Assembly: GCA_036008485.1 (NCBI GenBank)
Contig: DASYNR010000339.1
Coordinates: 1-51,643, forward strand
From: Candidatus Acidiferrales bacterium
Lineage (GTDB): Bacteria; Acidobacteriota; Terriglobia; Acidiferrales; UBA7541
Length of the DNA stretch: 51,643 nt
Direction: 5' to 3'
The notes beneath the pieces were generated by a model. That model worked only from the letters and a program-made list of their open reading frames with translations. It was not told the DNA's origin and searched no databases. Below, one piece after another: positions 1-51,643 of this stretch (position 1 is the first letter of the stretch; each line of letters begins with the position of its first letter). The position numbers were made by a program, and so were the translations under genes.

Positions 1-2
1 TG

Positions 3-1340
3 GTGAAGGCGGGGCAACATCCTGGTGCATACAATATTGTTACGGCGACGATTCCGGGAGCTGATCCGAAATTGCGCGAGGAGGAAATTGCGTTCAGTTG
101 CCATTTGGATCATCAACGGCCGGGAGCGAATGACAATGCCAGCGGATGCGTGACGATTTTGGAGGTGGCGCGCACTTTGCGGAAGTTGATTACGGAAGGG
201 AAGCTGGCGCGTCCGGCGCGGACTTTGCGATTTATCTGGCCGCCGGAAATTGAAGGCACGACGACTCTGCTGAATGCGCGGCCGGAATTTGCGTCACGAA
301 TTAAAGCCGTGGTGCACATGGATATGGTTGGCGGCGGGCCGGCGACGAAAGCGATTTTTCATGTGACACGCGGGCCGATGAGTTTGCCTTCGTTTGTTTA
401 TGACGTTGGCGAAGCGTTTGGCGATTTTGTGAATCGCGAGAGCGATCTTTACGCGAGTACCGGCGCGGCGCTCTATCCATTTGTTTCGACGGAAGGTGGG
501 AAGGAAGCGCTGCAGGCGGAATTTGCGGATTACACGATGGGCAGCGATCACGACGTTTATCAGGAAGGATCATTTCGGATTCCGGCGGTTTATTTGAATG
601 ATTGGCCGGACCGGTACATTCATACGAATGGGGATACGTCGGCGAATATTGATCCGACGAAATTGAAGAGGGCAGCGTTTATTGGAGCGGCTAGTGGATA
701 TTTTTTGGCGGGGATGGGAGCTAAGGATGTGCCGGATGTTCTTCATCTCGTTGAGCGACGAAGTCTTGTGCGTTGGGGCACAATACTTTCACGGCGTGCG
801 ATTTTAGGTATTGGAGACTGGTTGGCGCAGACGGTGGTTATCCAAAAGTACGAGCACGAGGTCGTGGACTCTCTTACGACATTCGCGCCGATCGATGAGC
901 CGCTGAGGAACGAGGATTCCCAATTTGCTCAATCCCGCTCGGAACTGTTGTTCGCACCCTATCCAAACCACCTAGTGGCGCTGTCAATTCTGGAGAGTGT
1001 TAATGTGAAAAACCTTGATAGTTGGAAGATCGTGTTCATCCGAAGCGCGAATCCAAAAGGGCCAATGGCTGTATTTGGCTACGACTATCTTGCGGATCAT
1101 CTTGAGTCCATGAAACTTGCGCGTCCGAAACTATTGGAATATCAGGGCCTTACGAGCGCGGGAGAAGAATATGCCTACGAAACGTTGAACTTCGTAGATG
1201 GCAAGCGCAATATCGCGGATATTTGCTCTGCGGTTTCTACCGAGTACGGCCCAATTCCGCAAGAACTCGTCCTCGAATACTTAAAGACGATGGAATCTAT
1301 CGGCGTTTTGAAGCGCTTGCCCGCTCCACCGCCAAAATAG
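3..1340 (+). CDS. M28-family metallopeptidase / aminopeptidase-like protein, 5'-truncated at the window edge
   Basis: The frame is open from the window edge. Motif CHLDHQRPGANDNASGC and a later HMDMVGG are typical of M28/aminopeptidase-like domains. Stop at 1338-1340. Confidence 0.7.
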   Translation: MKAGQHPGAYNIVTATIPGADPKLREEEIAFSCHLDHQRPGANDNASGCVTILEVARTLRKLITEGKLARPARTLRFIWPPEIEGTTTLLNARPEFASRIKAVVHMDMVGGGPATKAIFHVTRGPMSLPSFVYDVGEAFGDFVNRESDLYASTGAALYPFVSTEGGKEALQAEFADYTMGSDHDVYQEGSFRIPAVYLNDWPDRYIHTNGDTSANIDPTKLKRAAFIGAASGYFLAGMGAKDVPDVLHLVERRSLVRWGTILSRRAILGIGDWLAQTVVIQKYEHEVVDSLTTFAPIDEPLRNEDSQFAQSRSELLFAPYPNHLVALSILESVNVKNLDSWKIVFIRSANPKGPMAVFGYDYLADHLESMKLARPKLLEYQGLTSAGEEYAYETLNFVDGKRNIADICSAVSTEYGPIPQELVLEYLKTMESIGVLKRLPAPPPK

Positions 1341-1402
1341 CAAGCGCGTTGGGCGCTGTGCTACCATCCTTAGCCCGCTGAATTATTGGGGCAAAATACA
1401 AA

Positions 1403-2467
1403 ATGACGACTGGCACGATGCAGGCATTGAGAAAACCGCGCGCGGAGCGCGGAGCAGCGCTGGAAAATGTTCCCGTACCGACGATTGGGCCGAATGATGT
1501 GCTGGTGCGGGTGAGCGCGGCTTCCATTTGCGGAACGGATTTGCACATTTATGCGTGGGACCCGTGGTCGGCTTCGCGGATCAAGCCGCCGATGACGTTT
1601 GGCCACGAATTTTGCGGCGTGGTGGAGAAGGTTGGGTCGGATGTGAATCCGATCATGGCGAGGCCGGGCGAATTTGTGAGCGCGGAGATGCATGTGAACT
1701 GCGGACATTGCCGTCAGTGCCGCATGGGGCAGCCGCACGTTTGCCAGAATTTAAAAATTATTGGAATTGATGAGAACGGATGCTTCGCGGAATTTGTGAG
1801 CATTCCGGCGGCGAATATTTGGAAAATCGATCCGGCGATTCCGGAACATTACGGCGCGATCATGGATCCGCTGGGAAATGCCGTGCACACAGTTCTTTCG
1901 GGTCCGATCGCGGCGCAGACTGTCGCTGTGACGGGCGCGGGGCCGATTGGGTTGATGGCGATTGCCGTGGCGAAGGCGAGCGGCGCTTCAAAAATTTTTG
2001 CGACGGAAGTGAATGCGGAGCGGCGTGCGATGGCGTTACGAATGGGGGCGGATGAGGCGCTGGATCCGTCGACGGGAAATGTTGTGGAGCAGGTGATTGA
2101 GGCGACGGGTGGATCGGGCGCGGATGTTTTGTTGGAAATGAGCGGACATCCGGTGGCGATTCGGCAGGGATTTCAGATGTTGCGGGCGGGTGGAAGAGCG
2201 TCATTGTTGGGAATTCCGTCGAAGCCTGTTGAATTGGATTTGGTGAACGATATTATTTTCAAGGGTGCAACGGTACACGGAATTTTCGGGCGGCGAATGT
2301 TTGAGACGTGGGTGCAGATGACGGATTTGCTGAAGTCGGGCAAATTAAATTTGGAACTGCTATTTAAGGAACGGTTGCCGCTGGACAAGTTTGCTGATGC
2401 GTTCAAGATGCTGGAAGGCGGACTGCCGGGAAAAGTTTTGTTTTATCCGAACGGCGTGCCGCGCTGA
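1403..2467 (+). CDS. tdh: L-threonine 3-dehydrogenase (Zn-dependent MDR family)
   Basis: Collinear similarity to E. coli Tdh over the full length: ICGTDLHIY, GHEFCGVV, the CGHCRQCRMGQPHVC structural-Zn cysteine cluster, GAGPIGLMA Rossmann motif, IFKGATVHGIFGRRMFETW. Followed by kbl, as in the classical tdh-kbl pair. Confidence 0.92.
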   Translation: MTTGTMQALRKPRAERGAALENVPVPTIGPNDVLVRVSAASICGTDLHIYAWDPWSASRIKPPMTFGHEFCGVVEKVGSDVNPIMARPGEFVSAEMHVNCGHCRQCRMGQPHVCQNLKIIGIDENGCFAEFVSIPAANIWKIDPAIPEHYGAIMDPLGNAVHTVLSGPIAAQTVAVTGAGPIGLMAIAVAKASGASKIFATEVNAERRAMALRMGADEALDPSTGNVVEQVIEATGGSGADVLLEMSGHPVAIRQGFQMLRAGGRASLLGIPSKPVELDLVNDIIFKGATVHGIFGRRMFETWVQMTDLLKSGKLNLELLFKERLPLDKFADAFKMLEGGLPGKVLFYPNGVPR

Positions 2468-2626
2468 GGTTTGCCTGAGGATATTGGGATGATGGTGGAA
2501 ATAAACGGAGCAACTTCCACAGGCTGAAGCCTATGCCACTTCGGCCGGCTCAGGCGCGAATTGATTATCGAAAACCGGAAGAATTAATTTAACCTTCATG
2601 GTAAATCCAACTTCAAGGGGCGTCTT

Positions 2627-3823
2627 ATGACCACACCGCAAAATCCGCTTTCGTATCTTCACGATCAAATTGAGGAGCTGAAAGCCAAGGGACTTTACAG
2701 CAAGCTGCATGTGCTGGATGGCGAGCAGAAGCCCGTCGCTACATTTGACGGGCGTGAGGTGATTAATCTTAGTTCGAATAATTATCTGGGGCTTACGACG
2801 AATAAAGCTTTGAAGCGCGCGGCGATTGACGCGGTGAAAAAGTATGGGGCAGGCGCGGGCGCGGTGCGGACGATTGCCGGAACGATGACGCTGCATATGG
2901 AATTGGAAGAGCAGATTGCGAAATTTAAGGGAACTGAAGCGTGCGTGGTTTTCCAGTCCGGATTTACGGCGAATGCGGGTACGGTTTCGGCGATTCTTGG
3001 AAAGGAAGATTTAATTATTTCGGACGAGCTGAATCACGCATCGATTATTGATGGTTGCCGGCTTTCGCGCGCGACGATAAAAGTTTTCAAGCATAAGGAT
3101 GTGGCGGACTGCGAGCGCATCTGCAAGGAAACCGAAAATTGGCCGGGGCACAAGTTGCTGATTACCGACGGCGTATTTTCGATGGATGGAGACATCGCAC
3201 CGCTGGCGGAGTTGTGCGATCTGGCGGAAAAATATAATTGCATCATGATGATTGACGATGCGCATTCGTCGGGCGTGCTGGGGAAGAATGGGCGCGGCAC
3301 GGTGGACTATGCCGGCGTTCATGGACGCGTACACATTCAAGTGGGAACGCTGAGCAAAGCGATCGGTGTGATGGGCGGATATGTTTGCGGGTCGCGCGAT
3401 TTGATTGATTTTCTGTACCGGCGCGCGCGGCCATTTTTATTTTCCACTTCGCATCCACCAGCTTCGGCGGCGGCGTGCATGGCGGCATTCACTTTGCTGG
3501 ATTCGCCTGAGGGCGAGCGGCTGATTAAGAAAATGTGGTCGAATACGAAATTTTTTAAGCGTCAATTGAAGAAGCGCGGATTCAAATTTGGAACCAGCGA
3601 AACGCCGATTGTGCCGATCCACGTGGGCGAAGCGGCGAAAGCGTTTGAATTCTCGAAGAAATTATTTGACGCCGGAGTTTACGCGCCCGCCGTGGGGTTC
3701 CCGACGGTGGCGGAAGGAAAAGCGCGATTGCGCGCGATTGTGACGGCGACGCACAAGCGCAGCGATTTGGAACGCGCTTGCGAAATTCTGGAGCAAGTTG
3801 CGAAGCCGCTGGGAATTATCTAG
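2627..3823 (+). CDS. kbl: 2-amino-3-ketobutyrate CoA ligase (glycine C-acetyltransferase), PLP-dependent
   Basis: NNYLGL, ISDELNHASIIDG, TDGVFSMDGDIAPL, DDAHSSG, GTLSKA (PLP lysine context). Collinear with E. coli Kbl and adjacent to tdh. Confidence 0.92.
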   Translation: MTTPQNPLSYLHDQIEELKAKGLYSKLHVLDGEQKPVATFDGREVINLSSNNYLGLTTNKALKRAAIDAVKKYGAGAGAVRTIAGTMTLHMELEEQIAKFKGTEACVVFQSGFTANAGTVSAILGKEDLIISDELNHASIIDGCRLSRATIKVFKHKDVADCERICKETENWPGHKLLITDGVFSMDGDIAPLAELCDLAEKYNCIMMIDDAHSSGVLGKNGRGTVDYAGVHGRVHIQVGTLSKAIGVMGGYVCGSRDLIDFLYRRARPFLFSTSHPPASAAACMAAFTLLDSPEGERLIKKMWSNTKFFKRQLKKRGFKFGTSETPIVPIHVGEAAKAFEFSKKLFDAGVYAPAVGFPTVAEGKARLRAIVTATHKRSDLERACEILEQVAKPLGII

Positions 3824-3866
3824 CGCGGCCGCAAAATTCCAGAACGAATGGTTTCAGACACCCAGT

Positions 3867-5567
3867 CTACGCCGTTACCGGAGCGACTTCGATCGCGGAG
3901 CTCACGCCGGGATGTATCCGGCGATAGACGGTGAGCGCGAGCGCGCCAAATCCCCATAACTGCGCCAATATTGCAACGCAGAACCCTACGTACGGAATCA
4001 TTCTGATCGCATCGATCACGAGCAGTCCCAAAGCAAACTGGCCAATGAGCGCTCCTTTGTAGGGCACAGGCCATACTTTCTTGCCGGCAACCACTCCGAC
4101 AAAACTTTTTTGTCCGACGAGTTTGCGGCCAAGCCAGGTGGCAATGAACAGATGTGAGCAGTAGATTGCGATGCACCAAAGGAGTATGGTCGCGATGCCA
4201 ATGCCGAGTCCGACGATTGTGAAACAAACGGCCACTGCAACAATGAACACCGCGAAAATCGTAAGCACACCCAGGCCGAGGGAAACTCCGAATCGCTCCG
4301 CGTTCTGAACTGTTTCGGTGAAAAATCCGGGAGCAATCAGAAGCATTACCAGACCGAAGATGAATCCCGAGCCCCAGTACAAGAGCCTATGCCAGTAAGT
4401 AGCCCTGGCGTACCAATCAATTTTCTGAACTTCAATCGTAGTTTCAACGGGGCTGGCAAGCTTGGCGGAACTGGAAACTTCCGGCTGCACTGTTCCCGTG
4501 TAAGAGATCTTCCCCATCGTCTCCGCTTGCGGACCAACGGTAAAGCTCTCGTTCGACTTCAAAACCGTGTTTCCTCCGACGAAACCATTCATGTCCATGT
4601 GTGCGGTAAATGCGAGGATGCCGCGCTCGATGCGGCCATTGAGCGTGGCATCACCACCGACGAATAGGGTCGCGCCCCAGCCGATGGTGGACTGCGGATC
4701 GGTTTTCAACTGACTGGTAAAAGCCGTCAAATTTCTTCCAATCTTCCCGTGAAATAAGAGTTGATTGGAGAAACTACGGACGCTGCCGTCCACGATTCCG
4801 CTAATATCGGTAAGGGCGCCGAAAGAAATCACGTCGCCGGTTACGTGTCCGTTGATGGTCAAGTTGCGGCCAAAAGTGATCAGGTCGCCGTCCACGGTTC
4901 CATCAATTTGAACAGTATCGCCAAAGACGATGAGGTCGTCGTGGACTACAGCGCCGGCGGGAAGATTGAAGTGAGATTCATGCCTGTGAATTTCGGCGGC
5001 GGATGCGCCCACGGGCAAACCAAGCGCGACAAGCAGCGCCGTCATCACCATCGCGATGGTGTTGAACTTGCGCAAACTGCGGCGCAGCAAGAAGAAGCCA
5101 ATCACCGAGAGCGAAACAACCGCCACTCCCTGAATTAAGGACCACATTTCTGGCCATCCTTTCCAAAGTGCACTACGAAAAAATATCGTCGACAATAAAT
5201 CAGTGCTGCCAAAACCTACTTCGCTGGCCTGTGCCATCGCGGGATCGATAAAAGATGTCCACAGCCAATAAACACCGGCGGCGGCCAAACCGAAAGAAGC
5301 GACCCAGGCCCACGGAGTTTTATCGCGCACGGGGCCGGCAAGCAAGCGCGCGGGCACGGCTTCTTCTTGTTCACGAAGAGCGTTGCTGAGCAGCCGCGAT
5401 TCACGTTCGAGCGCGTGCATGAGTTCGCGGCAGTCCGCGCACTGATCGGTGTGCGCGGAAAGTTCGCGCGCGGTGGGGCGATCGAGCAGCCCCTCGAGAT
5501 ATTGCAGACAGGTTATTTCGTCGTAGTGGCGGACAAAGCCGCCAGCGTGTTGGTTTAATTGGCTCAT
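3867..5567 (-). CDS. Membrane anti-sigma factor: N-terminal zf-HC2, 3 TM helices, bactofilin-like (polymer-forming cytoskeletal, PF04519-like) beta-helix repeats, C-terminal multi-TM block
   Basis: HTDQCADC (H-x3-C-x2-C) near the N-terminus. Repeats such as DDLIVFGDTVQIDGTVDGDLITFGRNLTINGHVTGDVISFG. Hydrophobic helices lie before and after the repeat region. Its start overlaps the stop of the upstream ECF sigma gene by 4 nt. Confidence 0.7.
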   Translation of the reverse strand: MSQLNQHAGGFVRHYDEITCLQYLEGLLDRPTARELSAHTDQCADCRELMHALERESRLLSNALREQEEAVPARLLAGPVRDKTPWAWVASFGLAAAGVYWLWTSFIDPAMAQASEVGFGSTDLLSTIFFRSALWKGWPEMWSLIQGVAVVSLSVIGFFLLRRSLRKFNTIAMVMTALLVALGLPVGASAAEIHRHESHFNLPAGAVVHDDLIVFGDTVQIDGTVDGDLITFGRNLTINGHVTGDVISFGALTDISGIVDGSVRSFSNQLLFHGKIGRNLTAFTSQLKTDPQSTIGWGATLFVGGDATLNGRIERGILAFTAHMDMNGFVGGNTVLKSNESFTVGPQAETMGKISYTGTVQPEVSSSAKLASPVETTIEVQKIDWYARATYWHRLLYWGSGFIFGLVMLLIAPGFFTETVQNAERFGVSLGLGVLTIFAVFIVAVAVCFTIVGLGIGIATILLWCIAIYCSHLFIATWLGRKLVGQKSFVGVVAGKKVWPVPYKGALIGQFALGLLVIDAIRMIPYVGFCVAILAQLWGFGALALTVYRRIHPGVSSAIEVAPVTA

Positions 5568-6181
5568 GGAGTTTGCTCCGCGTTCATTCCTTGCAACGAT
5601 TGTCCGGTGAGTGCTTCACGTAGTTGGTGACGTGCGCGCAACAAAACAACTCCGACAAAATTACGGCGCACGCCGAGTGTCTCCGCGATTTCGTCGTAAC
5701 TCATGTCAGTGTAATAACGAAGGACGAGCGCCATTCGCGCCCGGGCAGGAAGTTTTTTTAAGGCGTCGCGCATTTCTTTGGTGCTTTGCGCGTCAAGCAA
5801 TAAATTTAGCTGACTTGGATCGGGATGCTCGAGCGGCATTTCCTCGACGCCTTCGGTTTCCAAATCCTGACGGATGCGGCGGCGGCGAAGCGAATCCCAG
5901 CAGTGGTTCGCGGCCACTTTGTAGAGCCAGGCCTGGAATGGCCGGGTGGAGTCATACTGCGCGAGTTTTTCGTGCAACTTCATAAATATCTCGGTGGTAG
6001 CGTCTTCGGCGTCTTCCTTGGTGTGCAACGAACGCCGACAGAAACGGAAAATCGGCCCGGCAAATTCCCGATAGAGCTCGCCCCAAGCTTCGAGGTCGCC
6101 CGTCCGGGCTCGGGTGATGCATTCAGCCAATTCCAGCTGGTCTGATGCGTTCATGCCCTCCGGCCAATTCCGCGCTTCCAC
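5564..6181 (-). CDS. ECF-type RNA polymerase sigma factor (sigma-70 family, group 4)
   Basis: Region 2-like segment (YREFAGPIFRFCRR ... FQAWLYKVAANHCWDSLRRRR) and region 4 HTH (LRYYTDMSYDEIAETLGVRRNFVGVVLLRARHQLRE). Translationally coupled to the anti-sigma gene. Confidence 0.88.
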   Translation of the reverse strand: MEARNWPEGMNASDQLELAECITRARTGDLEAWGELYREFAGPIFRFCRRSLHTKEDAEDATTEIFMKLHEKLAQYDSTRPFQAWLYKVAANHCWDSLRRRRIRQDLETEGVEEMPLEHPDPSQLNLLLDAQSTKEMRDALKKLPARARMALVLRYYTDMSYDEIAETLGVRRNFVGVVLLRARHQLREALTGQSLQGMNAEQTP

Positions 6182-6272
6182 TTAGAGATACGCATGGATG
6201 AGTGAAAAACTTACATTCTGAGGGTTTATGCCACCGACTGAAACAGCATGACGGCGGGTAGCCCTCGGAGAA

Positions 6273-6887
6273 TCAATGACTTACATGCACTTTATCAGAT
6301 TGGGAGGGAAAAGATTGACGAAGGATTGGCACGAGCTGGCGAACGAAGGCAGTTCGGTGGCGGATCCAGCGTCCGGGATAAGGAAGTTCGACGTGGCGGC
6401 CGGACCAGTTCGCTTTACGTTCGGCTCGCTTGACGTTGCGGGCGATTGAGCGGATGACGACGATCACGATTTCTGGACGCAACGCCTGAAGCGATTTGGC
6501 GAGACGCGGTTCGCCGGCGCGGCATGCTTTGCGGCGAACTTTCGGATGTAGACGATCGACCGGGCGCGCACACAAGTCCAGCAGATAGCAGCCGAGGCGG
6601 CGAAATGATTTTAGAAAATCCGCTTCGCGCAGATTGGGAAACGCTTTGACGAAGGCTTCGCGAATCGCGCGATAAAGTCCTGAATCGGCTTGATAGAAAA
6701 ATCGGCCGGATGCGGGAGGTGATTCGCCGACGAATAGGATGCGAACTTTTTTTGGGTGAAAGCTTTGGCGCAGGCGTTCCCTGGATTGCAGACCTGTTTT
6801 CTTAGTGGGCTTGATGCGCTTCACAATCTTTTCCGGTGAATAAAGCGTGCTACGAGTCTGACATCTTTCTCGCGTTTGGGACGTCAT
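6273..6887 (-). CDS. Hypothetical basic protein, possibly with a uracil-DNA-glycosylase-like fold (weak)
   Basis: 204-aa ORF. ILFVGESPP resembles the UDG-superfamily motif 1, and there is no other recognisable motif. Coding status is inferred mainly from ORF length and the lack of a competing ORF. Confidence 0.4.
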   Translation of the reverse strand: MTSQTRERCQTRSTLYSPEKIVKRIKPTKKTGLQSRERLRQSFHPKKVRILFVGESPPASGRFFYQADSGLYRAIREAFVKAFPNLREADFLKSFRRLGCYLLDLCARPVDRLHPKVRRKACRAGEPRLAKSLQALRPEIVIVVIRSIARNVKRAERKANWSGRHVELPYPGRWIRHRTAFVRQLVPILRQSFPSQSDKVHVSH

Positions 6888-6978
6888 ATAAGCATGCTCG
6901 TCCAGATTTTACCGCGCTTGTCACATTTGAATAGCCGTCCCGGGCGATTCGGTTCACCCTGCCGCGGAGAGGCCAAAA

Positions 6979-7680
6979 ATGAAAAAAATTGCGTGGGGCG
7001 CGATAACTTTGCTTTTTGTGGCGGCGATCGTTCTGGGCCAAGCGCAGCAAAAATCTGACGAGCGTTTCGACAGCCTGGTCCGCGACGACTTTTTCGCGGG
7101 CATGGACGGTGACACCGCACGCTTTGACCGCGCGATGAAAACGTGCGAGGAAGAGCTTGCTAAAAATCCCAAGAACGCGGCCGCAATGGTTTGGCACGGT
7201 GCGGGCCTATACGTTAAGGGAGGAATTACGATCGGCAAAGGTGACTATGCCAATGGAAAACCGATGGTATCGCGCGGAGGGCAAGAAATGGCGGACGCGG
7301 TGGCTCTGGATCCGGAAAGCGTTCAAACGCGGATTCCGCGCGCGGCGATGTACATCGGTGCTGCCCGCAAGATGGCCGACACATACAGCAAACCTATCCT
7401 GGAGCTTGCGGTTGGCGACTACGAGAAGGTTTTGCAGTTACAACAATCGTATTTCAACACGCTTCCCACGCACAGCCGAGGCGAACTATTGGGCGGCCTA
7501 GCGGAGGGCTACTGGCGCCTGGGAAATTACGAAAAATCGACGACGTACCTGGATCGCCTGATAAAAGAATTGCCGGGCACGCCGTACGAAAGACAAGCCA
7601 AACGCTGGCGTGTTGATCTGCCGAAAGTGGATAGGCAGGAACACTTCTGTCTCGGGTGCCACATGGGAGGAAATTCCTGA
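6979..7680 (+). CDS. Secreted helical (TPR-like) protein with a C-terminal CxxCH motif
   Basis: N-terminal signal peptide MKKIAWGAITLLFVAAIVLGQAQQ, a helical repeat-like body, and the last 10 residues CLGCHMGGNS. Confidence 0.6.
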   Translation: MKKIAWGAITLLFVAAIVLGQAQQKSDERFDSLVRDDFFAGMDGDTARFDRAMKTCEEELAKNPKNAAAMVWHGAGLYVKGGITIGKGDYANGKPMVSRGGQEMADAVALDPESVQTRIPRAAMYIGAARKMADTYSKPILELAVGDYEKVLQLQQSYFNTLPTHSRGELLGGLAEGYWRLGNYEKSTTYLDRLIKELPGTPYERQAKRWRVDLPKVDRQEHFCLGCHMGGNS

Positions 7681-8807
7681 CCTTGATCAAGAGCGGAGGC
7701 GGTTCGCGTGACGGCACTCGGCGATGGACCGCGTGGGCCGGGTTTGCAGTAGGGTGCGCCGGATTCGCGTTTCTGAACGCCGTCAGCTGGTATCCAGCCT
7801 ATCGGAATTCCGGCCCGTATGCGCCTGGCTGGAATAGGGCGCTTGCTTGGGAGTTAGTACGCTGGGAGTTGTGGGTTCCGATGACGGCGCTCATTCTCCG
7901 TTGGGTCAGGAAATATCCAAGGCGAGATGGCCACACAGTTGGGAATTCACTCCGCATGATTGAAGCGGTCGTTTTGTTTCCGGCGCTGCATTGTATTTTT
8001 CTTGTAGCAATTTATTTCCCAATCGCCGGAGGGCGACTCGGCGCTTTTCTCCATTACCGCTCGTTCGTTCTACTCATAAATTATCTCGCTGGAATGATTG
8101 TCGCCGGATTGGTTCTTGGTCTCGCGTGGGCCCGCGATTATCAATCACAATTGCGCCAAGAGGAAGTGAGGGCGTCGAATCTTGGAGCACAATTGGCGCA
8201 AGCGCAGCTCGACGCCCTTAAAATGCAACTGCAACCACATTTTCTTTTCAACACAATGAATGCGATTTCGTCGATGCAAATGAAAAATCCGGCGGCAGCG
8301 CAACGCATGTTGGTGCGGCTTTCGGAATTTCTCCGGATGACGCTTGAGGATTCCGCGAAAACGGTTACGCTTCGGCGCGAGATGGATTTCGTTGCGAGAT
8401 ATTTGGAAATTGAACGAGTTCGATTCCCGGATAGGCTCGCTGTGCAATTTGATCTTGGCGCGGAAACTCTGGACGCGATGGTGCCAAATTTAATTCTCCA
8501 GCCGATCGTGGAAAATGCCGTGCGTCATGGCATTGCGATGAAAGCCGAGCCGGGAAGAATTGAGGTGCGCTCGTCGCGCTGCAATGGATTCCTGCGGCTT
8601 CAGGTTCGTGACACTGGGCCCGGGCTGACAGATGGTTTGCAAGTGGCGTTTCCAAACCGAGCGTCCATTTCGGGAATCGGTCTTGCGAATATTCGCAGCC
8701 GGTTGGAGCGGATGTACGGCGATTCATTCCGATTTTCAGTTAATGACGCTGAAGGTGGCGGTGTGCTGGCTGCGATCGAAATTCCTTTTCAGGAATCCAC
8801 ACGCTGA
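7656..8807 (+). CDS. LytS/YehU-family sensor histidine kinase (membrane N-terminus, His_kinase PF06580 domain, HATPase_c)
   Basis: LQPHFLFNTMNAISS (phospho-acceptor His box of the LytS family), NLILQPIVENAVRHG (N box), DTGPG, GIGLANIRSRL (G boxes). Several N-terminal TM helices. Start uncertain: GTG at 7656 overlaps the upstream gene, and TTG at 7683 is an alternative. Confidence 0.82.
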   Translation: MPHGRKFLTLIKSGGGSRDGTRRWTAWAGFAVGCAGFAFLNAVSWYPAYRNSGPYAPGWNRALAWELVRWELWVPMTALILRWVRKYPRRDGHTVGNSLRMIEAVVLFPALHCIFLVAIYFPIAGGRLGAFLHYRSFVLLINYLAGMIVAGLVLGLAWARDYQSQLRQEEVRASNLGAQLAQAQLDALKMQLQPHFLFNTMNAISSMQMKNPAAAQRMLVRLSEFLRMTLEDSAKTVTLRREMDFVARYLEIERVRFPDRLAVQFDLGAETLDAMVPNLILQPIVENAVRHGIAMKAEPGRIEVRSSRCNGFLRLQVRDTGPGLTDGLQVAFPNRASISGIGLANIRSRLERMYGDSFRFSVNDAEGGGVLAAIEIPFQESTR

Positions 8808-9583
8808 TGACGGGCGCTGCTCCGATACGGACGCTGATTGTAGATGACGAGCCGCTGGCCCGAACGGCGATTCGCAATATGCTGACGCGCTACGAGGAAA
8901 TTCTAATTGTCGGTGAATGTTCGAGCGGCGCAGAAGCGATTCTGGCGATTGAATCACGCGTGCCAAATCTTGTGTTCCTAGACGTGCAGATGCCGGAAGT
9001 AGATGGTTTCGGCGTTGTGGAAGCAGTAGGTGCCGGACACTTTCCCTGTTTTATCTTCGTCACAGCATATGACCAATACGCGGTTCGCGCGTTTGAGATT
9101 CGCGCGCTGGATTATTTACTGAAGCCTTTCGATCAGGAGCGCTTTGACGCCGCTGTGGAACGCGCGATGCGGCACTTGAGACGTAAAGATTCTGCTGACG
9201 AAACGCGTACACGTTTGCAGGAGTTGGTGCGCGAATCGCGCGGTCCACATCTTCAGCGATTTATTATCCGCGAACCGAATCGCATTTTCCTTCTTGCCGC
9301 GAAAGATGTTGATTGGATTGAAGCGCAGGGCAATTACGTCAATCTTCATGCGGGCGCGCATACTTATATGATTCGCGAGCCGCTTGGCGAGGTTGAAGCA
9401 CAGTTGGCACCGGAAACATTTCGCAGAATACATCGGTCAACGATCGTTAACGTGGATTCCATCCGCGAGCTTCAGCCGATGTTTCACGGGCGATATGTGG
9501 TAGTGCTGCGCGATGGCACCGAACTGAAGCTCAGCGAACGATTCCGCGAAAACCTGCGAAAAGATTTCCTCGGTAAGTTGTGA
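8807..9583 (+). CDS. LytTR-family response regulator (REC + LytTR DNA-binding domain)
   Basis: The receiver domain has DDEPLAR and FLDVQMPEVDG. The C-terminal LytTR domain has IHRSTIVNVDSI. The ATG shares 1 nt with the kinase TGA (TGATG). Confidence 0.88.
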   Translation: MTGAAPIRTLIVDDEPLARTAIRNMLTRYEEILIVGECSSGAEAILAIESRVPNLVFLDVQMPEVDGFGVVEAVGAGHFPCFIFVTAYDQYAVRAFEIRALDYLLKPFDQERFDAAVERAMRHLRRKDSADETRTRLQELVRESRGPHLQRFIIREPNRIFLLAAKDVDWIEAQGNYVNLHAGAHTYMIREPLGEVEAQLAPETFRRIHRSTIVNVDSIRELQPMFHGRYVVVLRDGTELKLSERFRENLRKDFLGKL

Positions 9584-9591
9584 AGGATGCG

Positions 9592-10776
9592 TCACTGCTT
9601 TGCTTCAGCGACGAGTTTCTCAAAGATGCGGTAGTGTTCTTCGATCATGCGGTCGAGAGAAAAAACTGCAGTGGCGCGATTTTTTGCGCGGATGCCGAGT
9701 TCGCGCAGCAGAGCGGGATCGTCGGCCAACTGACGGAGACATGCGGCGAGGGCCGCGGCGTTTCCGGGAGGAAATTTAAGGCCGGAGTCGCCGGCTAGTT
9801 CCGGACCACCGCCGTGATCGGAAACGATTACAGGACAGCCACTAATCATTTGCTCCATGACGACGAGCCCGGCCGGTTCCTCGTTGAGGGAGGGCATTAC
9901 CAGCACATCGACATTAGCGAGAGCTGCGGATAGTTTTTCACCTTGTAGCGAACCTGCAAAAGAAATCGCGGGTCGAAAAGCGTTTTTCTCACGAGCCATT
10001 GATTCCAGCATTGGGCGTTGAGGCCCGTCGCCGATGATGGTGAGGCTCACGCGATCTTTTTTGTCACGCAACATGTGCATAGCTTCGATGAGAGTCGGGA
10101 CGCCTTTTTCTTCGACCAAGCGGCCCAAGAATCCAATGGAAAGCGGCGAAGTTGGCGTGATTTGTTTTGCGGCGCTCACAATTTCTGTTGTGAGTGGTTC
10201 CGGAATGCCGTAGTAGACCACCTGTGAATGCGGAAGTTCGATTCTTTGCGCGACGTGATTTGTAATGCAAAGATTCACATTTACGCGGCGGCAGAGCCAT
10301 CGGCGCAGCGGAGTTAGCATCAACATTTTCACGCTGGCGAGTGAACCGGATTCGGAGGCGTTGCATTTGAGACACGCTGAAAATTCATTGCGCATGTAAT
10401 GATTCGGACAAGCCGATTTTGTGGGCTGATAGAGCAGCAATCCATTCGGGCAGCTCGCTTGATAACCGTGATGCTCGACGACGATCGGCTTGCGAGCGAG
10501 CAATGCAAGAATTAGCGGCATTATTACTGGGCCCGCGAGATGCACGACGTCTGATTCGCGAATTAATTTCCGGAGTTGCATGATTCCGGGACGGCGGACG
10601 ATTGCAAACGGCATTGCGGAATCATCGAAGTTTTTTTGTGGCGATTGCGTGACGACGGTTACTCGCTTTGCTTTGCCTGCGTCGAGCGTTGCCAGCCCGC
10701 GCGCAAGATGCAGCGCGTAAGTTTCGACGCCGCCAATTTGCGGGGCGAAGGCGTGAGAGTAGATTAACAGCTTCAT
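9592..10776 (-). CDS. Glycosyltransferase, GT4 family (GT-B fold)
   Basis: N-terminus MKLLIYSHAFAPQIGGVETY (Glyco_trans_4-like). C-terminal E-x7-E region LNEEPAGLVVMEQMISGCPVIVSD. Confidence 0.82.
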   Translation of the reverse strand: MKLLIYSHAFAPQIGGVETYALHLARGLATLDAGKAKRVTVVTQSPQKNFDDSAMPFAIVRRPGIMQLRKLIRESDVVHLAGPVIMPLILALLARKPIVVEHHGYQASCPNGLLLYQPTKSACPNHYMRNEFSACLKCNASESGSLASVKMLMLTPLRRWLCRRVNVNLCITNHVAQRIELPHSQVVYYGIPEPLTTEIVSAAKQITPTSPLSIGFLGRLVEEKGVPTLIEAMHMLRDKKDRVSLTIIGDGPQRPMLESMAREKNAFRPAISFAGSLQGEKLSAALANVDVLVMPSLNEEPAGLVVMEQMISGCPVIVSDHGGGPELAGDSGLKFPPGNAAALAACLRQLADDPALLRELGIRAKNRATAVFSLDRMIEEHYRIFEKLVAEAKQ

Positions 10777-11987
10777 CCGTTGGCTCTGCGCCGGTAGATG
10801 CGGTCAAGGGCACCGATCAACGCTTCTGTATTTTCGTTTAATGACCAAGTTTGAATAATGCGCTCGGAAGCCGCTCCCATCTGCTGCAGTTTCGCCGGAT
10901 CAGTTACGGCCAGCCGAATTAAAGCTGCGAGCGCTTCGATGTCTCCACACGGATACACAAATCCATTCTCCGCACGAACGAGATCACGACCGGCGCCTAC
11001 GCGATCACTAACTGCCACTGCGCAGCCACACAGCATCGCTTCATTCACAACGACCCCAAATGGTTCGTATTCGGATGGCAAAACAAAAAGGTCAGAAGAT
11101 TTATACAGCGAAGGCAATTGCGATTGATTCACGAAACCCAGAAAACGCACGCGATCTTCTACGGCGAGCATTGCTGCTTCCCGTTTCAAATCTTGCAGAA
11201 GCGGCCCATCACCGGCGTAAATGAGAAAGGAATTGGGACTGTTTGCCTTCGCAAATGCGCGTAACAAGTCGTTCGGCCGTTTCCAGCGTTGAAGTTTCGC
11301 ACAAAAAAGAACTACAACGGCTGAGGAAGGAACATTCCATTCCGTGCGCACGTGGGTGCGATTGACCCGTGCGGCCTGCGCGCGCCACCAGGAATTATCC
11401 ACCGAGTACGGCGTCATCGAGATTCGATCAGCGGGAACTCCAATCGATTGGAGTAGTTCGCGTGAAGTCGTAGACGGGACTAATACTTGATCAGCCATGC
11501 GAAAAAAGATTGGCCACAGCCACTTTTTCACTTTCGCTTTCCAAGGTGTGCCACTTCGCGGAGCCAGTGAGGTTGCGTCAGTACCGAATAGAACTGGTGT
11601 TCTGCTGAACTTTGCGGCACTTAGCGCGATCCAAAAACTTGCGACGCGATAGCCAGTGTAGATTACAACGGCATCGTAGCGGCCTTTGTGAATTTTGGAC
11701 CACAGGCCGGTATTCACGAGGCCGAAAAAATGATCGAGCGAAGGATGGCGCGCGCGATTTGGTTCCTGCGTCCACGAGTAGCCGTCGAGCAGAGGAACAT
11801 CCCACTTCACTTCAACGCCGAAATCTTTGTCAACCCCTGCTTCGGCGCCCTGCAAACTGCAATACGCAACTTCAATATCCAAACGTGGATTGCGGGCCAT
11901 TTCGCGAAAGCTGGGCGCGGAATACTGAACCGGATGAGTGGCGATCAGGAGGAGACGATAGCGGCGCTCAGCGATTTGCTCAGGCAT
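10773..11987 (-). CDS. Glycosyltransferase, GT4/GT1 family (GT-B fold)
   Basis: PSEYEPFGVVVNEAMLCGCAVAVSD motif. ATGA overlap with the downstream GT gene. Confidence 0.8.
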   Translation of the reverse strand: MPEQIAERRYRLLLIATHPVQYSAPSFREMARNPRLDIEVAYCSLQGAEAGVDKDFGVEVKWDVPLLDGYSWTQEPNRARHPSLDHFFGLVNTGLWSKIHKGRYDAVVIYTGYRVASFWIALSAAKFSRTPVLFGTDATSLAPRSGTPWKAKVKKWLWPIFFRMADQVLVPSTTSRELLQSIGVPADRISMTPYSVDNSWWRAQAARVNRTHVRTEWNVPSSAVVVLFCAKLQRWKRPNDLLRAFAKANSPNSFLIYAGDGPLLQDLKREAAMLAVEDRVRFLGFVNQSQLPSLYKSSDLFVLPSEYEPFGVVVNEAMLCGCAVAVSDRVGAGRDLVRAENGFVYPCGDIEALAALIRLAVTDPAKLQQMGAASERIIQTWSLNENTEALIGALDRIYRRRANG

Positions 11988-13128
11988 TGTTGAGCACCTG
12001 CAAAAACTTTCGCGCGATTATATTCCACGAAAAATATTTGTCGCGTGCTTCGAGGCTGCGCTTGCGAAGTTCGCTTCGGAGCGCGTCATCTGAAAGCACG
12101 CGCGCCAAATTATTTGCGACGGTGGAGCGATCGCCTGCCGGAGAAAGCACCACGCCGGCGACTGTGATGGGCGGGCCCGTTTCCGGGCCTTCAAATGCGA
12201 TGACGGGCAAACCGCACGCAATTCCTGCGAGGGCGCTACCACGGCGGCTGGAAATTCCGCCGCGGAGAAATAGGAGCGCGTCAGATTCGGAAAGGCGACG
12301 CTCGATTTCGTCTGCGGGAATAATGCCATGGACTTCGAGTTCGACTTTTGTGCCCGCGAGCGCGGCACGAAGCGGCGCTTCGGCTTCCTGCGCATTTCTG
12401 CCCAGGACGAGGAGTTTTATGGTTCCTAATTGTTCCGCAGTTTGACGGATGATCTGGGCGATTAATTCCACTTCTGGTTGCAATTGCGGAGGACCAGTGA
12501 TGCCGAAGATGGCGATTGTCTTCGGCGAATTATTTCTGCGAATGGAATTGGCGTCGTTCAATGTGACTAGGGTACTGGAAAGATTTGCGGCAATCGGAAT
12601 GAATTCCGCTTTGGTTGCGGGATGCGGAAGCCAGGTGAGCTTTTCCACGGGGACAGTCATGATTGAATGTAGCGCGAGTGTATAGAGTTTGCGCATCACC
12701 CAGACCTGCACGCTTTGGCGAATTCGATCAATCCTTCGGGGGCCGCCGTAGGACATCGCGTCATGAAAAACAATTGCGCACTTCGCGCCGCGATGCCGTG
12801 CGATCCAAATTGTGATGGCCGCGTCCAGCGGAAATCCGCGCTTCGACCATCCGAGTGAGGTGTACTGCATCAAAATCCGGCGGCCGCGCCAATTTTGTGA
12901 TTCGCGCCATATCCACCTGGTTCTGCTGAGCCGTCCATTTGTGGCCCAGGGCACGCGCATGATTTCCATTGGCTGGCCCTGTTGTTCGAGCGCGCGCTTC
13001 AGCCATCCGCAATAATCTTCGAGAGCGTCGGTGGGCGCGTCCGCGCGGCCGAGGAGCGCGATGATCGGAGTGGCGGCGTCGATTCCGGGATGTGGATCAG
13101 GTGGCAACAAATATCCCCTGACAAACAA
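11980..13128 (-). CDS. Glycosyltransferase-like protein (GT-B fold)
   Basis: C-terminal LFLRGGISSRRGSALAGIACGLPVIAFEG resembles the nucleotide-sugar binding half of GT1/GT4 enzymes. TTG start inferred. 8-nt overlap with the downstream gene. Confidence 0.6.
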   Translation of the reverse strand: MFVRGYLLPPDPHPGIDAATPIIALLGRADAPTDALEDYCGWLKRALEQQGQPMEIMRVPWATNGRLSRTRWIWRESQNWRGRRILMQYTSLGWSKRGFPLDAAITIWIARHRGAKCAIVFHDAMSYGGPRRIDRIRQSVQVWVMRKLYTLALHSIMTVPVEKLTWLPHPATKAEFIPIAANLSSTLVTLNDANSIRRNNSPKTIAIFGITGPPQLQPEVELIAQIIRQTAEQLGTIKLLVLGRNAQEAEAPLRAALAGTKVELEVHGIIPADEIERRLSESDALLFLRGGISSRRGSALAGIACGLPVIAFEGPETGPPITVAGVVLSPAGDRSTVANNLARVLSDDALRSELRKRSLEARDKYFSWNIIARKFLQVLNNA

Positions 13129-13145
13129 TAAGGCTGTTGGAGATT

Positions 13146-14219
13146 TTAGTCATGTAGAGGAAGAACTTTTTCGAGAAATGCGGCAATATTTGTCAAAGAG
13201 TGTTCATTCGCAATTTCTTTTCTTCGCGCGCGCTTGGGATTTTCGAGCGGCTCGGCTAATGCGGATTCGGTAGCGTGAATCAATTCTTCGGCGTTCTTAC
13301 CCAGATAGACGACATCGCTGAGTTCCTGAAATGCGATGATCGGTGTTCCGGCGATCGGCATGCCCGCTGCGAAGTGGTCCAACATTTTCAGCGGTACACA
13401 ATTGTATTCGCGCGCGTCGGCGCAATTATATGGCATGAAACCCACGTCGGAGGCCGCAACAACTTTCACGAGATCGGCTTGCGCGCCCCACGGAAGTGCA
13501 TGAGCGTTTTTGAATTGCAACGTATCTTCCGGCCCAAAATGAATGAAATGCCAATCGGGCCGAGCTTCCAAAATTTTGCGAAGGATGGCGAGATCGAGCC
13601 GGCTTTGCGGAACTCCGAGATAGGTGAGACGCGGGCGAGGAATCGAATCCAAATTTGCGAGTAGCGTTTCTGAGACTGCCGATTCTTTTTGCGCCGGAGG
13701 TCCGAGCTGCGGCAGAAGAATGGCGCGATCGCCAATCATTTTCTGAAGAGGCTCCAGACCGGCGCGCGGAATTACAAAAGTGTGGTCAGCGAGATCGGCG
13801 TGTTCGGATAATTCCGGCTCGGGATAATCCATACATATATGTATGGGCGAATAGCCGCGACGCTTGATCTGCTGGGCGACCGCCAATTGTTTGCCCATAT
13901 ACGCATAGACGAAAAATGGCTTCCGTAATTTCAATTGACTGGCGGCTTCGACGATCTGTTTTGTCACCATTCTGGACTGCAGAGACGAGAGCGGAGGAAT
14001 TTTATTTAAGCGCTGGCCCCAGATTGCGGGGCGAATGCGGTGAATCCCCGGGACGATTTCTTTCATCCCGGCGATTTGCCGTTTGATATTTGATGCGGGA
14101 TTATCGCAATAAAGAACGCGGCTGCCGAGTTGAAGGAGCGCCATTGCGAACCGTTCACATACGTTGCAGCTTTCCCATGCCGAGCCGGAGTAAACGATGG
14201 CATCACGCATGCCGGTCAC
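13146..14219 (-). CDS. Putative glycosyltransferase (divergent GT-B-like)
   Basis: 357-aa ORF inside the GT array. C-terminal half FMPYNCADAREYNCVPLKMLDHFAAGMPIAGTPI resembles GT1-type donor-binding regions. Start is GTG at 14219 or ATG at 14210. Confidence 0.5.
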   Translation of the reverse strand: MTGMRDAIVYSGSAWESCNVCERFAMALLQLGSRVLYCDNPASNIKRQIAGMKEIVPGIHRIRPAIWGQRLNKIPPLSSLQSRMVTKQIVEAASQLKLRKPFFVYAYMGKQLAVAQQIKRRGYSPIHICMDYPEPELSEHADLADHTFVIPRAGLEPLQKMIGDRAILLPQLGPPAQKESAVSETLLANLDSIPRPRLTYLGVPQSRLDLAILRKILEARPDWHFIHFGPEDTLQFKNAHALPWGAQADLVKVVAASDVGFMPYNCADAREYNCVPLKMLDHFAAGMPIAGTPIIAFQELSDVVYLGKNAEELIHATESALAEPLENPKRARRKEIANEHSLTNIAAFLEKVLPLHD

Positions 14220-15064
14220 AACGGGTTACTTTTGGAATTGACCGCGGAATTTGGGACTGCCAAACAAAAGGCTTCGTGGCCACGGGTGCCGGCAAGGGAA
14301 ATCTGATATCCAACATTGGAGAAGAACTCTCTAACTTCTGCGCTCGATGCGAGGTCCCATCCATGAACTTCCACTAAAACGGTAGGGCGTGCGATGTGAA
14401 GCGTATTCACTGCTCCGCGTAAAACTTCCAGCTCAGCGCCTTCCACATCAATCTTGATCACTGACGGGCGCCAACCTTTTTCTTCAAGGTATGCATCAAG
14501 CGTGTTCACGGGAACTTCAGTTGTGCTTTGTTCGCCCTCGACCGCGTAACCGCTGACAGAAGGAGTCGAAGTAATGGATCCGGGTTCCGAACGAATTAGC
14601 GAAATCGTGCCGGGTTGCGCGCCCAACGCTGTGTTCACGAGTTCCACATTTTTTATTTCGTTGACCGCAATATTTTCTTTGAGCACAGCCAAGTTTTCCG
14701 CGACCGGCTCAAACGTTATTACATGGCCTTTGGGTCCAACTAAATTCGACATCAGGAGACAATAGTAGCCAAGGTTTCCGCCAACATCCACGCAGGTGTC
14801 GCCCGGCTGCACACATTGGAGTAAAGCATTTAGGAATTCCGGCTCGTACGTGCCAAGAATATATGGCGTGTGACCCTGCCAGTTCAGTCGCATGCGAAAG
14901 CGGTGGCCCGACGGCCCGGCCGGGCTGATCACCATGTCACCGCGCTCAATTCGGAACAGCAACGCAAGTAGTAACCGCGGATGGTTCATCAGCCACCGTT
15001 TGACCGGAAACGGTTGCGCGGCGATTGTTCCGACGATTGCGTCTCGGATTGTTTCGTTACTCAC
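14216..15064 (-). CDS. FkbM-family SAM-dependent methyltransferase
   Basis: VDVGGNLGYY SAM-binding motif, IKIDVEGAELEVLRGA (hallmark FkbM motif). Confidence 0.82.
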   Translation of the reverse strand: MSNETIRDAIVGTIAAQPFPVKRWLMNHPRLLLALLFRIERGDMVISPAGPSGHRFRMRLNWQGHTPYILGTYEPEFLNALLQCVQPGDTCVDVGGNLGYYCLLMSNLVGPKGHVITFEPVAENLAVLKENIAVNEIKNVELVNTALGAQPGTISLIRSEPGSITSTPSVSGYAVEGEQSTTEVPVNTLDAYLEEKGWRPSVIKIDVEGAELEVLRGAVNTLHIARPTVLVEVHGWDLASSAEVREFFSNVGYQISLAGTRGHEAFCLAVPNSAVNSKSNPL

Positions 15065-15070
15065 GCAGCC

Positions 15071-16171
15071 TCACAGACCTGTAATGTCTCCCAACCGCTT
15101 CCACCAATTATCCAAATTCATCCAGGCTTCTACTGCCGGTTGCGCCTGTTCCAGGACGGCCTGGCGATAAAACTCAGGACGCGAAGCAAGGTCCTTTGCG
15201 GCAGACACGAACCCTTCGGCATCGTCCGGATTCATAATTACGAGCCGGTTCAATGGAGGTTCACGGAGGAATTGATCGCTGCCGCCGTTTAGTCCGGAAA
15301 GAACGGGCAAGCCGCATGCGAGCGCTTCGGGTACAACGTAAGGGAACGGATCGTAGCGCGAAGGACAGACGGAGAAATCTGCCGCGGAATACAATCCTGG
15401 AATTTCAGCGCGAGAGACGTCCGGTAATATTCGCACGGATTTTCCGAGGCCGTTGAGGCCATCGGCGCCGCCGCGAAGTGCCAGGACCCAGTAAACATGG
15501 GGTAATTCTTGTATGAGTCGCTGCACAATGGGAAAATTTTTATTCGGTTGCATGGTGCCGACAAAGACTCCAACGACGCCTTCGCCGGGGAGGCCGAATT
15601 TCGCGCGAGACGCCGCCTGATTCATTGGGCGAAATTCGCTCATATCGAGCGGATTTCCGAGTGTGATGCTTTCGTAGCCAAATAGTTTTTTCACTTCGAC
15701 ACGGATTAGTTCGGACACGACGAAAATTTTTTTCCCGCGCCCGCTCATTCGCTCCAGAACCATGGAATCCCACCAACTTAATTTCAAATATCCGAGATAG
15801 GAAATGAATCGGCGGATTGCTTTCGCTTGTCCGCGGTAGGTGCCGTGGTAAATGTGAAATTGTTTGCAGCCTTGTGGAACACGAAGACGATGCCATCCGA
15901 CGGTGGCATGGGAGAAAATCGCGACGACGTCAGGATGCATCGCTTTTTGCGCGGTTCGTCCGATAAAAAATCCTACGAGTGTGTCCGTAAGATGATGGGT
16001 GAGGCGGCGATCATTGCGGCGAAACCATTCCGGTCCGGAATTCTTCCGGTGAAAGACACGAACATCGTAACCGCGCTTCTGGAAGCCCACGACCTGCTCT
16101 CGAACGCACGCTTCCATGCCGCCGAGTTGCTCGGGCGGCTCTGAGCACAAAATGAATATTTCTTTTTTCAT
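15071..16171 (-). CDS. Glycosyltransferase, GT4 family
   Basis: MKKEIFILCSEPPEQLGGME N-terminus. PSRYDPFPYVVPEALACGLPVLS E-x7-E-type region. Confidence 0.8.
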   Translation of the reverse strand: MKKEIFILCSEPPEQLGGMEACVREQVVGFQKRGYDVRVFHRKNSGPEWFRRNDRRLTHHLTDTLVGFFIGRTAQKAMHPDVVAIFSHATVGWHRLRVPQGCKQFHIYHGTYRGQAKAIRRFISYLGYLKLSWWDSMVLERMSGRGKKIFVVSELIRVEVKKLFGYESITLGNPLDMSEFRPMNQAASRAKFGLPGEGVVGVFVGTMQPNKNFPIVQRLIQELPHVYWVLALRGGADGLNGLGKSVRILPDVSRAEIPGLYSAADFSVCPSRYDPFPYVVPEALACGLPVLSGLNGGSDQFLREPPLNRLVIMNPDDAEGFVSAAKDLASRPEFYRQAVLEQAQPAVEAWMNLDNWWKRLGDITGL

Positions 16172-16224
16172 TCGCGTTGGGTCTCCGGTTGCATCAACGC
16201 AATGAACATTCTCTCGGGAAAATG

Positions 16225-17040
16225 CTAACGCGGCGTCGCATACAGCCAGCGCACGGGAAACGCCTCATTGTGAAGCCATTGCAGGTCATAGTTTCGGCGG
16301 CGCACGATTTCTTCAATGCGCACGCCCAGGTCGTGAGTGTGAACCTCGCAGAGCATGGCCGCTCGTGTTTCCTTCATGAGCCATTCGGAACCTTCAAAGA
16401 CATCCGCTTCACAGCCTTCTACATCGATCTTCACCAGATCGGGGCGGGGATTCTTGCGCGCAAAATCGTCGAGCGTCGTACACCCCACTTCGATGCACAG
16501 GCTGGGATCCGTTCCAAACACATCTTGGACATGTCCATGATCGTGCCCCTGTCCTCTTTTGGATGGCTCAAGCAGAAGCGTCCCGGTGTAAGAGTAGGCA
16601 GCAAGCGGCGTGAGGTTCATCTTATCCCCAAGATGATTCATTTCCGCATGACGCTGGATGTCGGCAAAGTTTTTGGGGTCTGGTTCGATTGTAAATACTT
16701 TCGCACCAAGGCGGGCGGCGACGAGAGTATAGAAGCCAACTCCTCCGCCGACGTCGTAAAATACCGCTCCAGGCTTGAAATATCTTTGCATAACTTGTTC
16801 GGCTTCTGGTTCGTAACCGCCGCGCCACAGGTCGGTTTCCCACCTCGGGTTCAGCTCAAACACAATTCCCTGGGCGAGGCCTTCTTTGACTTGCAGAACT
16901 TTTGTCGTATCGGAAGGAAGCAGCGCGAGGCTGGCACGTTTCATGAGTGGAGCGAGCACGGGCATCCTGGAAAGTTTGCGAATCGCAGGCGAGCTGCGCA
17001 GCTTCCACCAGAGTTCTTCTCTCAAGGAGTCTCCCGTCAC
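16225..17040 (-). CDS. FkbM-family SAM-dependent methyltransferase (second copy, divergent)
   Basis: YDVGGGVGFY, VKIDVEGCEADVFEGS. Confidence 0.8.
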   Translation of the reverse strand: MTGDSLREELWWKLRSSPAIRKLSRMPVLAPLMKRASLALLPSDTTKVLQVKEGLAQGIVFELNPRWETDLWRGGYEPEAEQVMQRYFKPGAVFYDVGGGVGFYTLVAARLGAKVFTIEPDPKNFADIQRHAEMNHLGDKMNLTPLAAYSYTGTLLLEPSKRGQGHDHGHVQDVFGTDPSLCIEVGCTTLDDFARKNPRPDLVKIDVEGCEADVFEGSEWLMKETRAAMLCEVHTHDLGVRIEEIVRRRNYDLQWLHNEAFPVRWLYATPR

Positions 17041-17094
17041 AGAATCTACATTACAACTTAGTACGCCGCACAGAATAAGCGCAACCTGGCGGAA

Positions 17095-18279
17095 TCAATA
17101 CGAATATGTGTGCCCACGATGAATCAACGGATTCTCAAAATAGCGCCATGACAGTTCGGCAAGAATTATGGTGGCGACGAAGGAAAGAGATGTGACACCG
17201 ATTGCGCGCCAACTGTCAAAACGGGGATCAACGTGCAAGAGCACACGAAAGAACACCCAATTCACCGCTCTGTGAATAATGTAAACGCAGTAAGAAACTT
17301 TTCCAAGTTCTCGAAGCGGGCGCCAACGGAATATTTTCGCGAGTAGCCCTTCCTTGTCGGTCAAAGGTATAACCATCAGAAATACAAAGAAGAAACCAAT
17401 GATGGTGCGGCCTATCGTCGCTGTAATGAACGAGTCTGGTTTCATGAACCACCAAGACATCGCAAGTAATGCGATCGCGCAACTGTAAAAGCCGGCGTAA
17501 GAGAGCCGGGCTCCTTCTTCCAGGCGGCGTCTCGATTGAGGATTCACCCATACTGTCGCCACGAGCATTCCGAGCGCGAGATCGTCGGCACGACAGAACA
17601 TCCAGTTGGTGGAAGCATTGACGCCCCAGTAGTCATGGCCCGCGCCGTAAAAGGAGCACAGAAATAATCTGAGCAGCAGAGAAAACACGAGAACGCCGAT
17701 CAGTACATTTACCAGGCGTGAGGGAGAAAGCTTGCGCACGAGCGGAGGCGCAAGCAAATAAAATTGTTCCTCGACGGCGAGAGACCACAATGGGCCAAGC
17801 CAAAATGCCTGAATCGCCGTAGAGCCCTGAAAATAATTCTGAATGAAGATGAAGTAAGCCCAATACGGAGTGAGCATTGTGAAGTCGGCGCCGCCGGCGA
17901 TGCCCCATTTTTTGGCGCCCAGCATCACCAAACCAAAAAGAATCAGCCAGGAATAATAGATGGGAATAATCCGGAAGAATCTTCGCAGATAAAAAGTGCT
18001 GTAGTATTTCGGCGACGATCTGGAATTCAAAAGAATTCCGCCAATCAGGAATCCGGAAAGGATGAAGAAAAGATCGACGCCAAAAGTTCCTAGGCCGATT
18101 ACTTCACCGACCCGCCTGATCAGGCTGTAGCGCAACCCAATTGGGCCGCCATCCTGAACGTAGTGACACAGGATCACTAGTAAAATGGCGAAGCCGCGTA
18201 GCCCATCAAGTTCCGGAATGCGCTTGGCCGAGGCATTCAGTTGAGGAGCCTGGACCACAGTACTGATGTTTTCACTCAC
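17095..18279 (-). CDS. Acyltransferase family 3 membrane protein (polysaccharide O-acyl/acetyltransferase type)
   Basis: LDGLRGFAILLVILCHY N-terminal motif and about 10 predicted TM helices, typical of PF01757. Confidence 0.8.
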   Translation of the reverse strand: MSENISTVVQAPQLNASAKRIPELDGLRGFAILLVILCHYVQDGGPIGLRYSLIRRVGEVIGLGTFGVDLFFILSGFLIGGILLNSRSSPKYYSTFYLRRFFRIIPIYYSWLILFGLVMLGAKKWGIAGGADFTMLTPYWAYFIFIQNYFQGSTAIQAFWLGPLWSLAVEEQFYLLAPPLVRKLSPSRLVNVLIGVLVFSLLLRLFLCSFYGAGHDYWGVNASTNWMFCRADDLALGMLVATVWVNPQSRRRLEEGARLSYAGFYSCAIALLAMSWWFMKPDSFITATIGRTIIGFFFVFLMVIPLTDKEGLLAKIFRWRPLRELGKVSYCVYIIHRAVNWVFFRVLLHVDPRFDSWRAIGVTSLSFVATIILAELSWRYFENPLIHRGHTYSY

Positions 18280-19801
18280 TTACTGTCGCCCCTTTTGCCA
18301 GTCCCAAACGTGTTTTCCACGCAGCGCGAAGAAATTCCAAGTCCTGTCTGCGTGCGAATCTAAACACGCAGGCAAGCAGTGCGAAAGCCGCAGCTCCAAT
18401 GCCAACGCGAATCCAATCGTTTGCGGGAATCAAAAAAGCGAATCCAGTGATAGCTAAAGCGAGAGCGGTAATCGGGATCAACAGACGCAGACCAATTATA
18501 AACATTTCCCGCGAGGCGCGAATCGGAATAAAGACCAGCGTCCAGCAGAACCAATATGCAATTACCGTGGCCCATGAAGCTCCGAGCGCGCCCGAATGAG
18601 GAATCAGACAAAAGTTGAGCCCAATGTTCAAAGCGGCTCCAGCGATGGTCGGCCACAACACGAATTTTTGAAGGTTTGCTGCCAGCAACGCGTTTGCAAA
18701 AGTGCTGGCAAAGAAAATCGGAATCTCTGACCAGATGAGCACAGCAAGCAACGGCGCCGAACCGGAATACTTCGCGCCGCCGTACAAATGCATAATTGGC
18801 CGGGCGCCCAGGCAACACACAACGCTAAGGCCGGCACCGGCCAGGACCATATAACGAAATCCGATATCAATGTGGCGTCGAAATCGCGGCGCGTCAGACA
18901 GCGAAATGCAGAGCAACGGAAAGAGCGCCGAGCCAAACGCCGCGGGAAGCGCTTCAAAAAGTTCACTGACACGAACCGCCGCGGCGTAATGACCGAGGAC
19001 GAAATCACCGGCCATCGCGTGCAACATGACTTGATCGATGCGGAGGTAGATGGTGGAAGCGATGGTGACCGCGGAAATGACGAAGCCTCCGTGAATCAAA
19101 CGGCGAGCGACGGGCGAAAGGAACTCGCGATGCGGGCCGAGAAGCTTTTGGGCCTTCCAGAAATTTAAGCCTGCCTCGATGCCAGCCGCCGCGAGCCGGC
19201 CTAGAATCACATAGAGCAAAGGCGCGCCCAGCAGATAGACAGCGAAAACAATCGAAAGAAAAATTGCCTGGCGGATGATGCTAAAACCGGAGCTGTACCA
19301 TTGTTTTTGATCGACTTGAAAAATCAGCGCCGATAAAGTTACCGGCACGAGGAGAAAAATTTCTACGGCCGCGATTGCCAGTAAAGGGAAAAGTTTGCCG
19401 TTCAAATGAAGCAGTGGCGAAATCGCGAGAGCCAGTACACCGGTGGTGATTGCGAATCCGGTCGCAAGGCACATCCCGGTGAACAAGATGCTGCCGGCAT
19501 ATTCGCGGTTTTGCGCTGCTTCACGTGTGAGGATTGGTCCGATGCCAAATGAAGACAACATGCCGAAGAGCGCGAGATACGAATAAATTACGGCGTACTC
19601 GCCGAGACGTTCCGGACCAAGCGCGCGAGTCAGCATCACGCTGGCAGCGCCGGCCATAAGAAGGCCGATCCACCGCGAAATAAAAACGACCGCGGTATTC
19701 TGCATTACGCGAACGCCATGGCCGGAGACTGCGCCGGTCGATACAGAAGGAGGGTTGCTTTCCGGATTCGACGCAACCGCGCTTTTGCCTGCGTCCGTCA
19801 T
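18272..19801 (-). CDS. wzx: Wzx-type polysaccharide flippase (MOP/PST family)
   Basis: A polytopic membrane protein with a MOP-flippase-like layout. I shortened the track ORF (to 20077) to the ATG at 19801 (MTDAGKS...). That ATG forms an ATGA overlap with the stop of the upstream gene and removes a 280-nt overlap. Confidence 0.72.
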   Translation of the reverse strand: MTDAGKSAVASNPESNPPSVSTGAVSGHGVRVMQNTAVVFISRWIGLLMAGAASVMLTRALGPERLGEYAVIYSYLALFGMLSSFGIGPILTREAAQNREYAGSILFTGMCLATGFAITTGVLALAISPLLHLNGKLFPLLAIAAVEIFLLVPVTLSALIFQVDQKQWYSSGFSIIRQAIFLSIVFAVYLLGAPLLYVILGRLAAAGIEAGLNFWKAQKLLGPHREFLSPVARRLIHGGFVISAVTIASTIYLRIDQVMLHAMAGDFVLGHYAAAVRVSELFEALPAAFGSALFPLLCISLSDAPRFRRHIDIGFRYMVLAGAGLSVVCCLGARPIMHLYGGAKYSGSAPLLAVLIWSEIPIFFASTFANALLAANLQKFVLWPTIAGAALNIGLNFCLIPHSGALGASWATVIAYWFCWTLVFIPIRASREMFIIGLRLLIPITALALAITGFAFLIPANDWIRVGIGAAAFALLACVFRFARRQDLEFLRAAWKTRLGLAKGATVSE

Positions 19802-21357
19802 GGAAGTTTGCCAGGGTCCGGCTTCTGCAGTTCGTTGTCGTCCTTCTGTTCGATCTGATGGAGAAGGCGCTCGCGATGGAACAAGAATGCATCGGCTGTA
19901 TCCCAAACTTTCACAGGCACAGCGTGAAATTGATTGTAGACCATCGCGCGCCAGGAAATAGGTCCGCGAACTGGGATGAGATGATCGCCCCATTGAAAAA
20001 TGAATCCGATATTCCACGCAGCAAATAAAATTACTACCAGCGCGCAGGCGATGAATGCTTTTCTCCCGCTGGCCCATCCGCTCAGCACGCGATCAAACAA
20101 GACGGCGAGTCCGATAATAAAAGCCGGCCCAAGCGAAATGAAAAAGCGATTTCCAAACGAAGATATGCCGTCCCAATTCACGTAGCATGCGAGCACGTAA
20201 GAGAAAATCACAAAGACTGCCAAGAAATAAAATGCGAGCGTGCGATCAATTCGCAGAAACAGGACGAGGCCTATCAGCGCAAAAATTAGGATTGGCGTCC
20301 AGGTAAACAGCCCGTGGTCAGAGGAGAACCAGACGCTTCCCGGGACTGGGTTTGTCCAAAACCATTCGTGCGCGCCGGGATAGCCGGTCTGTAGATATCC
20401 GCCATAAATAATTTTGCGAGTGATCAGAGTCGGCAGCATTCCCAGAATAAATACGATTACGAACGTAAGGTGAGATGCAAATAGAGTTGCGAACGATTCG
20501 CGCGGAGCGTTGCCAGCATGCGACGCGGATGGGCCAGAAATTAGTTGAAAATAATCAGATATGGCCCCGAAAGCTGGAATCAACAGCCAGACGACATTCA
20601 GATAATAAACGTTTACCATCAACGCGCCGAAGAGTCCGAGCACGATCCACTGAAGCAGACTACGGCGCGCACGCGTTCGATGCCAATACCAGAGAAAAAG
20701 CGCGACGGAAAAAAGTGTGTGCGCATGCGACCAAGAAGGATTCAAATACATGTAAACGGGCAGCGAGCTGGCGAACCAGTATCCCACGACGCCTAGAAAC
20801 GCCCATCGCTCGGCCACAAATTCACGCGCGAGGCGAAAACATAAGAGCAGGCCGCAGAATCCGTAACTCGCGGTGGCGAATGCCATGGTCAGTAAATATG
20901 GCCGGCCGAATCCATCTGAGTTAATGTGTGCGCCCAAACCATTTAACGCGAGGATGATCAGATGCAGGACAATCAGGAACGGTGCCCACAATATGGCGGG
21001 GCCGACTGTGAAGTGATTGTCCAAGTGATGCGTGACGGTATACTGGCTTTCGAGAATTTCGCCGTTCGGCCCCATGCGGCCAAGCGTGAAAGATGAGTTC
21101 GCCGCTCTCCATTCATTTTCAAATTGCAGATTGTGATCGATCAACAGGGAATGCACGTAGGCGTAATATCCGACGCCGTCGCCATGTACCCAGGGATTTA
21201 CGACCGGTAGAGTAATGAGAAGCAGGATGAACAGCGCCTTCGTGTACGAAAACGATTTCCAGCGACTGCGAGCGCCATCAACTTTGAAATTTTCCGCCGG
21301 CGAGTTAGGCTTCACGATTGCACCGAATTGTTCAGAGGCCTTCACGATCGCCGCCAA
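19798..21357 (-). CDS. GT-C-like polytopic membrane glycosyltransferase candidate (ArnT/PMT-like)
   Basis: 519 aa with more than 10 TM helices. An early extracytoplasmic loop carries acidic/aromatic residues (VHGDGVGYYAYVHS). It lies immediately downstream of a GT2 polyprenyl-phosphate-sugar synthase-like gene. Confidence 0.5.
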   Translation of the reverse strand: MAAIVKASEQFGAIVKPNSPAENFKVDGARSRWKSFSYTKALFILLLITLPVVNPWVHGDGVGYYAYVHSLLIDHNLQFENEWRAANSSFTLGRMGPNGEILESQYTVTHHLDNHFTVGPAILWAPFLIVLHLIILALNGLGAHINSDGFGRPYLLTMAFATASYGFCGLLLCFRLAREFVAERWAFLGVVGYWFASSLPVYMYLNPSWSHAHTLFSVALFLWYWHRTRARRSLLQWIVLGLFGALMVNVYYLNVVWLLIPAFGAISDYFQLISGPSASHAGNAPRESFATLFASHLTFVIVFILGMLPTLITRKIIYGGYLQTGYPGAHEWFWTNPVPGSVWFSSDHGLFTWTPILIFALIGLVLFLRIDRTLAFYFLAVFVIFSYVLACYVNWDGISSFGNRFFISLGPAFIIGLAVLFDRVLSGWASGRKAFIACALVVILFAAWNIGFIFQWGDHLIPVRGPISWRAMVYNQFHAVPVKVWDTADAFLFHRERLLHQIEQKDDNELQKPDPGKLP

Positions 21358-21414
21358 GGGAGCCGCCCGGAAAACTTCGGCTATTTCCCGCAGGCTCGGG
21401 CGCCGCTCGGCGAA

Positions 21415-22179
21415 TCATTTGAACAAGCTGTAACGAATCGTGGACCACAGGCCGGGAAACGCGTCCTTCCAAGTAATCTTCTTGCCTTCCGCGTATGTCC
21501 GGCCGTAATACGAAATGGGAACTTCGTAGACGCGCCAGTCTTTGTTGCGAGCGATGCGCGCGGTAATCTCAGGCTCAAATCCAAAGCGATTTTCTTTCAG
21601 CTCCAATTGTTCCACCACTTCGCGGCGGAAAACTTTGTAGCACGTCCACACGTCGGTGAGGTTCAGATCCGTCAACATGTTAGAAACGACGGTAAGCAGC
21701 CAATTTACGTTGGAATGCCAGTAGTACAGAACGCGATGCGGGCCGCCGAGGAACCGGGACCCATAAACAACGTCAGCGCGCCCGCGCTCAATGGGTTCAA
21801 GTAGCCCGTGATAATCCTCGGGATCGTATTCAAGGTCGGCATCCTGAATTAAAATTGTCTCGCCATTCGCTTCCTTCATTCCGCGGCGCAACGCGGCGCC
21901 TTTGCCCTGATTTTTTTCCTGCATCAAGACGCGAATATTATCGGTGCGAAGTTGCCGGCCGGTTGTAGGAAGACTAAATACCGCCGGAGATTCTTGTGAC
22001 GACTGCGAAATCTGTTCCAGTAGAGATCGAGTGCCGTCGGTTGAGCCATCGTCAATAATGACAATTTCTTTTTCAACGTCGACAGCTTGGACGCGGACGA
22101 GAATTTCTTCAATCGTGCCGCGTTCGTTAAAAACAGGAATAACGACCGAAACCCACGGCCGTTTCAAATTGGAATCCAT
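21415..22179 (-). CDS. GT2-family glycosyltransferase, polyprenyl-phosphate sugar synthase type (DPM1/GtrB/ArnC-like)
   Basis: VSVVIPVFNE, IIDDGSTDGT, QDADLEYDPED (DxD). The short 254-aa soluble form is typical of Dpm1-like enzymes. Confidence 0.8.
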   Translation of the reverse strand: MDSNLKRPWVSVVIPVFNERGTIEEILVRVQAVDVEKEIVIIDDGSTDGTRSLLEQISQSSQESPAVFSLPTTGRQLRTDNIRVLMQEKNQGKGAALRRGMKEANGETILIQDADLEYDPEDYHGLLEPIERGRADVVYGSRFLGGPHRVLYYWHSNVNWLLTVVSNMLTDLNLTDVWTCYKVFRREVVEQLELKENRFGFEPEITARIARNKDWRVYEVPISYYGRTYAEGKKITWKDAFPGLWSTIRYSLFK

Positions 22180-22308
22180 TGTCCCCCAAGATGCCCATGC
22201 GCCATTCGGCGAAGTGCTCGTACGGAACCGGAAAGGCGAAACGTGCTATTGAACGGCCTAACCGCTGACGGACGCTCTTCAACTTATCAGAAAGCCAAAA
22301 AGCTAAAA

Positions 22309-23313
22309 CTAGCTCGCGACGCCTTTGCTACGCTCTACGACTGACAATTCGCGCTTCGTCTGGAAATGATTGGTCACGCGGTCGATAATGTTTTCGAGTG
22401 TCGTTGCCGGGCGGAAGCCCGTCAATCGCTCGAGTTTGTCCAGACACGGCAGACGGCGCATCATATCCTCAAATCCCGGTTCGTAGGCCTGATCGTATGG
22501 AATGAAGGTGACCGGAGAGACACTGTTCGTACGCGCTTTCACCATTTGCGCCAGAGCTTCGACGGTGATTTCGCGATCCGTTCCGATGTTCACCACTTCG
22601 CCGATGGCTTTGTCGGTCGCCATCAGGCGAAGCATCGCTTCCACTGTATCCTGCACGTCGCAGAAGCACCGCGATTGTTGGCCCGAGCCGTAAACCGTGA
22701 TCGGCTCCGCGCTTAGAGCTTGAGAAACAAAGTTTGGCAGGACCATTCCGTAACGCCCAGTCTGACGCGGGCCCACAGTATTGAAGAAGCGTGCAACCAC
22801 GACCGGCTGCTTCTTTTCTTTCCAGTAGGAAAGTGCCAGGAATTCGTCAAGCGCTTTTGAGGCGGCATAAGCCCAGCGGCCCATATTGGTAGCGCCCAAA
22901 ACCAAATCCGCGTCTTCGTGGAAAGGCACCTGAGTGCTTTTGCCATAGACTTCTGACGTGGAAGCGATAAAAACTCTCTTGCGTTTCTTGTAGGCGGCTT
23001 CCAGAACCATCTGGGTGCCGTTCACGTTTGTTTCGATGGTGCGAACAGGGCTTTCGACAATCAATCGCACACCAACTGCCGCAGCGAGATGGAAAACCGC
23101 GTCAGATTCGTCCACCAACTCGGCGAGCAACTGGCGATTCTCGATGGAATCCAGGAAGTAATGCATCCGGTCGTTGCTCTTCAAGTGCCGAATGTTTTCC
23201 ATGCAACCGGTGGAAAGGTTATCGAACAGAAGAACTTCGTCACCGCGATCGAGCAATCGCTCAGCGAGATGTGATCCGATAAACCCCGCACCACCAGTAA
23301 TTAGAAAGCGCAA
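22309..23313 (-). CDS. NAD-dependent nucleotide-sugar epimerase/dehydratase (extended SDR; UXS/ArnA-C-terminal-like)
   Basis: ITGGAGFIGSHL Rossmann motif, catalytic YAASKALDE (YxxxK), TSEVYG. Confidence 0.82.
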   Translation of the reverse strand: MRFLITGGAGFIGSHLAERLLDRGDEVLLFDNLSTGCMENIRHLKSNDRMHYFLDSIENRQLLAELVDESDAVFHLAAAVGVRLIVESPVRTIETNVNGTQMVLEAAYKKRKRVFIASTSEVYGKSTQVPFHEDADLVLGATNMGRWAYAASKALDEFLALSYWKEKKQPVVVARFFNTVGPRQTGRYGMVLPNFVSQALSAEPITVYGSGQQSRCFCDVQDTVEAMLRLMATDKAIGEVVNIGTDREITVEALAQMVKARTNSVSPVTFIPYDQAYEPGFEDMMRRLPCLDKLERLTGFRPATTLENIIDRVTNHFQTKRELSVVERSKGVAS

Positions 23314-23349
23314 TACCCCTCCTCACCGCTTCCGCTCTCGACCCAAGTG

Positions 23350-25635
23350 TCAAGCGGATGCGGCAGTCTTCTTGGATTCCTTTTCTTCCTGGCTGTATCC
23401 GCCATACGAATATGGATAGTAGCGATATGAATAGTAATAATCGGGAGCGCTAGAGTCCACCGCGTTCAGCAGCACGCCGAGCATCCTGCATTTCACTCCG
23501 GTCAGCAAATCGCGCGTACGCATGAAAGCTTCCTTCGGCGTTTCACCGCTACGGACAACCAGCAGCACGCCATCCACAAGCACAGAAAGAATTACGGCGT
23601 CGGTAGCGGCCATAACCGGTGGGGAATCGACCACGATAAATTTATATTCGCTGCGCAATTCACTGATGCCCTGATGCATGCGCACCGAAGAAAGAAGGTC
23701 GGCGGGGTTCGGCGGGATCGGGCCCGTGGGCAATACACAAAGATTTGGAATCACAGGGTGCGGCACGGTGACCAGATCCATTGATGAAACACCCGCGAGA
23801 TACGAACTGAGCCCGGCGTATTTTCCTTCAGGCAGGCTCAAGGCACGAGTTACGCCCGGCTTGCGAAGGTCACCGTCAATCAGTAATGTGCGGTCGCCCA
23901 ACTGCGCGAGAGTGACCGCCAAATTAACCGCGGCAGTCGTTTTTCCTTCACGAGGAAGGGCGCTGGTAACCAGAATTACTTGCGGAGGATGTCCGGCCTG
24001 GGAAAGAAGAAGCGAGGTGCGCAAGGATCGGAAGGCTTCGGAGACTTGTGACTGCGGCATGGAATAGGACACTAATTCGACGTTCATGTCCTTGCCATTC
24101 TGAGAAGCGCTATTCAGCAGTTTCGACATACGGCTGCGCTTACCGCCATCAAGCGAGGCGAACGAAGGCACAACGGCGAGCGAAGGCAGCTTTGCGAGTC
24201 TCTCGATGTCGTCCGGAGTTTTCACGGTGTTGTCCATATATTCGCGGAGGAAGGCCAAGCCGAGACCGCCGACAAGTCCGACGAGAAATGCCATTAAAAT
24301 ATTGCGCGCGCGATTTGGGCGGGAAGGGCCGGAAGGGACCATCGCAGGGTCAATGATCCTGATGTTGGAAGGGTGGAGACCACCCGAAATATTGGCTTCC
24401 TTGAGTTTCTGTGAGAGTCCGTCATACAGCGTCTTGTTGGCTTCGGCATCGCGGACCAAAATATTATATTCGACGAGTTTTACAGCCATCGCATTCGCTT
24501 CGACTTTTTGTTTATCTAGCGCTTGCGTCAGCAGCGTTTCGCGCTGCACAGCGGTAAGGTATTCCTGCTGAAGGCGGCCAATGATGTTCTTCTTCTCGTC
24601 TGAAACCAATTTGTCGATCTGCTTAATCTGTTCCGACAAACTTTTCACGGAGGGAAAATTCGGCCCCAACCGGTTCAGTTCGACGATGTATTGTTGGCGG
24701 AGTTCCGATTGCTTGTTCGTCAAGGAAGAGATCTGAGCGCTTTCACGAATCGCAGGCACCGCGTCAACGTTGCCGCTATTCGCCGTCTCGTAATCCGCCT
24801 GCTTTTTAATCCGGTCGGATTGCGCCTCGGTCAGTTCTTTATCGATTTGGGTGAGCTTCTCAGTGGTGATGTTCTGTTTTTCGTCCACCGTCCAGATTTG
24901 ATTATCGCGCTCGTATGCGAGACGCTTTTCTTCAGCGGCCTGGAATTTTTCGCGTGTTTCATCAAGCTCTCCACTCAGGAAACCGGAAGCCTCCTCTGAA
25001 GAGCTGAGATGACTGTTGAAATTCTGCAACTTGAATTCATTTAAATGGGCATTCAGTACGCGGGCGGCCACTTGTGGATCCGTCGCTTCAAAAGTCACGT
25101 CCAACAATCGAGTGTTGGGCACGAGTTTGACGCTCAGGGAACCCTCAAACTCGCTTAGGATCCCGGGCCTGGTGATCGGCGCCGCGGTCGTAGAGAGCAC
25201 CGGCAGCTGTTCATGGCCTCCGGCGACACCGCCAAATGCTGGGTCATTGATCAAGTTTTCTTTCTTGATCGTCTGCATTGCCAGAGTGTCGCTCTGCAAA
25301 ACTTTCGATTGCGTCTCGATGTAATTTTGCAAATCGTCGTAGGCCGCATCGGTGTTCATGGCCTGAAAAGGAAGAACACTCGCAGTGTCCCGGTCAATTT
25401 CGATTCGCGCGGTGGCCTCGTAAATGGGCTTCATCTTAAATGTAGCGATCGAAACCAATGTCACGACGGTGACCAGGAACGTGAGAATCAGCCATTTATG
25501 CTTTCGCAAGACAAGCAGATAATCCAGAAGGTGCGGTTCGCGCGGCGCCTGCTCCCACGACACCATTGACGGCGCTGACGCCATAATTTCAATCGGGGCT
25601 TTGCGGTCGCGCGGTACAATTTTATTTTCGTCCAT
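23350..25635 (-). CDS. wzc: Wzc/GumC-type polysaccharide co-polymerase fused to a BY-kinase (tyrosine autokinase)
   Basis: N-terminal Wzz-like domain with TM helices and a long coiled-coil. Walker A PREGKTT, Walker A' LIDGDLRKP, Walker B IVVDSPPV. C-terminal Tyr cluster YYYSYRYYPYSYGGY. Start set to the ATG at 25635, preceded by GGAAGGA; the track uses TTG at 25671. Confidence 0.85.
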   Translation of the reverse strand: MDENKIVPRDRKAPIEIMASAPSMVSWEQAPREPHLLDYLLVLRKHKWLILTFLVTVVTLVSIATFKMKPIYEATARIEIDRDTASVLPFQAMNTDAAYDDLQNYIETQSKVLQSDTLAMQTIKKENLINDPAFGGVAGGHEQLPVLSTTAAPITRPGILSEFEGSLSVKLVPNTRLLDVTFEATDPQVAARVLNAHLNEFKLQNFNSHLSSSEEASGFLSGELDETREKFQAAEEKRLAYERDNQIWTVDEKQNITTEKLTQIDKELTEAQSDRIKKQADYETANSGNVDAVPAIRESAQISSLTNKQSELRQQYIVELNRLGPNFPSVKSLSEQIKQIDKLVSDEKKNIIGRLQQEYLTAVQRETLLTQALDKQKVEANAMAVKLVEYNILVRDAEANKTLYDGLSQKLKEANISGGLHPSNIRIIDPAMVPSGPSRPNRARNILMAFLVGLVGGLGLAFLREYMDNTVKTPDDIERLAKLPSLAVVPSFASLDGGKRSRMSKLLNSASQNGKDMNVELVSYSMPQSQVSEAFRSLRTSLLLSQAGHPPQVILVTSALPREGKTTAAVNLAVTLAQLGDRTLLIDGDLRKPGVTRALSLPEGKYAGLSSYLAGVSSMDLVTVPHPVIPNLCVLPTGPIPPNPADLLSSVRMHQGISELRSEYKFIVVDSPPVMAATDAVILSVLVDGVLLVVRSGETPKEAFMRTRDLLTGVKCRMLGVLLNAVDSSAPDYYYSYRYYPYSYGGYSQEEKESKKTAASA

Positions 25636-25778
25636 TATTTCCTTCCAAAAGCTTTTGCTGGGTGTCGCCAAGTTGGATTACGGGGACCGTATGAAAGTTT
25701 CGCCGCTAAGTGATGATCCATCGCACCGTCCTAACTCGCCTCATCGTCGTCATTCGCCAGAGCGTCGCGAATCCTGAG

Positions 25779-26840
25779 TTAGAGTCCCCCGACGCGCGTC
25801 AACGCGATGCCTGAAGTCAAAGCGATGATCACGTCCGTCGCTCGGTGAATCGCATGCTTGGCTGCACTGTCCGGGACAAACAGGATGTCATTCGCCTGCA
25901 TTTTCGCATCGGGGCCCTTCCGCTCAAGCAGTTTTTTCAAATCGACCGGGATTTCCTTACTGATTCCAGTGGCAGGATCCTTGCGAACGATTACCGCCTC
26001 GTTCGCTTTGGAAGTTGAAGTGACGCCTGCCGCCAGCGCCAGCGCCTTCAGCGCAGTCATCTGGTCGGCGTCATTGGAAAGGATAAATCCACCGGGATGA
26101 GTTACCGCGCCGACCACATAGAAAATTCCCGCACGCGGCACGGTCACAATATCGCCGCCTATGATCATCATGTTGTCTTTGGGCGTCGGGCTGTTCAATA
26201 AATCCCAAAGATCGACTGTAAAATTTTGCGGAGCCGCGAGTAGGTCCGGCTCTCCCGAATCAGTTTTTGCGGAAGTGTCCGCGGGGACCTTGCGAGTGAC
26301 CAGCAAAACACTTCCAGCTTCTTCGGTGATGCCACCGCACGCCGACAAAACTTCCAGGACACTCATCGGACGCAACGATTGAATCACCTGCGGCGCCTTT
26401 ACCGAGCCGATTACCGTGATTGGCTGACTACGCTGTTCTCTGAGGCTAACGGTAACTTCCGGGTTGGTGACCAATCCGCTTGCTTTCAGCAGTTCGGCGA
26501 TCTTGTCTTGAAGCTGGATCGCGCTCAGGCCTTTTGCAACGATCCGCTCCGGCAATAATGGCAGTGAAATATGTCCAGAATCATCTATACGAACGTCTCG
26601 CGATAGTTGCGGCACGTCAAAGACGTCTACGTTCACAAGGTCGCCGTTTCCCAACTTGTATTCGCTCATTAGCGGAGGGGGGACTTGTTTGGCTAGCTGA
26701 GCGATTCGACTGTTCGTTTCCGCTGTAGTTTCAACACGTTGCTGAGAAAATGAAGGTGACACCAGTATTATTGCGCCAAAAAATGTGAGCAGGCACACCC
26801 GTAACAAGACGTAAAGGTACCCAGGTCGTTTTCCACACAT
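25779..26840 (-). CDS. wza: Wza-like polysaccharide export protein (Poly_export + SLBB domains)
   Basis: Signal peptide, then YKLGNGDLVNVDVFDVPQLS (Poly_export motif) and later SLBB-like repeats (GDIVTVP, NDILFVP). Start set to the ATG at 26840, preceded by the GGGGGAG SD. Confidence 0.8.
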   Translation of the reverse strand: MCGKRPGYLYVLLRVCLLTFFGAIILVSPSFSQQRVETTAETNSRIAQLAKQVPPPLMSEYKLGNGDLVNVDVFDVPQLSRDVRIDDSGHISLPLLPERIVAKGLSAIQLQDKIAELLKASGLVTNPEVTVSLREQRSQPITVIGSVKAPQVIQSLRPMSVLEVLSACGGITEEAGSVLLVTRKVPADTSAKTDSGEPDLLAAPQNFTVDLWDLLNSPTPKDNMMIIGGDIVTVPRAGIFYVVGAVTHPGGFILSNDADQMTALKALALAAGVTSTSKANEAVIVRKDPATGISKEIPVDLKKLLERKGPDAKMQANDILFVPDSAAKHAIHRATDVIIALTSGIALTRVGGL

Positions 26841-26917
26841 GTTTAGATACTCCCCCACCGACCTCAATTATACCGGAGCAATCGCGGATAGATACAAAGA
26901 AATACCCGCCCCGCCAA

Positions 26918-28144
26918 TTAGTTAGTAGGCCCGAAGATTGGACTTGTTGAGGCCATGCCCGCCATCAAATAAAACAAGGAAGCGTTCGCGGGAATATGCA
27001 AATTAAAGTCTACAAAACTGTGTACCAGAATACCGGCGCATCCCACAAGGGTTCCAAGTTGAACAGCGCGCACCACCGGATCCTGATGCGCCGAAACATT
27101 TCTAAATCCATACACCGCCAGCAAGACAATGAACGTTAGCCAGCAAAGCGCGCCCAACACTCCCGTCTCCGCGAGCAATTCAAAATGATCATCGTGAACG
27201 TGATCAACGATTGTGGCGTCGTAAGCGGTTTCATAAGAGGGATAAACCGAAACGATCGTTCCAACGCCCGTACCAGTCCAAGGATGATCGCGGAAAATGT
27301 GGTAGGCGCCGCTCGCCATCGAAATCCGGCGGCCCTCGGTAACTTCCGGGTTGTGAATCTGCGAGAATCGCTGAATCACTTGGCCTAAGCCCAGCCACGC
27401 AACCAATCCGCCGGCCAGCAGCAACGCTACAAGAAACGTGAATACGTGTTTCTTCTCACCTCGGCGAATCCACAACAATATGACCAGCAGAATTACTTCA
27501 CAGCCAAATCCAATAATACCGCCGCGGGACGCGGAAATAAGCAAAGCACCCACGGGCATCGCGGCGAGCAGCGCCATGAGAGGCATTTGTTGGCGGCGGA
27601 CAGCTGGAACGGCCAGCATCGCCAAGCCGAGGGGAATCAGAAGCTCCATCAAACCGGCAAAATGGTTTCGATTTACGTAGGGACCGTAGGGCATTCCCCC
27701 GTACCGCATTTCACGGAACCAGTACAATTTCCCTTTGAACGTCAGATCCTGCAGCACCGCGAAGACCGCCACCGTAAATCCCAGTAAGACGATGAACCAC
27801 GCGAAATCCCGCCATTGGCGGGGCGTGCGGAATGACTGTCCCGACAGGAAAACCAGGATGATGTAGCTGGTCATGCGCAGCAGTTCCAGCTTCGTCAGGT
27901 ACGGATACAATGAAAGAGGAACGACAAATTGCAAGAGTGCAAGCAACTCGAGTCCCAAGAGCGGCCAGATTACTGGACTCCAGCGGATTTCTTCGCCACG
28001 TCCAGTGGCCATCAAGAATCCCCACCATAGGAACAGAAGCGCGGCGCCGATTTGAAGCACGGATTCGGACCACGTCTCGACAGCGCCAAAGGCTAGAACG
28101 GCGAAAGTGACCAAAACGCAGACGCCGATCCGGATGATTCTCAT
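26918..28144 (-). CDS. O-antigen ligase / Wzy-like polymerase family membrane protein
   Basis: About 10 TM helices. SASRGGIIGFG lies in the large loop region typical of the Wzy_C (PF04932) domain. ATGA overlap with the upstream gene. Confidence 0.72.
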   Translation of the reverse strand: MRIIRIGVCVLVTFAVLAFGAVETWSESVLQIGAALLFLWWGFLMATGRGEEIRWSPVIWPLLGLELLALLQFVVPLSLYPYLTKLELLRMTSYIILVFLSGQSFRTPRQWRDFAWFIVLLGFTVAVFAVLQDLTFKGKLYWFREMRYGGMPYGPYVNRNHFAGLMELLIPLGLAMLAVPAVRRQQMPLMALLAAMPVGALLISASRGGIIGFGCEVILLVILLWIRRGEKKHVFTFLVALLLAGGLVAWLGLGQVIQRFSQIHNPEVTEGRRISMASGAYHIFRDHPWTGTGVGTIVSVYPSYETAYDATIVDHVHDDHFELLAETGVLGALCWLTFIVLLAVYGFRNVSAHQDPVVRAVQLGTLVGCAGILVHSFVDFNLHIPANASLFYLMAGMASTSPIFGPTN

Positions 28145-29430
28145 GGATTGGGAAGGAAAGGTCCTGCGGGCACGATTGAAATGTCATCCACCCAGGCTGA
28201 TCCTGCCAGGTTGCTATTGAATCTGACGCTCTTGGGGCGGTAAAGCTCCAGCACAAGCAGATGCTCGTCTGGCGCGGTCGTGAAGTCCGCACTTTGTTTT
28301 TCCCACAGGTGATCGCCCGTGAAATTGTCCAGAACTAATGCAGGTAAAGTTGTTCCCGCGAATGCGATGAAAAAATGAGGGCCGCTTTCGGTTGTAATCC
28401 CCGAGGTGCGGATGTACCCCTCGAAGTGATAGCGGGTACTCGGCTGGACGGTGACGTTCTGATATACGATCTGAAGAGTGGGGTTCTGCTCGCCATCAAA
28501 AGTTAAACGTAGCGCGCGCTTTCCGGAGTGCGGATTTGCGGTATCGTAATCATAGTTTACACCTGTCGTGGGAACCAGATGCCAGTCAAGTCCGCCATTC
28601 GTGGCGTCGTATTCAAAACCGCCATTGAAAACGATTGAACTGCCGATGTTCGCTTCTTCCGGCCTTCCGCTGGCGACGAGCGCTTCACGCCAAACTTGGC
28701 GCGCCTCATCGGTGCGTTTTGCTCCGAGCAGAATTTCTTCCAATGAGAATACTGTCTTGATTGGAATGGTTTCGCCGGCTTTGACCATATATTTCCAGAC
28801 CGCGAGCGCCGGCTCAATCTGATTGTCACTGCTGAACGCTTCCAAAGCCTCCTGTTGTGACTCCACCGAGTTGGGAAGCACATCGTTCAACAGTGCGTCG
28901 GCGTCATGCGTGGCCGGCCACACACGGGAAATCGCAAGAGGGATTAAGCGCGAATCATTTTGCAGCGCAAAATGAATCTCCGCGTAGGCTTGCTTGATTT
29001 CTCCTTGACGCAGCAGAAAGCTTCCGAATCGCCAGTGCGCCTCCGCCGATGCCGGATAATCCTGAAGCGCGGTATGAAACGCTTCTCGCGCCTCCTGGAT
29101 CTGTCCGGCCGACTCATATGCCCCGGCAAGCGCCATCCAATAGTTGGCGGAACGGGGATCAATCGTCACAGCCCGGCGCAGGTAGGTAATGACCTGGCTG
29201 GCATCGGTATCATTCAAGTCCCACTGACGATTGAATCCGAGCTTGTACCAATATTCTCCGTTGCCCGACTCGAGCTGAGCGGCGCGCAACCAATTGGCAG
29301 GCTCAGTGGATTCAGCAAGATGGTCTGCATACCATGCATATCCGCTGGCCACGGACACGGTCAAAAACACAATGGAAGTGAAGGCAAAAATCATCCAGCG
29401 TAGGAAAGGCTTGTCGGAAAGTGCGGTCAT
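28141..29430 (-). CDS. Membrane-anchored TPR protein with a C-terminal carbohydrate-binding-module-like beta-sandwich
   Basis: One N-terminal TM helix. TPR-like repeats (WYKLGFN..., NYWMALAGAYESAGQIQEAREAF, AEAHWRFGSFLLRQGE). The C-terminus FNGGFEYDATNGGLDWHL ... AWVDDISIVP resembles CBM_4_9-type domains. Confidence 0.62.
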   Translation of the reverse strand: MTALSDKPFLRWMIFAFTSIVFLTVSVASGYAWYADHLAESTEPANWLRAAQLESGNGEYWYKLGFNRQWDLNDTDASQVITYLRRAVTIDPRSANYWMALAGAYESAGQIQEAREAFHTALQDYPASAEAHWRFGSFLLRQGEIKQAYAEIHFALQNDSRLIPLAISRVWPATHDADALLNDVLPNSVESQQEALEAFSSDNQIEPALAVWKYMVKAGETIPIKTVFSLEEILLGAKRTDEARQVWREALVASGRPEEANIGSSIVFNGGFEYDATNGGLDWHLVPTTGVNYDYDTANPHSGKRALRLTFDGEQNPTLQIVYQNVTVQPSTRYHFEGYIRTSGITTESGPHFFIAFAGTTLPALVLDNFTGDHLWEKQSADFTTAPDEHLLVLELYRPKSVRFNSNLAGSAWVDDISIVPAGPFLPNP

Positions 29431-29474
29431 GGTCTCATCGGCACAATGCTACAACTCGGCATTTCGCGCAACTG

Positions 29475-30677
29475 CTAACGCCGCTCATCAGATTTAGGCC
29501 GCCGAATACCGTACCGCTTCATGAGCAGAACCGGCCGCAGCCATCGGTGGATTCCGGACATGCCGTCGGGCAACGGCGCGTCCGCGCGATCGTGTTCGGT
29601 CGGCGAGGTGGCCAGCCTCATCGCAAATCGCAAGCCAGCCGAAAAGCTATCACGGCTCGCCACGCGAAACCGGAATCGCGCAAAGATTGGTATCTGTGCA
29701 TGCGCGCTCATTGAGAATCGATCGCAAATTCCGTCGCCGAGCTTTTTCGCGGCCGGATCGCGCGAAATTTTTTTGAGTACGTCGACTGGCAGCGGAGCTT
29801 CCAACACTTGGTAAGCCAAATATAAAGCAAGATTCAGCATGCGGCTTACGCCCATTTCATGCGCGCGAGAAAACGCTTCCGCCCAACGTATCGCGGCCGC
29901 CGCTTGCGACAATTCGGAAATATCCACGATCCACATCAGGCGTTCCCAGAAATGCTTCGCGCCGTGCACGGACAGCAGAATGAGCGTGTCCTCCGGCGAA
30001 AAGGAAAGAGTTTCGCCGCCGGCGAGCGAAACACTGGTCAGATGTTTCTCGATCGCGTCAAAATCCAACTTGCGCGGAAAATATCGAAGCGTCACTTCCG
30101 TCTGCATTTCAACGATTACGTTTCCGGCGGGCCGCACGAACTGATATTCGCTGTGGGTGGGATGCGTACCTTCCTCCGGCGCCATTGTTCCGAAAACTGC
30201 GTTGTACCCATTGGCTTTCAGCAGAGCCGCCGCTTTCGGCAAATCCCTCTGCCGAATCGCGAAATCCAGGTCTGTAAACTGCCGCATCGCCAAATTTCCG
30301 TATGCTTGCGCAGCGAGCAAAGGCCCTTTATAAGGAACGGCGATCATTCCTTCCGCGCGGAAAATGTTTGCGAGCCGGAACATTTCCGCGGTCATGTAAA
30401 GATTCCTTTGCGCGCGCTCTTCGAGTAGGCGGCGCATCTGCGTCTGCCAGTCTGTCGGGATTAGTTCCGCAAAATGTGCGAGAAGCTGGTTGTATACGAG
30501 GGGCGCCACGCCGTGCTCTCTCGCGCCCGTGTCGAGCGCCTGCCAATCAAAGTCGCTGCCGATGAGCGCGCGGATGCGAGCGGCAAGTTCCGCGGACATG
30601 CGCGTGCGCGCGCAAGCCTGCAGAATCTCTCGCTCTGAGTTGGTCGTGGAGGCTAATGATTTGGACGATTGAGACAC
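29475..30677 (-). CDS. Uncharacterised nucleotidyltransferase family protein (NTP_transf_5 / PF14907-like)
   Basis: KGPLLAAQAYGNLAMRQFTDLDFAI (K-G ... R-x-x-x-D-x-D core). The overall helical N-terminus and about 400-aa size are typical of this family. Confidence 0.68.
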   Translation of the reverse strand: MSQSSKSLASTTNSEREILQACARTRMSAELAARIRALIGSDFDWQALDTGAREHGVAPLVYNQLLAHFAELIPTDWQTQMRRLLEERAQRNLYMTAEMFRLANIFRAEGMIAVPYKGPLLAAQAYGNLAMRQFTDLDFAIRQRDLPKAAALLKANGYNAVFGTMAPEEGTHPTHSEYQFVRPAGNVIVEMQTEVTLRYFPRKLDFDAIEKHLTSVSLAGGETLSFSPEDTLILLSVHGAKHFWERLMWIVDISELSQAAAAIRWAEAFSRAHEMGVSRMLNLALYLAYQVLEAPLPVDVLKKISRDPAAKKLGDGICDRFSMSAHAQIPIFARFRFRVASRDSFSAGLRFAMRLATSPTEHDRADAPLPDGMSGIHRWLRPVLLMKRYGIRRPKSDERR

Positions 30678-30854
30678 GGCGGCTTACACTTTGCCGCAAT
30701 TGCCGCACAGCACACAAGTCCGGCTCGATTCAAAATCAGGATTTCGACTGCGTGCGTTGAAACGCGCAAGAAAGCCTCGCAATCGCGAAACCTTACTTGC
30801 GCGTTTCGATTATGGCGATACTAAGAGCTTGTTAGTCCCTGCGGAGCGGACCGT

Positions 30855-31127
30855 TTACGACTTTGTTGCAAGAAGACGCTTGCGGCCCAGAATTCCAAGA
30901 GTGCCGAGAACAACAAGGCCTGCGCCCAATTGAATCAAGGAACTTGGTTCCGGTACGGACGTCGGTTTGTCGCGATCCCAGCAACTGGTGTTGCTTCGCT
31001 CATTTCTGCACGGATCCACCTGCGCGTTTGCCGGTGTGCCGCAAACGAGAAAACCCATGCCGAGAACTAAAGCTGGAAGCGCTGCGACACCAACAATTGA
31101 ACGAATTGTCGTACTTCCCAACTTCAT
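30855..31127 (-). CDS. Mini PEP-CTERM sorting-domain protein (90 aa): Sec signal, about 23-aa two-Cys segment, PEP-CTERM anchor
   Basis: Signal peptide ...GTPANA|QV. C-terminal VPEPSSLIQLGAGLVVLGTLGILGRKR is a PEP motif, a hydrophobic helix and a basic cluster. A strong SD sits upstream (aaGGGGAGGtaaaacATG). Confidence 0.8.
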   Translation of the reverse strand: MKLGSTTIRSIVGVAALPALVLGMGFLVCGTPANAQVDPCRNERSNTSCWDRDKPTSVPEPSSLIQLGAGLVVLGTLGILGRKRLLATKS

Positions 31128-31213
31128 GTTTTACCTCCCCTTTTTCGGTCCCCTCAGCAATCGGAACTGGAAAACAAGGCAGTCGAGCAACTGTCCTGTA
31201 AGCCATCCTGTCG

Positions 31214-31228
31214 ATTGCAATTTGCAAT
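31214..31228. promoter_or_regulatory. Perfect 15-bp palindrome ATTGCAA-T-TTGCAAT about 90 nt upstream of the mini PEP-CTERM gene (candidate operator)
   Basis: Read directly at 31214-31228. It lies in the 306-nt non-coding region upstream of the ATG at 31127. Function is inferred only. Confidence 0.3.
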
Positions 31229-31300
31229 TCTGTGGCCGAAACGATCAACAAAGAAATAGAAGCAGCGATAGTGAAGTTTTCGATTGTTTACAGTGACTTA

Positions 31301-31317
31301 TGCCGGTACCGGACCAA
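31301..31317 (-). promoter_or_regulatory. Weak candidate sigma-54 -24/-12 element (TTGGTCCGGTACCGGCA; GG-N10-GC spacing), overlapping the 10-bp palindrome CCGGTACCGG
   Basis: The minus-strand reading has GG and GC separated by 10 nt. It matches the YTGGCACG-N4-TTGCW consensus only partially. Confidence 0.18.
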
Positions 31318-31433
31318 AATGGGATTCGATTTCCGAGACACGGAGGGCAGAAGTTTTCCTGTTTTTACCCCATTCGCAAGAAAAACAGCGCATAGGCGTG
31401 GCATTCCATAATTGTCAAGCGCTCCGAAGGGAA

Positions 31434-32606
31434 TCACACTTCACGGCTGTACTTTCGTGACAATGCGCCGACGAACTTCATGGCATCGTGCCATCTGATA
31501 AATTTTTCGGGATGTTCAGCCGTGAGTTTTCGGGCAATTTCTTCGAGTGTCGTGTGGCCGTCCATCATTTCCAATATTTTACGGTCCAGAATCCCTTCGC
31601 TGGAGAGCTGCGGAACGTAGGTGGCGGATTGCTTGCGAAGTTGCGGGAGCGAGAACACGGACCCGGTCAACGTTGACTGCGCAAATTTCTCGCGAAAGTT
31701 GCCGTCTCCGCCGGATGACTTCACTTGTGTCGCCCAACGCCAAGCATATTCACTCCCGATAAGTTTCGCTTCGAGTTGAACGCGCACTATGTCGTCCTGC
31801 TTTAATTGCAACGGCTGAATCCATGGAAAGAACACTGAGCCGTAGATTGTCTTCGTCTTTCCGGGAGCGTTGGAGAAGGACACGCCATCAGCGAGATCCG
31901 AATCGAACCAGACAATGAATCCATGCCCCTCGGCATCCCGCTCGACATTCCACGAAAGTTCGCCGCTCACGTCTGGATCTTCAATCGTCGAATAATTCAG
32001 GGTTCCCCAAAGTGCAGGAGCCGACAAAAGTTGATCGCGTTCCGGATGCGTCTGTTGAATTCCATTTACAGCCAATTTACGGCCTGACGCCAGCGGCATG
32101 TCCAAAATGTTGTGTTCCCAAGTATCCACAAGTCGATTGTAGAGAGTTGGCATCTCTACGACTGCCGCCCATAGCGTTTCCTTTCGCGGAATCAGAACTC
32201 CGCCAGGGCGGAGAAAACGCTCACGGGCGTCCACGATCGAGGGAATGTGGCGGCCATACAATGGCAAGGCACCGTGGAGATCCGATATGACGACATCAAC
32301 CTGCGAGGGAAGCGTTACATTCGTGGAGAAATCCTCGATGAATTCAATCCGATTTGCACAAACAGTCCCGTCCGGGCAAGAGTAATGGGCCGCATTCTCT
32401 CGCGCGATTTGAATAATCTCCTCCATTTCAAGTGCAAAAACACCGCTGGCGCCCAGTTGACAGGCGAGAATCGCGAAAATTCCCGGGCCGGTTCCGATAT
32501 CGAGAACAATCGATCCCGGCTTCATAGTTCGGCGAAGGGCCTCCGCATACGAACCGGTTCGCACGCGATCGAAAATAAGATCACCGTAGTCCAAAACGCT
32601 GGGCAT
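31434..32606 (-). CDS. Class I SAM-dependent methyltransferase (PRMT-like) with a C-terminal PqqD/RRE-like winged-helix segment
   Basis: VLDIGTGPGIFAILACQLGASGVFALE (motif I/post-I) plus a PRMT-like beta-barrel-length middle region. C-terminus ILEMMDGHTTLEEIARKLTAEHPEKFIRWHDAMKFVGALSRKY matches the PqqD-family pattern. Start set to the ATG at 32606, preceded by GAGGTG; the track uses TTG at 32621. Confidence 0.7.
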   Translation of the reverse strand: MPSVLDYGDLIFDRVRTGSYAEALRRTMKPGSIVLDIGTGPGIFAILACQLGASGVFALEMEEIIQIARENAAHYSCPDGTVCANRIEFIEDFSTNVTLPSQVDVVISDLHGALPLYGRHIPSIVDARERFLRPGGVLIPRKETLWAAVVEMPTLYNRLVDTWEHNILDMPLASGRKLAVNGIQQTHPERDQLLSAPALWGTLNYSTIEDPDVSGELSWNVERDAEGHGFIVWFDSDLADGVSFSNAPGKTKTIYGSVFFPWIQPLQLKQDDIVRVQLEAKLIGSEYAWRWATQVKSSGGDGNFREKFAQSTLTGSVFSLPQLRKQSATYVPQLSSEGILDRKILEMMDGHTTLEEIARKLTAEHPEKFIRWHDAMKFVGALSRKYSREV

Positions 32607-32778
32607 TCCGCGGCACCTCAACTGAGCAAAAAGGCTAACACGGTTTGAATGATTTCGAGAGCAACGCTGGCGCGCGCGTTAAGAAATGAACTACTTCGTT
32701 GGTTAGAGAAGTTGTATCCTGTTGCCACGCGGAAACAGATTCGAGCGGTTTGTTCTTGAAATGCAAAGAGGCTGCTGA

Positions 32779-34632
32779 GTGCATTCATTTCTGATTCCCC
32801 TCCTCAAGGGACTGATCGCTGTCTTTGCAATATCCGGCACAGGCAAATTGCTTCTAGGGTCTTTCGGTATTCGGAATTTGCCGTGGTACTGGAGAATTGC
32901 GTTCGTGCTGCTGGCGGGTCAGGCTGCCGTGTTCGTCCTTGTTGAAGCTGTATTGCTTTCAGGCACCGGCTCAGCGGCCACACTTCGATTCCTCACCTGG
33001 TTGCTTTTCGGCGTTGCAGTATTTGGTCACGTGTTTTTTCCCCGCGCCGGTGCCGCGAATACGATCGGCGAAATGATCCGCGCCGATAAGCTCATTACAG
33101 CGATTTTATTGCTGGCAGTGCTCACGAATCTTGTTGCCGCGCTCGCGCCTTCCACAAAAATTGACGAGCTTTACTATCACATGTTGACGCCGAAGCGAAT
33201 CGTCGAGGATGGGGGCCTGCGTCTCTATCTGCTTCCGATTGAATCGGCAATCATGCCGCAGATGCACTATCAAATTTCGCTCAGCCTCGCTCATGCGTCT
33301 GGCGCCCCTGACGCTGGAAACGTTCTAAGCTGGGGATATTCCGTGGCACTCTCGCTTTTCATGATGGGTTTCTTGATGGATGCGACGAGAAATCGCCACC
33401 TGTCAGTACTTTGTGGAGCGCTTTGCGGTGTTGGAATCTATGCTACGGTTTGGCATACAACCGGCGCTGCGCATGCGCTCGGTGACCTGGCGACGGTGGT
33501 TGCGTTCGCCGGCGTTCTGCGCCCGGCGAGCTTGTTGGACGCGCTGGGCCATTACCGATACACGTTTTTGTTGACCGCCGTAACAGCACTTGCTGCTTCG
33601 ACTAAACTTTCCCTCGTGCCGCTGTCTCTCGTCGCAAGCGGGTTGATTGTTCTCCAAGTACTTCGTGCGAAAACGCCGAGCACAAAAATATTCAACGTGA
33701 TGGGTCTGGCGCTTCTTCCCTGGATTGTTATTCATCTGCCGCTGATGATCTGGACCTACGCCGCTTCTGGATCCTTCTGGGGGCCCGTCCTTGCAAACGT
33801 GTTCGGCCGCAGCGCGTTCCCGCCAGACATTCTGCGATACATCGCAGATCTTCAAGAGTTCAGCCCGGCTAGTTTTGTTCCCATGGCGCGGTATGCTGTG
33901 GCGGGATTCACACCGGTATTTTTTATTTCCATTCTGTGGATATTGTGGACAGCACTGCGCGGATGCAAGACCAGCCGGCTCGTCGGCGCGTTGCTTTTCT
34001 TACAGGGCGGAATCGTCGCGTGGAAATTTCACTTTGACTTCCGATTTTTGGGCGGACTGGAATTTGTCGCAGTTCTCGCGGCGGCGTTGACTCTCGCAAG
34101 TCCGGCTGAGGCGGACGATCACTCCAGATTTTCTGATGCGTGGACGCGTCTTGGTGCGAAGCTAGTGAGTTGGCGCACATGGATCCTTTTGTTCGCAGCC
34201 ATTCCGTGGCTGGCATTTCAGCTTTACTATGCGCGGCCGTTCGCTGAAGTGGTGAGCGGACTTACACCGCGCAGTGAATTTATGAAACGCTATGTAGCGC
34301 TCAGCAGCGATTTTGAAATTTTGGATGGAATGCTGCCACGCGATGCCGTCATATATATTCCTGACGCGCGCTGGCCGAATTTCTATGCGCCAAGGCCTGT
34401 GGTATTGACTCCGCTGGATCTGCGCGGACGCGCGTCAATATTCCGGCTGGCGATATCCTCGGAACCAAACGCCGAACAGGTTGACGCCATTTCTCCGCTG
34501 AAGTGTGACGAGATGATCTATCGAAACGAAGCGGCAGTAGTCGAAACTTATCGAACACCGGGGGAAGCACCGATTATTGGCGCAATAAAGGTTCAGGCCT
34601 GCCAACTGCAACCATCCGGTGGGGAGCGATAG
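32779..34632 (+). CDS. Large polytopic membrane protein, GT-C-like glycosyltransferase candidate
   Basis: 617 aa with more than 12 TM helices. The first extracytoplasmic loop carries KIDELYYHM, a DE-x-Y-type acidic motif as in ArnT/PMT-type GT-C enzymes. A C-terminal soluble domain of about 150 aa follows. GTG start preceded by AAGAGG. Confidence 0.5.
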   Translation: MHSFLIPLLKGLIAVFAISGTGKLLLGSFGIRNLPWYWRIAFVLLAGQAAVFVLVEAVLLSGTGSAATLRFLTWLLFGVAVFGHVFFPRAGAANTIGEMIRADKLITAILLLAVLTNLVAALAPSTKIDELYYHMLTPKRIVEDGGLRLYLLPIESAIMPQMHYQISLSLAHASGAPDAGNVLSWGYSVALSLFMMGFLMDATRNRHLSVLCGALCGVGIYATVWHTTGAAHALGDLATVVAFAGVLRPASLLDALGHYRYTFLLTAVTALAASTKLSLVPLSLVASGLIVLQVLRAKTPSTKIFNVMGLALLPWIVIHLPLMIWTYAASGSFWGPVLANVFGRSAFPPDILRYIADLQEFSPASFVPMARYAVAGFTPVFFISILWILWTALRGCKTSRLVGALLFLQGGIVAWKFHFDFRFLGGLEFVAVLAAALTLASPAEADDHSRFSDAWTRLGAKLVSWRTWILLFAAIPWLAFQLYYARPFAEVVSGLTPRSEFMKRYVALSSDFEILDGMLPRDAVIYIPDARWPNFYAPRPVVLTPLDLRGRASIFRLAISSEPNAEQVDAISPLKCDEMIYRNEAAVVETYRTPGEAPIIGAIKVQACQLQPSGGER

Positions 34633-34761
34633 AAGAACGCACAGCGCATTTGTTGAATCCAGCCTCAACTGTCTTGCCACCGTTTGGATGAGATTGTACG
34701 ATCGCCGTAGAATGGGAGACGCGGTGCGCGCTGGACTTTTGCGGTAAGATTTAATAGGAGC

Positions 34762-34773
34762 GATTGATCAATC
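34762..34773. promoter_or_regulatory. Perfect 12-bp palindrome GATTGATCAATC about 30 nt upstream of the JmjC gene start (candidate operator)
   Basis: Read directly. Located in the 34633-34804 intergenic region. Confidence 0.25.
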
Positions 34774-34804
34774 CGATCGCAGAAACTTGATACCAAGAGT
34801 TCCG

Positions 34805-35764
34805 ATGGCTTACTTGACTAACTCCGCAGAAACTTGTGCCGCAGTTCCGATCGAACGTGTGGAATGCATGCCACCCGAAATATTCCACCAGCGGTACCTT
34901 ACCGGCAGCGGGAAGCCTGTGGTAGTGACTGATGCGCTGAGCACGTGGCCTGCCCGGTCGAAATGGAATTTCGATTTCTTCAAATCGCGTTACGGTCCAG
35001 AACAAGTTGTCCCTGCGATTTGGCCGGGGGACAAATACCTGAAAGTAATTAAATTGAGTGACTACATCGATTCGCTCGACAACCCGCATCGGCCGACGCC
35101 GGGTTTCTGGATTGATTTGGCGACGAAACTTCCATGCGAGGCGCCGTCGCAACCGCCGGGAATGCCTTTGTACCTTACTGGCTGGAAGGCATTTAATCTG
35201 CACCCCGAATTACTGGAAGACGTCGAACTAAGCCCGAAGTTTGTCGACGATTGGATCCCCCTGCTCCCTGCGCCCTTTCGTAAAGTATTGGAAGAAACCA
35301 CGAAGTATCTTTCGGGAGGATTTCTGATTGGTCCCGCAGGATCGATAGCGGCGCTTCACTTCGACATTCTGCACACTCATGCATATTTGGCGCAAATTGC
35401 CGGCAGAAAGAAGTGCGTTCTTTTTTCCCCGGAGGATTCGGAATATCTCTACGGCGGGAAAGTAGATCCAACTCGGCCAGATTTTGAAAGATTTCCACTT
35501 ATGCGCCGCACCACCCCGTACGAGTGCATTTTGGAGCCGGGCGAACTTTTGTTCATGCCATCGGACTGGTGGCATCACGTGGTGGCGCTCGAGAAATCCA
35601 TCACGGTGGGCTACAATTTTTTCAATCGCGTAAATTTCGCGGCTTACATTCAGGCGATTCTTCAGGATCTGCCAACCGTACTGAACGGACTGGAAAAGTT
35701 TCCGGACGAGAAAGCGTTGCTTGGAATAAATTGGACGAGTAAAGGATTTGATTTTCCCGTCTGA
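34805..35764 (+). CDS. JmjC/cupin_8-family 2-oxoglutarate/Fe(II)-dependent oxygenase (FIH/JMJD-like protein hydroxylase type)
   Basis: FHQRYLTGSGKPVVVTDALSTWPARSKWNFDFFKSRYG (cupin_8 N-terminal signature). Facial triad candidates HFD (ALHFDILH) and WWHHVVAL. Start is ATG at 34805; the track uses TTG at 34787. Confidence 0.8.
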   Translation: MAYLTNSAETCAAVPIERVECMPPEIFHQRYLTGSGKPVVVTDALSTWPARSKWNFDFFKSRYGPEQVVPAIWPGDKYLKVIKLSDYIDSLDNPHRPTPGFWIDLATKLPCEAPSQPPGMPLYLTGWKAFNLHPELLEDVELSPKFVDDWIPLLPAPFRKVLEETTKYLSGGFLIGPAGSIAALHFDILHTHAYLAQIAGRKKCVLFSPEDSEYLYGGKVDPTRPDFERFPLMRRTTPYECILEPGELLFMPSDWWHHVVALEKSITVGYNFFNRVNFAAYIQAILQDLPTVLNGLEKFPDEKALLGINWTSKGFDFPV

Positions 35765-35798
35765 CAAAACACAACCTTCCGAATTGCAGCTAAACTCA

Positions 35799-37580
35799 AT
35801 GAGCCGCATGACTTTGCCTATCCACGAGATTTACAATCAGCAAATTGCAGAAGCGGCGCGACGGCAACGGGATTCCTGGGCCGAATCGCTAACGCAATCG
35901 CAGGAATCCCTTCAAAAAGATCCTCAGTCCGCGGACGCATACATTGAAGTAGCACGGTGCTACGAGAAATTGCGCCGACACAGTGAAGTGCGCGCGATTC
36001 TCGATCAAGGTTTTTCTCACGTACCTGCCGAACGTTCCTATCGGCTGCATCTATGGCATATCCATTGGCTGGACGAATGCAATCGCACGCGCGAAGCAAT
36101 TGCCGCCGCACGGCAAGCGAGCAAACTATTTCCTGAAAAATTTGCGCTGAAAATGATCGAGGCGCTTACCTTACCGGTCATCTATGATTCGACGGAAGAA
36201 ATCGGCGAATACCGCGAGAGATTCACGCACGGCCTGCACAGATTGAGTCTGGAGCTTTCTCTGAAAACTCCCGCGGCACGGGAAGACGCTTGCGCTGCAA
36301 TTGCACGGCACTCCAACTTTCGTTTGGGATATCAAGCGCAGAATGACCGCGATTTACAAGCGGAATACGGGCGACTGCACCATCAGATCATGGCGGCGAA
36401 TTATCCTGAATGGGCGAAGCCAATTTCCATGCCGGAAATTATTCCCAGCGAAAAGTTGCGCGTAGGCTACGTGTCTTCGCGCTTTCGCAATTTGAGCGCG
36501 GCGAAGTATTTTTCAGGCTGGATCCGTGAGCACAACAGAGACGACTTCTTCGTCTACACATATCACATCGGAGCTAAAACGGATTCGATCACCGAGGAAA
36601 TCCGCAAATCCAGTGACATTTTTCGGCATATTCCAAATTCTCTCGAAGAAATGTGCCGGGCCACACTCGACGACAAGCTTCATATCGTCGTATTTCTAGA
36701 TGCCTGCCTCGATCCGACCACCACGCAACTCGCTTCACTGCGTCTGGCTCCTGTCCAATGCGCTGCGTGGGATCAACCAATCACTACGGGACTGCCAACC
36801 ATCGATTATTTTATCTCCAGCGCCGTCGCCGAGCCTGATTACGCTCGAGAACATTACTCTGAGGAGCTAGTGCCTTTGCCAGGCATCGGCGTGAATTATC
36901 TGAAGCCGGTAATTCCCACCGCTCTCCTGACTAAGACTCGCCGCGATTTTCAACTTCGAGATGACGCAGTCCTTTATCTATGCATTCAATATGCGTATAA
37001 ATATCTGCCGGACCAAGATCATCTTCTCGTGCAAATTGCCAAACAGGTTCCGAACGCACAGTTTGTTTTTCTAACGGAAAATGATTTCATCGCGGCGGAT
37101 CTTCAGCGAAGACTGGACCGAGCATTTTCAGCAGCGAAACTAGACGCCCATGACTATTGCGTGATTCTGCCTGCTCTCGAACGCTTCAGCTACTGGAACC
37201 TCAGCCTTCTGGGCGACGTGTTCCTTGATGCGATCGGATGGTCGGGCGGTGTTTCAACGTTTGAAGCGATCGCGTGCCGAATTCCAATCGTGACGTTGCC
37301 GGGGGAATTTATGCGCGGACGGCAATCCTACGCGATACTCACGGAACTCGGCGTAACGGACACCGTCGCGAATAACAAAGCGGAGTACGTCCAGATCGCA
37401 GTTCGGCTCGGCACGGACCGTCTGTGGCGCGACGACATCGTCCAGCGCATGGCCAATAACTATTCCTCAGTTTATTCGGACACGCGATGTGTCCCAGCGC
37501 TTGAAGATTTTTTCAAGCGCACTGTAGAACTGCGCTTAGAGACGCAGCGGAATTCCGCGGTTAGCCGCGCCCGTAAATAA
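35799..37580 (+). CDS. TPR-repeat protein with a C-terminal GT41 (O-GlcNAc-transferase/SPINDLY-like) glycosyltransferase domain
   Basis: N-terminal TPR-like helices. LRVGYVSSRFRNLSAAKYFSGWIREHNRDDFFVYTYH and the C-terminal DAIGWSGGVSTFEAIACRIPIVTLPGEFMRGRQSYAIL are typical of bacterial 'SPINDLY family' OGT-like proteins. Start uncertain (TTG 35748, ATG 35799 or ATG 35808). Confidence 0.72.
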   Translation: MSRMTLPIHEIYNQQIAEAARRQRDSWAESLTQSQESLQKDPQSADAYIEVARCYEKLRRHSEVRAILDQGFSHVPAERSYRLHLWHIHWLDECNRTREAIAAARQASKLFPEKFALKMIEALTLPVIYDSTEEIGEYRERFTHGLHRLSLELSLKTPAAREDACAAIARHSNFRLGYQAQNDRDLQAEYGRLHHQIMAANYPEWAKPISMPEIIPSEKLRVGYVSSRFRNLSAAKYFSGWIREHNRDDFFVYTYHIGAKTDSITEEIRKSSDIFRHIPNSLEEMCRATLDDKLHIVVFLDACLDPTTTQLASLRLAPVQCAAWDQPITTGLPTIDYFISSAVAEPDYAREHYSEELVPLPGIGVNYLKPVIPTALLTKTRRDFQLRDDAVLYLCIQYAYKYLPDQDHLLVQIAKQVPNAQFVFLTENDFIAADLQRRLDRAFSAAKLDAHDYCVILPALERFSYWNLSLLGDVFLDAIGWSGGVSTFEAIACRIPIVTLPGEFMRGRQSYAILTELGVTDTVANNKAEYVQIAVRLGTDRLWRDDIVQRMANNYSSVYSDTRCVPALEDFFKRTVELRLETQRNSAVSRARK

Positions 37581-39255
37581 GACCGTCGAGAACCAGATAT
37601 CCTATTGAAGCGGCCAGCATGCAGCGCGCCGCTTCCGCTGGAGTTTCCACGATTGGCTCACCCGCACGATTTAAGGAAGTGTTCAGCAGAAGGGGCACTC
37701 CTGTCTGCTTCGCAAAAGCAGAAACGAGCTCATACAATTCAGGATTATCCGCTTTTCGCAGCACTTGATATCGTGATGTGCCGTCGACGTGCGTGATTGC
37801 CGGAACGATACCGCGCTTTTCTTTCCGTACAGAAGAGACAAATGACATGAAATAACTGGGATGAAGTTCCTCAAAATATTCCAGCACGGCTTCTTCCAGC
37901 ACGACGGGTGCAAACGGGCGGAACATTTCGCGATTCTTCACCACCCGGTTTAGATGGTCGCGCATCTCGGGGCGGCGCGGGTCCGCCAAAAAACTTCGAT
38001 GGCCCAACGCGCGAGGTCCTAGTTCCGCGCCTCCTTGATACCATCCGATCACGGCGCCGTTCGCAATTTTATTAGCCAACCATTCAGGCGGCGTCACATC
38101 CAGTGTAATTTGGGTTAGTCCAAAACTCTTAATTTCCTCGGGATCGTGCCGATACCGTCTACCTAGGAACACGGGACACGATTCGCGACGTAATTCTCCC
38201 TTTACCGCAGCGCCGTAAAGCGCGCAGCCCACTGCGATGCCATCATCGCCCGGAGCAGGCGGAACGAAAACTTCCTCAAACCCCGCGCTACGCGCGACGT
38301 GGGAATTCGCGACACAATTCAATGCAACTCCCCCAGCCACGCAAAGATTACGGGATCCTGATGCCGCGCGTAGCCAGCGCGCATATGTCAACATGGCTTC
38401 TTCGGCCTGGAATTGCATGCTGGCGGAAAAATTAGAAGGTATCGAATCCAAATAATTCAGATCGGGTGCGGCCTTTTTCCAAGCTTTCATTCGCTGTTTC
38501 AGCAGTTCCCACTGGGGTCCGTGAATGCCTTGATAGGCCCGCATGTCAGCAGTGCCGCGCTTTTCCATAAAAAGAGGCGCGCCCGCAGGATTGCCATATG
38601 GCGCAAGCCCCATGGTTTTGCCGGCGTCCAGCAAATTTCCAAATAGGATTGAAGTGATCGCTCCATACCTTGCGCCGATGCCGTCATCGTCTCCGACGAT
38701 TTTCCGCGGAACTTTCCAATGCTGGCCGTCGCAATGGTAAAAGGATTCTAGTTCCCGTGATTTACCTGCGAGTCCTTCCAATGGTTGGACAATTGTCTCG
38801 CCGAGCCGAACCGCTTCTACCTCGGGCCCTGCGCATTCCCGTGCGAGGTCATCCAGAAGGCCGCCTGATCCATCAGCAATCAAGACAGCTGCTTCGGAAA
38901 AGGGAGAGAGATAAAACGCAGCGCAAGCGTGCGCGAAATGGTGGGGCAAAACTAAGAAAGGAATTCCCGAAAAAGTTTGCGCACCTTCGAGTACAAGCTG
39001 AATGGTGAGCACTTTCGGAGAAACATGACCGACTTGATTCCATACAACTAGATTCACGTCGCTGAGTTTGATTCCATTTTCGTCAAGACAGTATCGGATC
39101 GGAAGGTCCAACTCAAGTCTCTTGGAGCCGAATTTCCTGCCATCGTGCTTGTGCCGGGTCAGGCGTTCCTTCGCGACAGCAGTCCTAAGTTGACCATCCA
39201 CCACGAGTGCCGCCGAAGCGTCGTGATCCGTGAACCCCAGGCCAAGGACGATCAT
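37561..39255 (-). CDS. Carbamoyltransferase, NodU/CmcH family
   Basis: MIVLGLGFTDHDASAALVVDGQL (ASKHA-like N-terminus of Carbam_trans_N), LPHHFAHACAAFYLSPF, and the C-terminal ...RPFAPVVLEE ... LLLNTSLNRAGEPIV (Carbam_trans_C). Confidence 0.85.
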   Translation of the reverse strand: MIVLGLGFTDHDASAALVVDGQLRTAVAKERLTRHKHDGRKFGSKRLELDLPIRYCLDENGIKLSDVNLVVWNQVGHVSPKVLTIQLVLEGAQTFSGIPFLVLPHHFAHACAAFYLSPFSEAAVLIADGSGGLLDDLARECAGPEVEAVRLGETIVQPLEGLAGKSRELESFYHCDGQHWKVPRKIVGDDDGIGARYGAITSILFGNLLDAGKTMGLAPYGNPAGAPLFMEKRGTADMRAYQGIHGPQWELLKQRMKAWKKAAPDLNYLDSIPSNFSASMQFQAEEAMLTYARWLRAASGSRNLCVAGGVALNCVANSHVARSAGFEEVFVPPAPGDDGIAVGCALYGAAVKGELRRESCPVFLGRRYRHDPEEIKSFGLTQITLDVTPPEWLANKIANGAVIGWYQGGAELGPRALGHRSFLADPRRPEMRDHLNRVVKNREMFRPFAPVVLEEAVLEYFEELHPSYFMSFVSSVRKEKRGIVPAITHVDGTSRYQVLRKADNPELYELVSAFAKQTGVPLLLNTSLNRAGEPIVETPAEAARCMLAASIGYLVLDGLIYGRG

Positions 39256-39331
39256 AGGCAGCGATTATATATGGGCAACGAAAACGCTGTGCGACAGAGA
39301 ATTCGGCCGTTTCTGTAGACGCTTAGGATGT

Positions 39332-39961
39332 TTATTGCTGGGAAACGAAAAAACTTATAATCGTGAACCTCTGACCGGAAGTTACCGGCAACACTTCGTG
39401 CACAATGTCAGGGCGGAAGCCGACCAACATTCCCTTCTCCGCTTCCAGGGAAAATGCGCAGTCTTCCCACTTGGGGCCGGCCATTAGTCCGTAGAAATTT
39501 AGCGCGCCGCCTCCATAACAATTCGGCTCAGGCTCCTTCGAGCAGGCATTTAGGAAAATCACCACCGATACCCGGCGCGCCGCGATATCCGGATGATCGG
39601 TTGCGTCCAGGTGCGGCTTGAAAAACGCGCCTTCTCCATAACTCAAGAAAGTTGGCAGCTCACAATCGCCAAGGGAAATCCTAAAGTGTTCTTCGATGGC
39701 CGGTTTTAGCGCATAAAGCTTTTCTTTTACCATTAACTTGGTGGACTTCTCGACGCGAACACTCAAAGACTTCCGGGTGCCTTCGTCCAGCACTCCGTCG
39801 CCCACGCTACCCCGGTAGATGAGCGCTTTTTTCGATTCGCCAACACACATCTCGGCGCAGATTTGGTCGCATGTGGCAGCATCGAAAAAGTCCGGGCGGA
39901 TGAATAAACCGAGGTTGCGAAAAAAACTAGGGGCAGGCATAACATTATTGACGGCTCGCAC
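39332..39961 (-). CDS. 2OG-Fe(II) oxygenase, prolyl 4-hydroxylase-like
   Basis: Facial triad KPHLD ... IVHEV, and 2OG-binding Arg in SGQRFTIISFF. Start is GTG at 39961 or ATG at 39940. Confidence 0.75.
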   Translation of the reverse strand: MRAVNNVMPAPSFFRNLGLFIRPDFFDAATCDQICAEMCVGESKKALIYRGSVGDGVLDEGTRKSLSVRVEKSTKLMVKEKLYALKPAIEEHFRISLGDCELPTFLSYGEGAFFKPHLDATDHPDIAARRVSVVIFLNACSKEPEPNCYGGGALNFYGLMAGPKWEDCAFSLEAEKGMLVGFRPDIVHEVLPVTSGQRFTIISFFVSQQ

Positions 39962-40167
39962 ATCCCGCCTGGGGAATCCCTCTCTTTTCAGACAAGGGCC
40001 GTGCGCTCCATTTTAGTATTTATTAGTGGGTGCGTCCGGTGTGGCACGCGTCAGTCTTTTTGCCGATGCGATTGGTGGAGGCGTTCGTGATTTCCGCCAA
40101 ATTTCCATAAACTTGCACTTCGGGCTTACTGTATGGTTTTCTTGTCGACTTGTTGTTTGCCGCGTTC

Positions 40168-42027
40168 TTAACCGAGTCCATCAGAGTTAGCCTCCCTGGG
40201 CAGATTATACACAGTTCGATGCGAGTACCGCAACCAATGATTCAACAATCGCGCCAATAAGATACCGCCCGATTCCCATTCGTCACCGCCGGCAACCGTT
40301 GTGAGCCGCGCGGTATCGACGTAATGGGAGAATCCCGAGGCAGGCTCCAACGGCGCCAGCGCAGTGTCTTTTGCCTGGTCGATTGTCAGTGTGTGGGGTG
40401 TTCCCGTCTTGCGGCGGCGCAAAACCGCTTCCGGCAGAATGCCCTTCATGGCACGGCGCAACAAATATTTGTTGCGGCACCAGGGGATGGAAGGAACTAC
40501 CATAAAGAAGCGCAACACCCGCAAATCCATGAAAGGGTACCGGACTTCCACCGCGGAACCCGTGCATTCAGCGTCCTGTGAGCGGAACAATTCCTGAAAT
40601 TCGCCGGGGATGAAGAGCAGTGCGTGATTGAGTGGACGGACCGGATGGGTGAGAGGCGGCGGACTGTAATACTTCTCCCATCTCTCTCGCAGCCCGAAGC
40701 GCGTCTCAAGATCCCTATTAATCCATTCAGGAAAGGTCGGGCCTGACGAGCCTTTTGATCGGCCATTCTTGAACGAGCGTGAAATTCTTCCCCAAAACGG
40801 AATGCGTCTGTGCCAGGCGAGGTATTGGCATGAGTTCAGAAAAAGGCGCGCGAATCGCCGACGCCGCACAAGGTACGCAATGTACGGCTTCCACTCGATA
40901 TAAAGGGCGTTATCGGGGCCTTCGCCTTGTAAGAACACCCGGCTACGTGATCCCACCGTCCGCCAATATTTCCTACGAATCGCCAGCGAGTTTACATTGG
41001 CTTCCGGCTGGGCAGAGCGGAAAGGGGTGTGTTCCCAATCCCGGCTGCCCCATTCTGATTCCCAATCATGATACTCGATCGGAATCTGAAGCTGACGGGC
41101 GACCATGCGGGCGTAATGCTTTTCATCGGGATTATATCGAGAGTCGTGCGTGAATGCGCGCAGCTCAATTGGCGGTGCGTGTTTCTGCGACAAATCGCGC
41201 GCGACAGCCGCAATCGTGGGCGAATCCAAGCCGCCGCTCATCAGGATCCCGACGCGTCGCGTGCGAAGCCTGTCTCCAACAGCCTGGCGCATCAACTCCA
41301 TGAGGCGATCCGTGTAATCGGAGGCGCGCCTATAAAACACAGGCTCCTCAATCGGGGTCGTCCAATAGCGGCCCGTTCGCAATGTACCGCTGGACCACGA
41401 TGCTTTGTTCGCCGGCGGCAAGCGTTGGATGTCGGCGAAACTTGTTGTCGACTGATCTAAATTCGTTTCAAACAGCAGATGATCGGCAATGGCCAGATCG
41501 TTCAGGCGATCGGAAACCGAGGGATGCTGCCGAATGCAGTCGATTGAATTGCTGAAGATGACTTGCGAACCAATGTGTGCGAAGTAGAAACACTTGACGC
41601 CCATCTGATCGCGCGCACAAAAAAGTTGCTTGCGCGGCCCGTCCCAAATTCCGAACGTAAAATCACCAATAAGATGATTGAGGCAGTCTTCTCCCCACAC
41701 CTGATAAGAGCGCAAAATAAGTTCGACGTCGGGTGAACGGGACGGAATCTGCTGACCGTTAGCTTGCAACTCCGCGATTAGTTCCCGCTGCCCATCTATG
41801 CGCGCATCGGCGACAATCCAAACGCCGTCGCCGAGAGTAAAAGGCTGAGTCTCGCGTTCCGATTCTTCCGTCGCCCTTAGAAGCGTGTGGCCGAGTCCGA
41901 CATTCCCATCGAGCCAAATTTGTTTCGCATCCGGCCCACGGAAAGATTGAAAATCAGTCAAACGTTGCAGGAGTTGGCCGTCAACCGGAGCACCGTCAAG
42001 TTGTAAAATGCCGACGATCCCACTCAT
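40168..42027 (-). CDS. Asparagine-synthetase-homologous protein, lasso-cyclase-like (C protein); lacks the N-terminal catalytic Cys
   Basis: The N-terminal Ntn-like domain begins MSGIVG, with Ser where AsnB has Cys2. PP-loop GILMSGGLDSPTIAAV. It shares 1 nt with the stop of the upstream PqqD/B1 gene. Confidence 0.75.
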   Translation of the reverse strand: MSGIVGILQLDGAPVDGQLLQRLTDFQSFRGPDAKQIWLDGNVGLGHTLLRATEESERETQPFTLGDGVWIVADARIDGQRELIAELQANGQQIPSRSPDVELILRSYQVWGEDCLNHLIGDFTFGIWDGPRKQLFCARDQMGVKCFYFAHIGSQVIFSNSIDCIRQHPSVSDRLNDLAIADHLLFETNLDQSTTSFADIQRLPPANKASWSSGTLRTGRYWTTPIEEPVFYRRASDYTDRLMELMRQAVGDRLRTRRVGILMSGGLDSPTIAAVARDLSQKHAPPIELRAFTHDSRYNPDEKHYARMVARQLQIPIEYHDWESEWGSRDWEHTPFRSAQPEANVNSLAIRRKYWRTVGSRSRVFLQGEGPDNALYIEWKPYIAYLVRRRRFARLFLNSCQYLAWHRRIPFWGRISRSFKNGRSKGSSGPTFPEWINRDLETRFGLRERWEKYYSPPPLTHPVRPLNHALLFIPGEFQELFRSQDAECTGSAVEVRYPFMDLRVLRFFMVVPSIPWCRNKYLLRRAMKGILPEAVLRRRKTGTPHTLTIDQAKDTALAPLEPASGFSHYVDTARLTTVAGGDEWESGGILLARLLNHWLRYSHRTVYNLPREANSDGLG

Positions 42028-42344
42028 CAGGGTTTCGCTTGAGAATCTAGGGCAGAAGATGAGTCAGTAGAAGTGTTTATTAACGCGAACTCATTTAATT
42101 TCGCAAGGAACGTTTCCAAATCTTTGCGGAGCTCTTCGGCGGAAACATCGAATTCCGAGAGCAACGATTCATATGCGGCTTGGATAGACTCAGCGCCGGT
42201 TAGAGCGAGCCACATTCGAGTTCCTATGGCATTCAGCCCCAAATACAAAGACGTTTTGATGTTCAGGAGTACGGCCTCGTCACCAACCGTTTGGAAAACA
42301 ACGTCGGGACTGCTGGTAACGCGCATCGAAAATGAAGATGTCAT
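42027..42344 (-). CDS. PqqD-family protein (lasso B1 / RiPP recognition element type)
   Basis: 105 aa. VVFQTVGDEAVLLNIKTSLYLGLNAIGTRMWLAL ... AEELRKDLETFLAKLNEFALI matches the PqqD (PF05402) pattern. Positioned between the B2-like and C-like genes. Confidence 0.8.
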   Translation of the reverse strand: MTSSFSMRVTSSPDVVFQTVGDEAVLLNIKTSLYLGLNAIGTRMWLALTGAESIQAAYESLLSEFDVSAEELRKDLETFLAKLNEFALINTSTDSSSALDSQAKP

Positions 42345-42347
42345 CGC

Positions 42348-42770
42348 TTAGTGTCCTTCCTCGAAGACAGTGAGTGCAGTATAGCGTTCAACTTCCGTAC
42401 CGCCAATGAGTACCTGGTCGCCGAGGACCAGCCAGGCGTGCGCCTCGAATAATTTTTTGTCGTTTTTTGCAACACCAATCTTAACTTTTGGAGTGTAACC
42501 GGCGCGCAACAGCAAGGCCTGAGCCGCCATCGCTTGAGTCAGACAAGTTGCGCGCGGTACGTACCGGCTCGTTGCGCGCACTGCCCAAATAAATTGCTCA
42601 ACGGAATACTTTGTCTGTTTCGTTTTCCGCGCTTTAAACGTGAATCGCTGCACCACGCGAAATGGTAATACCCAAAGTCCCAGTCGAATCGCCGCTACGA
42701 GAATAACCGTGCGCAGTAGAAGGAATTTTTCCGCGGTGGGCAACCTTAGAAACTTAGCGAGCTTTTTCAT
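42348..42770 (-). CDS. Lasso-peptide B2-like transglutaminase-fold cysteine protease
   Basis: 140 aa. N-terminal hydrophobic helix, then Cys in PRATCLTQAMAAQ, His in FEAHAWLV, Asp in LGDQVLIGG, which is the Cys-His-Asp arrangement characteristic of B2 leader peptidases. ATGA overlap with the upstream kinase gene. Confidence 0.8.
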   Translation of the reverse strand: MKKLAKFLRLPTAEKFLLLRTVILVAAIRLGLWVLPFRVVQRFTFKARKTKQTKYSVEQFIWAVRATSRYVPRATCLTQAMAAQALLLRAGYTPKVKIGVAKNDKKLFEAHAWLVLGDQVLIGGTEVERYTALTVFEEGH

Positions 42771-43837
42771 GGACGCGACCGGCCGGCGATTTCGCGGAGA
42801 TCCTTAATAATTGCCTGACGTACAGAAGGCAACGCCTCGAGCGATCTTGGATGAAGGAGCCACTTCACAGGTACAGTGTTCACAATCCGCGCGGTTTCCT
42901 TAATTTGACGGCCCGCGCGGTCGCAATCCAGAATCACGTAGTTAAACGTGTTGCGTGATACTTCCAAAAAAGCCTGCCGAGAAGCAAGCGGTTCAAAATC
43001 GACTTCCTGCGAATCTGGCAGGGCTTGTGGCGGAGACAACGCATAGATCGCGCTCAGTGTTATCGGTGATTCCCAAACTTTCTCGCGATCTAACGGCAAT
43101 ACCAATTTCGAGGTTGCGGAATTCATGGGAACTCCGCCATCCACTCCGCCGAGATATTTTCGGGCCATATCGGGGAGCAGTTTGATGCGCGGCGGACCCG
43201 GATAGGCAAGAAATCCTTCAGGGCGCTGCTGCAATAAAAGCAGGTCATCGGTCAGCAGCCGGTCTCCGGCGCTTATGAAATAAGCGGCGAGGCTGGATTT
43301 TCCAAATCCACTATCGCCGAGGAATGCCACGGCCTGACCTTCCACGACAATACACGTGGCGTGCAGAGGTTCAAATCCGCACTTTACCAGCGCGAATGAG
43401 AGCGCCTGTCCCAGCAGATATACTTGAAAAGATTCATGGTGGGACTCGCGCGCCGGGCAGCATGTGATTCGCCGGCCATCGCCGGACACGAGAAATTCGC
43501 CAACGTCTTTCCACCGCACATAACTAACGCCGCTTTGCAAAAGAGCGTACTGATACGTGGAATAGCGTGACCATTGCAAAGGAACGCCCGCGATTGCCTG
43601 CGCAAAATAATCACGATCACGCAACTGAAGTTCGATTTCGGCGAGGCCCGCACCAGGATAATCCGGCAGAGCTAATCGGATGTGGCTTCGCAAAGTTACG
43701 CCGTAAACGCCGTAAGTATGGACGAATTCCCGCGATTGCACAGGGAGACCTGTTTCAGCGCTAGCGCCGTGGCTGAACAATCGAGTTTCGTCCGCTTTGG
43801 GCACGTGCACGTCTTCCCCGAGAAGATGGTGAATCAA
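42767..43837 (-). CDS. HPr-kinase-related (HPrK-like) P-loop kinase
   Basis: P-loop FLGDSGFGKSSLAAYF followed by LLTDD, as in the HPrK C-terminal domain and HprK-related kinases of peptide-modification clusters. TTG start inferred, so the N-terminus is uncertain. Confidence 0.72.
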   Translation of the reverse strand: MIHHLLGEDVHVPKADETRLFSHGASAETGLPVQSREFVHTYGVYGVTLRSHIRLALPDYPGAGLAEIELQLRDRDYFAQAIAGVPLQWSRYSTYQYALLQSGVSYVRWKDVGEFLVSGDGRRITCCPARESHHESFQVYLLGQALSFALVKCGFEPLHATCIVVEGQAVAFLGDSGFGKSSLAAYFISAGDRLLTDDLLLLQQRPEGFLAYPGPPRIKLLPDMARKYLGGVDGGVPMNSATSKLVLPLDREKVWESPITLSAIYALSPPQALPDSQEVDFEPLASRQAFLEVSRNTFNYVILDCDRAGRQIKETARIVNTVPVKWLLHPRSLEALPSVRQAIIKDLREIAGRSRP

Positions 43838-43894
43838 GCGCGTTGCTGAATAAACTGGGGATTTAAGGCCTAATTTTCCCGGAAAGTTCGTGAA

Positions 43895-44185
43895 CTAAGC
43901 ATCGCACGTCTTGACCAGGCCCTGTGTCCGCAATGTTTCGAGTAGCAACAGCAGATCGCTTTCACACTTTGCAGGCTCGACTTCATATTCTTCCAGGATT
44001 GTGGCGCGCAATTCTTCCACGGACTTAGGCTGATCCAGTAATTTCCAAATCCGTGCGCCAATAGGATCCAATCCGTAATACTGGCCGCTTCGCATGTCCA
44101 GAATCGCGGCTTCGTCTCCAAGAGAGCAGGAGACGTTTTCTCTGGAAGCCACTACAATCGTCTTGAGTGAAATTACTTTTGGCAT
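43895..44185 (-). CDS. Second PqqD-family protein
   Basis: 96 aa. GDEAAILDMRSGQYYGLDPIGARIWKLLDQPKSVEELRATILEEYEV ... LLLLLETLRTQGLV is the PqqD pattern. Confidence 0.8.
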   Translation of the reverse strand: MPKVISLKTIVVASRENVSCSLGDEAAILDMRSGQYYGLDPIGARIWKLLDQPKSVEELRATILEEYEVEPAKCESDLLLLLETLRTQGLVKTCDA

Positions 44186-44363
44186 CGCGCCGCCCGGAAC
44201 ACGTCTCTTCTTTCAAATAATTTTTCGCCTACGCTCGATATGCTGGCCGCGCTCGCTGGGAGAGCTTGCATAGTATTCTAATAGCATCTTCTGAGCCTAG
44301 CAATTCGGCCTGAGCGGCAGCAAGCATGCGCAGCGAAGAGATTGCTCTAGCTGATGAGCCGCA

Positions 44364-44382
44364 CTGCATTATACGGATGCAG
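44364..44382 (-). promoter_or_regulatory. Candidate -10 box (TATAAT, minus strand, 44368-44373) embedded in the inverted repeat CTGCAT-N7-ATGCAG, upstream of the PqqD/kinase/B2/B1/C operon
   Basis: A perfect TATAAT hexamer on the operon strand about 180 nt upstream of the PqqD ATG. There is no good -35 at 17-18 nt. Confidence 0.2.
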
Positions 44383-44490
44383 CGTGCAGTAGCGTTACGA
44401 TCGGGGATGATGGGTGCTTCGGCGCGGTTACTTTCTCTGTGGGGAGTGACGTCATTGACAGCAAGATATTCTGCGCAAGGCTCAGATGGT

Positions 44491-44526
44491 AGGGGCGGGG
44501 CGACTGTCGTACAGATGCCCACCCCT
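44491..44526 (-). terminator. GC-rich hairpin 22 nt after the stop of the CarboxypepD_reg/TPR gene (9-bp stem including one G-U pair, 18-nt loop), no U-tract
   Basis: Minus-strand AGGGGUGGG ... CCCGCCCCU. It separates the que/TPR transcription unit from the downstream PqqD operon leader. Confidence 0.3.
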
Positions 44527-44547
44527 ACCGATCTCGTACTGCCGTTC

Positions 44548-45744
44548 TTATTTCTTCTTCGGAGCGGTAATTTTAGTATCCACTCCTAAACCGTACTGCT
44601 TCAGGTCTTCCAGATTCTTCCGTGAAAGCTCCGCCATATTTGACTTCGGATCAATTGAGATGCACTTCTCAAATGCTTCTTCGGTTCCCGGAGGGAACTC
44701 AAAGGTTATTTTGTCTCCGTTTTGTTTCACGGCCATGTTCGCTGCCAGCGCTGCGCCCAGCAAGAACCATCCCTGCTGATTGTTTGGCTCCGCTTCTGTA
44801 GCCTTCTTCAGAAGGTCCGCAGCGGGAGAGTCCTTCAATTTCCCGGCGTTGAATAACACCACGGCGAAATTCCTGTACGCCAGCGGCGCACCTTGTGGGT
44901 CAAGCGTCGCGCTCTGATCGTACGCCGCCCTCGCTTCATCCATTTTCCCGATCTTTGCCAGATCGTTCCCCAAATTGTTGTATGCACCGGCATCGGGATG
45001 CGCTGCTACGTCCTGCTGGTAGGCCTGCACCGCTTCCTCGAATTTTCCTTCGAGTTCGTATGCGACGGCCATTTGGGCATAGACCGCTCCTTTATTTTTT
45101 GCATCGGCGGGATCGGTAACTGCGCTCAGTGCCTGCTGATATTCCCCAAGCGCTTTTGACGCGGACTGTTCAACTTTCGCCTCCAATTCGGGGCGATCGG
45201 CGGCGGCGGCTTTCGTCCAATCATTCTTTGCTGCCTTTTCTTCGTCAAGCGCCGCGTTTCCTGCGTTGAAGTGCGTCTTCAATTTGCCGAACTGCGCTTC
45301 GTCTTCCAGCTGCTTCTTCATCTCCTTCTGGAATGCAAGAACTCTGGGGTCGTTCGTAACCAAATTCGCAAGCGTATCTTTCCCGTTGCCGACGTTTGCG
45401 CGCGCCTTGAAAATAGTATTTTCTCCCTGCTTGTAGGTGATGATATATGAACCGACCGGCAAGCCAGGCTTGGCGAACTTTCCGGCGGCGTCGGTCGTCA
45501 GGTCGATTTCCAGGCCGCCCTGCGGTTCAATAACGACGGTCATACCTGCGACGGGCTTCCCGTCTCCGTCTTTTACCACGCCAATGATTTGGCCCGCGCC
45601 CACGGGCGCTGCCGCCTTGTCCTGCGCCACCGCGCGTTGCGCAAGGGAGGTCATCACCAGGCCTGCGCACATCACACAGCCGAGCACCACTCCAACAATT
45701 TTCAATAATTCCTTTTTCACTTTCGTCCTCCTGGCAGAATTCAT
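44548..45744 (-). CDS. Secreted/anchored protein with a carboxypeptidase-regulatory-like (CarboxypepD_reg) domain followed by TPR repeats
   Basis: Signal/anchor LLKIVGVVLGCVMCAGLVMTSLA. GQIIGVVKDGDGKPVAGMTVVIE (CarboxypepD_reg). TPR-like AVYAQMAVAYELEGKFEEAVQAYQ, AYNNLGNDLAKIGKMDEARAAY. Start set to the ATG at 45744, preceded by GGAG; the track ORF extends to 45807. Confidence 0.68.
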   Translation of the reverse strand: MNSARRTKVKKELLKIVGVVLGCVMCAGLVMTSLAQRAVAQDKAAAPVGAGQIIGVVKDGDGKPVAGMTVVIEPQGGLEIDLTTDAAGKFAKPGLPVGSYIITYKQGENTIFKARANVGNGKDTLANLVTNDPRVLAFQKEMKKQLEDEAQFGKLKTHFNAGNAALDEEKAAKNDWTKAAAADRPELEAKVEQSASKALGEYQQALSAVTDPADAKNKGAVYAQMAVAYELEGKFEEAVQAYQQDVAAHPDAGAYNNLGNDLAKIGKMDEARAAYDQSATLDPQGAPLAYRNFAVVLFNAGKLKDSPAADLLKKATEAEPNNQQGWFLLGAALAANMAVKQNGDKITFEFPPGTEEAFEKCISIDPKSNMAELSRKNLEDLKQYGLGVDTKITAPKKK

Positions 45745-45806
45745 GCGCCGCTCCGGCATCTCCGGCCAATAACGGCGGCGAACCCTGTGACTGTTATCTT
45801 GCCTCA

Positions 45807-46523
45807 TTATCTCTCAACTGGCATGCGATACGCGATAGGGTCTGTGCGTCTGGCCTGTTCAAATGCACGCAACCTCAGCATGCAACTATCGCACACTCCG
45901 CAAGCCAAATCTTCGCCCTGATAGCATGACCATGTTAGATGAAGCGGGGCGTCCAGTTCGATGCCACGCTGTACAATCTCGCTCTTCCGCATCGCGATCA
46001 CTGGCGTCGCAATTTCAATGCGAGTCTCTGGACGCGTTCCCACTTTCACTAGTTCCTGAAACACGCGGTAATATTCCGGCCGGCAGTCCGGATACCCCGA
46101 ACTATCCTCGGCTACTGCACCGATGAAGACTGCGTTGGCGTTAATCGCCTCTGCCCAGCTCACCGCTATGGAAAGAAAGTGCGCGTTGCGAAACGGCACG
46201 TAGGTTACAGGAATTTCGCCGTGATGCAAAACGCTCGGGGAGGTGAAATTCGTCTCCGGCACAGCGATTCGCGAATCCGTCAACGCTGAAGCGCCAATAG
46301 CCGGAAAATAATTCAAGTCCGCCACCAGACGATCGCTCACTCCATAAAAATCCGCAATGGCCTCAAATGAGCGCCGTTCCCGCCGCGCGGTTCGCTGACC
46401 GTAACTCGCATGAAGCAACGCCACGTCGTGTGTCAAACGCGCGATCGCGGCCGTAACGCACGAGTCCATTCCGCCGCTAAGCAAAACTACGGCCTTCGAT
46501 TTTTTCGACGAGCCTGCCATCAA
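45807..46523 (-). CDS. queC: 7-cyano-7-deazaguanine (preQ0) synthase
   Basis: AVVLLSGGMDSCV PP-loop. C-terminal Zn-binding CGVCDSC. Correct size (238 aa). Neighbours are queE and queD. Confidence 0.9.
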   Translation of the reverse strand: MMAGSSKKSKAVVLLSGGMDSCVTAAIARLTHDVALLHASYGQRTARRERRSFEAIADFYGVSDRLVADLNYFPAIGASALTDSRIAVPETNFTSPSVLHHGEIPVTYVPFRNAHFLSIAVSWAEAINANAVFIGAVAEDSSGYPDCRPEYYRVFQELVKVGTRPETRIEIATPVIAMRKSEIVQRGIELDAPLHLTWSCYQGEDLACGVCDSCMLRLRAFEQARRTDPIAYRMPVER

Positions 46524-46526
46524 GAA

Positions 46527-47213
46527 CTAAACTCCGTGCATCGAAGGATCCCAGATAAATTTGTGCAGTTGGAGGCCTAGGCGAACTGGAACTCCGTCAG
46601 CGAGAATCCACTCCGTCAATTCGCGAGCTTCAAGGCCGGGCCATTTTCCGGCGGGATCTGGAGTCGACGGAGAAAAAATCACTTGATGTACTTTTGCCGC
46701 CAGCGAATGTTGTGCGGTGAACTCACGCGCGAATTCATAATCGCCGCGGCTGGCGATTACGAATTTGATTTCATCCGCGGGGCCGAACGCTTCAAGATTC
46801 GCGAAATCGAATGTGTCTGCCGCGCCGGAGTCAGGGCACTTTACATCTACAATCTTGATTACTTCGCGCGGCAACTTTCCGATGAACCGCTCGCCGCTGG
46901 TTTCGATCATCACCGTATAGCCCGAGGCGAGAAGTTTTTCGGCCAGAGGAATGACTTCCGGCTGCAGCAAAGGCTCGCCGCCGGTCAGTTCCACCAATTG
47001 AATTTCATTTCCATTCGCGGTTGACGGTAGCGAAAGCTCCCGCACCTTCTCGCAGGCTTCATCGACGGTGATTTGTCTTCCGCCGTAGAAGGCGTATGCC
47101 GTGTCGCACCATGTGCAACGCAAATTGCACCCAGTAAGGCGCACGAAAATGCACGGCAATCCCGCGCGAGTTCCTTCGCCTTGAATCGAACGGAAAATTT
47201 CGGTGATAACCAT
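46527..47213 (-). CDS. queE: 7-carboxy-7-deazaguanine synthase (radical SAM)
   Basis: EIFRSIQGEGTRAGLPCIFVRLTGCNLRCTWCDT (QueE-type CX14CX2C-like radical SAM motif), TGGEPLLQ. Confidence 0.9.
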   Translation of the reverse strand: MVITEIFRSIQGEGTRAGLPCIFVRLTGCNLRCTWCDTAYAFYGGRQITVDEACEKVRELSLPSTANGNEIQLVELTGGEPLLQPEVIPLAEKLLASGYTVMIETSGERFIGKLPREVIKIVDVKCPDSGAADTFDFANLEAFGPADEIKFVIASRGDYEFAREFTAQHSLAAKVHQVIFSPSTPDPAGKWPGLEARELTEWILADGVPVRLGLQLHKFIWDPSMHGV

Positions 47214-47217
47214 AGTT

Positions 47218-47445
47218 TCAGCGGGAATTTATGCTGGATTTTATTTCAGGAGTCGCCGTGGAATTTCTTCGTGCCTTGCGCCGGCGGTCGTAAGCATTGA
47301 CAAGATAGATTGCGACCCCAAATCCAGCCAGTCCGCCAAGCGCGCGGGCGTAGGTCAGTTGCACTCCAGCGTAGGCGGCCAAAAGAAAATACGCCGTAAT
47401 CACGAGCGCCGCGGGAATGATGATGACCAAAAATGCGCGATTCAT
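47218..47445 (-). CDS. Small two-TM membrane protein, hypothetical
   Basis: 75 aa with two hydrophobic helices and a basic C-terminal tail. It fits exactly between queD and queE on the same strand. Confidence 0.45.
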   Translation of the reverse strand: MNRAFLVIIIPAALVITAYFLLAAYAGVQLTYARALGGLAGFGVAIYLVNAYDRRRKARRNSTATPEIKSSINSR

Positions 47446-47469
47446 ATCGTTGTTCCTGGCTGCTGCAAA

Positions 47470-47877
47470 CTACGGATGATAAGTAGCCGACGTGATGTCC
47501 GTTTCCCAAACCGTGACGCTCGTAATTTTCGGGGCGTTCTTCGCATCGAGGGCGGAAGAAGCCGATGTCGTCGTCAATTCTTTCAGCCCGCGTGCCACTT
47601 CGTCGTACAAATATTTCGCAATATTTTCGGCCGAAGGATTCAGTTCGATGAATGGCGGCTGATCGTTCAAATATTTGTGATCCATGTCATTAATCACAGC
47701 ATGCAGAACTTGTTTCAGATGCACGAAATCAAAAAGCAGCCCGATGGAATCGAGTTGCGGGCCCTGCACCGTCAACCGCACTTTATAATTGTGGCCGTGT
47801 GGATTTTCGCACTTGCCTTTGTATCCTCGCAGGGCGTGTCCCGCGGAAAAAGTTTCATCAACGCTTACTTCAAACAT
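47470..47877 (-). CDS. queD: 6-carboxy-5,6,7,8-tetrahydropterin synthase
   Basis: FSAGHALRGYKGKCENPHGHNY (PTPS/QueD Zn and catalytic motif), 135 aa. Confidence 0.9.
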   Translation of the reverse strand: MFEVSVDETFSAGHALRGYKGKCENPHGHNYKVRLTVQGPQLDSIGLLFDFVHLKQVLHAVINDMDHKYLNDQPPFIELNPSAENIAKYLYDEVARGLKELTTTSASSALDAKNAPKITSVTVWETDITSATYHP

Positions 47878-47907
47878 TCAAGGCCTTTCGATTTACAAAT
47901 AAAATGT

Positions 47908-50052
47908 TCAGGGATGCGTCTGCATGAAGCGTTCGACTTCCTGGATGTCACGGGTGATGGAATAAGCAGGAAGCGACGCAATAAAGATTTTACCATACTG
48001 CATGCGCTCGATGCGGTTATCCAAAATCGCAAGCACGCCGCGGTCGGTGCGTGCGCGAATCAATCTTCCAAATCCCTGCTTCAATGCGAGCACTGCCTCC
48101 GGCACTTGATATTCGCTGAACGCGTTGCGTCCTTCTTCCTGCAAGGTCTTCACGCGCGCAGCGACAATGGGATCGCTCGGCACCGCGAAGGGAAGTTTAT
48201 CCACAATGACGCACGAAAGTTGATCGCCGGGGACATCCACACCCTGCCAGAAACTTGCCGTCGCAAATAAAACAGCATTGGGAGTATTGCGGAATTTTTC
48301 AAGCAGCGCGGGACGCGGCGAAGTTCCCTGAAGCAGCAGCGGGAAATCTACCGTTTGCAAAACGCGCGCGTAAACGTCCTTCATCTGGCTGTAGCTGGTA
48401 AAAAGACAGAACGCGCGGCCCTGCGTGATCTCCAACATGCGCGTAATTTCTTCCGCGGCTTTCGAGGAAAATGACGGATCACGCACATCCGGCATGCGAT
48501 TTGGAATATACAGAAGCGCCTGATTTTTGTAATCGAATTCTGTGGGCAAGACTTTTTCGAGTGCGGTGGGAACGCCCAGGCGCTGCTTCAAGAAATCAAA
48601 GCGTCCACCGACGGCCAGCGTAGCGGAGGTGAGTACAACGGTATTGAATCGCTCGAAAAGATGTTCGCGGAGAATTCCGCTCACGTCGATTGGCGTGGCT
48701 GCTAGAAAAACTCCTTTGTTGCGCCGATCCATCCAGTAAACGTAATTGTGCTCAGAGGATTCCATCAGGAATTCAGTTTCTTTGCGCAACTCGAAACTGC
48801 GGCGCGCCAGATTAATAAATTCTTCAGGCTTGGAAGGCAGCGCGGCAATTTCCGTTTCAAACGCTTTCAACGATTGCAGAACGCCGTCGTAAGCTTCGTG
48901 ATTCTGCTCTAGAAAATGTTCGCGCTCGGCCATCTCGAATGGCGAGCGGCCTTCGCGCGCAGGAAATGCTTCAAAAAAAGTGCGTGAGCGTTCGCGAATG
49001 CGTGAAGCGCGGCGCAACAGTGACGGTGGACCTTCTTTCATCATGCGCAAAACATTTTCGGCGTCCCGCGCCAATTCCTCGAAACGGTAATTGGAAGTCT
49101 GACGGCCGAAATAGTCTCCCGCTACGTCTTCGATTTCGTGGGCTTCGTCGAAAATCACAGCGTCATATTCGGGAAGAATGCTGCCGAAATCATCCTGACG
49201 CAGCGCGAGATCCGCGAAAAACAAATGGTGATTCACGATTACGATATCGGCGTCGGCGGCGCGCTGATGCATCAGCGTGACAAAACAGTTGTTGAATTCG
49301 GGACATTTCTGTCCGGTGCAAGCTTCGCGGCGCGCGTCCAGCCGATGCCATAGGTCTGCGTCATCGGGAAGAAAATTCAGCTCGGCGCGGTCGCCAGTTG
49401 CAGTCAATTTTTCCCAATCGGCGATTTGCGAAAACCAGTCGACTTCATCCATTCCTTTCAGCACGGGCTGACCTTCCATGAAGTGAACTTTGGAGCGGCA
49501 CAGAAAATTGCTGCGCCCTTTCATGACGGCTACCTTCAAATTCGGCGCAAAATGTTTTTGAAGAAATGGAATATCTTTGCTGAAAAGCTGCTCCTGCAAG
49601 GATTTTGTAGCAGTGGAAATCACAATGCGCTTTCCACTGCGAATCGCCGGAATTAAATACGCCAAAGTCTTGCCTGTGCCTGTGCCCGCTTCGACGATCG
49701 CGTGCTGCCGTTTCTGGAACGCTTTCTCGAGAATTTCCGCCATCTCCAATTGCGAACGGCGATGCTCGTATCCATGCGGCATGCACTGCTTTAATAATCC
49801 GCCGGGCCCGAAAATATCCTTAATTGTCGGACGATCGTCAACGTCGATCGCGGTTTCATCCTCAATGGTAGAAACGCGAATTGACTGGGAGCCGCCCGCA
49901 AATTCCGCGGAATGCTCAACAATTTCGGGATCGTCTAAAACATCATGATCGGAAACAACGGGCTGCAAGTCGGTAAGCGGATCGGGCGAGTAGGTACGCT
50001 CAGTCACTTCGGACGAGTCAATTGCCGCGGATTTGGATTTCTTTTTGGGCAT
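47908..50052 (-). CDS. dinG: ATP-dependent DNA helicase, DinG/XPD (Rad3-related) family with an Fe-S cluster domain
   Basis: Walker A EAGTGTGKT, DEAH box FDEAHEIED. Four Cys (FLCRSK, EACTGQKCPEFNNC) lie between motifs I and II, as in the XPD/DinG Fe-S domain. C-terminal GVDVPG, QGFGRLIR. Confidence 0.85.
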   Translation of the reverse strand: MPKKKSKSAAIDSSEVTERTYSPDPLTDLQPVVSDHDVLDDPEIVEHSAEFAGGSQSIRVSTIEDETAIDVDDRPTIKDIFGPGGLLKQCMPHGYEHRRSQLEMAEILEKAFQKRQHAIVEAGTGTGKTLAYLIPAIRSGKRIVISTATKSLQEQLFSKDIPFLQKHFAPNLKVAVMKGRSNFLCRSKVHFMEGQPVLKGMDEVDWFSQIADWEKLTATGDRAELNFLPDDADLWHRLDARREACTGQKCPEFNNCFVTLMHQRAADADIVIVNHHLFFADLALRQDDFGSILPEYDAVIFDEAHEIEDVAGDYFGRQTSNYRFEELARDAENVLRMMKEGPPSLLRRASRIRERSRTFFEAFPAREGRSPFEMAEREHFLEQNHEAYDGVLQSLKAFETEIAALPSKPEEFINLARRSFELRKETEFLMESSEHNYVYWMDRRNKGVFLAATPIDVSGILREHLFERFNTVVLTSATLAVGGRFDFLKQRLGVPTALEKVLPTEFDYKNQALLYIPNRMPDVRDPSFSSKAAEEITRMLEITQGRAFCLFTSYSQMKDVYARVLQTVDFPLLLQGTSPRPALLEKFRNTPNAVLFATASFWQGVDVPGDQLSCVIVDKLPFAVPSDPIVAARVKTLQEEGRNAFSEYQVPEAVLALKQGFGRLIRARTDRGVLAILDNRIERMQYGKIFIASLPAYSITRDIQEVERFMQTHP

Positions 50053-50212
50053 GCGAGTTCTGCGCCGGTGATCACGATGACGCCGACTGGATTAAATACC
50101 TTAGCATATTCGGAAGAAGGGCTTGAAACGGGCGGAGTGCATTAGAATCGGCATTGCCGGAAGAAGGATGTCAAGGATTCGTCTCTTGAGCCTGAGAATT
50201 GATCGCGAGAAT

Positions 50213-50731
50213 CTATTGACCATCCGGCTTGCCGAAGAGATTTTGAATTCCGACCGAAGTGGCTTGTTGCGGATCATCTGTGAACGACAGATCCCATTTC
50301 CAAACATCTTTTTCCTTGGACATGTGGGCGGTGCCTTTGAATCGGACCACCTTTCCACTTACGGCGAGATTCGCCGAAGTCGGAACGTCGGCTGAATTCC
50401 CATCGATTACAGGCTCACCAATTGTTATGTCCGAAATACTTTTGAAGAGTTTGTCGACAGTTCCATCAGGGTCGGAATCTTTGATTCCTTTCGCTATTCC
50501 CGCTGCGAACTGATCGGCGTCATCCGGAAGATCCGCACGCACCTTTGCCGAAAATATTGTGATGAAGTACAGCGCCCTCCAATCCTGATTCTTAATGACG
50601 GTGTAAAGGTTCAGCGCGGCCGCTTTCGGAGTCGACGCGACGGCAGGCTGCGGCTTTGCGGCCACCGATATGGTTATGACTGAGAGAGCAATGCAAATGG
50701 TAAGCGCAGCGGAAGTAAGTTTTTTCATCAT
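50213..50731 (-). CDS. Small secreted protein, hypothetical
   Basis: Signal peptide MMKKLTSAALTICIALSVITISVAA, then a soluble domain of about 150 aa. Start trimmed to the ATG pair at 50731/50728. Confidence 0.55.
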   Translation of the reverse strand: MMKKLTSAALTICIALSVITISVAAKPQPAVASTPKAAALNLYTVIKNQDWRALYFITIFSAKVRADLPDDADQFAAGIAKGIKDSDPDGTVDKLFKSISDITIGEPVIDGNSADVPTSANLAVSGKVVRFKGTAHMSKEKDVWKWDLSFTDDPQQATSVGIQNLFGKPDGQ

Positions 50732-50917
50732 AGGTGGGCATTCTAGCATTCACATGCCGCATGGCGAATAACAAAGGCTTTTAATTCGTATTCATCTGAA
50801 TGTCGCAACGCGCCAGCGCGCAATTGTTCCGGGATGTGAATAAGAGTCTGCCGCGGAGAACGAGATTGGCGTACTATCTTGGCGCGGAAATTACTTGAGG
50901 CGAAGAGGTCGGTGAGC

Positions 50918-51643
50918 ATGGCAGAAAAGAGTGAACTAGTCCGCGGGCGGCGAACGTTTTTGCGGACGGGAATTATTGGCGTGGTTGCGGCGACGATTGC
51001 GCCGAAGCTGAGCCCCTCGGTGCGGCCGCATATCGAAGTGACGAGCCTTAATAAGGACGAGCACCTCGATGCAGAGCGGGCAAATACAATTGGTGGCGCG
51101 GCGAGTCCCGTTGCGTCATTTGAGTTCGACGAAATTACGTTTGGCGAATTGCAGGACGGAATGAGATCCGGCAAGTACACAGCCCGTTCGATAACCGAAA
51201 AGTATTTGGCGCGAATCGAAGAGATTGATAAGCGCGGACCGGGGATTAATAGCGTGATTGAAGTGAATCCGGATGCTCTCGCGATTGCCGATGCGCTGGA
51301 CAAGAACGAGAGCAAAGTTCGCCATCCGCTGCACGGAATTCCCATCCTTATTAAGGACAACATTGACACGGCAGATCGTATGATGACGACCGCAGGGTCG
51401 CTGGCGCTGGTCGGCGCGAAGCCATTGAAGGACTCTTTTGTGGCGCGGCGGCTGCGCGCTGCTGGTGCCGTGATTTTAGGAAAAACGAATCCGAGCGAGT
51501 GGGCGAATATCCGCTCGAGCCATTCAACGAGTGGATGGAGCGGGCGCGGCGGACTCACAAAGAATCCATATGCGCTGGACAGGAATCCGTGCGGATCGAG
51601 TTCCGGTTCCGGCGCGGCAGCTTCCGCGAATTTGTGCGCGGCT
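50918..51643 (+). CDS. Amidase-signature (AS) family amidase with a Tat-type signal peptide, 3'-truncated by the window end (not in the supplied ORF track)
   Basis: My translation from the ATG at 50918 is open for 242 codons to the window end: MAEKSELVRGRRTFLRTGIIGVVAATIA (twin-Arg signal) ... HGIPILIKDNIDT ... GKTNPSEWAN ... NPCGSSSGSGAAASANL (AS-family Gly/Ser-rich motif with Ser-cisSer-Lys elements). Confidence 0.85.
   Translation, partial: MAEKSELVRGRRTFLRTGIIGVVAATIAPKLSPSVRPHIEVTSLNKDEHLDAERANTIGGAASPVASFEFDEITFGELQDGMRSGKYTARSITEKYLARIEEIDKRGPGINSVIEVNPDALAIADALDKNESKVRHPLHGIPILIKDNIDTADRMMTTAGSLALVGAKPLKDSFVARRLRAAGAVILGKTNPSEWANIRSSHSTSGWSGRGGLTKNPYALDRNPCGSSSGSGAAASANLCAA

Follow-up and report, generated by a model that had tools for sequence, protein, structure and literature searches.

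A candidate minimal PEP-CTERM exosortase substrate encoded in an exopolysaccharide locus of uncultured Terriglobia

Introduction

Since its prediction in 2006, the PEP-CTERM/exosortase system has, to our knowledge, remained largely uncharacterised in its chemistry, including the cut site and the attachment target. Dedicated exosortase–substrate gene pairs, in which the exosortase is encoded beside its own PEP-CTERM-type target, were reportedly described by Haft and co-workers in 2012. PEP-CTERM proteins (TIGR02595/PF07589) carry a signal peptide and a C-terminal VPEP motif followed by a transmembrane helix and a basic cluster, and their passenger is typically a couple of hundred residues long. 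Their genes were found to be single-gene units preceded by large intergenic regions and by a sigma54 -24/-12 motif, and the -24(GG)/-12(GC) regulation was described for Proteobacteria (Haft et al. 2006, PMC1569441). In the same study, the median number of PEP-CTERM paralogues per genome was eight, and Cys was very rare in PEP-CTERM proteins generally (0.4%). The flocculation-associated PepA protein of the Betaproteobacteria Zoogloea and Aquincola (NF033554) is encoded in an exopolysaccharide (EPS) locus, just 5′ of a TPR (prsT-like) gene; in Aquincola, pepA has an RpoN promoter, and a stem-loop and the prsT gene lie downstream (PMC9850573). Small ORFs also occur among kinase and nucleotidyltransferase tailoring genes, where they encode lasso/RiPP precursors, such as those of paeninodin and pseudomycoidin (PMC8498205).

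Here we describe a small gene (hereafter the mini-gene) of an uncultured soil acidobacterium, located in a 51.6-kb contig that was analysed as a whole (the window). A preliminary description had presented its product as a PEP-CTERM protein with a mature part of about 23 residues, possibly modified by enzymes encoded nearby. The product has the signal peptide and the C-terminal VPEP, helix and basic cluster of PEP-CTERM proteins, and the gene resembles PEP-CTERM genes in its single-gene layout, large intergenic region, -24(GG)/-12(GC) element and EPS locus (PMC1569441). The passenger, however, is only about 22 residues long. As in the pepA loci, the mini-gene lies 5′ of a TPR gene in an EPS locus, with an RpoN-type -24/-12 element and a stem-loop before the downstream gene (PMC9850573), but a PF14907 nucleotidyltransferase (NTase) gene separates it from the TPR gene. 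The two proteins also differ: the mini-protein (90 aa) scores 14.4 bits against the NF033554 cut-off of 80, and only residues 56–77 align, to the tail of the 261-position model. The host, an acidobacterium, differs from the betaproteobacterial hosts of PepA, and no PrsK or PrsR was seen in the window.

Results

The mini-gene is a 90-aa ORF at 30855..31127 on the minus strand, with an ATG start and a stop codon at 30855..30857. A Shine-Dalgarno sequence, GGGGAGG (31134..31140, minus strand), lies 6 nt 5′ of the ATG; it had been called strong in the preliminary description, and GGAGG is kept at equal spacing in all lineages. Codons 1–35 (MKLGSTTIRSIVGVAALPALVLGMGFLVCGTPANA; 31023..31127, minus strand) encode a Sec-type signal peptide with a basic n-region (K2, R9), a hydrophobic core, P32 and A33-x-A35 followed by Q, and the predicted signal peptidase I site is A33-N-A35|Q36. 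P18, A33 and A35 are invariant in a 27-sequence alignment; one further locus, L013, has T33, giving an [A/T]-x-A pattern, and the sister families have [A/S/T]-x-A|Q. Judged from sequence features and conservation, the earlier proposal of a Sec signal is borne out. A lipoprotein reading was rejected: since F26-L-V-C29 has Val at -1 and Cys29 is replaced by S, Y or T in P0003, P0012, P0015 and P0019, the end of the signal is not a lipobox.

The predicted mature peptide, QVDPCRNERSNTSCWDRDKPTS (codons 36–57, Q36–S57; 30957..31022, minus strand), has 22 residues, close to the length first proposed. It includes P39-C40-R41 and C49, and contains two Cys, four K/R and four D/E (mean hydropathy -1.85). 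C40 and C49 probably form a disulfide loop. Codons 58–90 (30858..30956, minus strand) encode the PEP-CTERM sorting domain, which consists of VPEPSS, the helix LIQLGAGLVVLGTLGILG, RKR and LLATKS. V58-P-E-P61, the hydrophobic stretch L64–G81 and R82-K-R84 are near-invariant within the family, and the protein ends at residue 90. The mini-protein scored 18.0 bits on TIGR02595 (cut-off 16; E = 0.0037), a narrow pass with a 2-bit margin, so that the canonical anchor named in the preliminary description was confirmed by the search proposed there. The model was matched at E ≤ 0.05 by 24 of the 27 family members, and the remaining model matches of family members were all to tails of PEP-CTERM families. 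The tail of the mini-gene product is the single one detected across the 51.6-kb window. These features support the view that the mini-protein is a genuine, translatable-looking PEP-CTERM protein whose extracytoplasmic portion has the size of a peptide.

Homologues formed 26 clusters (60–96% identity), every one in uncultured Terriglobia and annotated everywhere as "hypothetical protein". The carriers of the gene are uncultured MAG or metagenome lineages. The ratio dN/dS was 0.33 for the signal, 0.35 for the mature part and 0.12 for the tail, which is the most constrained part of the protein, and in 10 of 10 lineages only the sense frame was open. An antisense 112-aa ORF (30863..31201) was rejected, as it contained stop codons in seven of the nine other lineages examined. 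Judged by these comparisons, the mini-gene is real and under purifying selection. It is kept within its clade, absent outside it, and deleted by secondary loss in the close lineage L026; the expectation that homologues would occupy syntenic loci held within the clade apart from L026, and the loss indicates that the gene is dispensable. This loss, together with the uniform "hypothetical protein" annotation, might suggest a spurious or decaying ORF without a product. That explanation is effectively refuted by the comparative data, namely the purifying selection, the retention of the Shine-Dalgarno sequence, 5′UTR and promoter-like element, and a sense frame that, unlike the others, stays open in every lineage.

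Within the mature part, the fixed positions of the family alignment are limited to P39-C40-R41, with Arg41 near-invariant, and C49. Exactly two Cys were found in the mature part of all 27 members, at a spacing of 6–10 and mostly 8, which confirms the two-Cys peptide proposed earlier and is unlike PEP-CTERM proteins generally, in which Cys is rare. The PCR...C motif is under purifying selection, which shows that the sequence of the cargo is of consequence here. Position 38 is D, N, E or Q across the family. The N-T-S sequon noted in the preliminary description is present in the window's protein (N46-T-S), but an N-x-S/T sequon occurs in only 5 of the 27 members, and N-glycosylation at this site was rejected for that reason. 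The mini-protein further differs from PEP-CTERM proteins in lacking a conserved Ser/Thr/Asn richness and in having a tail and a signal more conserved than the passenger. Hydrophobic ends that are more conserved than the "cargo" are unusual for passenger delivery.

The intergenic region upstream of the mini-gene is 306 nt long and contains a sigma54-type -24/-12 promoter-like element, GGCCACAGAATTGCA (GG-N10-GC; 31223..31237, minus strand), about 110 nt 5′ of the ATG. Across 10 lineages its GG and (T)TGC never change, whereas the intervening bases vary, and the element is also kept 5′ of sister mini-genes in L100, L103 and L104. If transcription begins right after the -12 element, the conserved 5′UTR (31128..31213, minus strand) would be about 86 nt long; 21 of its columns are invariant among 13 sequences, sister families included. 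The motif GAGGGGACCGAAAAA (31141..31155, minus strand) has a single occurrence in each locus, the window included, and always stands directly 5′ of a mini-gene. A structure of the 5′UTR that sequesters the Shine-Dalgarno sequence was rejected, because the consensus fold gave modest structure and left that sequence free. Between the mini-gene and the NTase gene lies a 21-bp hairpin without a U-tract (30759..30807, minus strand; z = -2.8 for the MFE fold). It was found in 10 of 10 lineages, with 21 consensus pairs of which four show compensatory double changes, and has decayed in L026, the lineage in which the mini-gene is deleted. The hairpin may be a terminator/attenuator or an mRNA-stabilising stem-loop. 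A scan of 30400..31700 against Rfam gave no match, hairpin included, and scans for a consensus sigma70 promoter and an intrinsic terminator found none on the minus strand. The mini-gene is probably a self-contained, sigma54-dependent transcription unit.

Downstream of the mini-gene, on the same strand, lies the PF14907 NTase gene (29475..30677, minus strand; E = 4.5e-56), followed by EPS assembly/export genes (23350..29430, minus strand) whose order is kept in homologous loci. These encode a TPR+CBM4_9 protein with weak similarity to PrsT (28141..29430), Wzy_C (26918..28144), a Wza-like protein (25779..26867) and a Wzc-like tyrosine kinase (23350..25671), all on the minus strand. This EPS gene context is kept across the mini-gene lineages, and the mini-gene is the sole PEP-CTERM gene of the Wzx/Wzy-type locus, upstream of the PrsT-like TPR, Wzy, Wza and Wzc genes. 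Upstream, on the same strand, is a gene for a PrmA/PRMT_C-like methyltransferase (31434..32621, minus strand), and beyond it a divergent gene (32779..34632, plus strand) for a 617-aa polytopic membrane protein that shows the same clade restriction as the mini-gene. The latter has about 12 transmembrane segments and a C-terminal domain of about 135 aa, and sequence searches of Pfam, NCBIfam and PDB gave no match. A DELYYH loop and this domain layout give the impression of a GT-C-like protein. Its single-sequence AlphaFold model had a mean pLDDT of 41 and was unusable. The Cupin_8/JmjC (34787..35764), GT41 (35748..37580) and 2OG-Fe(II) oxygenase (39332..39961) genes were likewise located, so that the neighbours were as the preliminary description had listed them.

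Because these neighbours include candidate peptide-modifying enzymes, the mini-protein could be a RiPP-like precursor, i.e. a short peptide rich in Cys, Asn, Asp, Arg, Pro, Ser and Thr, tailored by the methyltransferase, the NTase, the JmjC/P4H hydroxylases and GT41, and then exported and anchored. The mini-gene does lie exactly between the methyltransferase and NTase genes in the window and in L014, L015, L016 and L027, Arg41 is near-invariant and the methyltransferase PRMT-like, and GT41 weakly matches a cytoplasmic protein N-glucosyltransferase. For the tail of the methyltransferase, which had been called RRE-like, the PqqD/winged-helix match was weak and stayed below threshold (E = 0.008; 16.9 vs 23.4 bits). 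The arrangement seen in the window is not general, however: the methyltransferase is missing in five mini-gene lineages (L010, L012, L013, L018 and L019, about half), and L014 carries a GT8 gene in place of JmjC and GT41, both of which L015 lacks. The NTase is present in every mini-gene locus, but with 925 hits its family extends far beyond that of the mini-protein. In loci whose NTase is at most 69% identical to that of the window, the methyltransferase gene lies 59–302 nt 5′ of the NTase gene and the mini-gene is absent; still other lineages encode both enzymes as a fusion. One of these two arrangements, lacking a mini-gene, is found in most related loci. The mini-gene thus represents an insertion between the two that is specific to its clade. 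A PEP-CTERM ORF was detected in 2 of 71 more distant NTase loci, both belonging to the window's mini family; given this count and the five lineages without the methyltransferase, the mini-gene does not co-occur obligately with tailoring enzymes.

The RiPP-type enzymes instead typed as a lasso system with a precursor of its own. The mini-gene has lasso-like surroundings, comprising PqqD, B2, an Asn-synthase-type cyclase and an HprK-like kinase, which form a lasso-type cluster, in addition to the PF14907 NTase and the methyltransferase. A search with the leader motif YxxPxLx3Gx5Tx matched a conserved 52-aa ORF (40023..40181) and its relatives, but not the mini-protein; the 52-aa ORF scored just below the cut-offs of the NCBIfam lasso-leader models, and no lasso model matched the mini-protein. 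The 52-aa ORF is likely to be the substrate of the lasso-type enzymes. In contrast to lasso precursors, the mini-protein combines a Sec signal with a PEP-CTERM anchor; it lacks the leader motif as well as a conserved acidic ring-forming residue, the acidic position being variable, and a lasso-core reading was rejected on these grounds. In addition, the enzymes appear to be cytoplasmic, in contrast to a peptide with a Sec signal. Considering the unconserved sequon, the inconstant partners and the separate lasso precursor, the data do not support the earlier suggestion that the peptide is modified by the hydroxylases, glycosyltransferases, methyltransferase and NTase encoded nearby. We regard a RiPP-like precursor as quite improbable, and the mini-protein is most likely not a substrate of the neighbouring lasso-type tailoring enzymes.

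The window contains no exosortase (EpsH) gene, as had been stated earlier: family scans of large ORFs and tblastn with the bona fide exosortase of L103 found none. Neither a motif screen of 70 polytopic ORFs nor this tblastn detected one in the window or in loci other than L103, and no exosortase was found within about ±10 kb in the homologous mini-gene loci. A Pfam search revealed a second exosortase, in L104. In these two independent loci, L103 and L104, sister mini-genes of a CGYGTGHSC subfamily lie 116–153 nt 5′ of an Exosortase_EpsH gene. They share with the window gene the tail signature QLG.GL...RKRL.A.KS, the promoter-like element and the 5′UTR motif. The L103 exosortase has the CSG and N..R motifs and scored 107.4 against 105.55 for TIGR02602; it fits the generic models TIGR02602 and TIGR04178 only, and no named Xrt subtype. 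Since sister mini-genes with the same 5′UTR sit directly upstream of an exosortase gene, comparative gene order supports an exosortase link for the mini-gene. The sister genes resemble dedicated exosortase–substrate pairs, but the window's mini-gene is not itself adjacent to an exosortase.

PEP-CTERM proteins are in general much larger, as previously noted, but dozens of other mini-PEP-CTERM families of 60–120 aa exist. They are stand-alone genes in unrelated contexts. In each of L100 and L101, two mini PEP-CTERM genes lie within 5 kb. The common layout is a signal peptide, a stub of about 10–35 residues, usually with a two-Cys loop, and a PEP-CTERM tail; many of the families have two Cys, and some relatives have only 2–3 cargo residues, so that cargo length grades continuously across the class, from about 35 down to 2–3 residues. 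Searching the literature for work on exosortases or PEP-CTERM proteins of Acidobacteria yielded nothing specific.

This continuum raises the possibility that the functional product is the sorting signal with a short stub and that no passenger is delivered, the protein serving as a priming, regulatory or decoy exosortase substrate, or as a peptide tag attached to polysaccharide. The sister genes directly beside exosortase, and a tail and regulatory cassette more conserved than the cargo, fit such a role. Adjacency to the sorting enzyme is, however, equally expected for an ordinary dedicated substrate, and the selection on PCR...C speaks for a cargo that matters; we consider a cargo-independent role unlikely. 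Alternatively, the protein might remain unprocessed as a small membrane protein, with one or both hydrophobic segments staying in the membrane and the Cys loop forming a short periplasmic turn, and serve the EPS polymerase/export machinery, or the co-occurring 617-aa membrane protein, as an accessory or regulatory subunit. The higher conservation of the hydrophobic ends than of the loop, a position amid Wzy, Wza, Wzc and a clade-restricted polytopic membrane protein, and the existence of relatives with almost no loop are consistent with this. Against it, the first helix ends in an invariant A-x-A, which points to cleavage by signal peptidase; matches of the tail are confined to the PEP-CTERM model and PEP-CTERM families; the sister genes adjoin exosortase rather than EPS genes; and other mini families stand alone. 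An unprocessed protein is unlikely.

Discussion

As a whole, the data favour, with a probability of roughly 60%, a minimal, sigma54-regulated exosortase substrate that is associated with the EPS matrix and encoded in a layout like that of pepA-prsT, its processing and function being inferred. In this scheme, the 90-aa precursor would be exported by Sec and cleaved by signal peptidase I after A33-N-A35. The C-terminal helix and RKR would keep the remaining product of about 55 aa in the inner membrane, with only a strongly charged peptide of about 22 residues exposed in the periplasm, where Cys40 and Cys49 would form a loop. An exosortase encoded elsewhere in the genome would then recognise VPEP, the helix and the basic cluster and remove the anchor, after which the small peptide may be freed or joined to an acceptor in the envelope or EPS. 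This last step is drawn purely by analogy.

Given that the same layout is found for pepA-prsT in floc-forming Betaproteobacteria, the mini-protein is by analogy most likely an EPS-matrix-associated factor that would help to retain or organise the polymer. Surface or EPS attachment, part of what the preliminary description had proposed, is still the best reading, without the tailoring by neighbours that it had added. The link of the mini-gene to EPS rests on its position, which is that of a clade-specific insertion beside lasso-type genes.

The case is a caution against inferring RiPP chemistry from gene adjacency alone. Soil Acidobacteriota are major EPS producers, and they carry many mini-substrates that are now annotated as "hypothetical protein". 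A substrate with an exported part of about 20 residues would be an ideal mass-spectrometry handle on the exosortase cut site and attachment, and the exosortase-adjacent sister genes would likewise be an ideal handle on exosortase chemistry. More speculatively, and with rather low probability, mini-PEP-CTERM proteins may constitute a widespread, undescribed class of Acidobacteriota in which the short peptide, rather than being a passenger, is covalently transferred by exosortase onto an exopolysaccharide or envelope acceptor, or else has a priming or regulatory effect on the exosortase. With such a transfer, the polymer would be peptide-tagged and could be cross-linked by disulfides. Were this class real, the mini-gene/exosortase pair would provide a natural minimal system for the cleavage site and acceptor chemistry of exosortases.

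The mini-gene and its family

The mini-gene (30855..31127, minus strand) starts with ATG, is preceded at 6 nt by GGGGAGG and encodes a 90-amino acid (aa) product, in agreement with the preliminary description. The protein has three parts, MKLGSTTIRSIVGVAALPALVLGMGFLVCGTPANA, QVDPCRNERSNTSCWDRDKPTS and VPEPSSLIQLGAGLVVLGTLGILGRKRLLATKS, and the 22 residues that separate the predicted signal-peptidase site from VPEP are very hydrophilic (4 basic, 4 acidic and 2 Cys). TIGR02595, the PEP-CTERM model, scored 18.0 bits, above the curated cut-off of 16 by a small margin, which bears out the class first proposed. The remaining weak NCBIfam matches were C-terminal tails of PEP-CTERM families, except for two non-significant ones, with the sorting-signal models for MYXO-CTERM and LPXTG (E 1.9 and 3). 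The HMM, the motif architecture and the signal peptide all place the mini-protein in the PEP-CTERM domain class. It was rejected as a PepA homolog, as a lasso precursor and as a lipoprotein.

A search of 5.8 billion proteins yielded 26 clusters of homologs (89–92 aa, 60–96% identity), always annotated as “hypothetical protein”; TIGR02595 matched 24 of the 27 family members. In the family alignment P18, A33, A35 and P39 were invariant, and C40, R41, C49 and nearly the entire tail were near-invariant. The PEP-CTERM tail had the lowest dN/dS (Nei-Gojobori, 8 lineages), 0.12, against 0.33 in the signal and 0.35 in the mature part. Across 10 lineages the sense frame alone was open in every one, so that an overlapping 112-aa antisense ORF was not conserved and was rejected as a gene. 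On these sequence data we regard the mini-gene as real, and a spurious ORF as a practically negligible alternative. All members fall within a single clade of acidobacteria, whose hosts are uncultured, and the only species-level reference genome carrying the gene was a Terriglobia MAG.

Conserved elements flanking the mini-gene

A GG-N10-GC element, GGCCACAGAATTGCA, is located 5′ of the mini-gene (31223..31237); its GG and TGC were invariant in 10 of 10 lineages, and the bases between them varied. A strongly conserved leader of ~86 nt follows on its 3′ side, with a motif, GAGGGGACCGAAAAA, found solely in front of mini-genes of this family and its sisters. On the 3′ side of the gene, a 21-bp hairpin (30759..30807) was present in all lineages, with compensatory changes at four pairs. 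[quoted passage not shown] 2006, PMC1569441). In Aquincola, pepA is part of an EPS locus, with an RpoN promoter, a stem-loop and, downstream, the TPR gene prsT (PMC9850573). We infer that the GG-N10-GC element acts as a promoter and the hairpin as a terminator. A sigma54 activator (bEBP) to serve the predicted −24/−12 promoter was not found within the window. The edge of the EPS locus (3867..9583) carries regulatory genes: an ECF-type sigma factor (5564..6181) is accompanied by a zf-HC2 anti-sigma-like membrane protein (3867..5567), and there is also a two-component pair of the LytTR type (7656..8807 and 8807..9583).

The surrounding EPS locus and an embedded lasso-type cluster

The neighboring genes belong to the families initially assigned to them. 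The mini-gene is flanked by the PF14907 nucleotidyltransferase (NTase; 29475..30677, minus strand) and a PrmA/PRMT_C-like methyltransferase (31434..32621, minus strand). Farther away, on the plus strand, are a Cupin_8/JmjC gene (34787..35764) and a GT41 + TPR gene (35748..37580); beyond them lie genes for a NodU-like carbamoyltransferase (37561..39255) and a 2OG-Fe(II) oxygenase (39332..39961). The segment 34787..39961 is a variable accessory module that differs among otherwise syntenic loci; in homologous locus L014 a GT8 and a faint ScmC-like gene stand in place of JmjC and GT41, and L015 has neither of the latter. Taken as a whole, the window is an EPS locus of the Wzx/Wzy type; its genes encode GT4/GT2 glycosyltransferases, FkbM methyltransferases, an acyltransferase, a flippase, an SDR, a Wzc-like kinase, Wza, Wzy and a TPR+CBM4_9 protein that weakly resembles PrsT. 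Three long ORFs had no family match (47203..48270, plus strand; 50213..50749 and 50743..51558, minus strand); the Ser/Arg/Ala-rich translation of the last resembles an out-of-frame artefact.

The order in homologous loci was divergent polytopic membrane protein, (methyltransferase), mini-gene, NTase, TPR/CBM, (Wzy), Wza and Wzc. The membrane protein (32779..34632, plus strand; 617 aa) has ~12 TM segments, a 58-residue loop with DELYYH and a ~135-aa C-terminal domain, and had no match in Pfam, NCBIfam or PDB. It is limited to the mini-gene clade and transcribed divergently from the mini-gene; our guess is a GT-C-like glycosyltransferase. The mini-protein might be an unprocessed small subunit of this protein or of the EPS machinery, as its hydrophobic ends are more conserved than its loop, but we consider this rather unlikely.

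A lasso-type RiPP cluster lies inside the EPS locus (40023..44185, all minus strand). It contains an Asn-synthase cyclase (40168..42027; top match, the lasso cyclase model), two PqqD genes (42027..42344 and 43895..44185; top matches, the lasso chaperone models), a B2 protein (42348..42770; NF033537, 91.9 bits against a cut-off of 33) and an HprK-like kinase (42767..43837); no ABC exporter was seen. Immediately after the cyclase gene is a conserved 52-aa ORF (40023..40181), a candidate precursor with leader YSKPEVQVYGNLAEITN, consistent with YxxPxLx3Gx5Tx, and core ASTNRIGKKTDACHTGRTH. Its relatives, found in >20 loci with and without the mini-gene, share an Asp at core positions 8–11 and a (K/R)-T-(H/G) C-terminus. 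The ring-closing acidic position of lasso rings is usually 7–9, and the relatives thus fall partly outside this range.

The mini-gene is separable from the neighboring enzymes

The preliminary description had raised the possibility that the mini-protein is a RiPP-type substrate of its neighbors. A profile of distant NTases retrieved 80 metagenomic loci (34 to 88% identity to the window's NTase); among the 71 having upstream sequence, two carried a PEP-CTERM ORF, both of the mini-gene family. When loci were sorted by NTase identity, the mini-gene was present in all at ≥72%, with the sole exception of L026, and in none at ≤69%. In L026 (2200-2640; NTase 82% identical), a close lineage, the ORF, leader and promoter were cleanly deleted and a mutated, decaying hairpin remnant persists; the mini-gene is therefore dispensable, and conservation of the hairpin is tied to it. 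In many loci at ≤69%, the same methyltransferase lies 59-302 nt 5′ of the NTase, and in other lineages the two are fused (proteins P0127, P0131, P0135, P0136, P0139, P0141, P0143 and P0146). Since they are adjacent or fused without the mini-gene, the latter is, on this comparison, a clade-specific insertion between two enzymes already cooperating. The NTase-TPR/CBM pairing persists to about 37% NTase identity.

Fusion and adjacency of the PF14907 NTase and the PrmA/PRMT-like methyltransferase argue for joint action, probably on the lasso-type peptide, with whose enzyme set they belong. Lasso peptides tailored by kinases and nucleotidyltransferases are already known (PMC8498205). The presumed tailoring partners vary across syntenic loci: the methyltransferase is missing from mini-gene loci L010, L012, L013, L018 and L019, and the JmjC and GT41 genes are replaced by GT8 in L014 and gone from L015. 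The N-x-S/T sequon, once viewed as a modification target, occurs in 5 of 27 members, and the “RRE tail” of the methyltransferase proved to be a sub-threshold PqqD/winged-helix match. Given these inconstant partners, the enzymes without a mini-gene, the lasso-type set, the sequon count and the sub-threshold tail, a RiPP-type substrate is unlikely.

Sister mini-genes and the exosortase

As noted at the outset, the window contains no exosortase gene. When 1.84 billion representatives were searched exhaustively with a profile, 53 matched, most of them 60-120 aa with a signal peptide, a short hydrophilic segment and PEP-CTERM. For 36 of the 53, parsed crudely, the segment was roughly 10-55 residues, with exactly two Cys in about 60%. 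NCBI's annotation of one such mini family reads [quoted passage not shown]. The closest out-group, the CGYGTGHSC subfamily, shares with the window gene the tail QLG.GL...RKRL.A.KS, a sigma54-type element and the leader motif. In two independent loci, L103 (10001-11318) and L104 (10001-11332), a 91-aa gene of this subfamily lies 116-153 nt 5′ of an Exosortase_EpsH gene (300-308 aa), a conserved pair in the order class II aldolase, mini-gene, exosortase; in L103 microcompartment shell genes also flank the pair. The L103 exosortase has the CSG and N..R motifs and passed TIGR02602 (107.4 against 105.55 bits) and TIGR04178; it matched no named Xrt subtype, the closest, XrtC/XrtA, being below their cut-offs.

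Genes of further mini families stand alone, in contexts unrelated to this one. Loci L100 and L101 also carry PEP-CTERM ORFs of 58-59 aa (L100, 14773-14952; L101, 11377-11553) with predicted mature parts of 2-3 residues (AYA/IQA/VPEP and AYA/SA/VPEP; bars, predicted boundaries), and a sigma54-like TGGCCACAAAGCTGCA lies 57 nt upstream of the former. They are essentially exosortase signals without cargo. A role of the mini-protein itself that does not depend on cargo, as the exosortase's primer, regulator or peptide tag, seems quite unlikely.

Proposed processing and significance

The sequences show directly the domain architecture, the family, the selection, the synteny, the conservation of regulatory elements and, for the sister genes, adjacency to an exosortase. 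The reading that we favor, with a probability of roughly 0.6, is an exosortase-processed mini PEP-CTERM substrate tied to EPS. By analogy with the family, the mini-protein would be exported by Sec and cut by signal peptidase I after A-x-A, a Cys40-Cys49 disulfide would form in the periplasm, and the PEP-CTERM helix would anchor the protein transiently until an exosortase encoded elsewhere removed the anchor, so that a charged loop of ~20 residues would be released or moved to the envelope or EPS matrix. The gene heads a TPR-Wzy-Wza-Wzc block, a position suggestive of a PepA-like function, the holding or organizing of polymer. In contrast to described PEP-CTERM proteins, in which Cys is normally rare, the mini-protein has a vestigial passenger with a conserved Cys pair, and conservation is lower in this passenger than in the sorting signal and the regulatory cassette. 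We found no description of mini PEP-CTERM substrates in the searchable literature. Their main value lies less in exotic chemistry than in offering exosortase biochemistry a natural minimal substrate, with the enzyme adjacent in sister loci.
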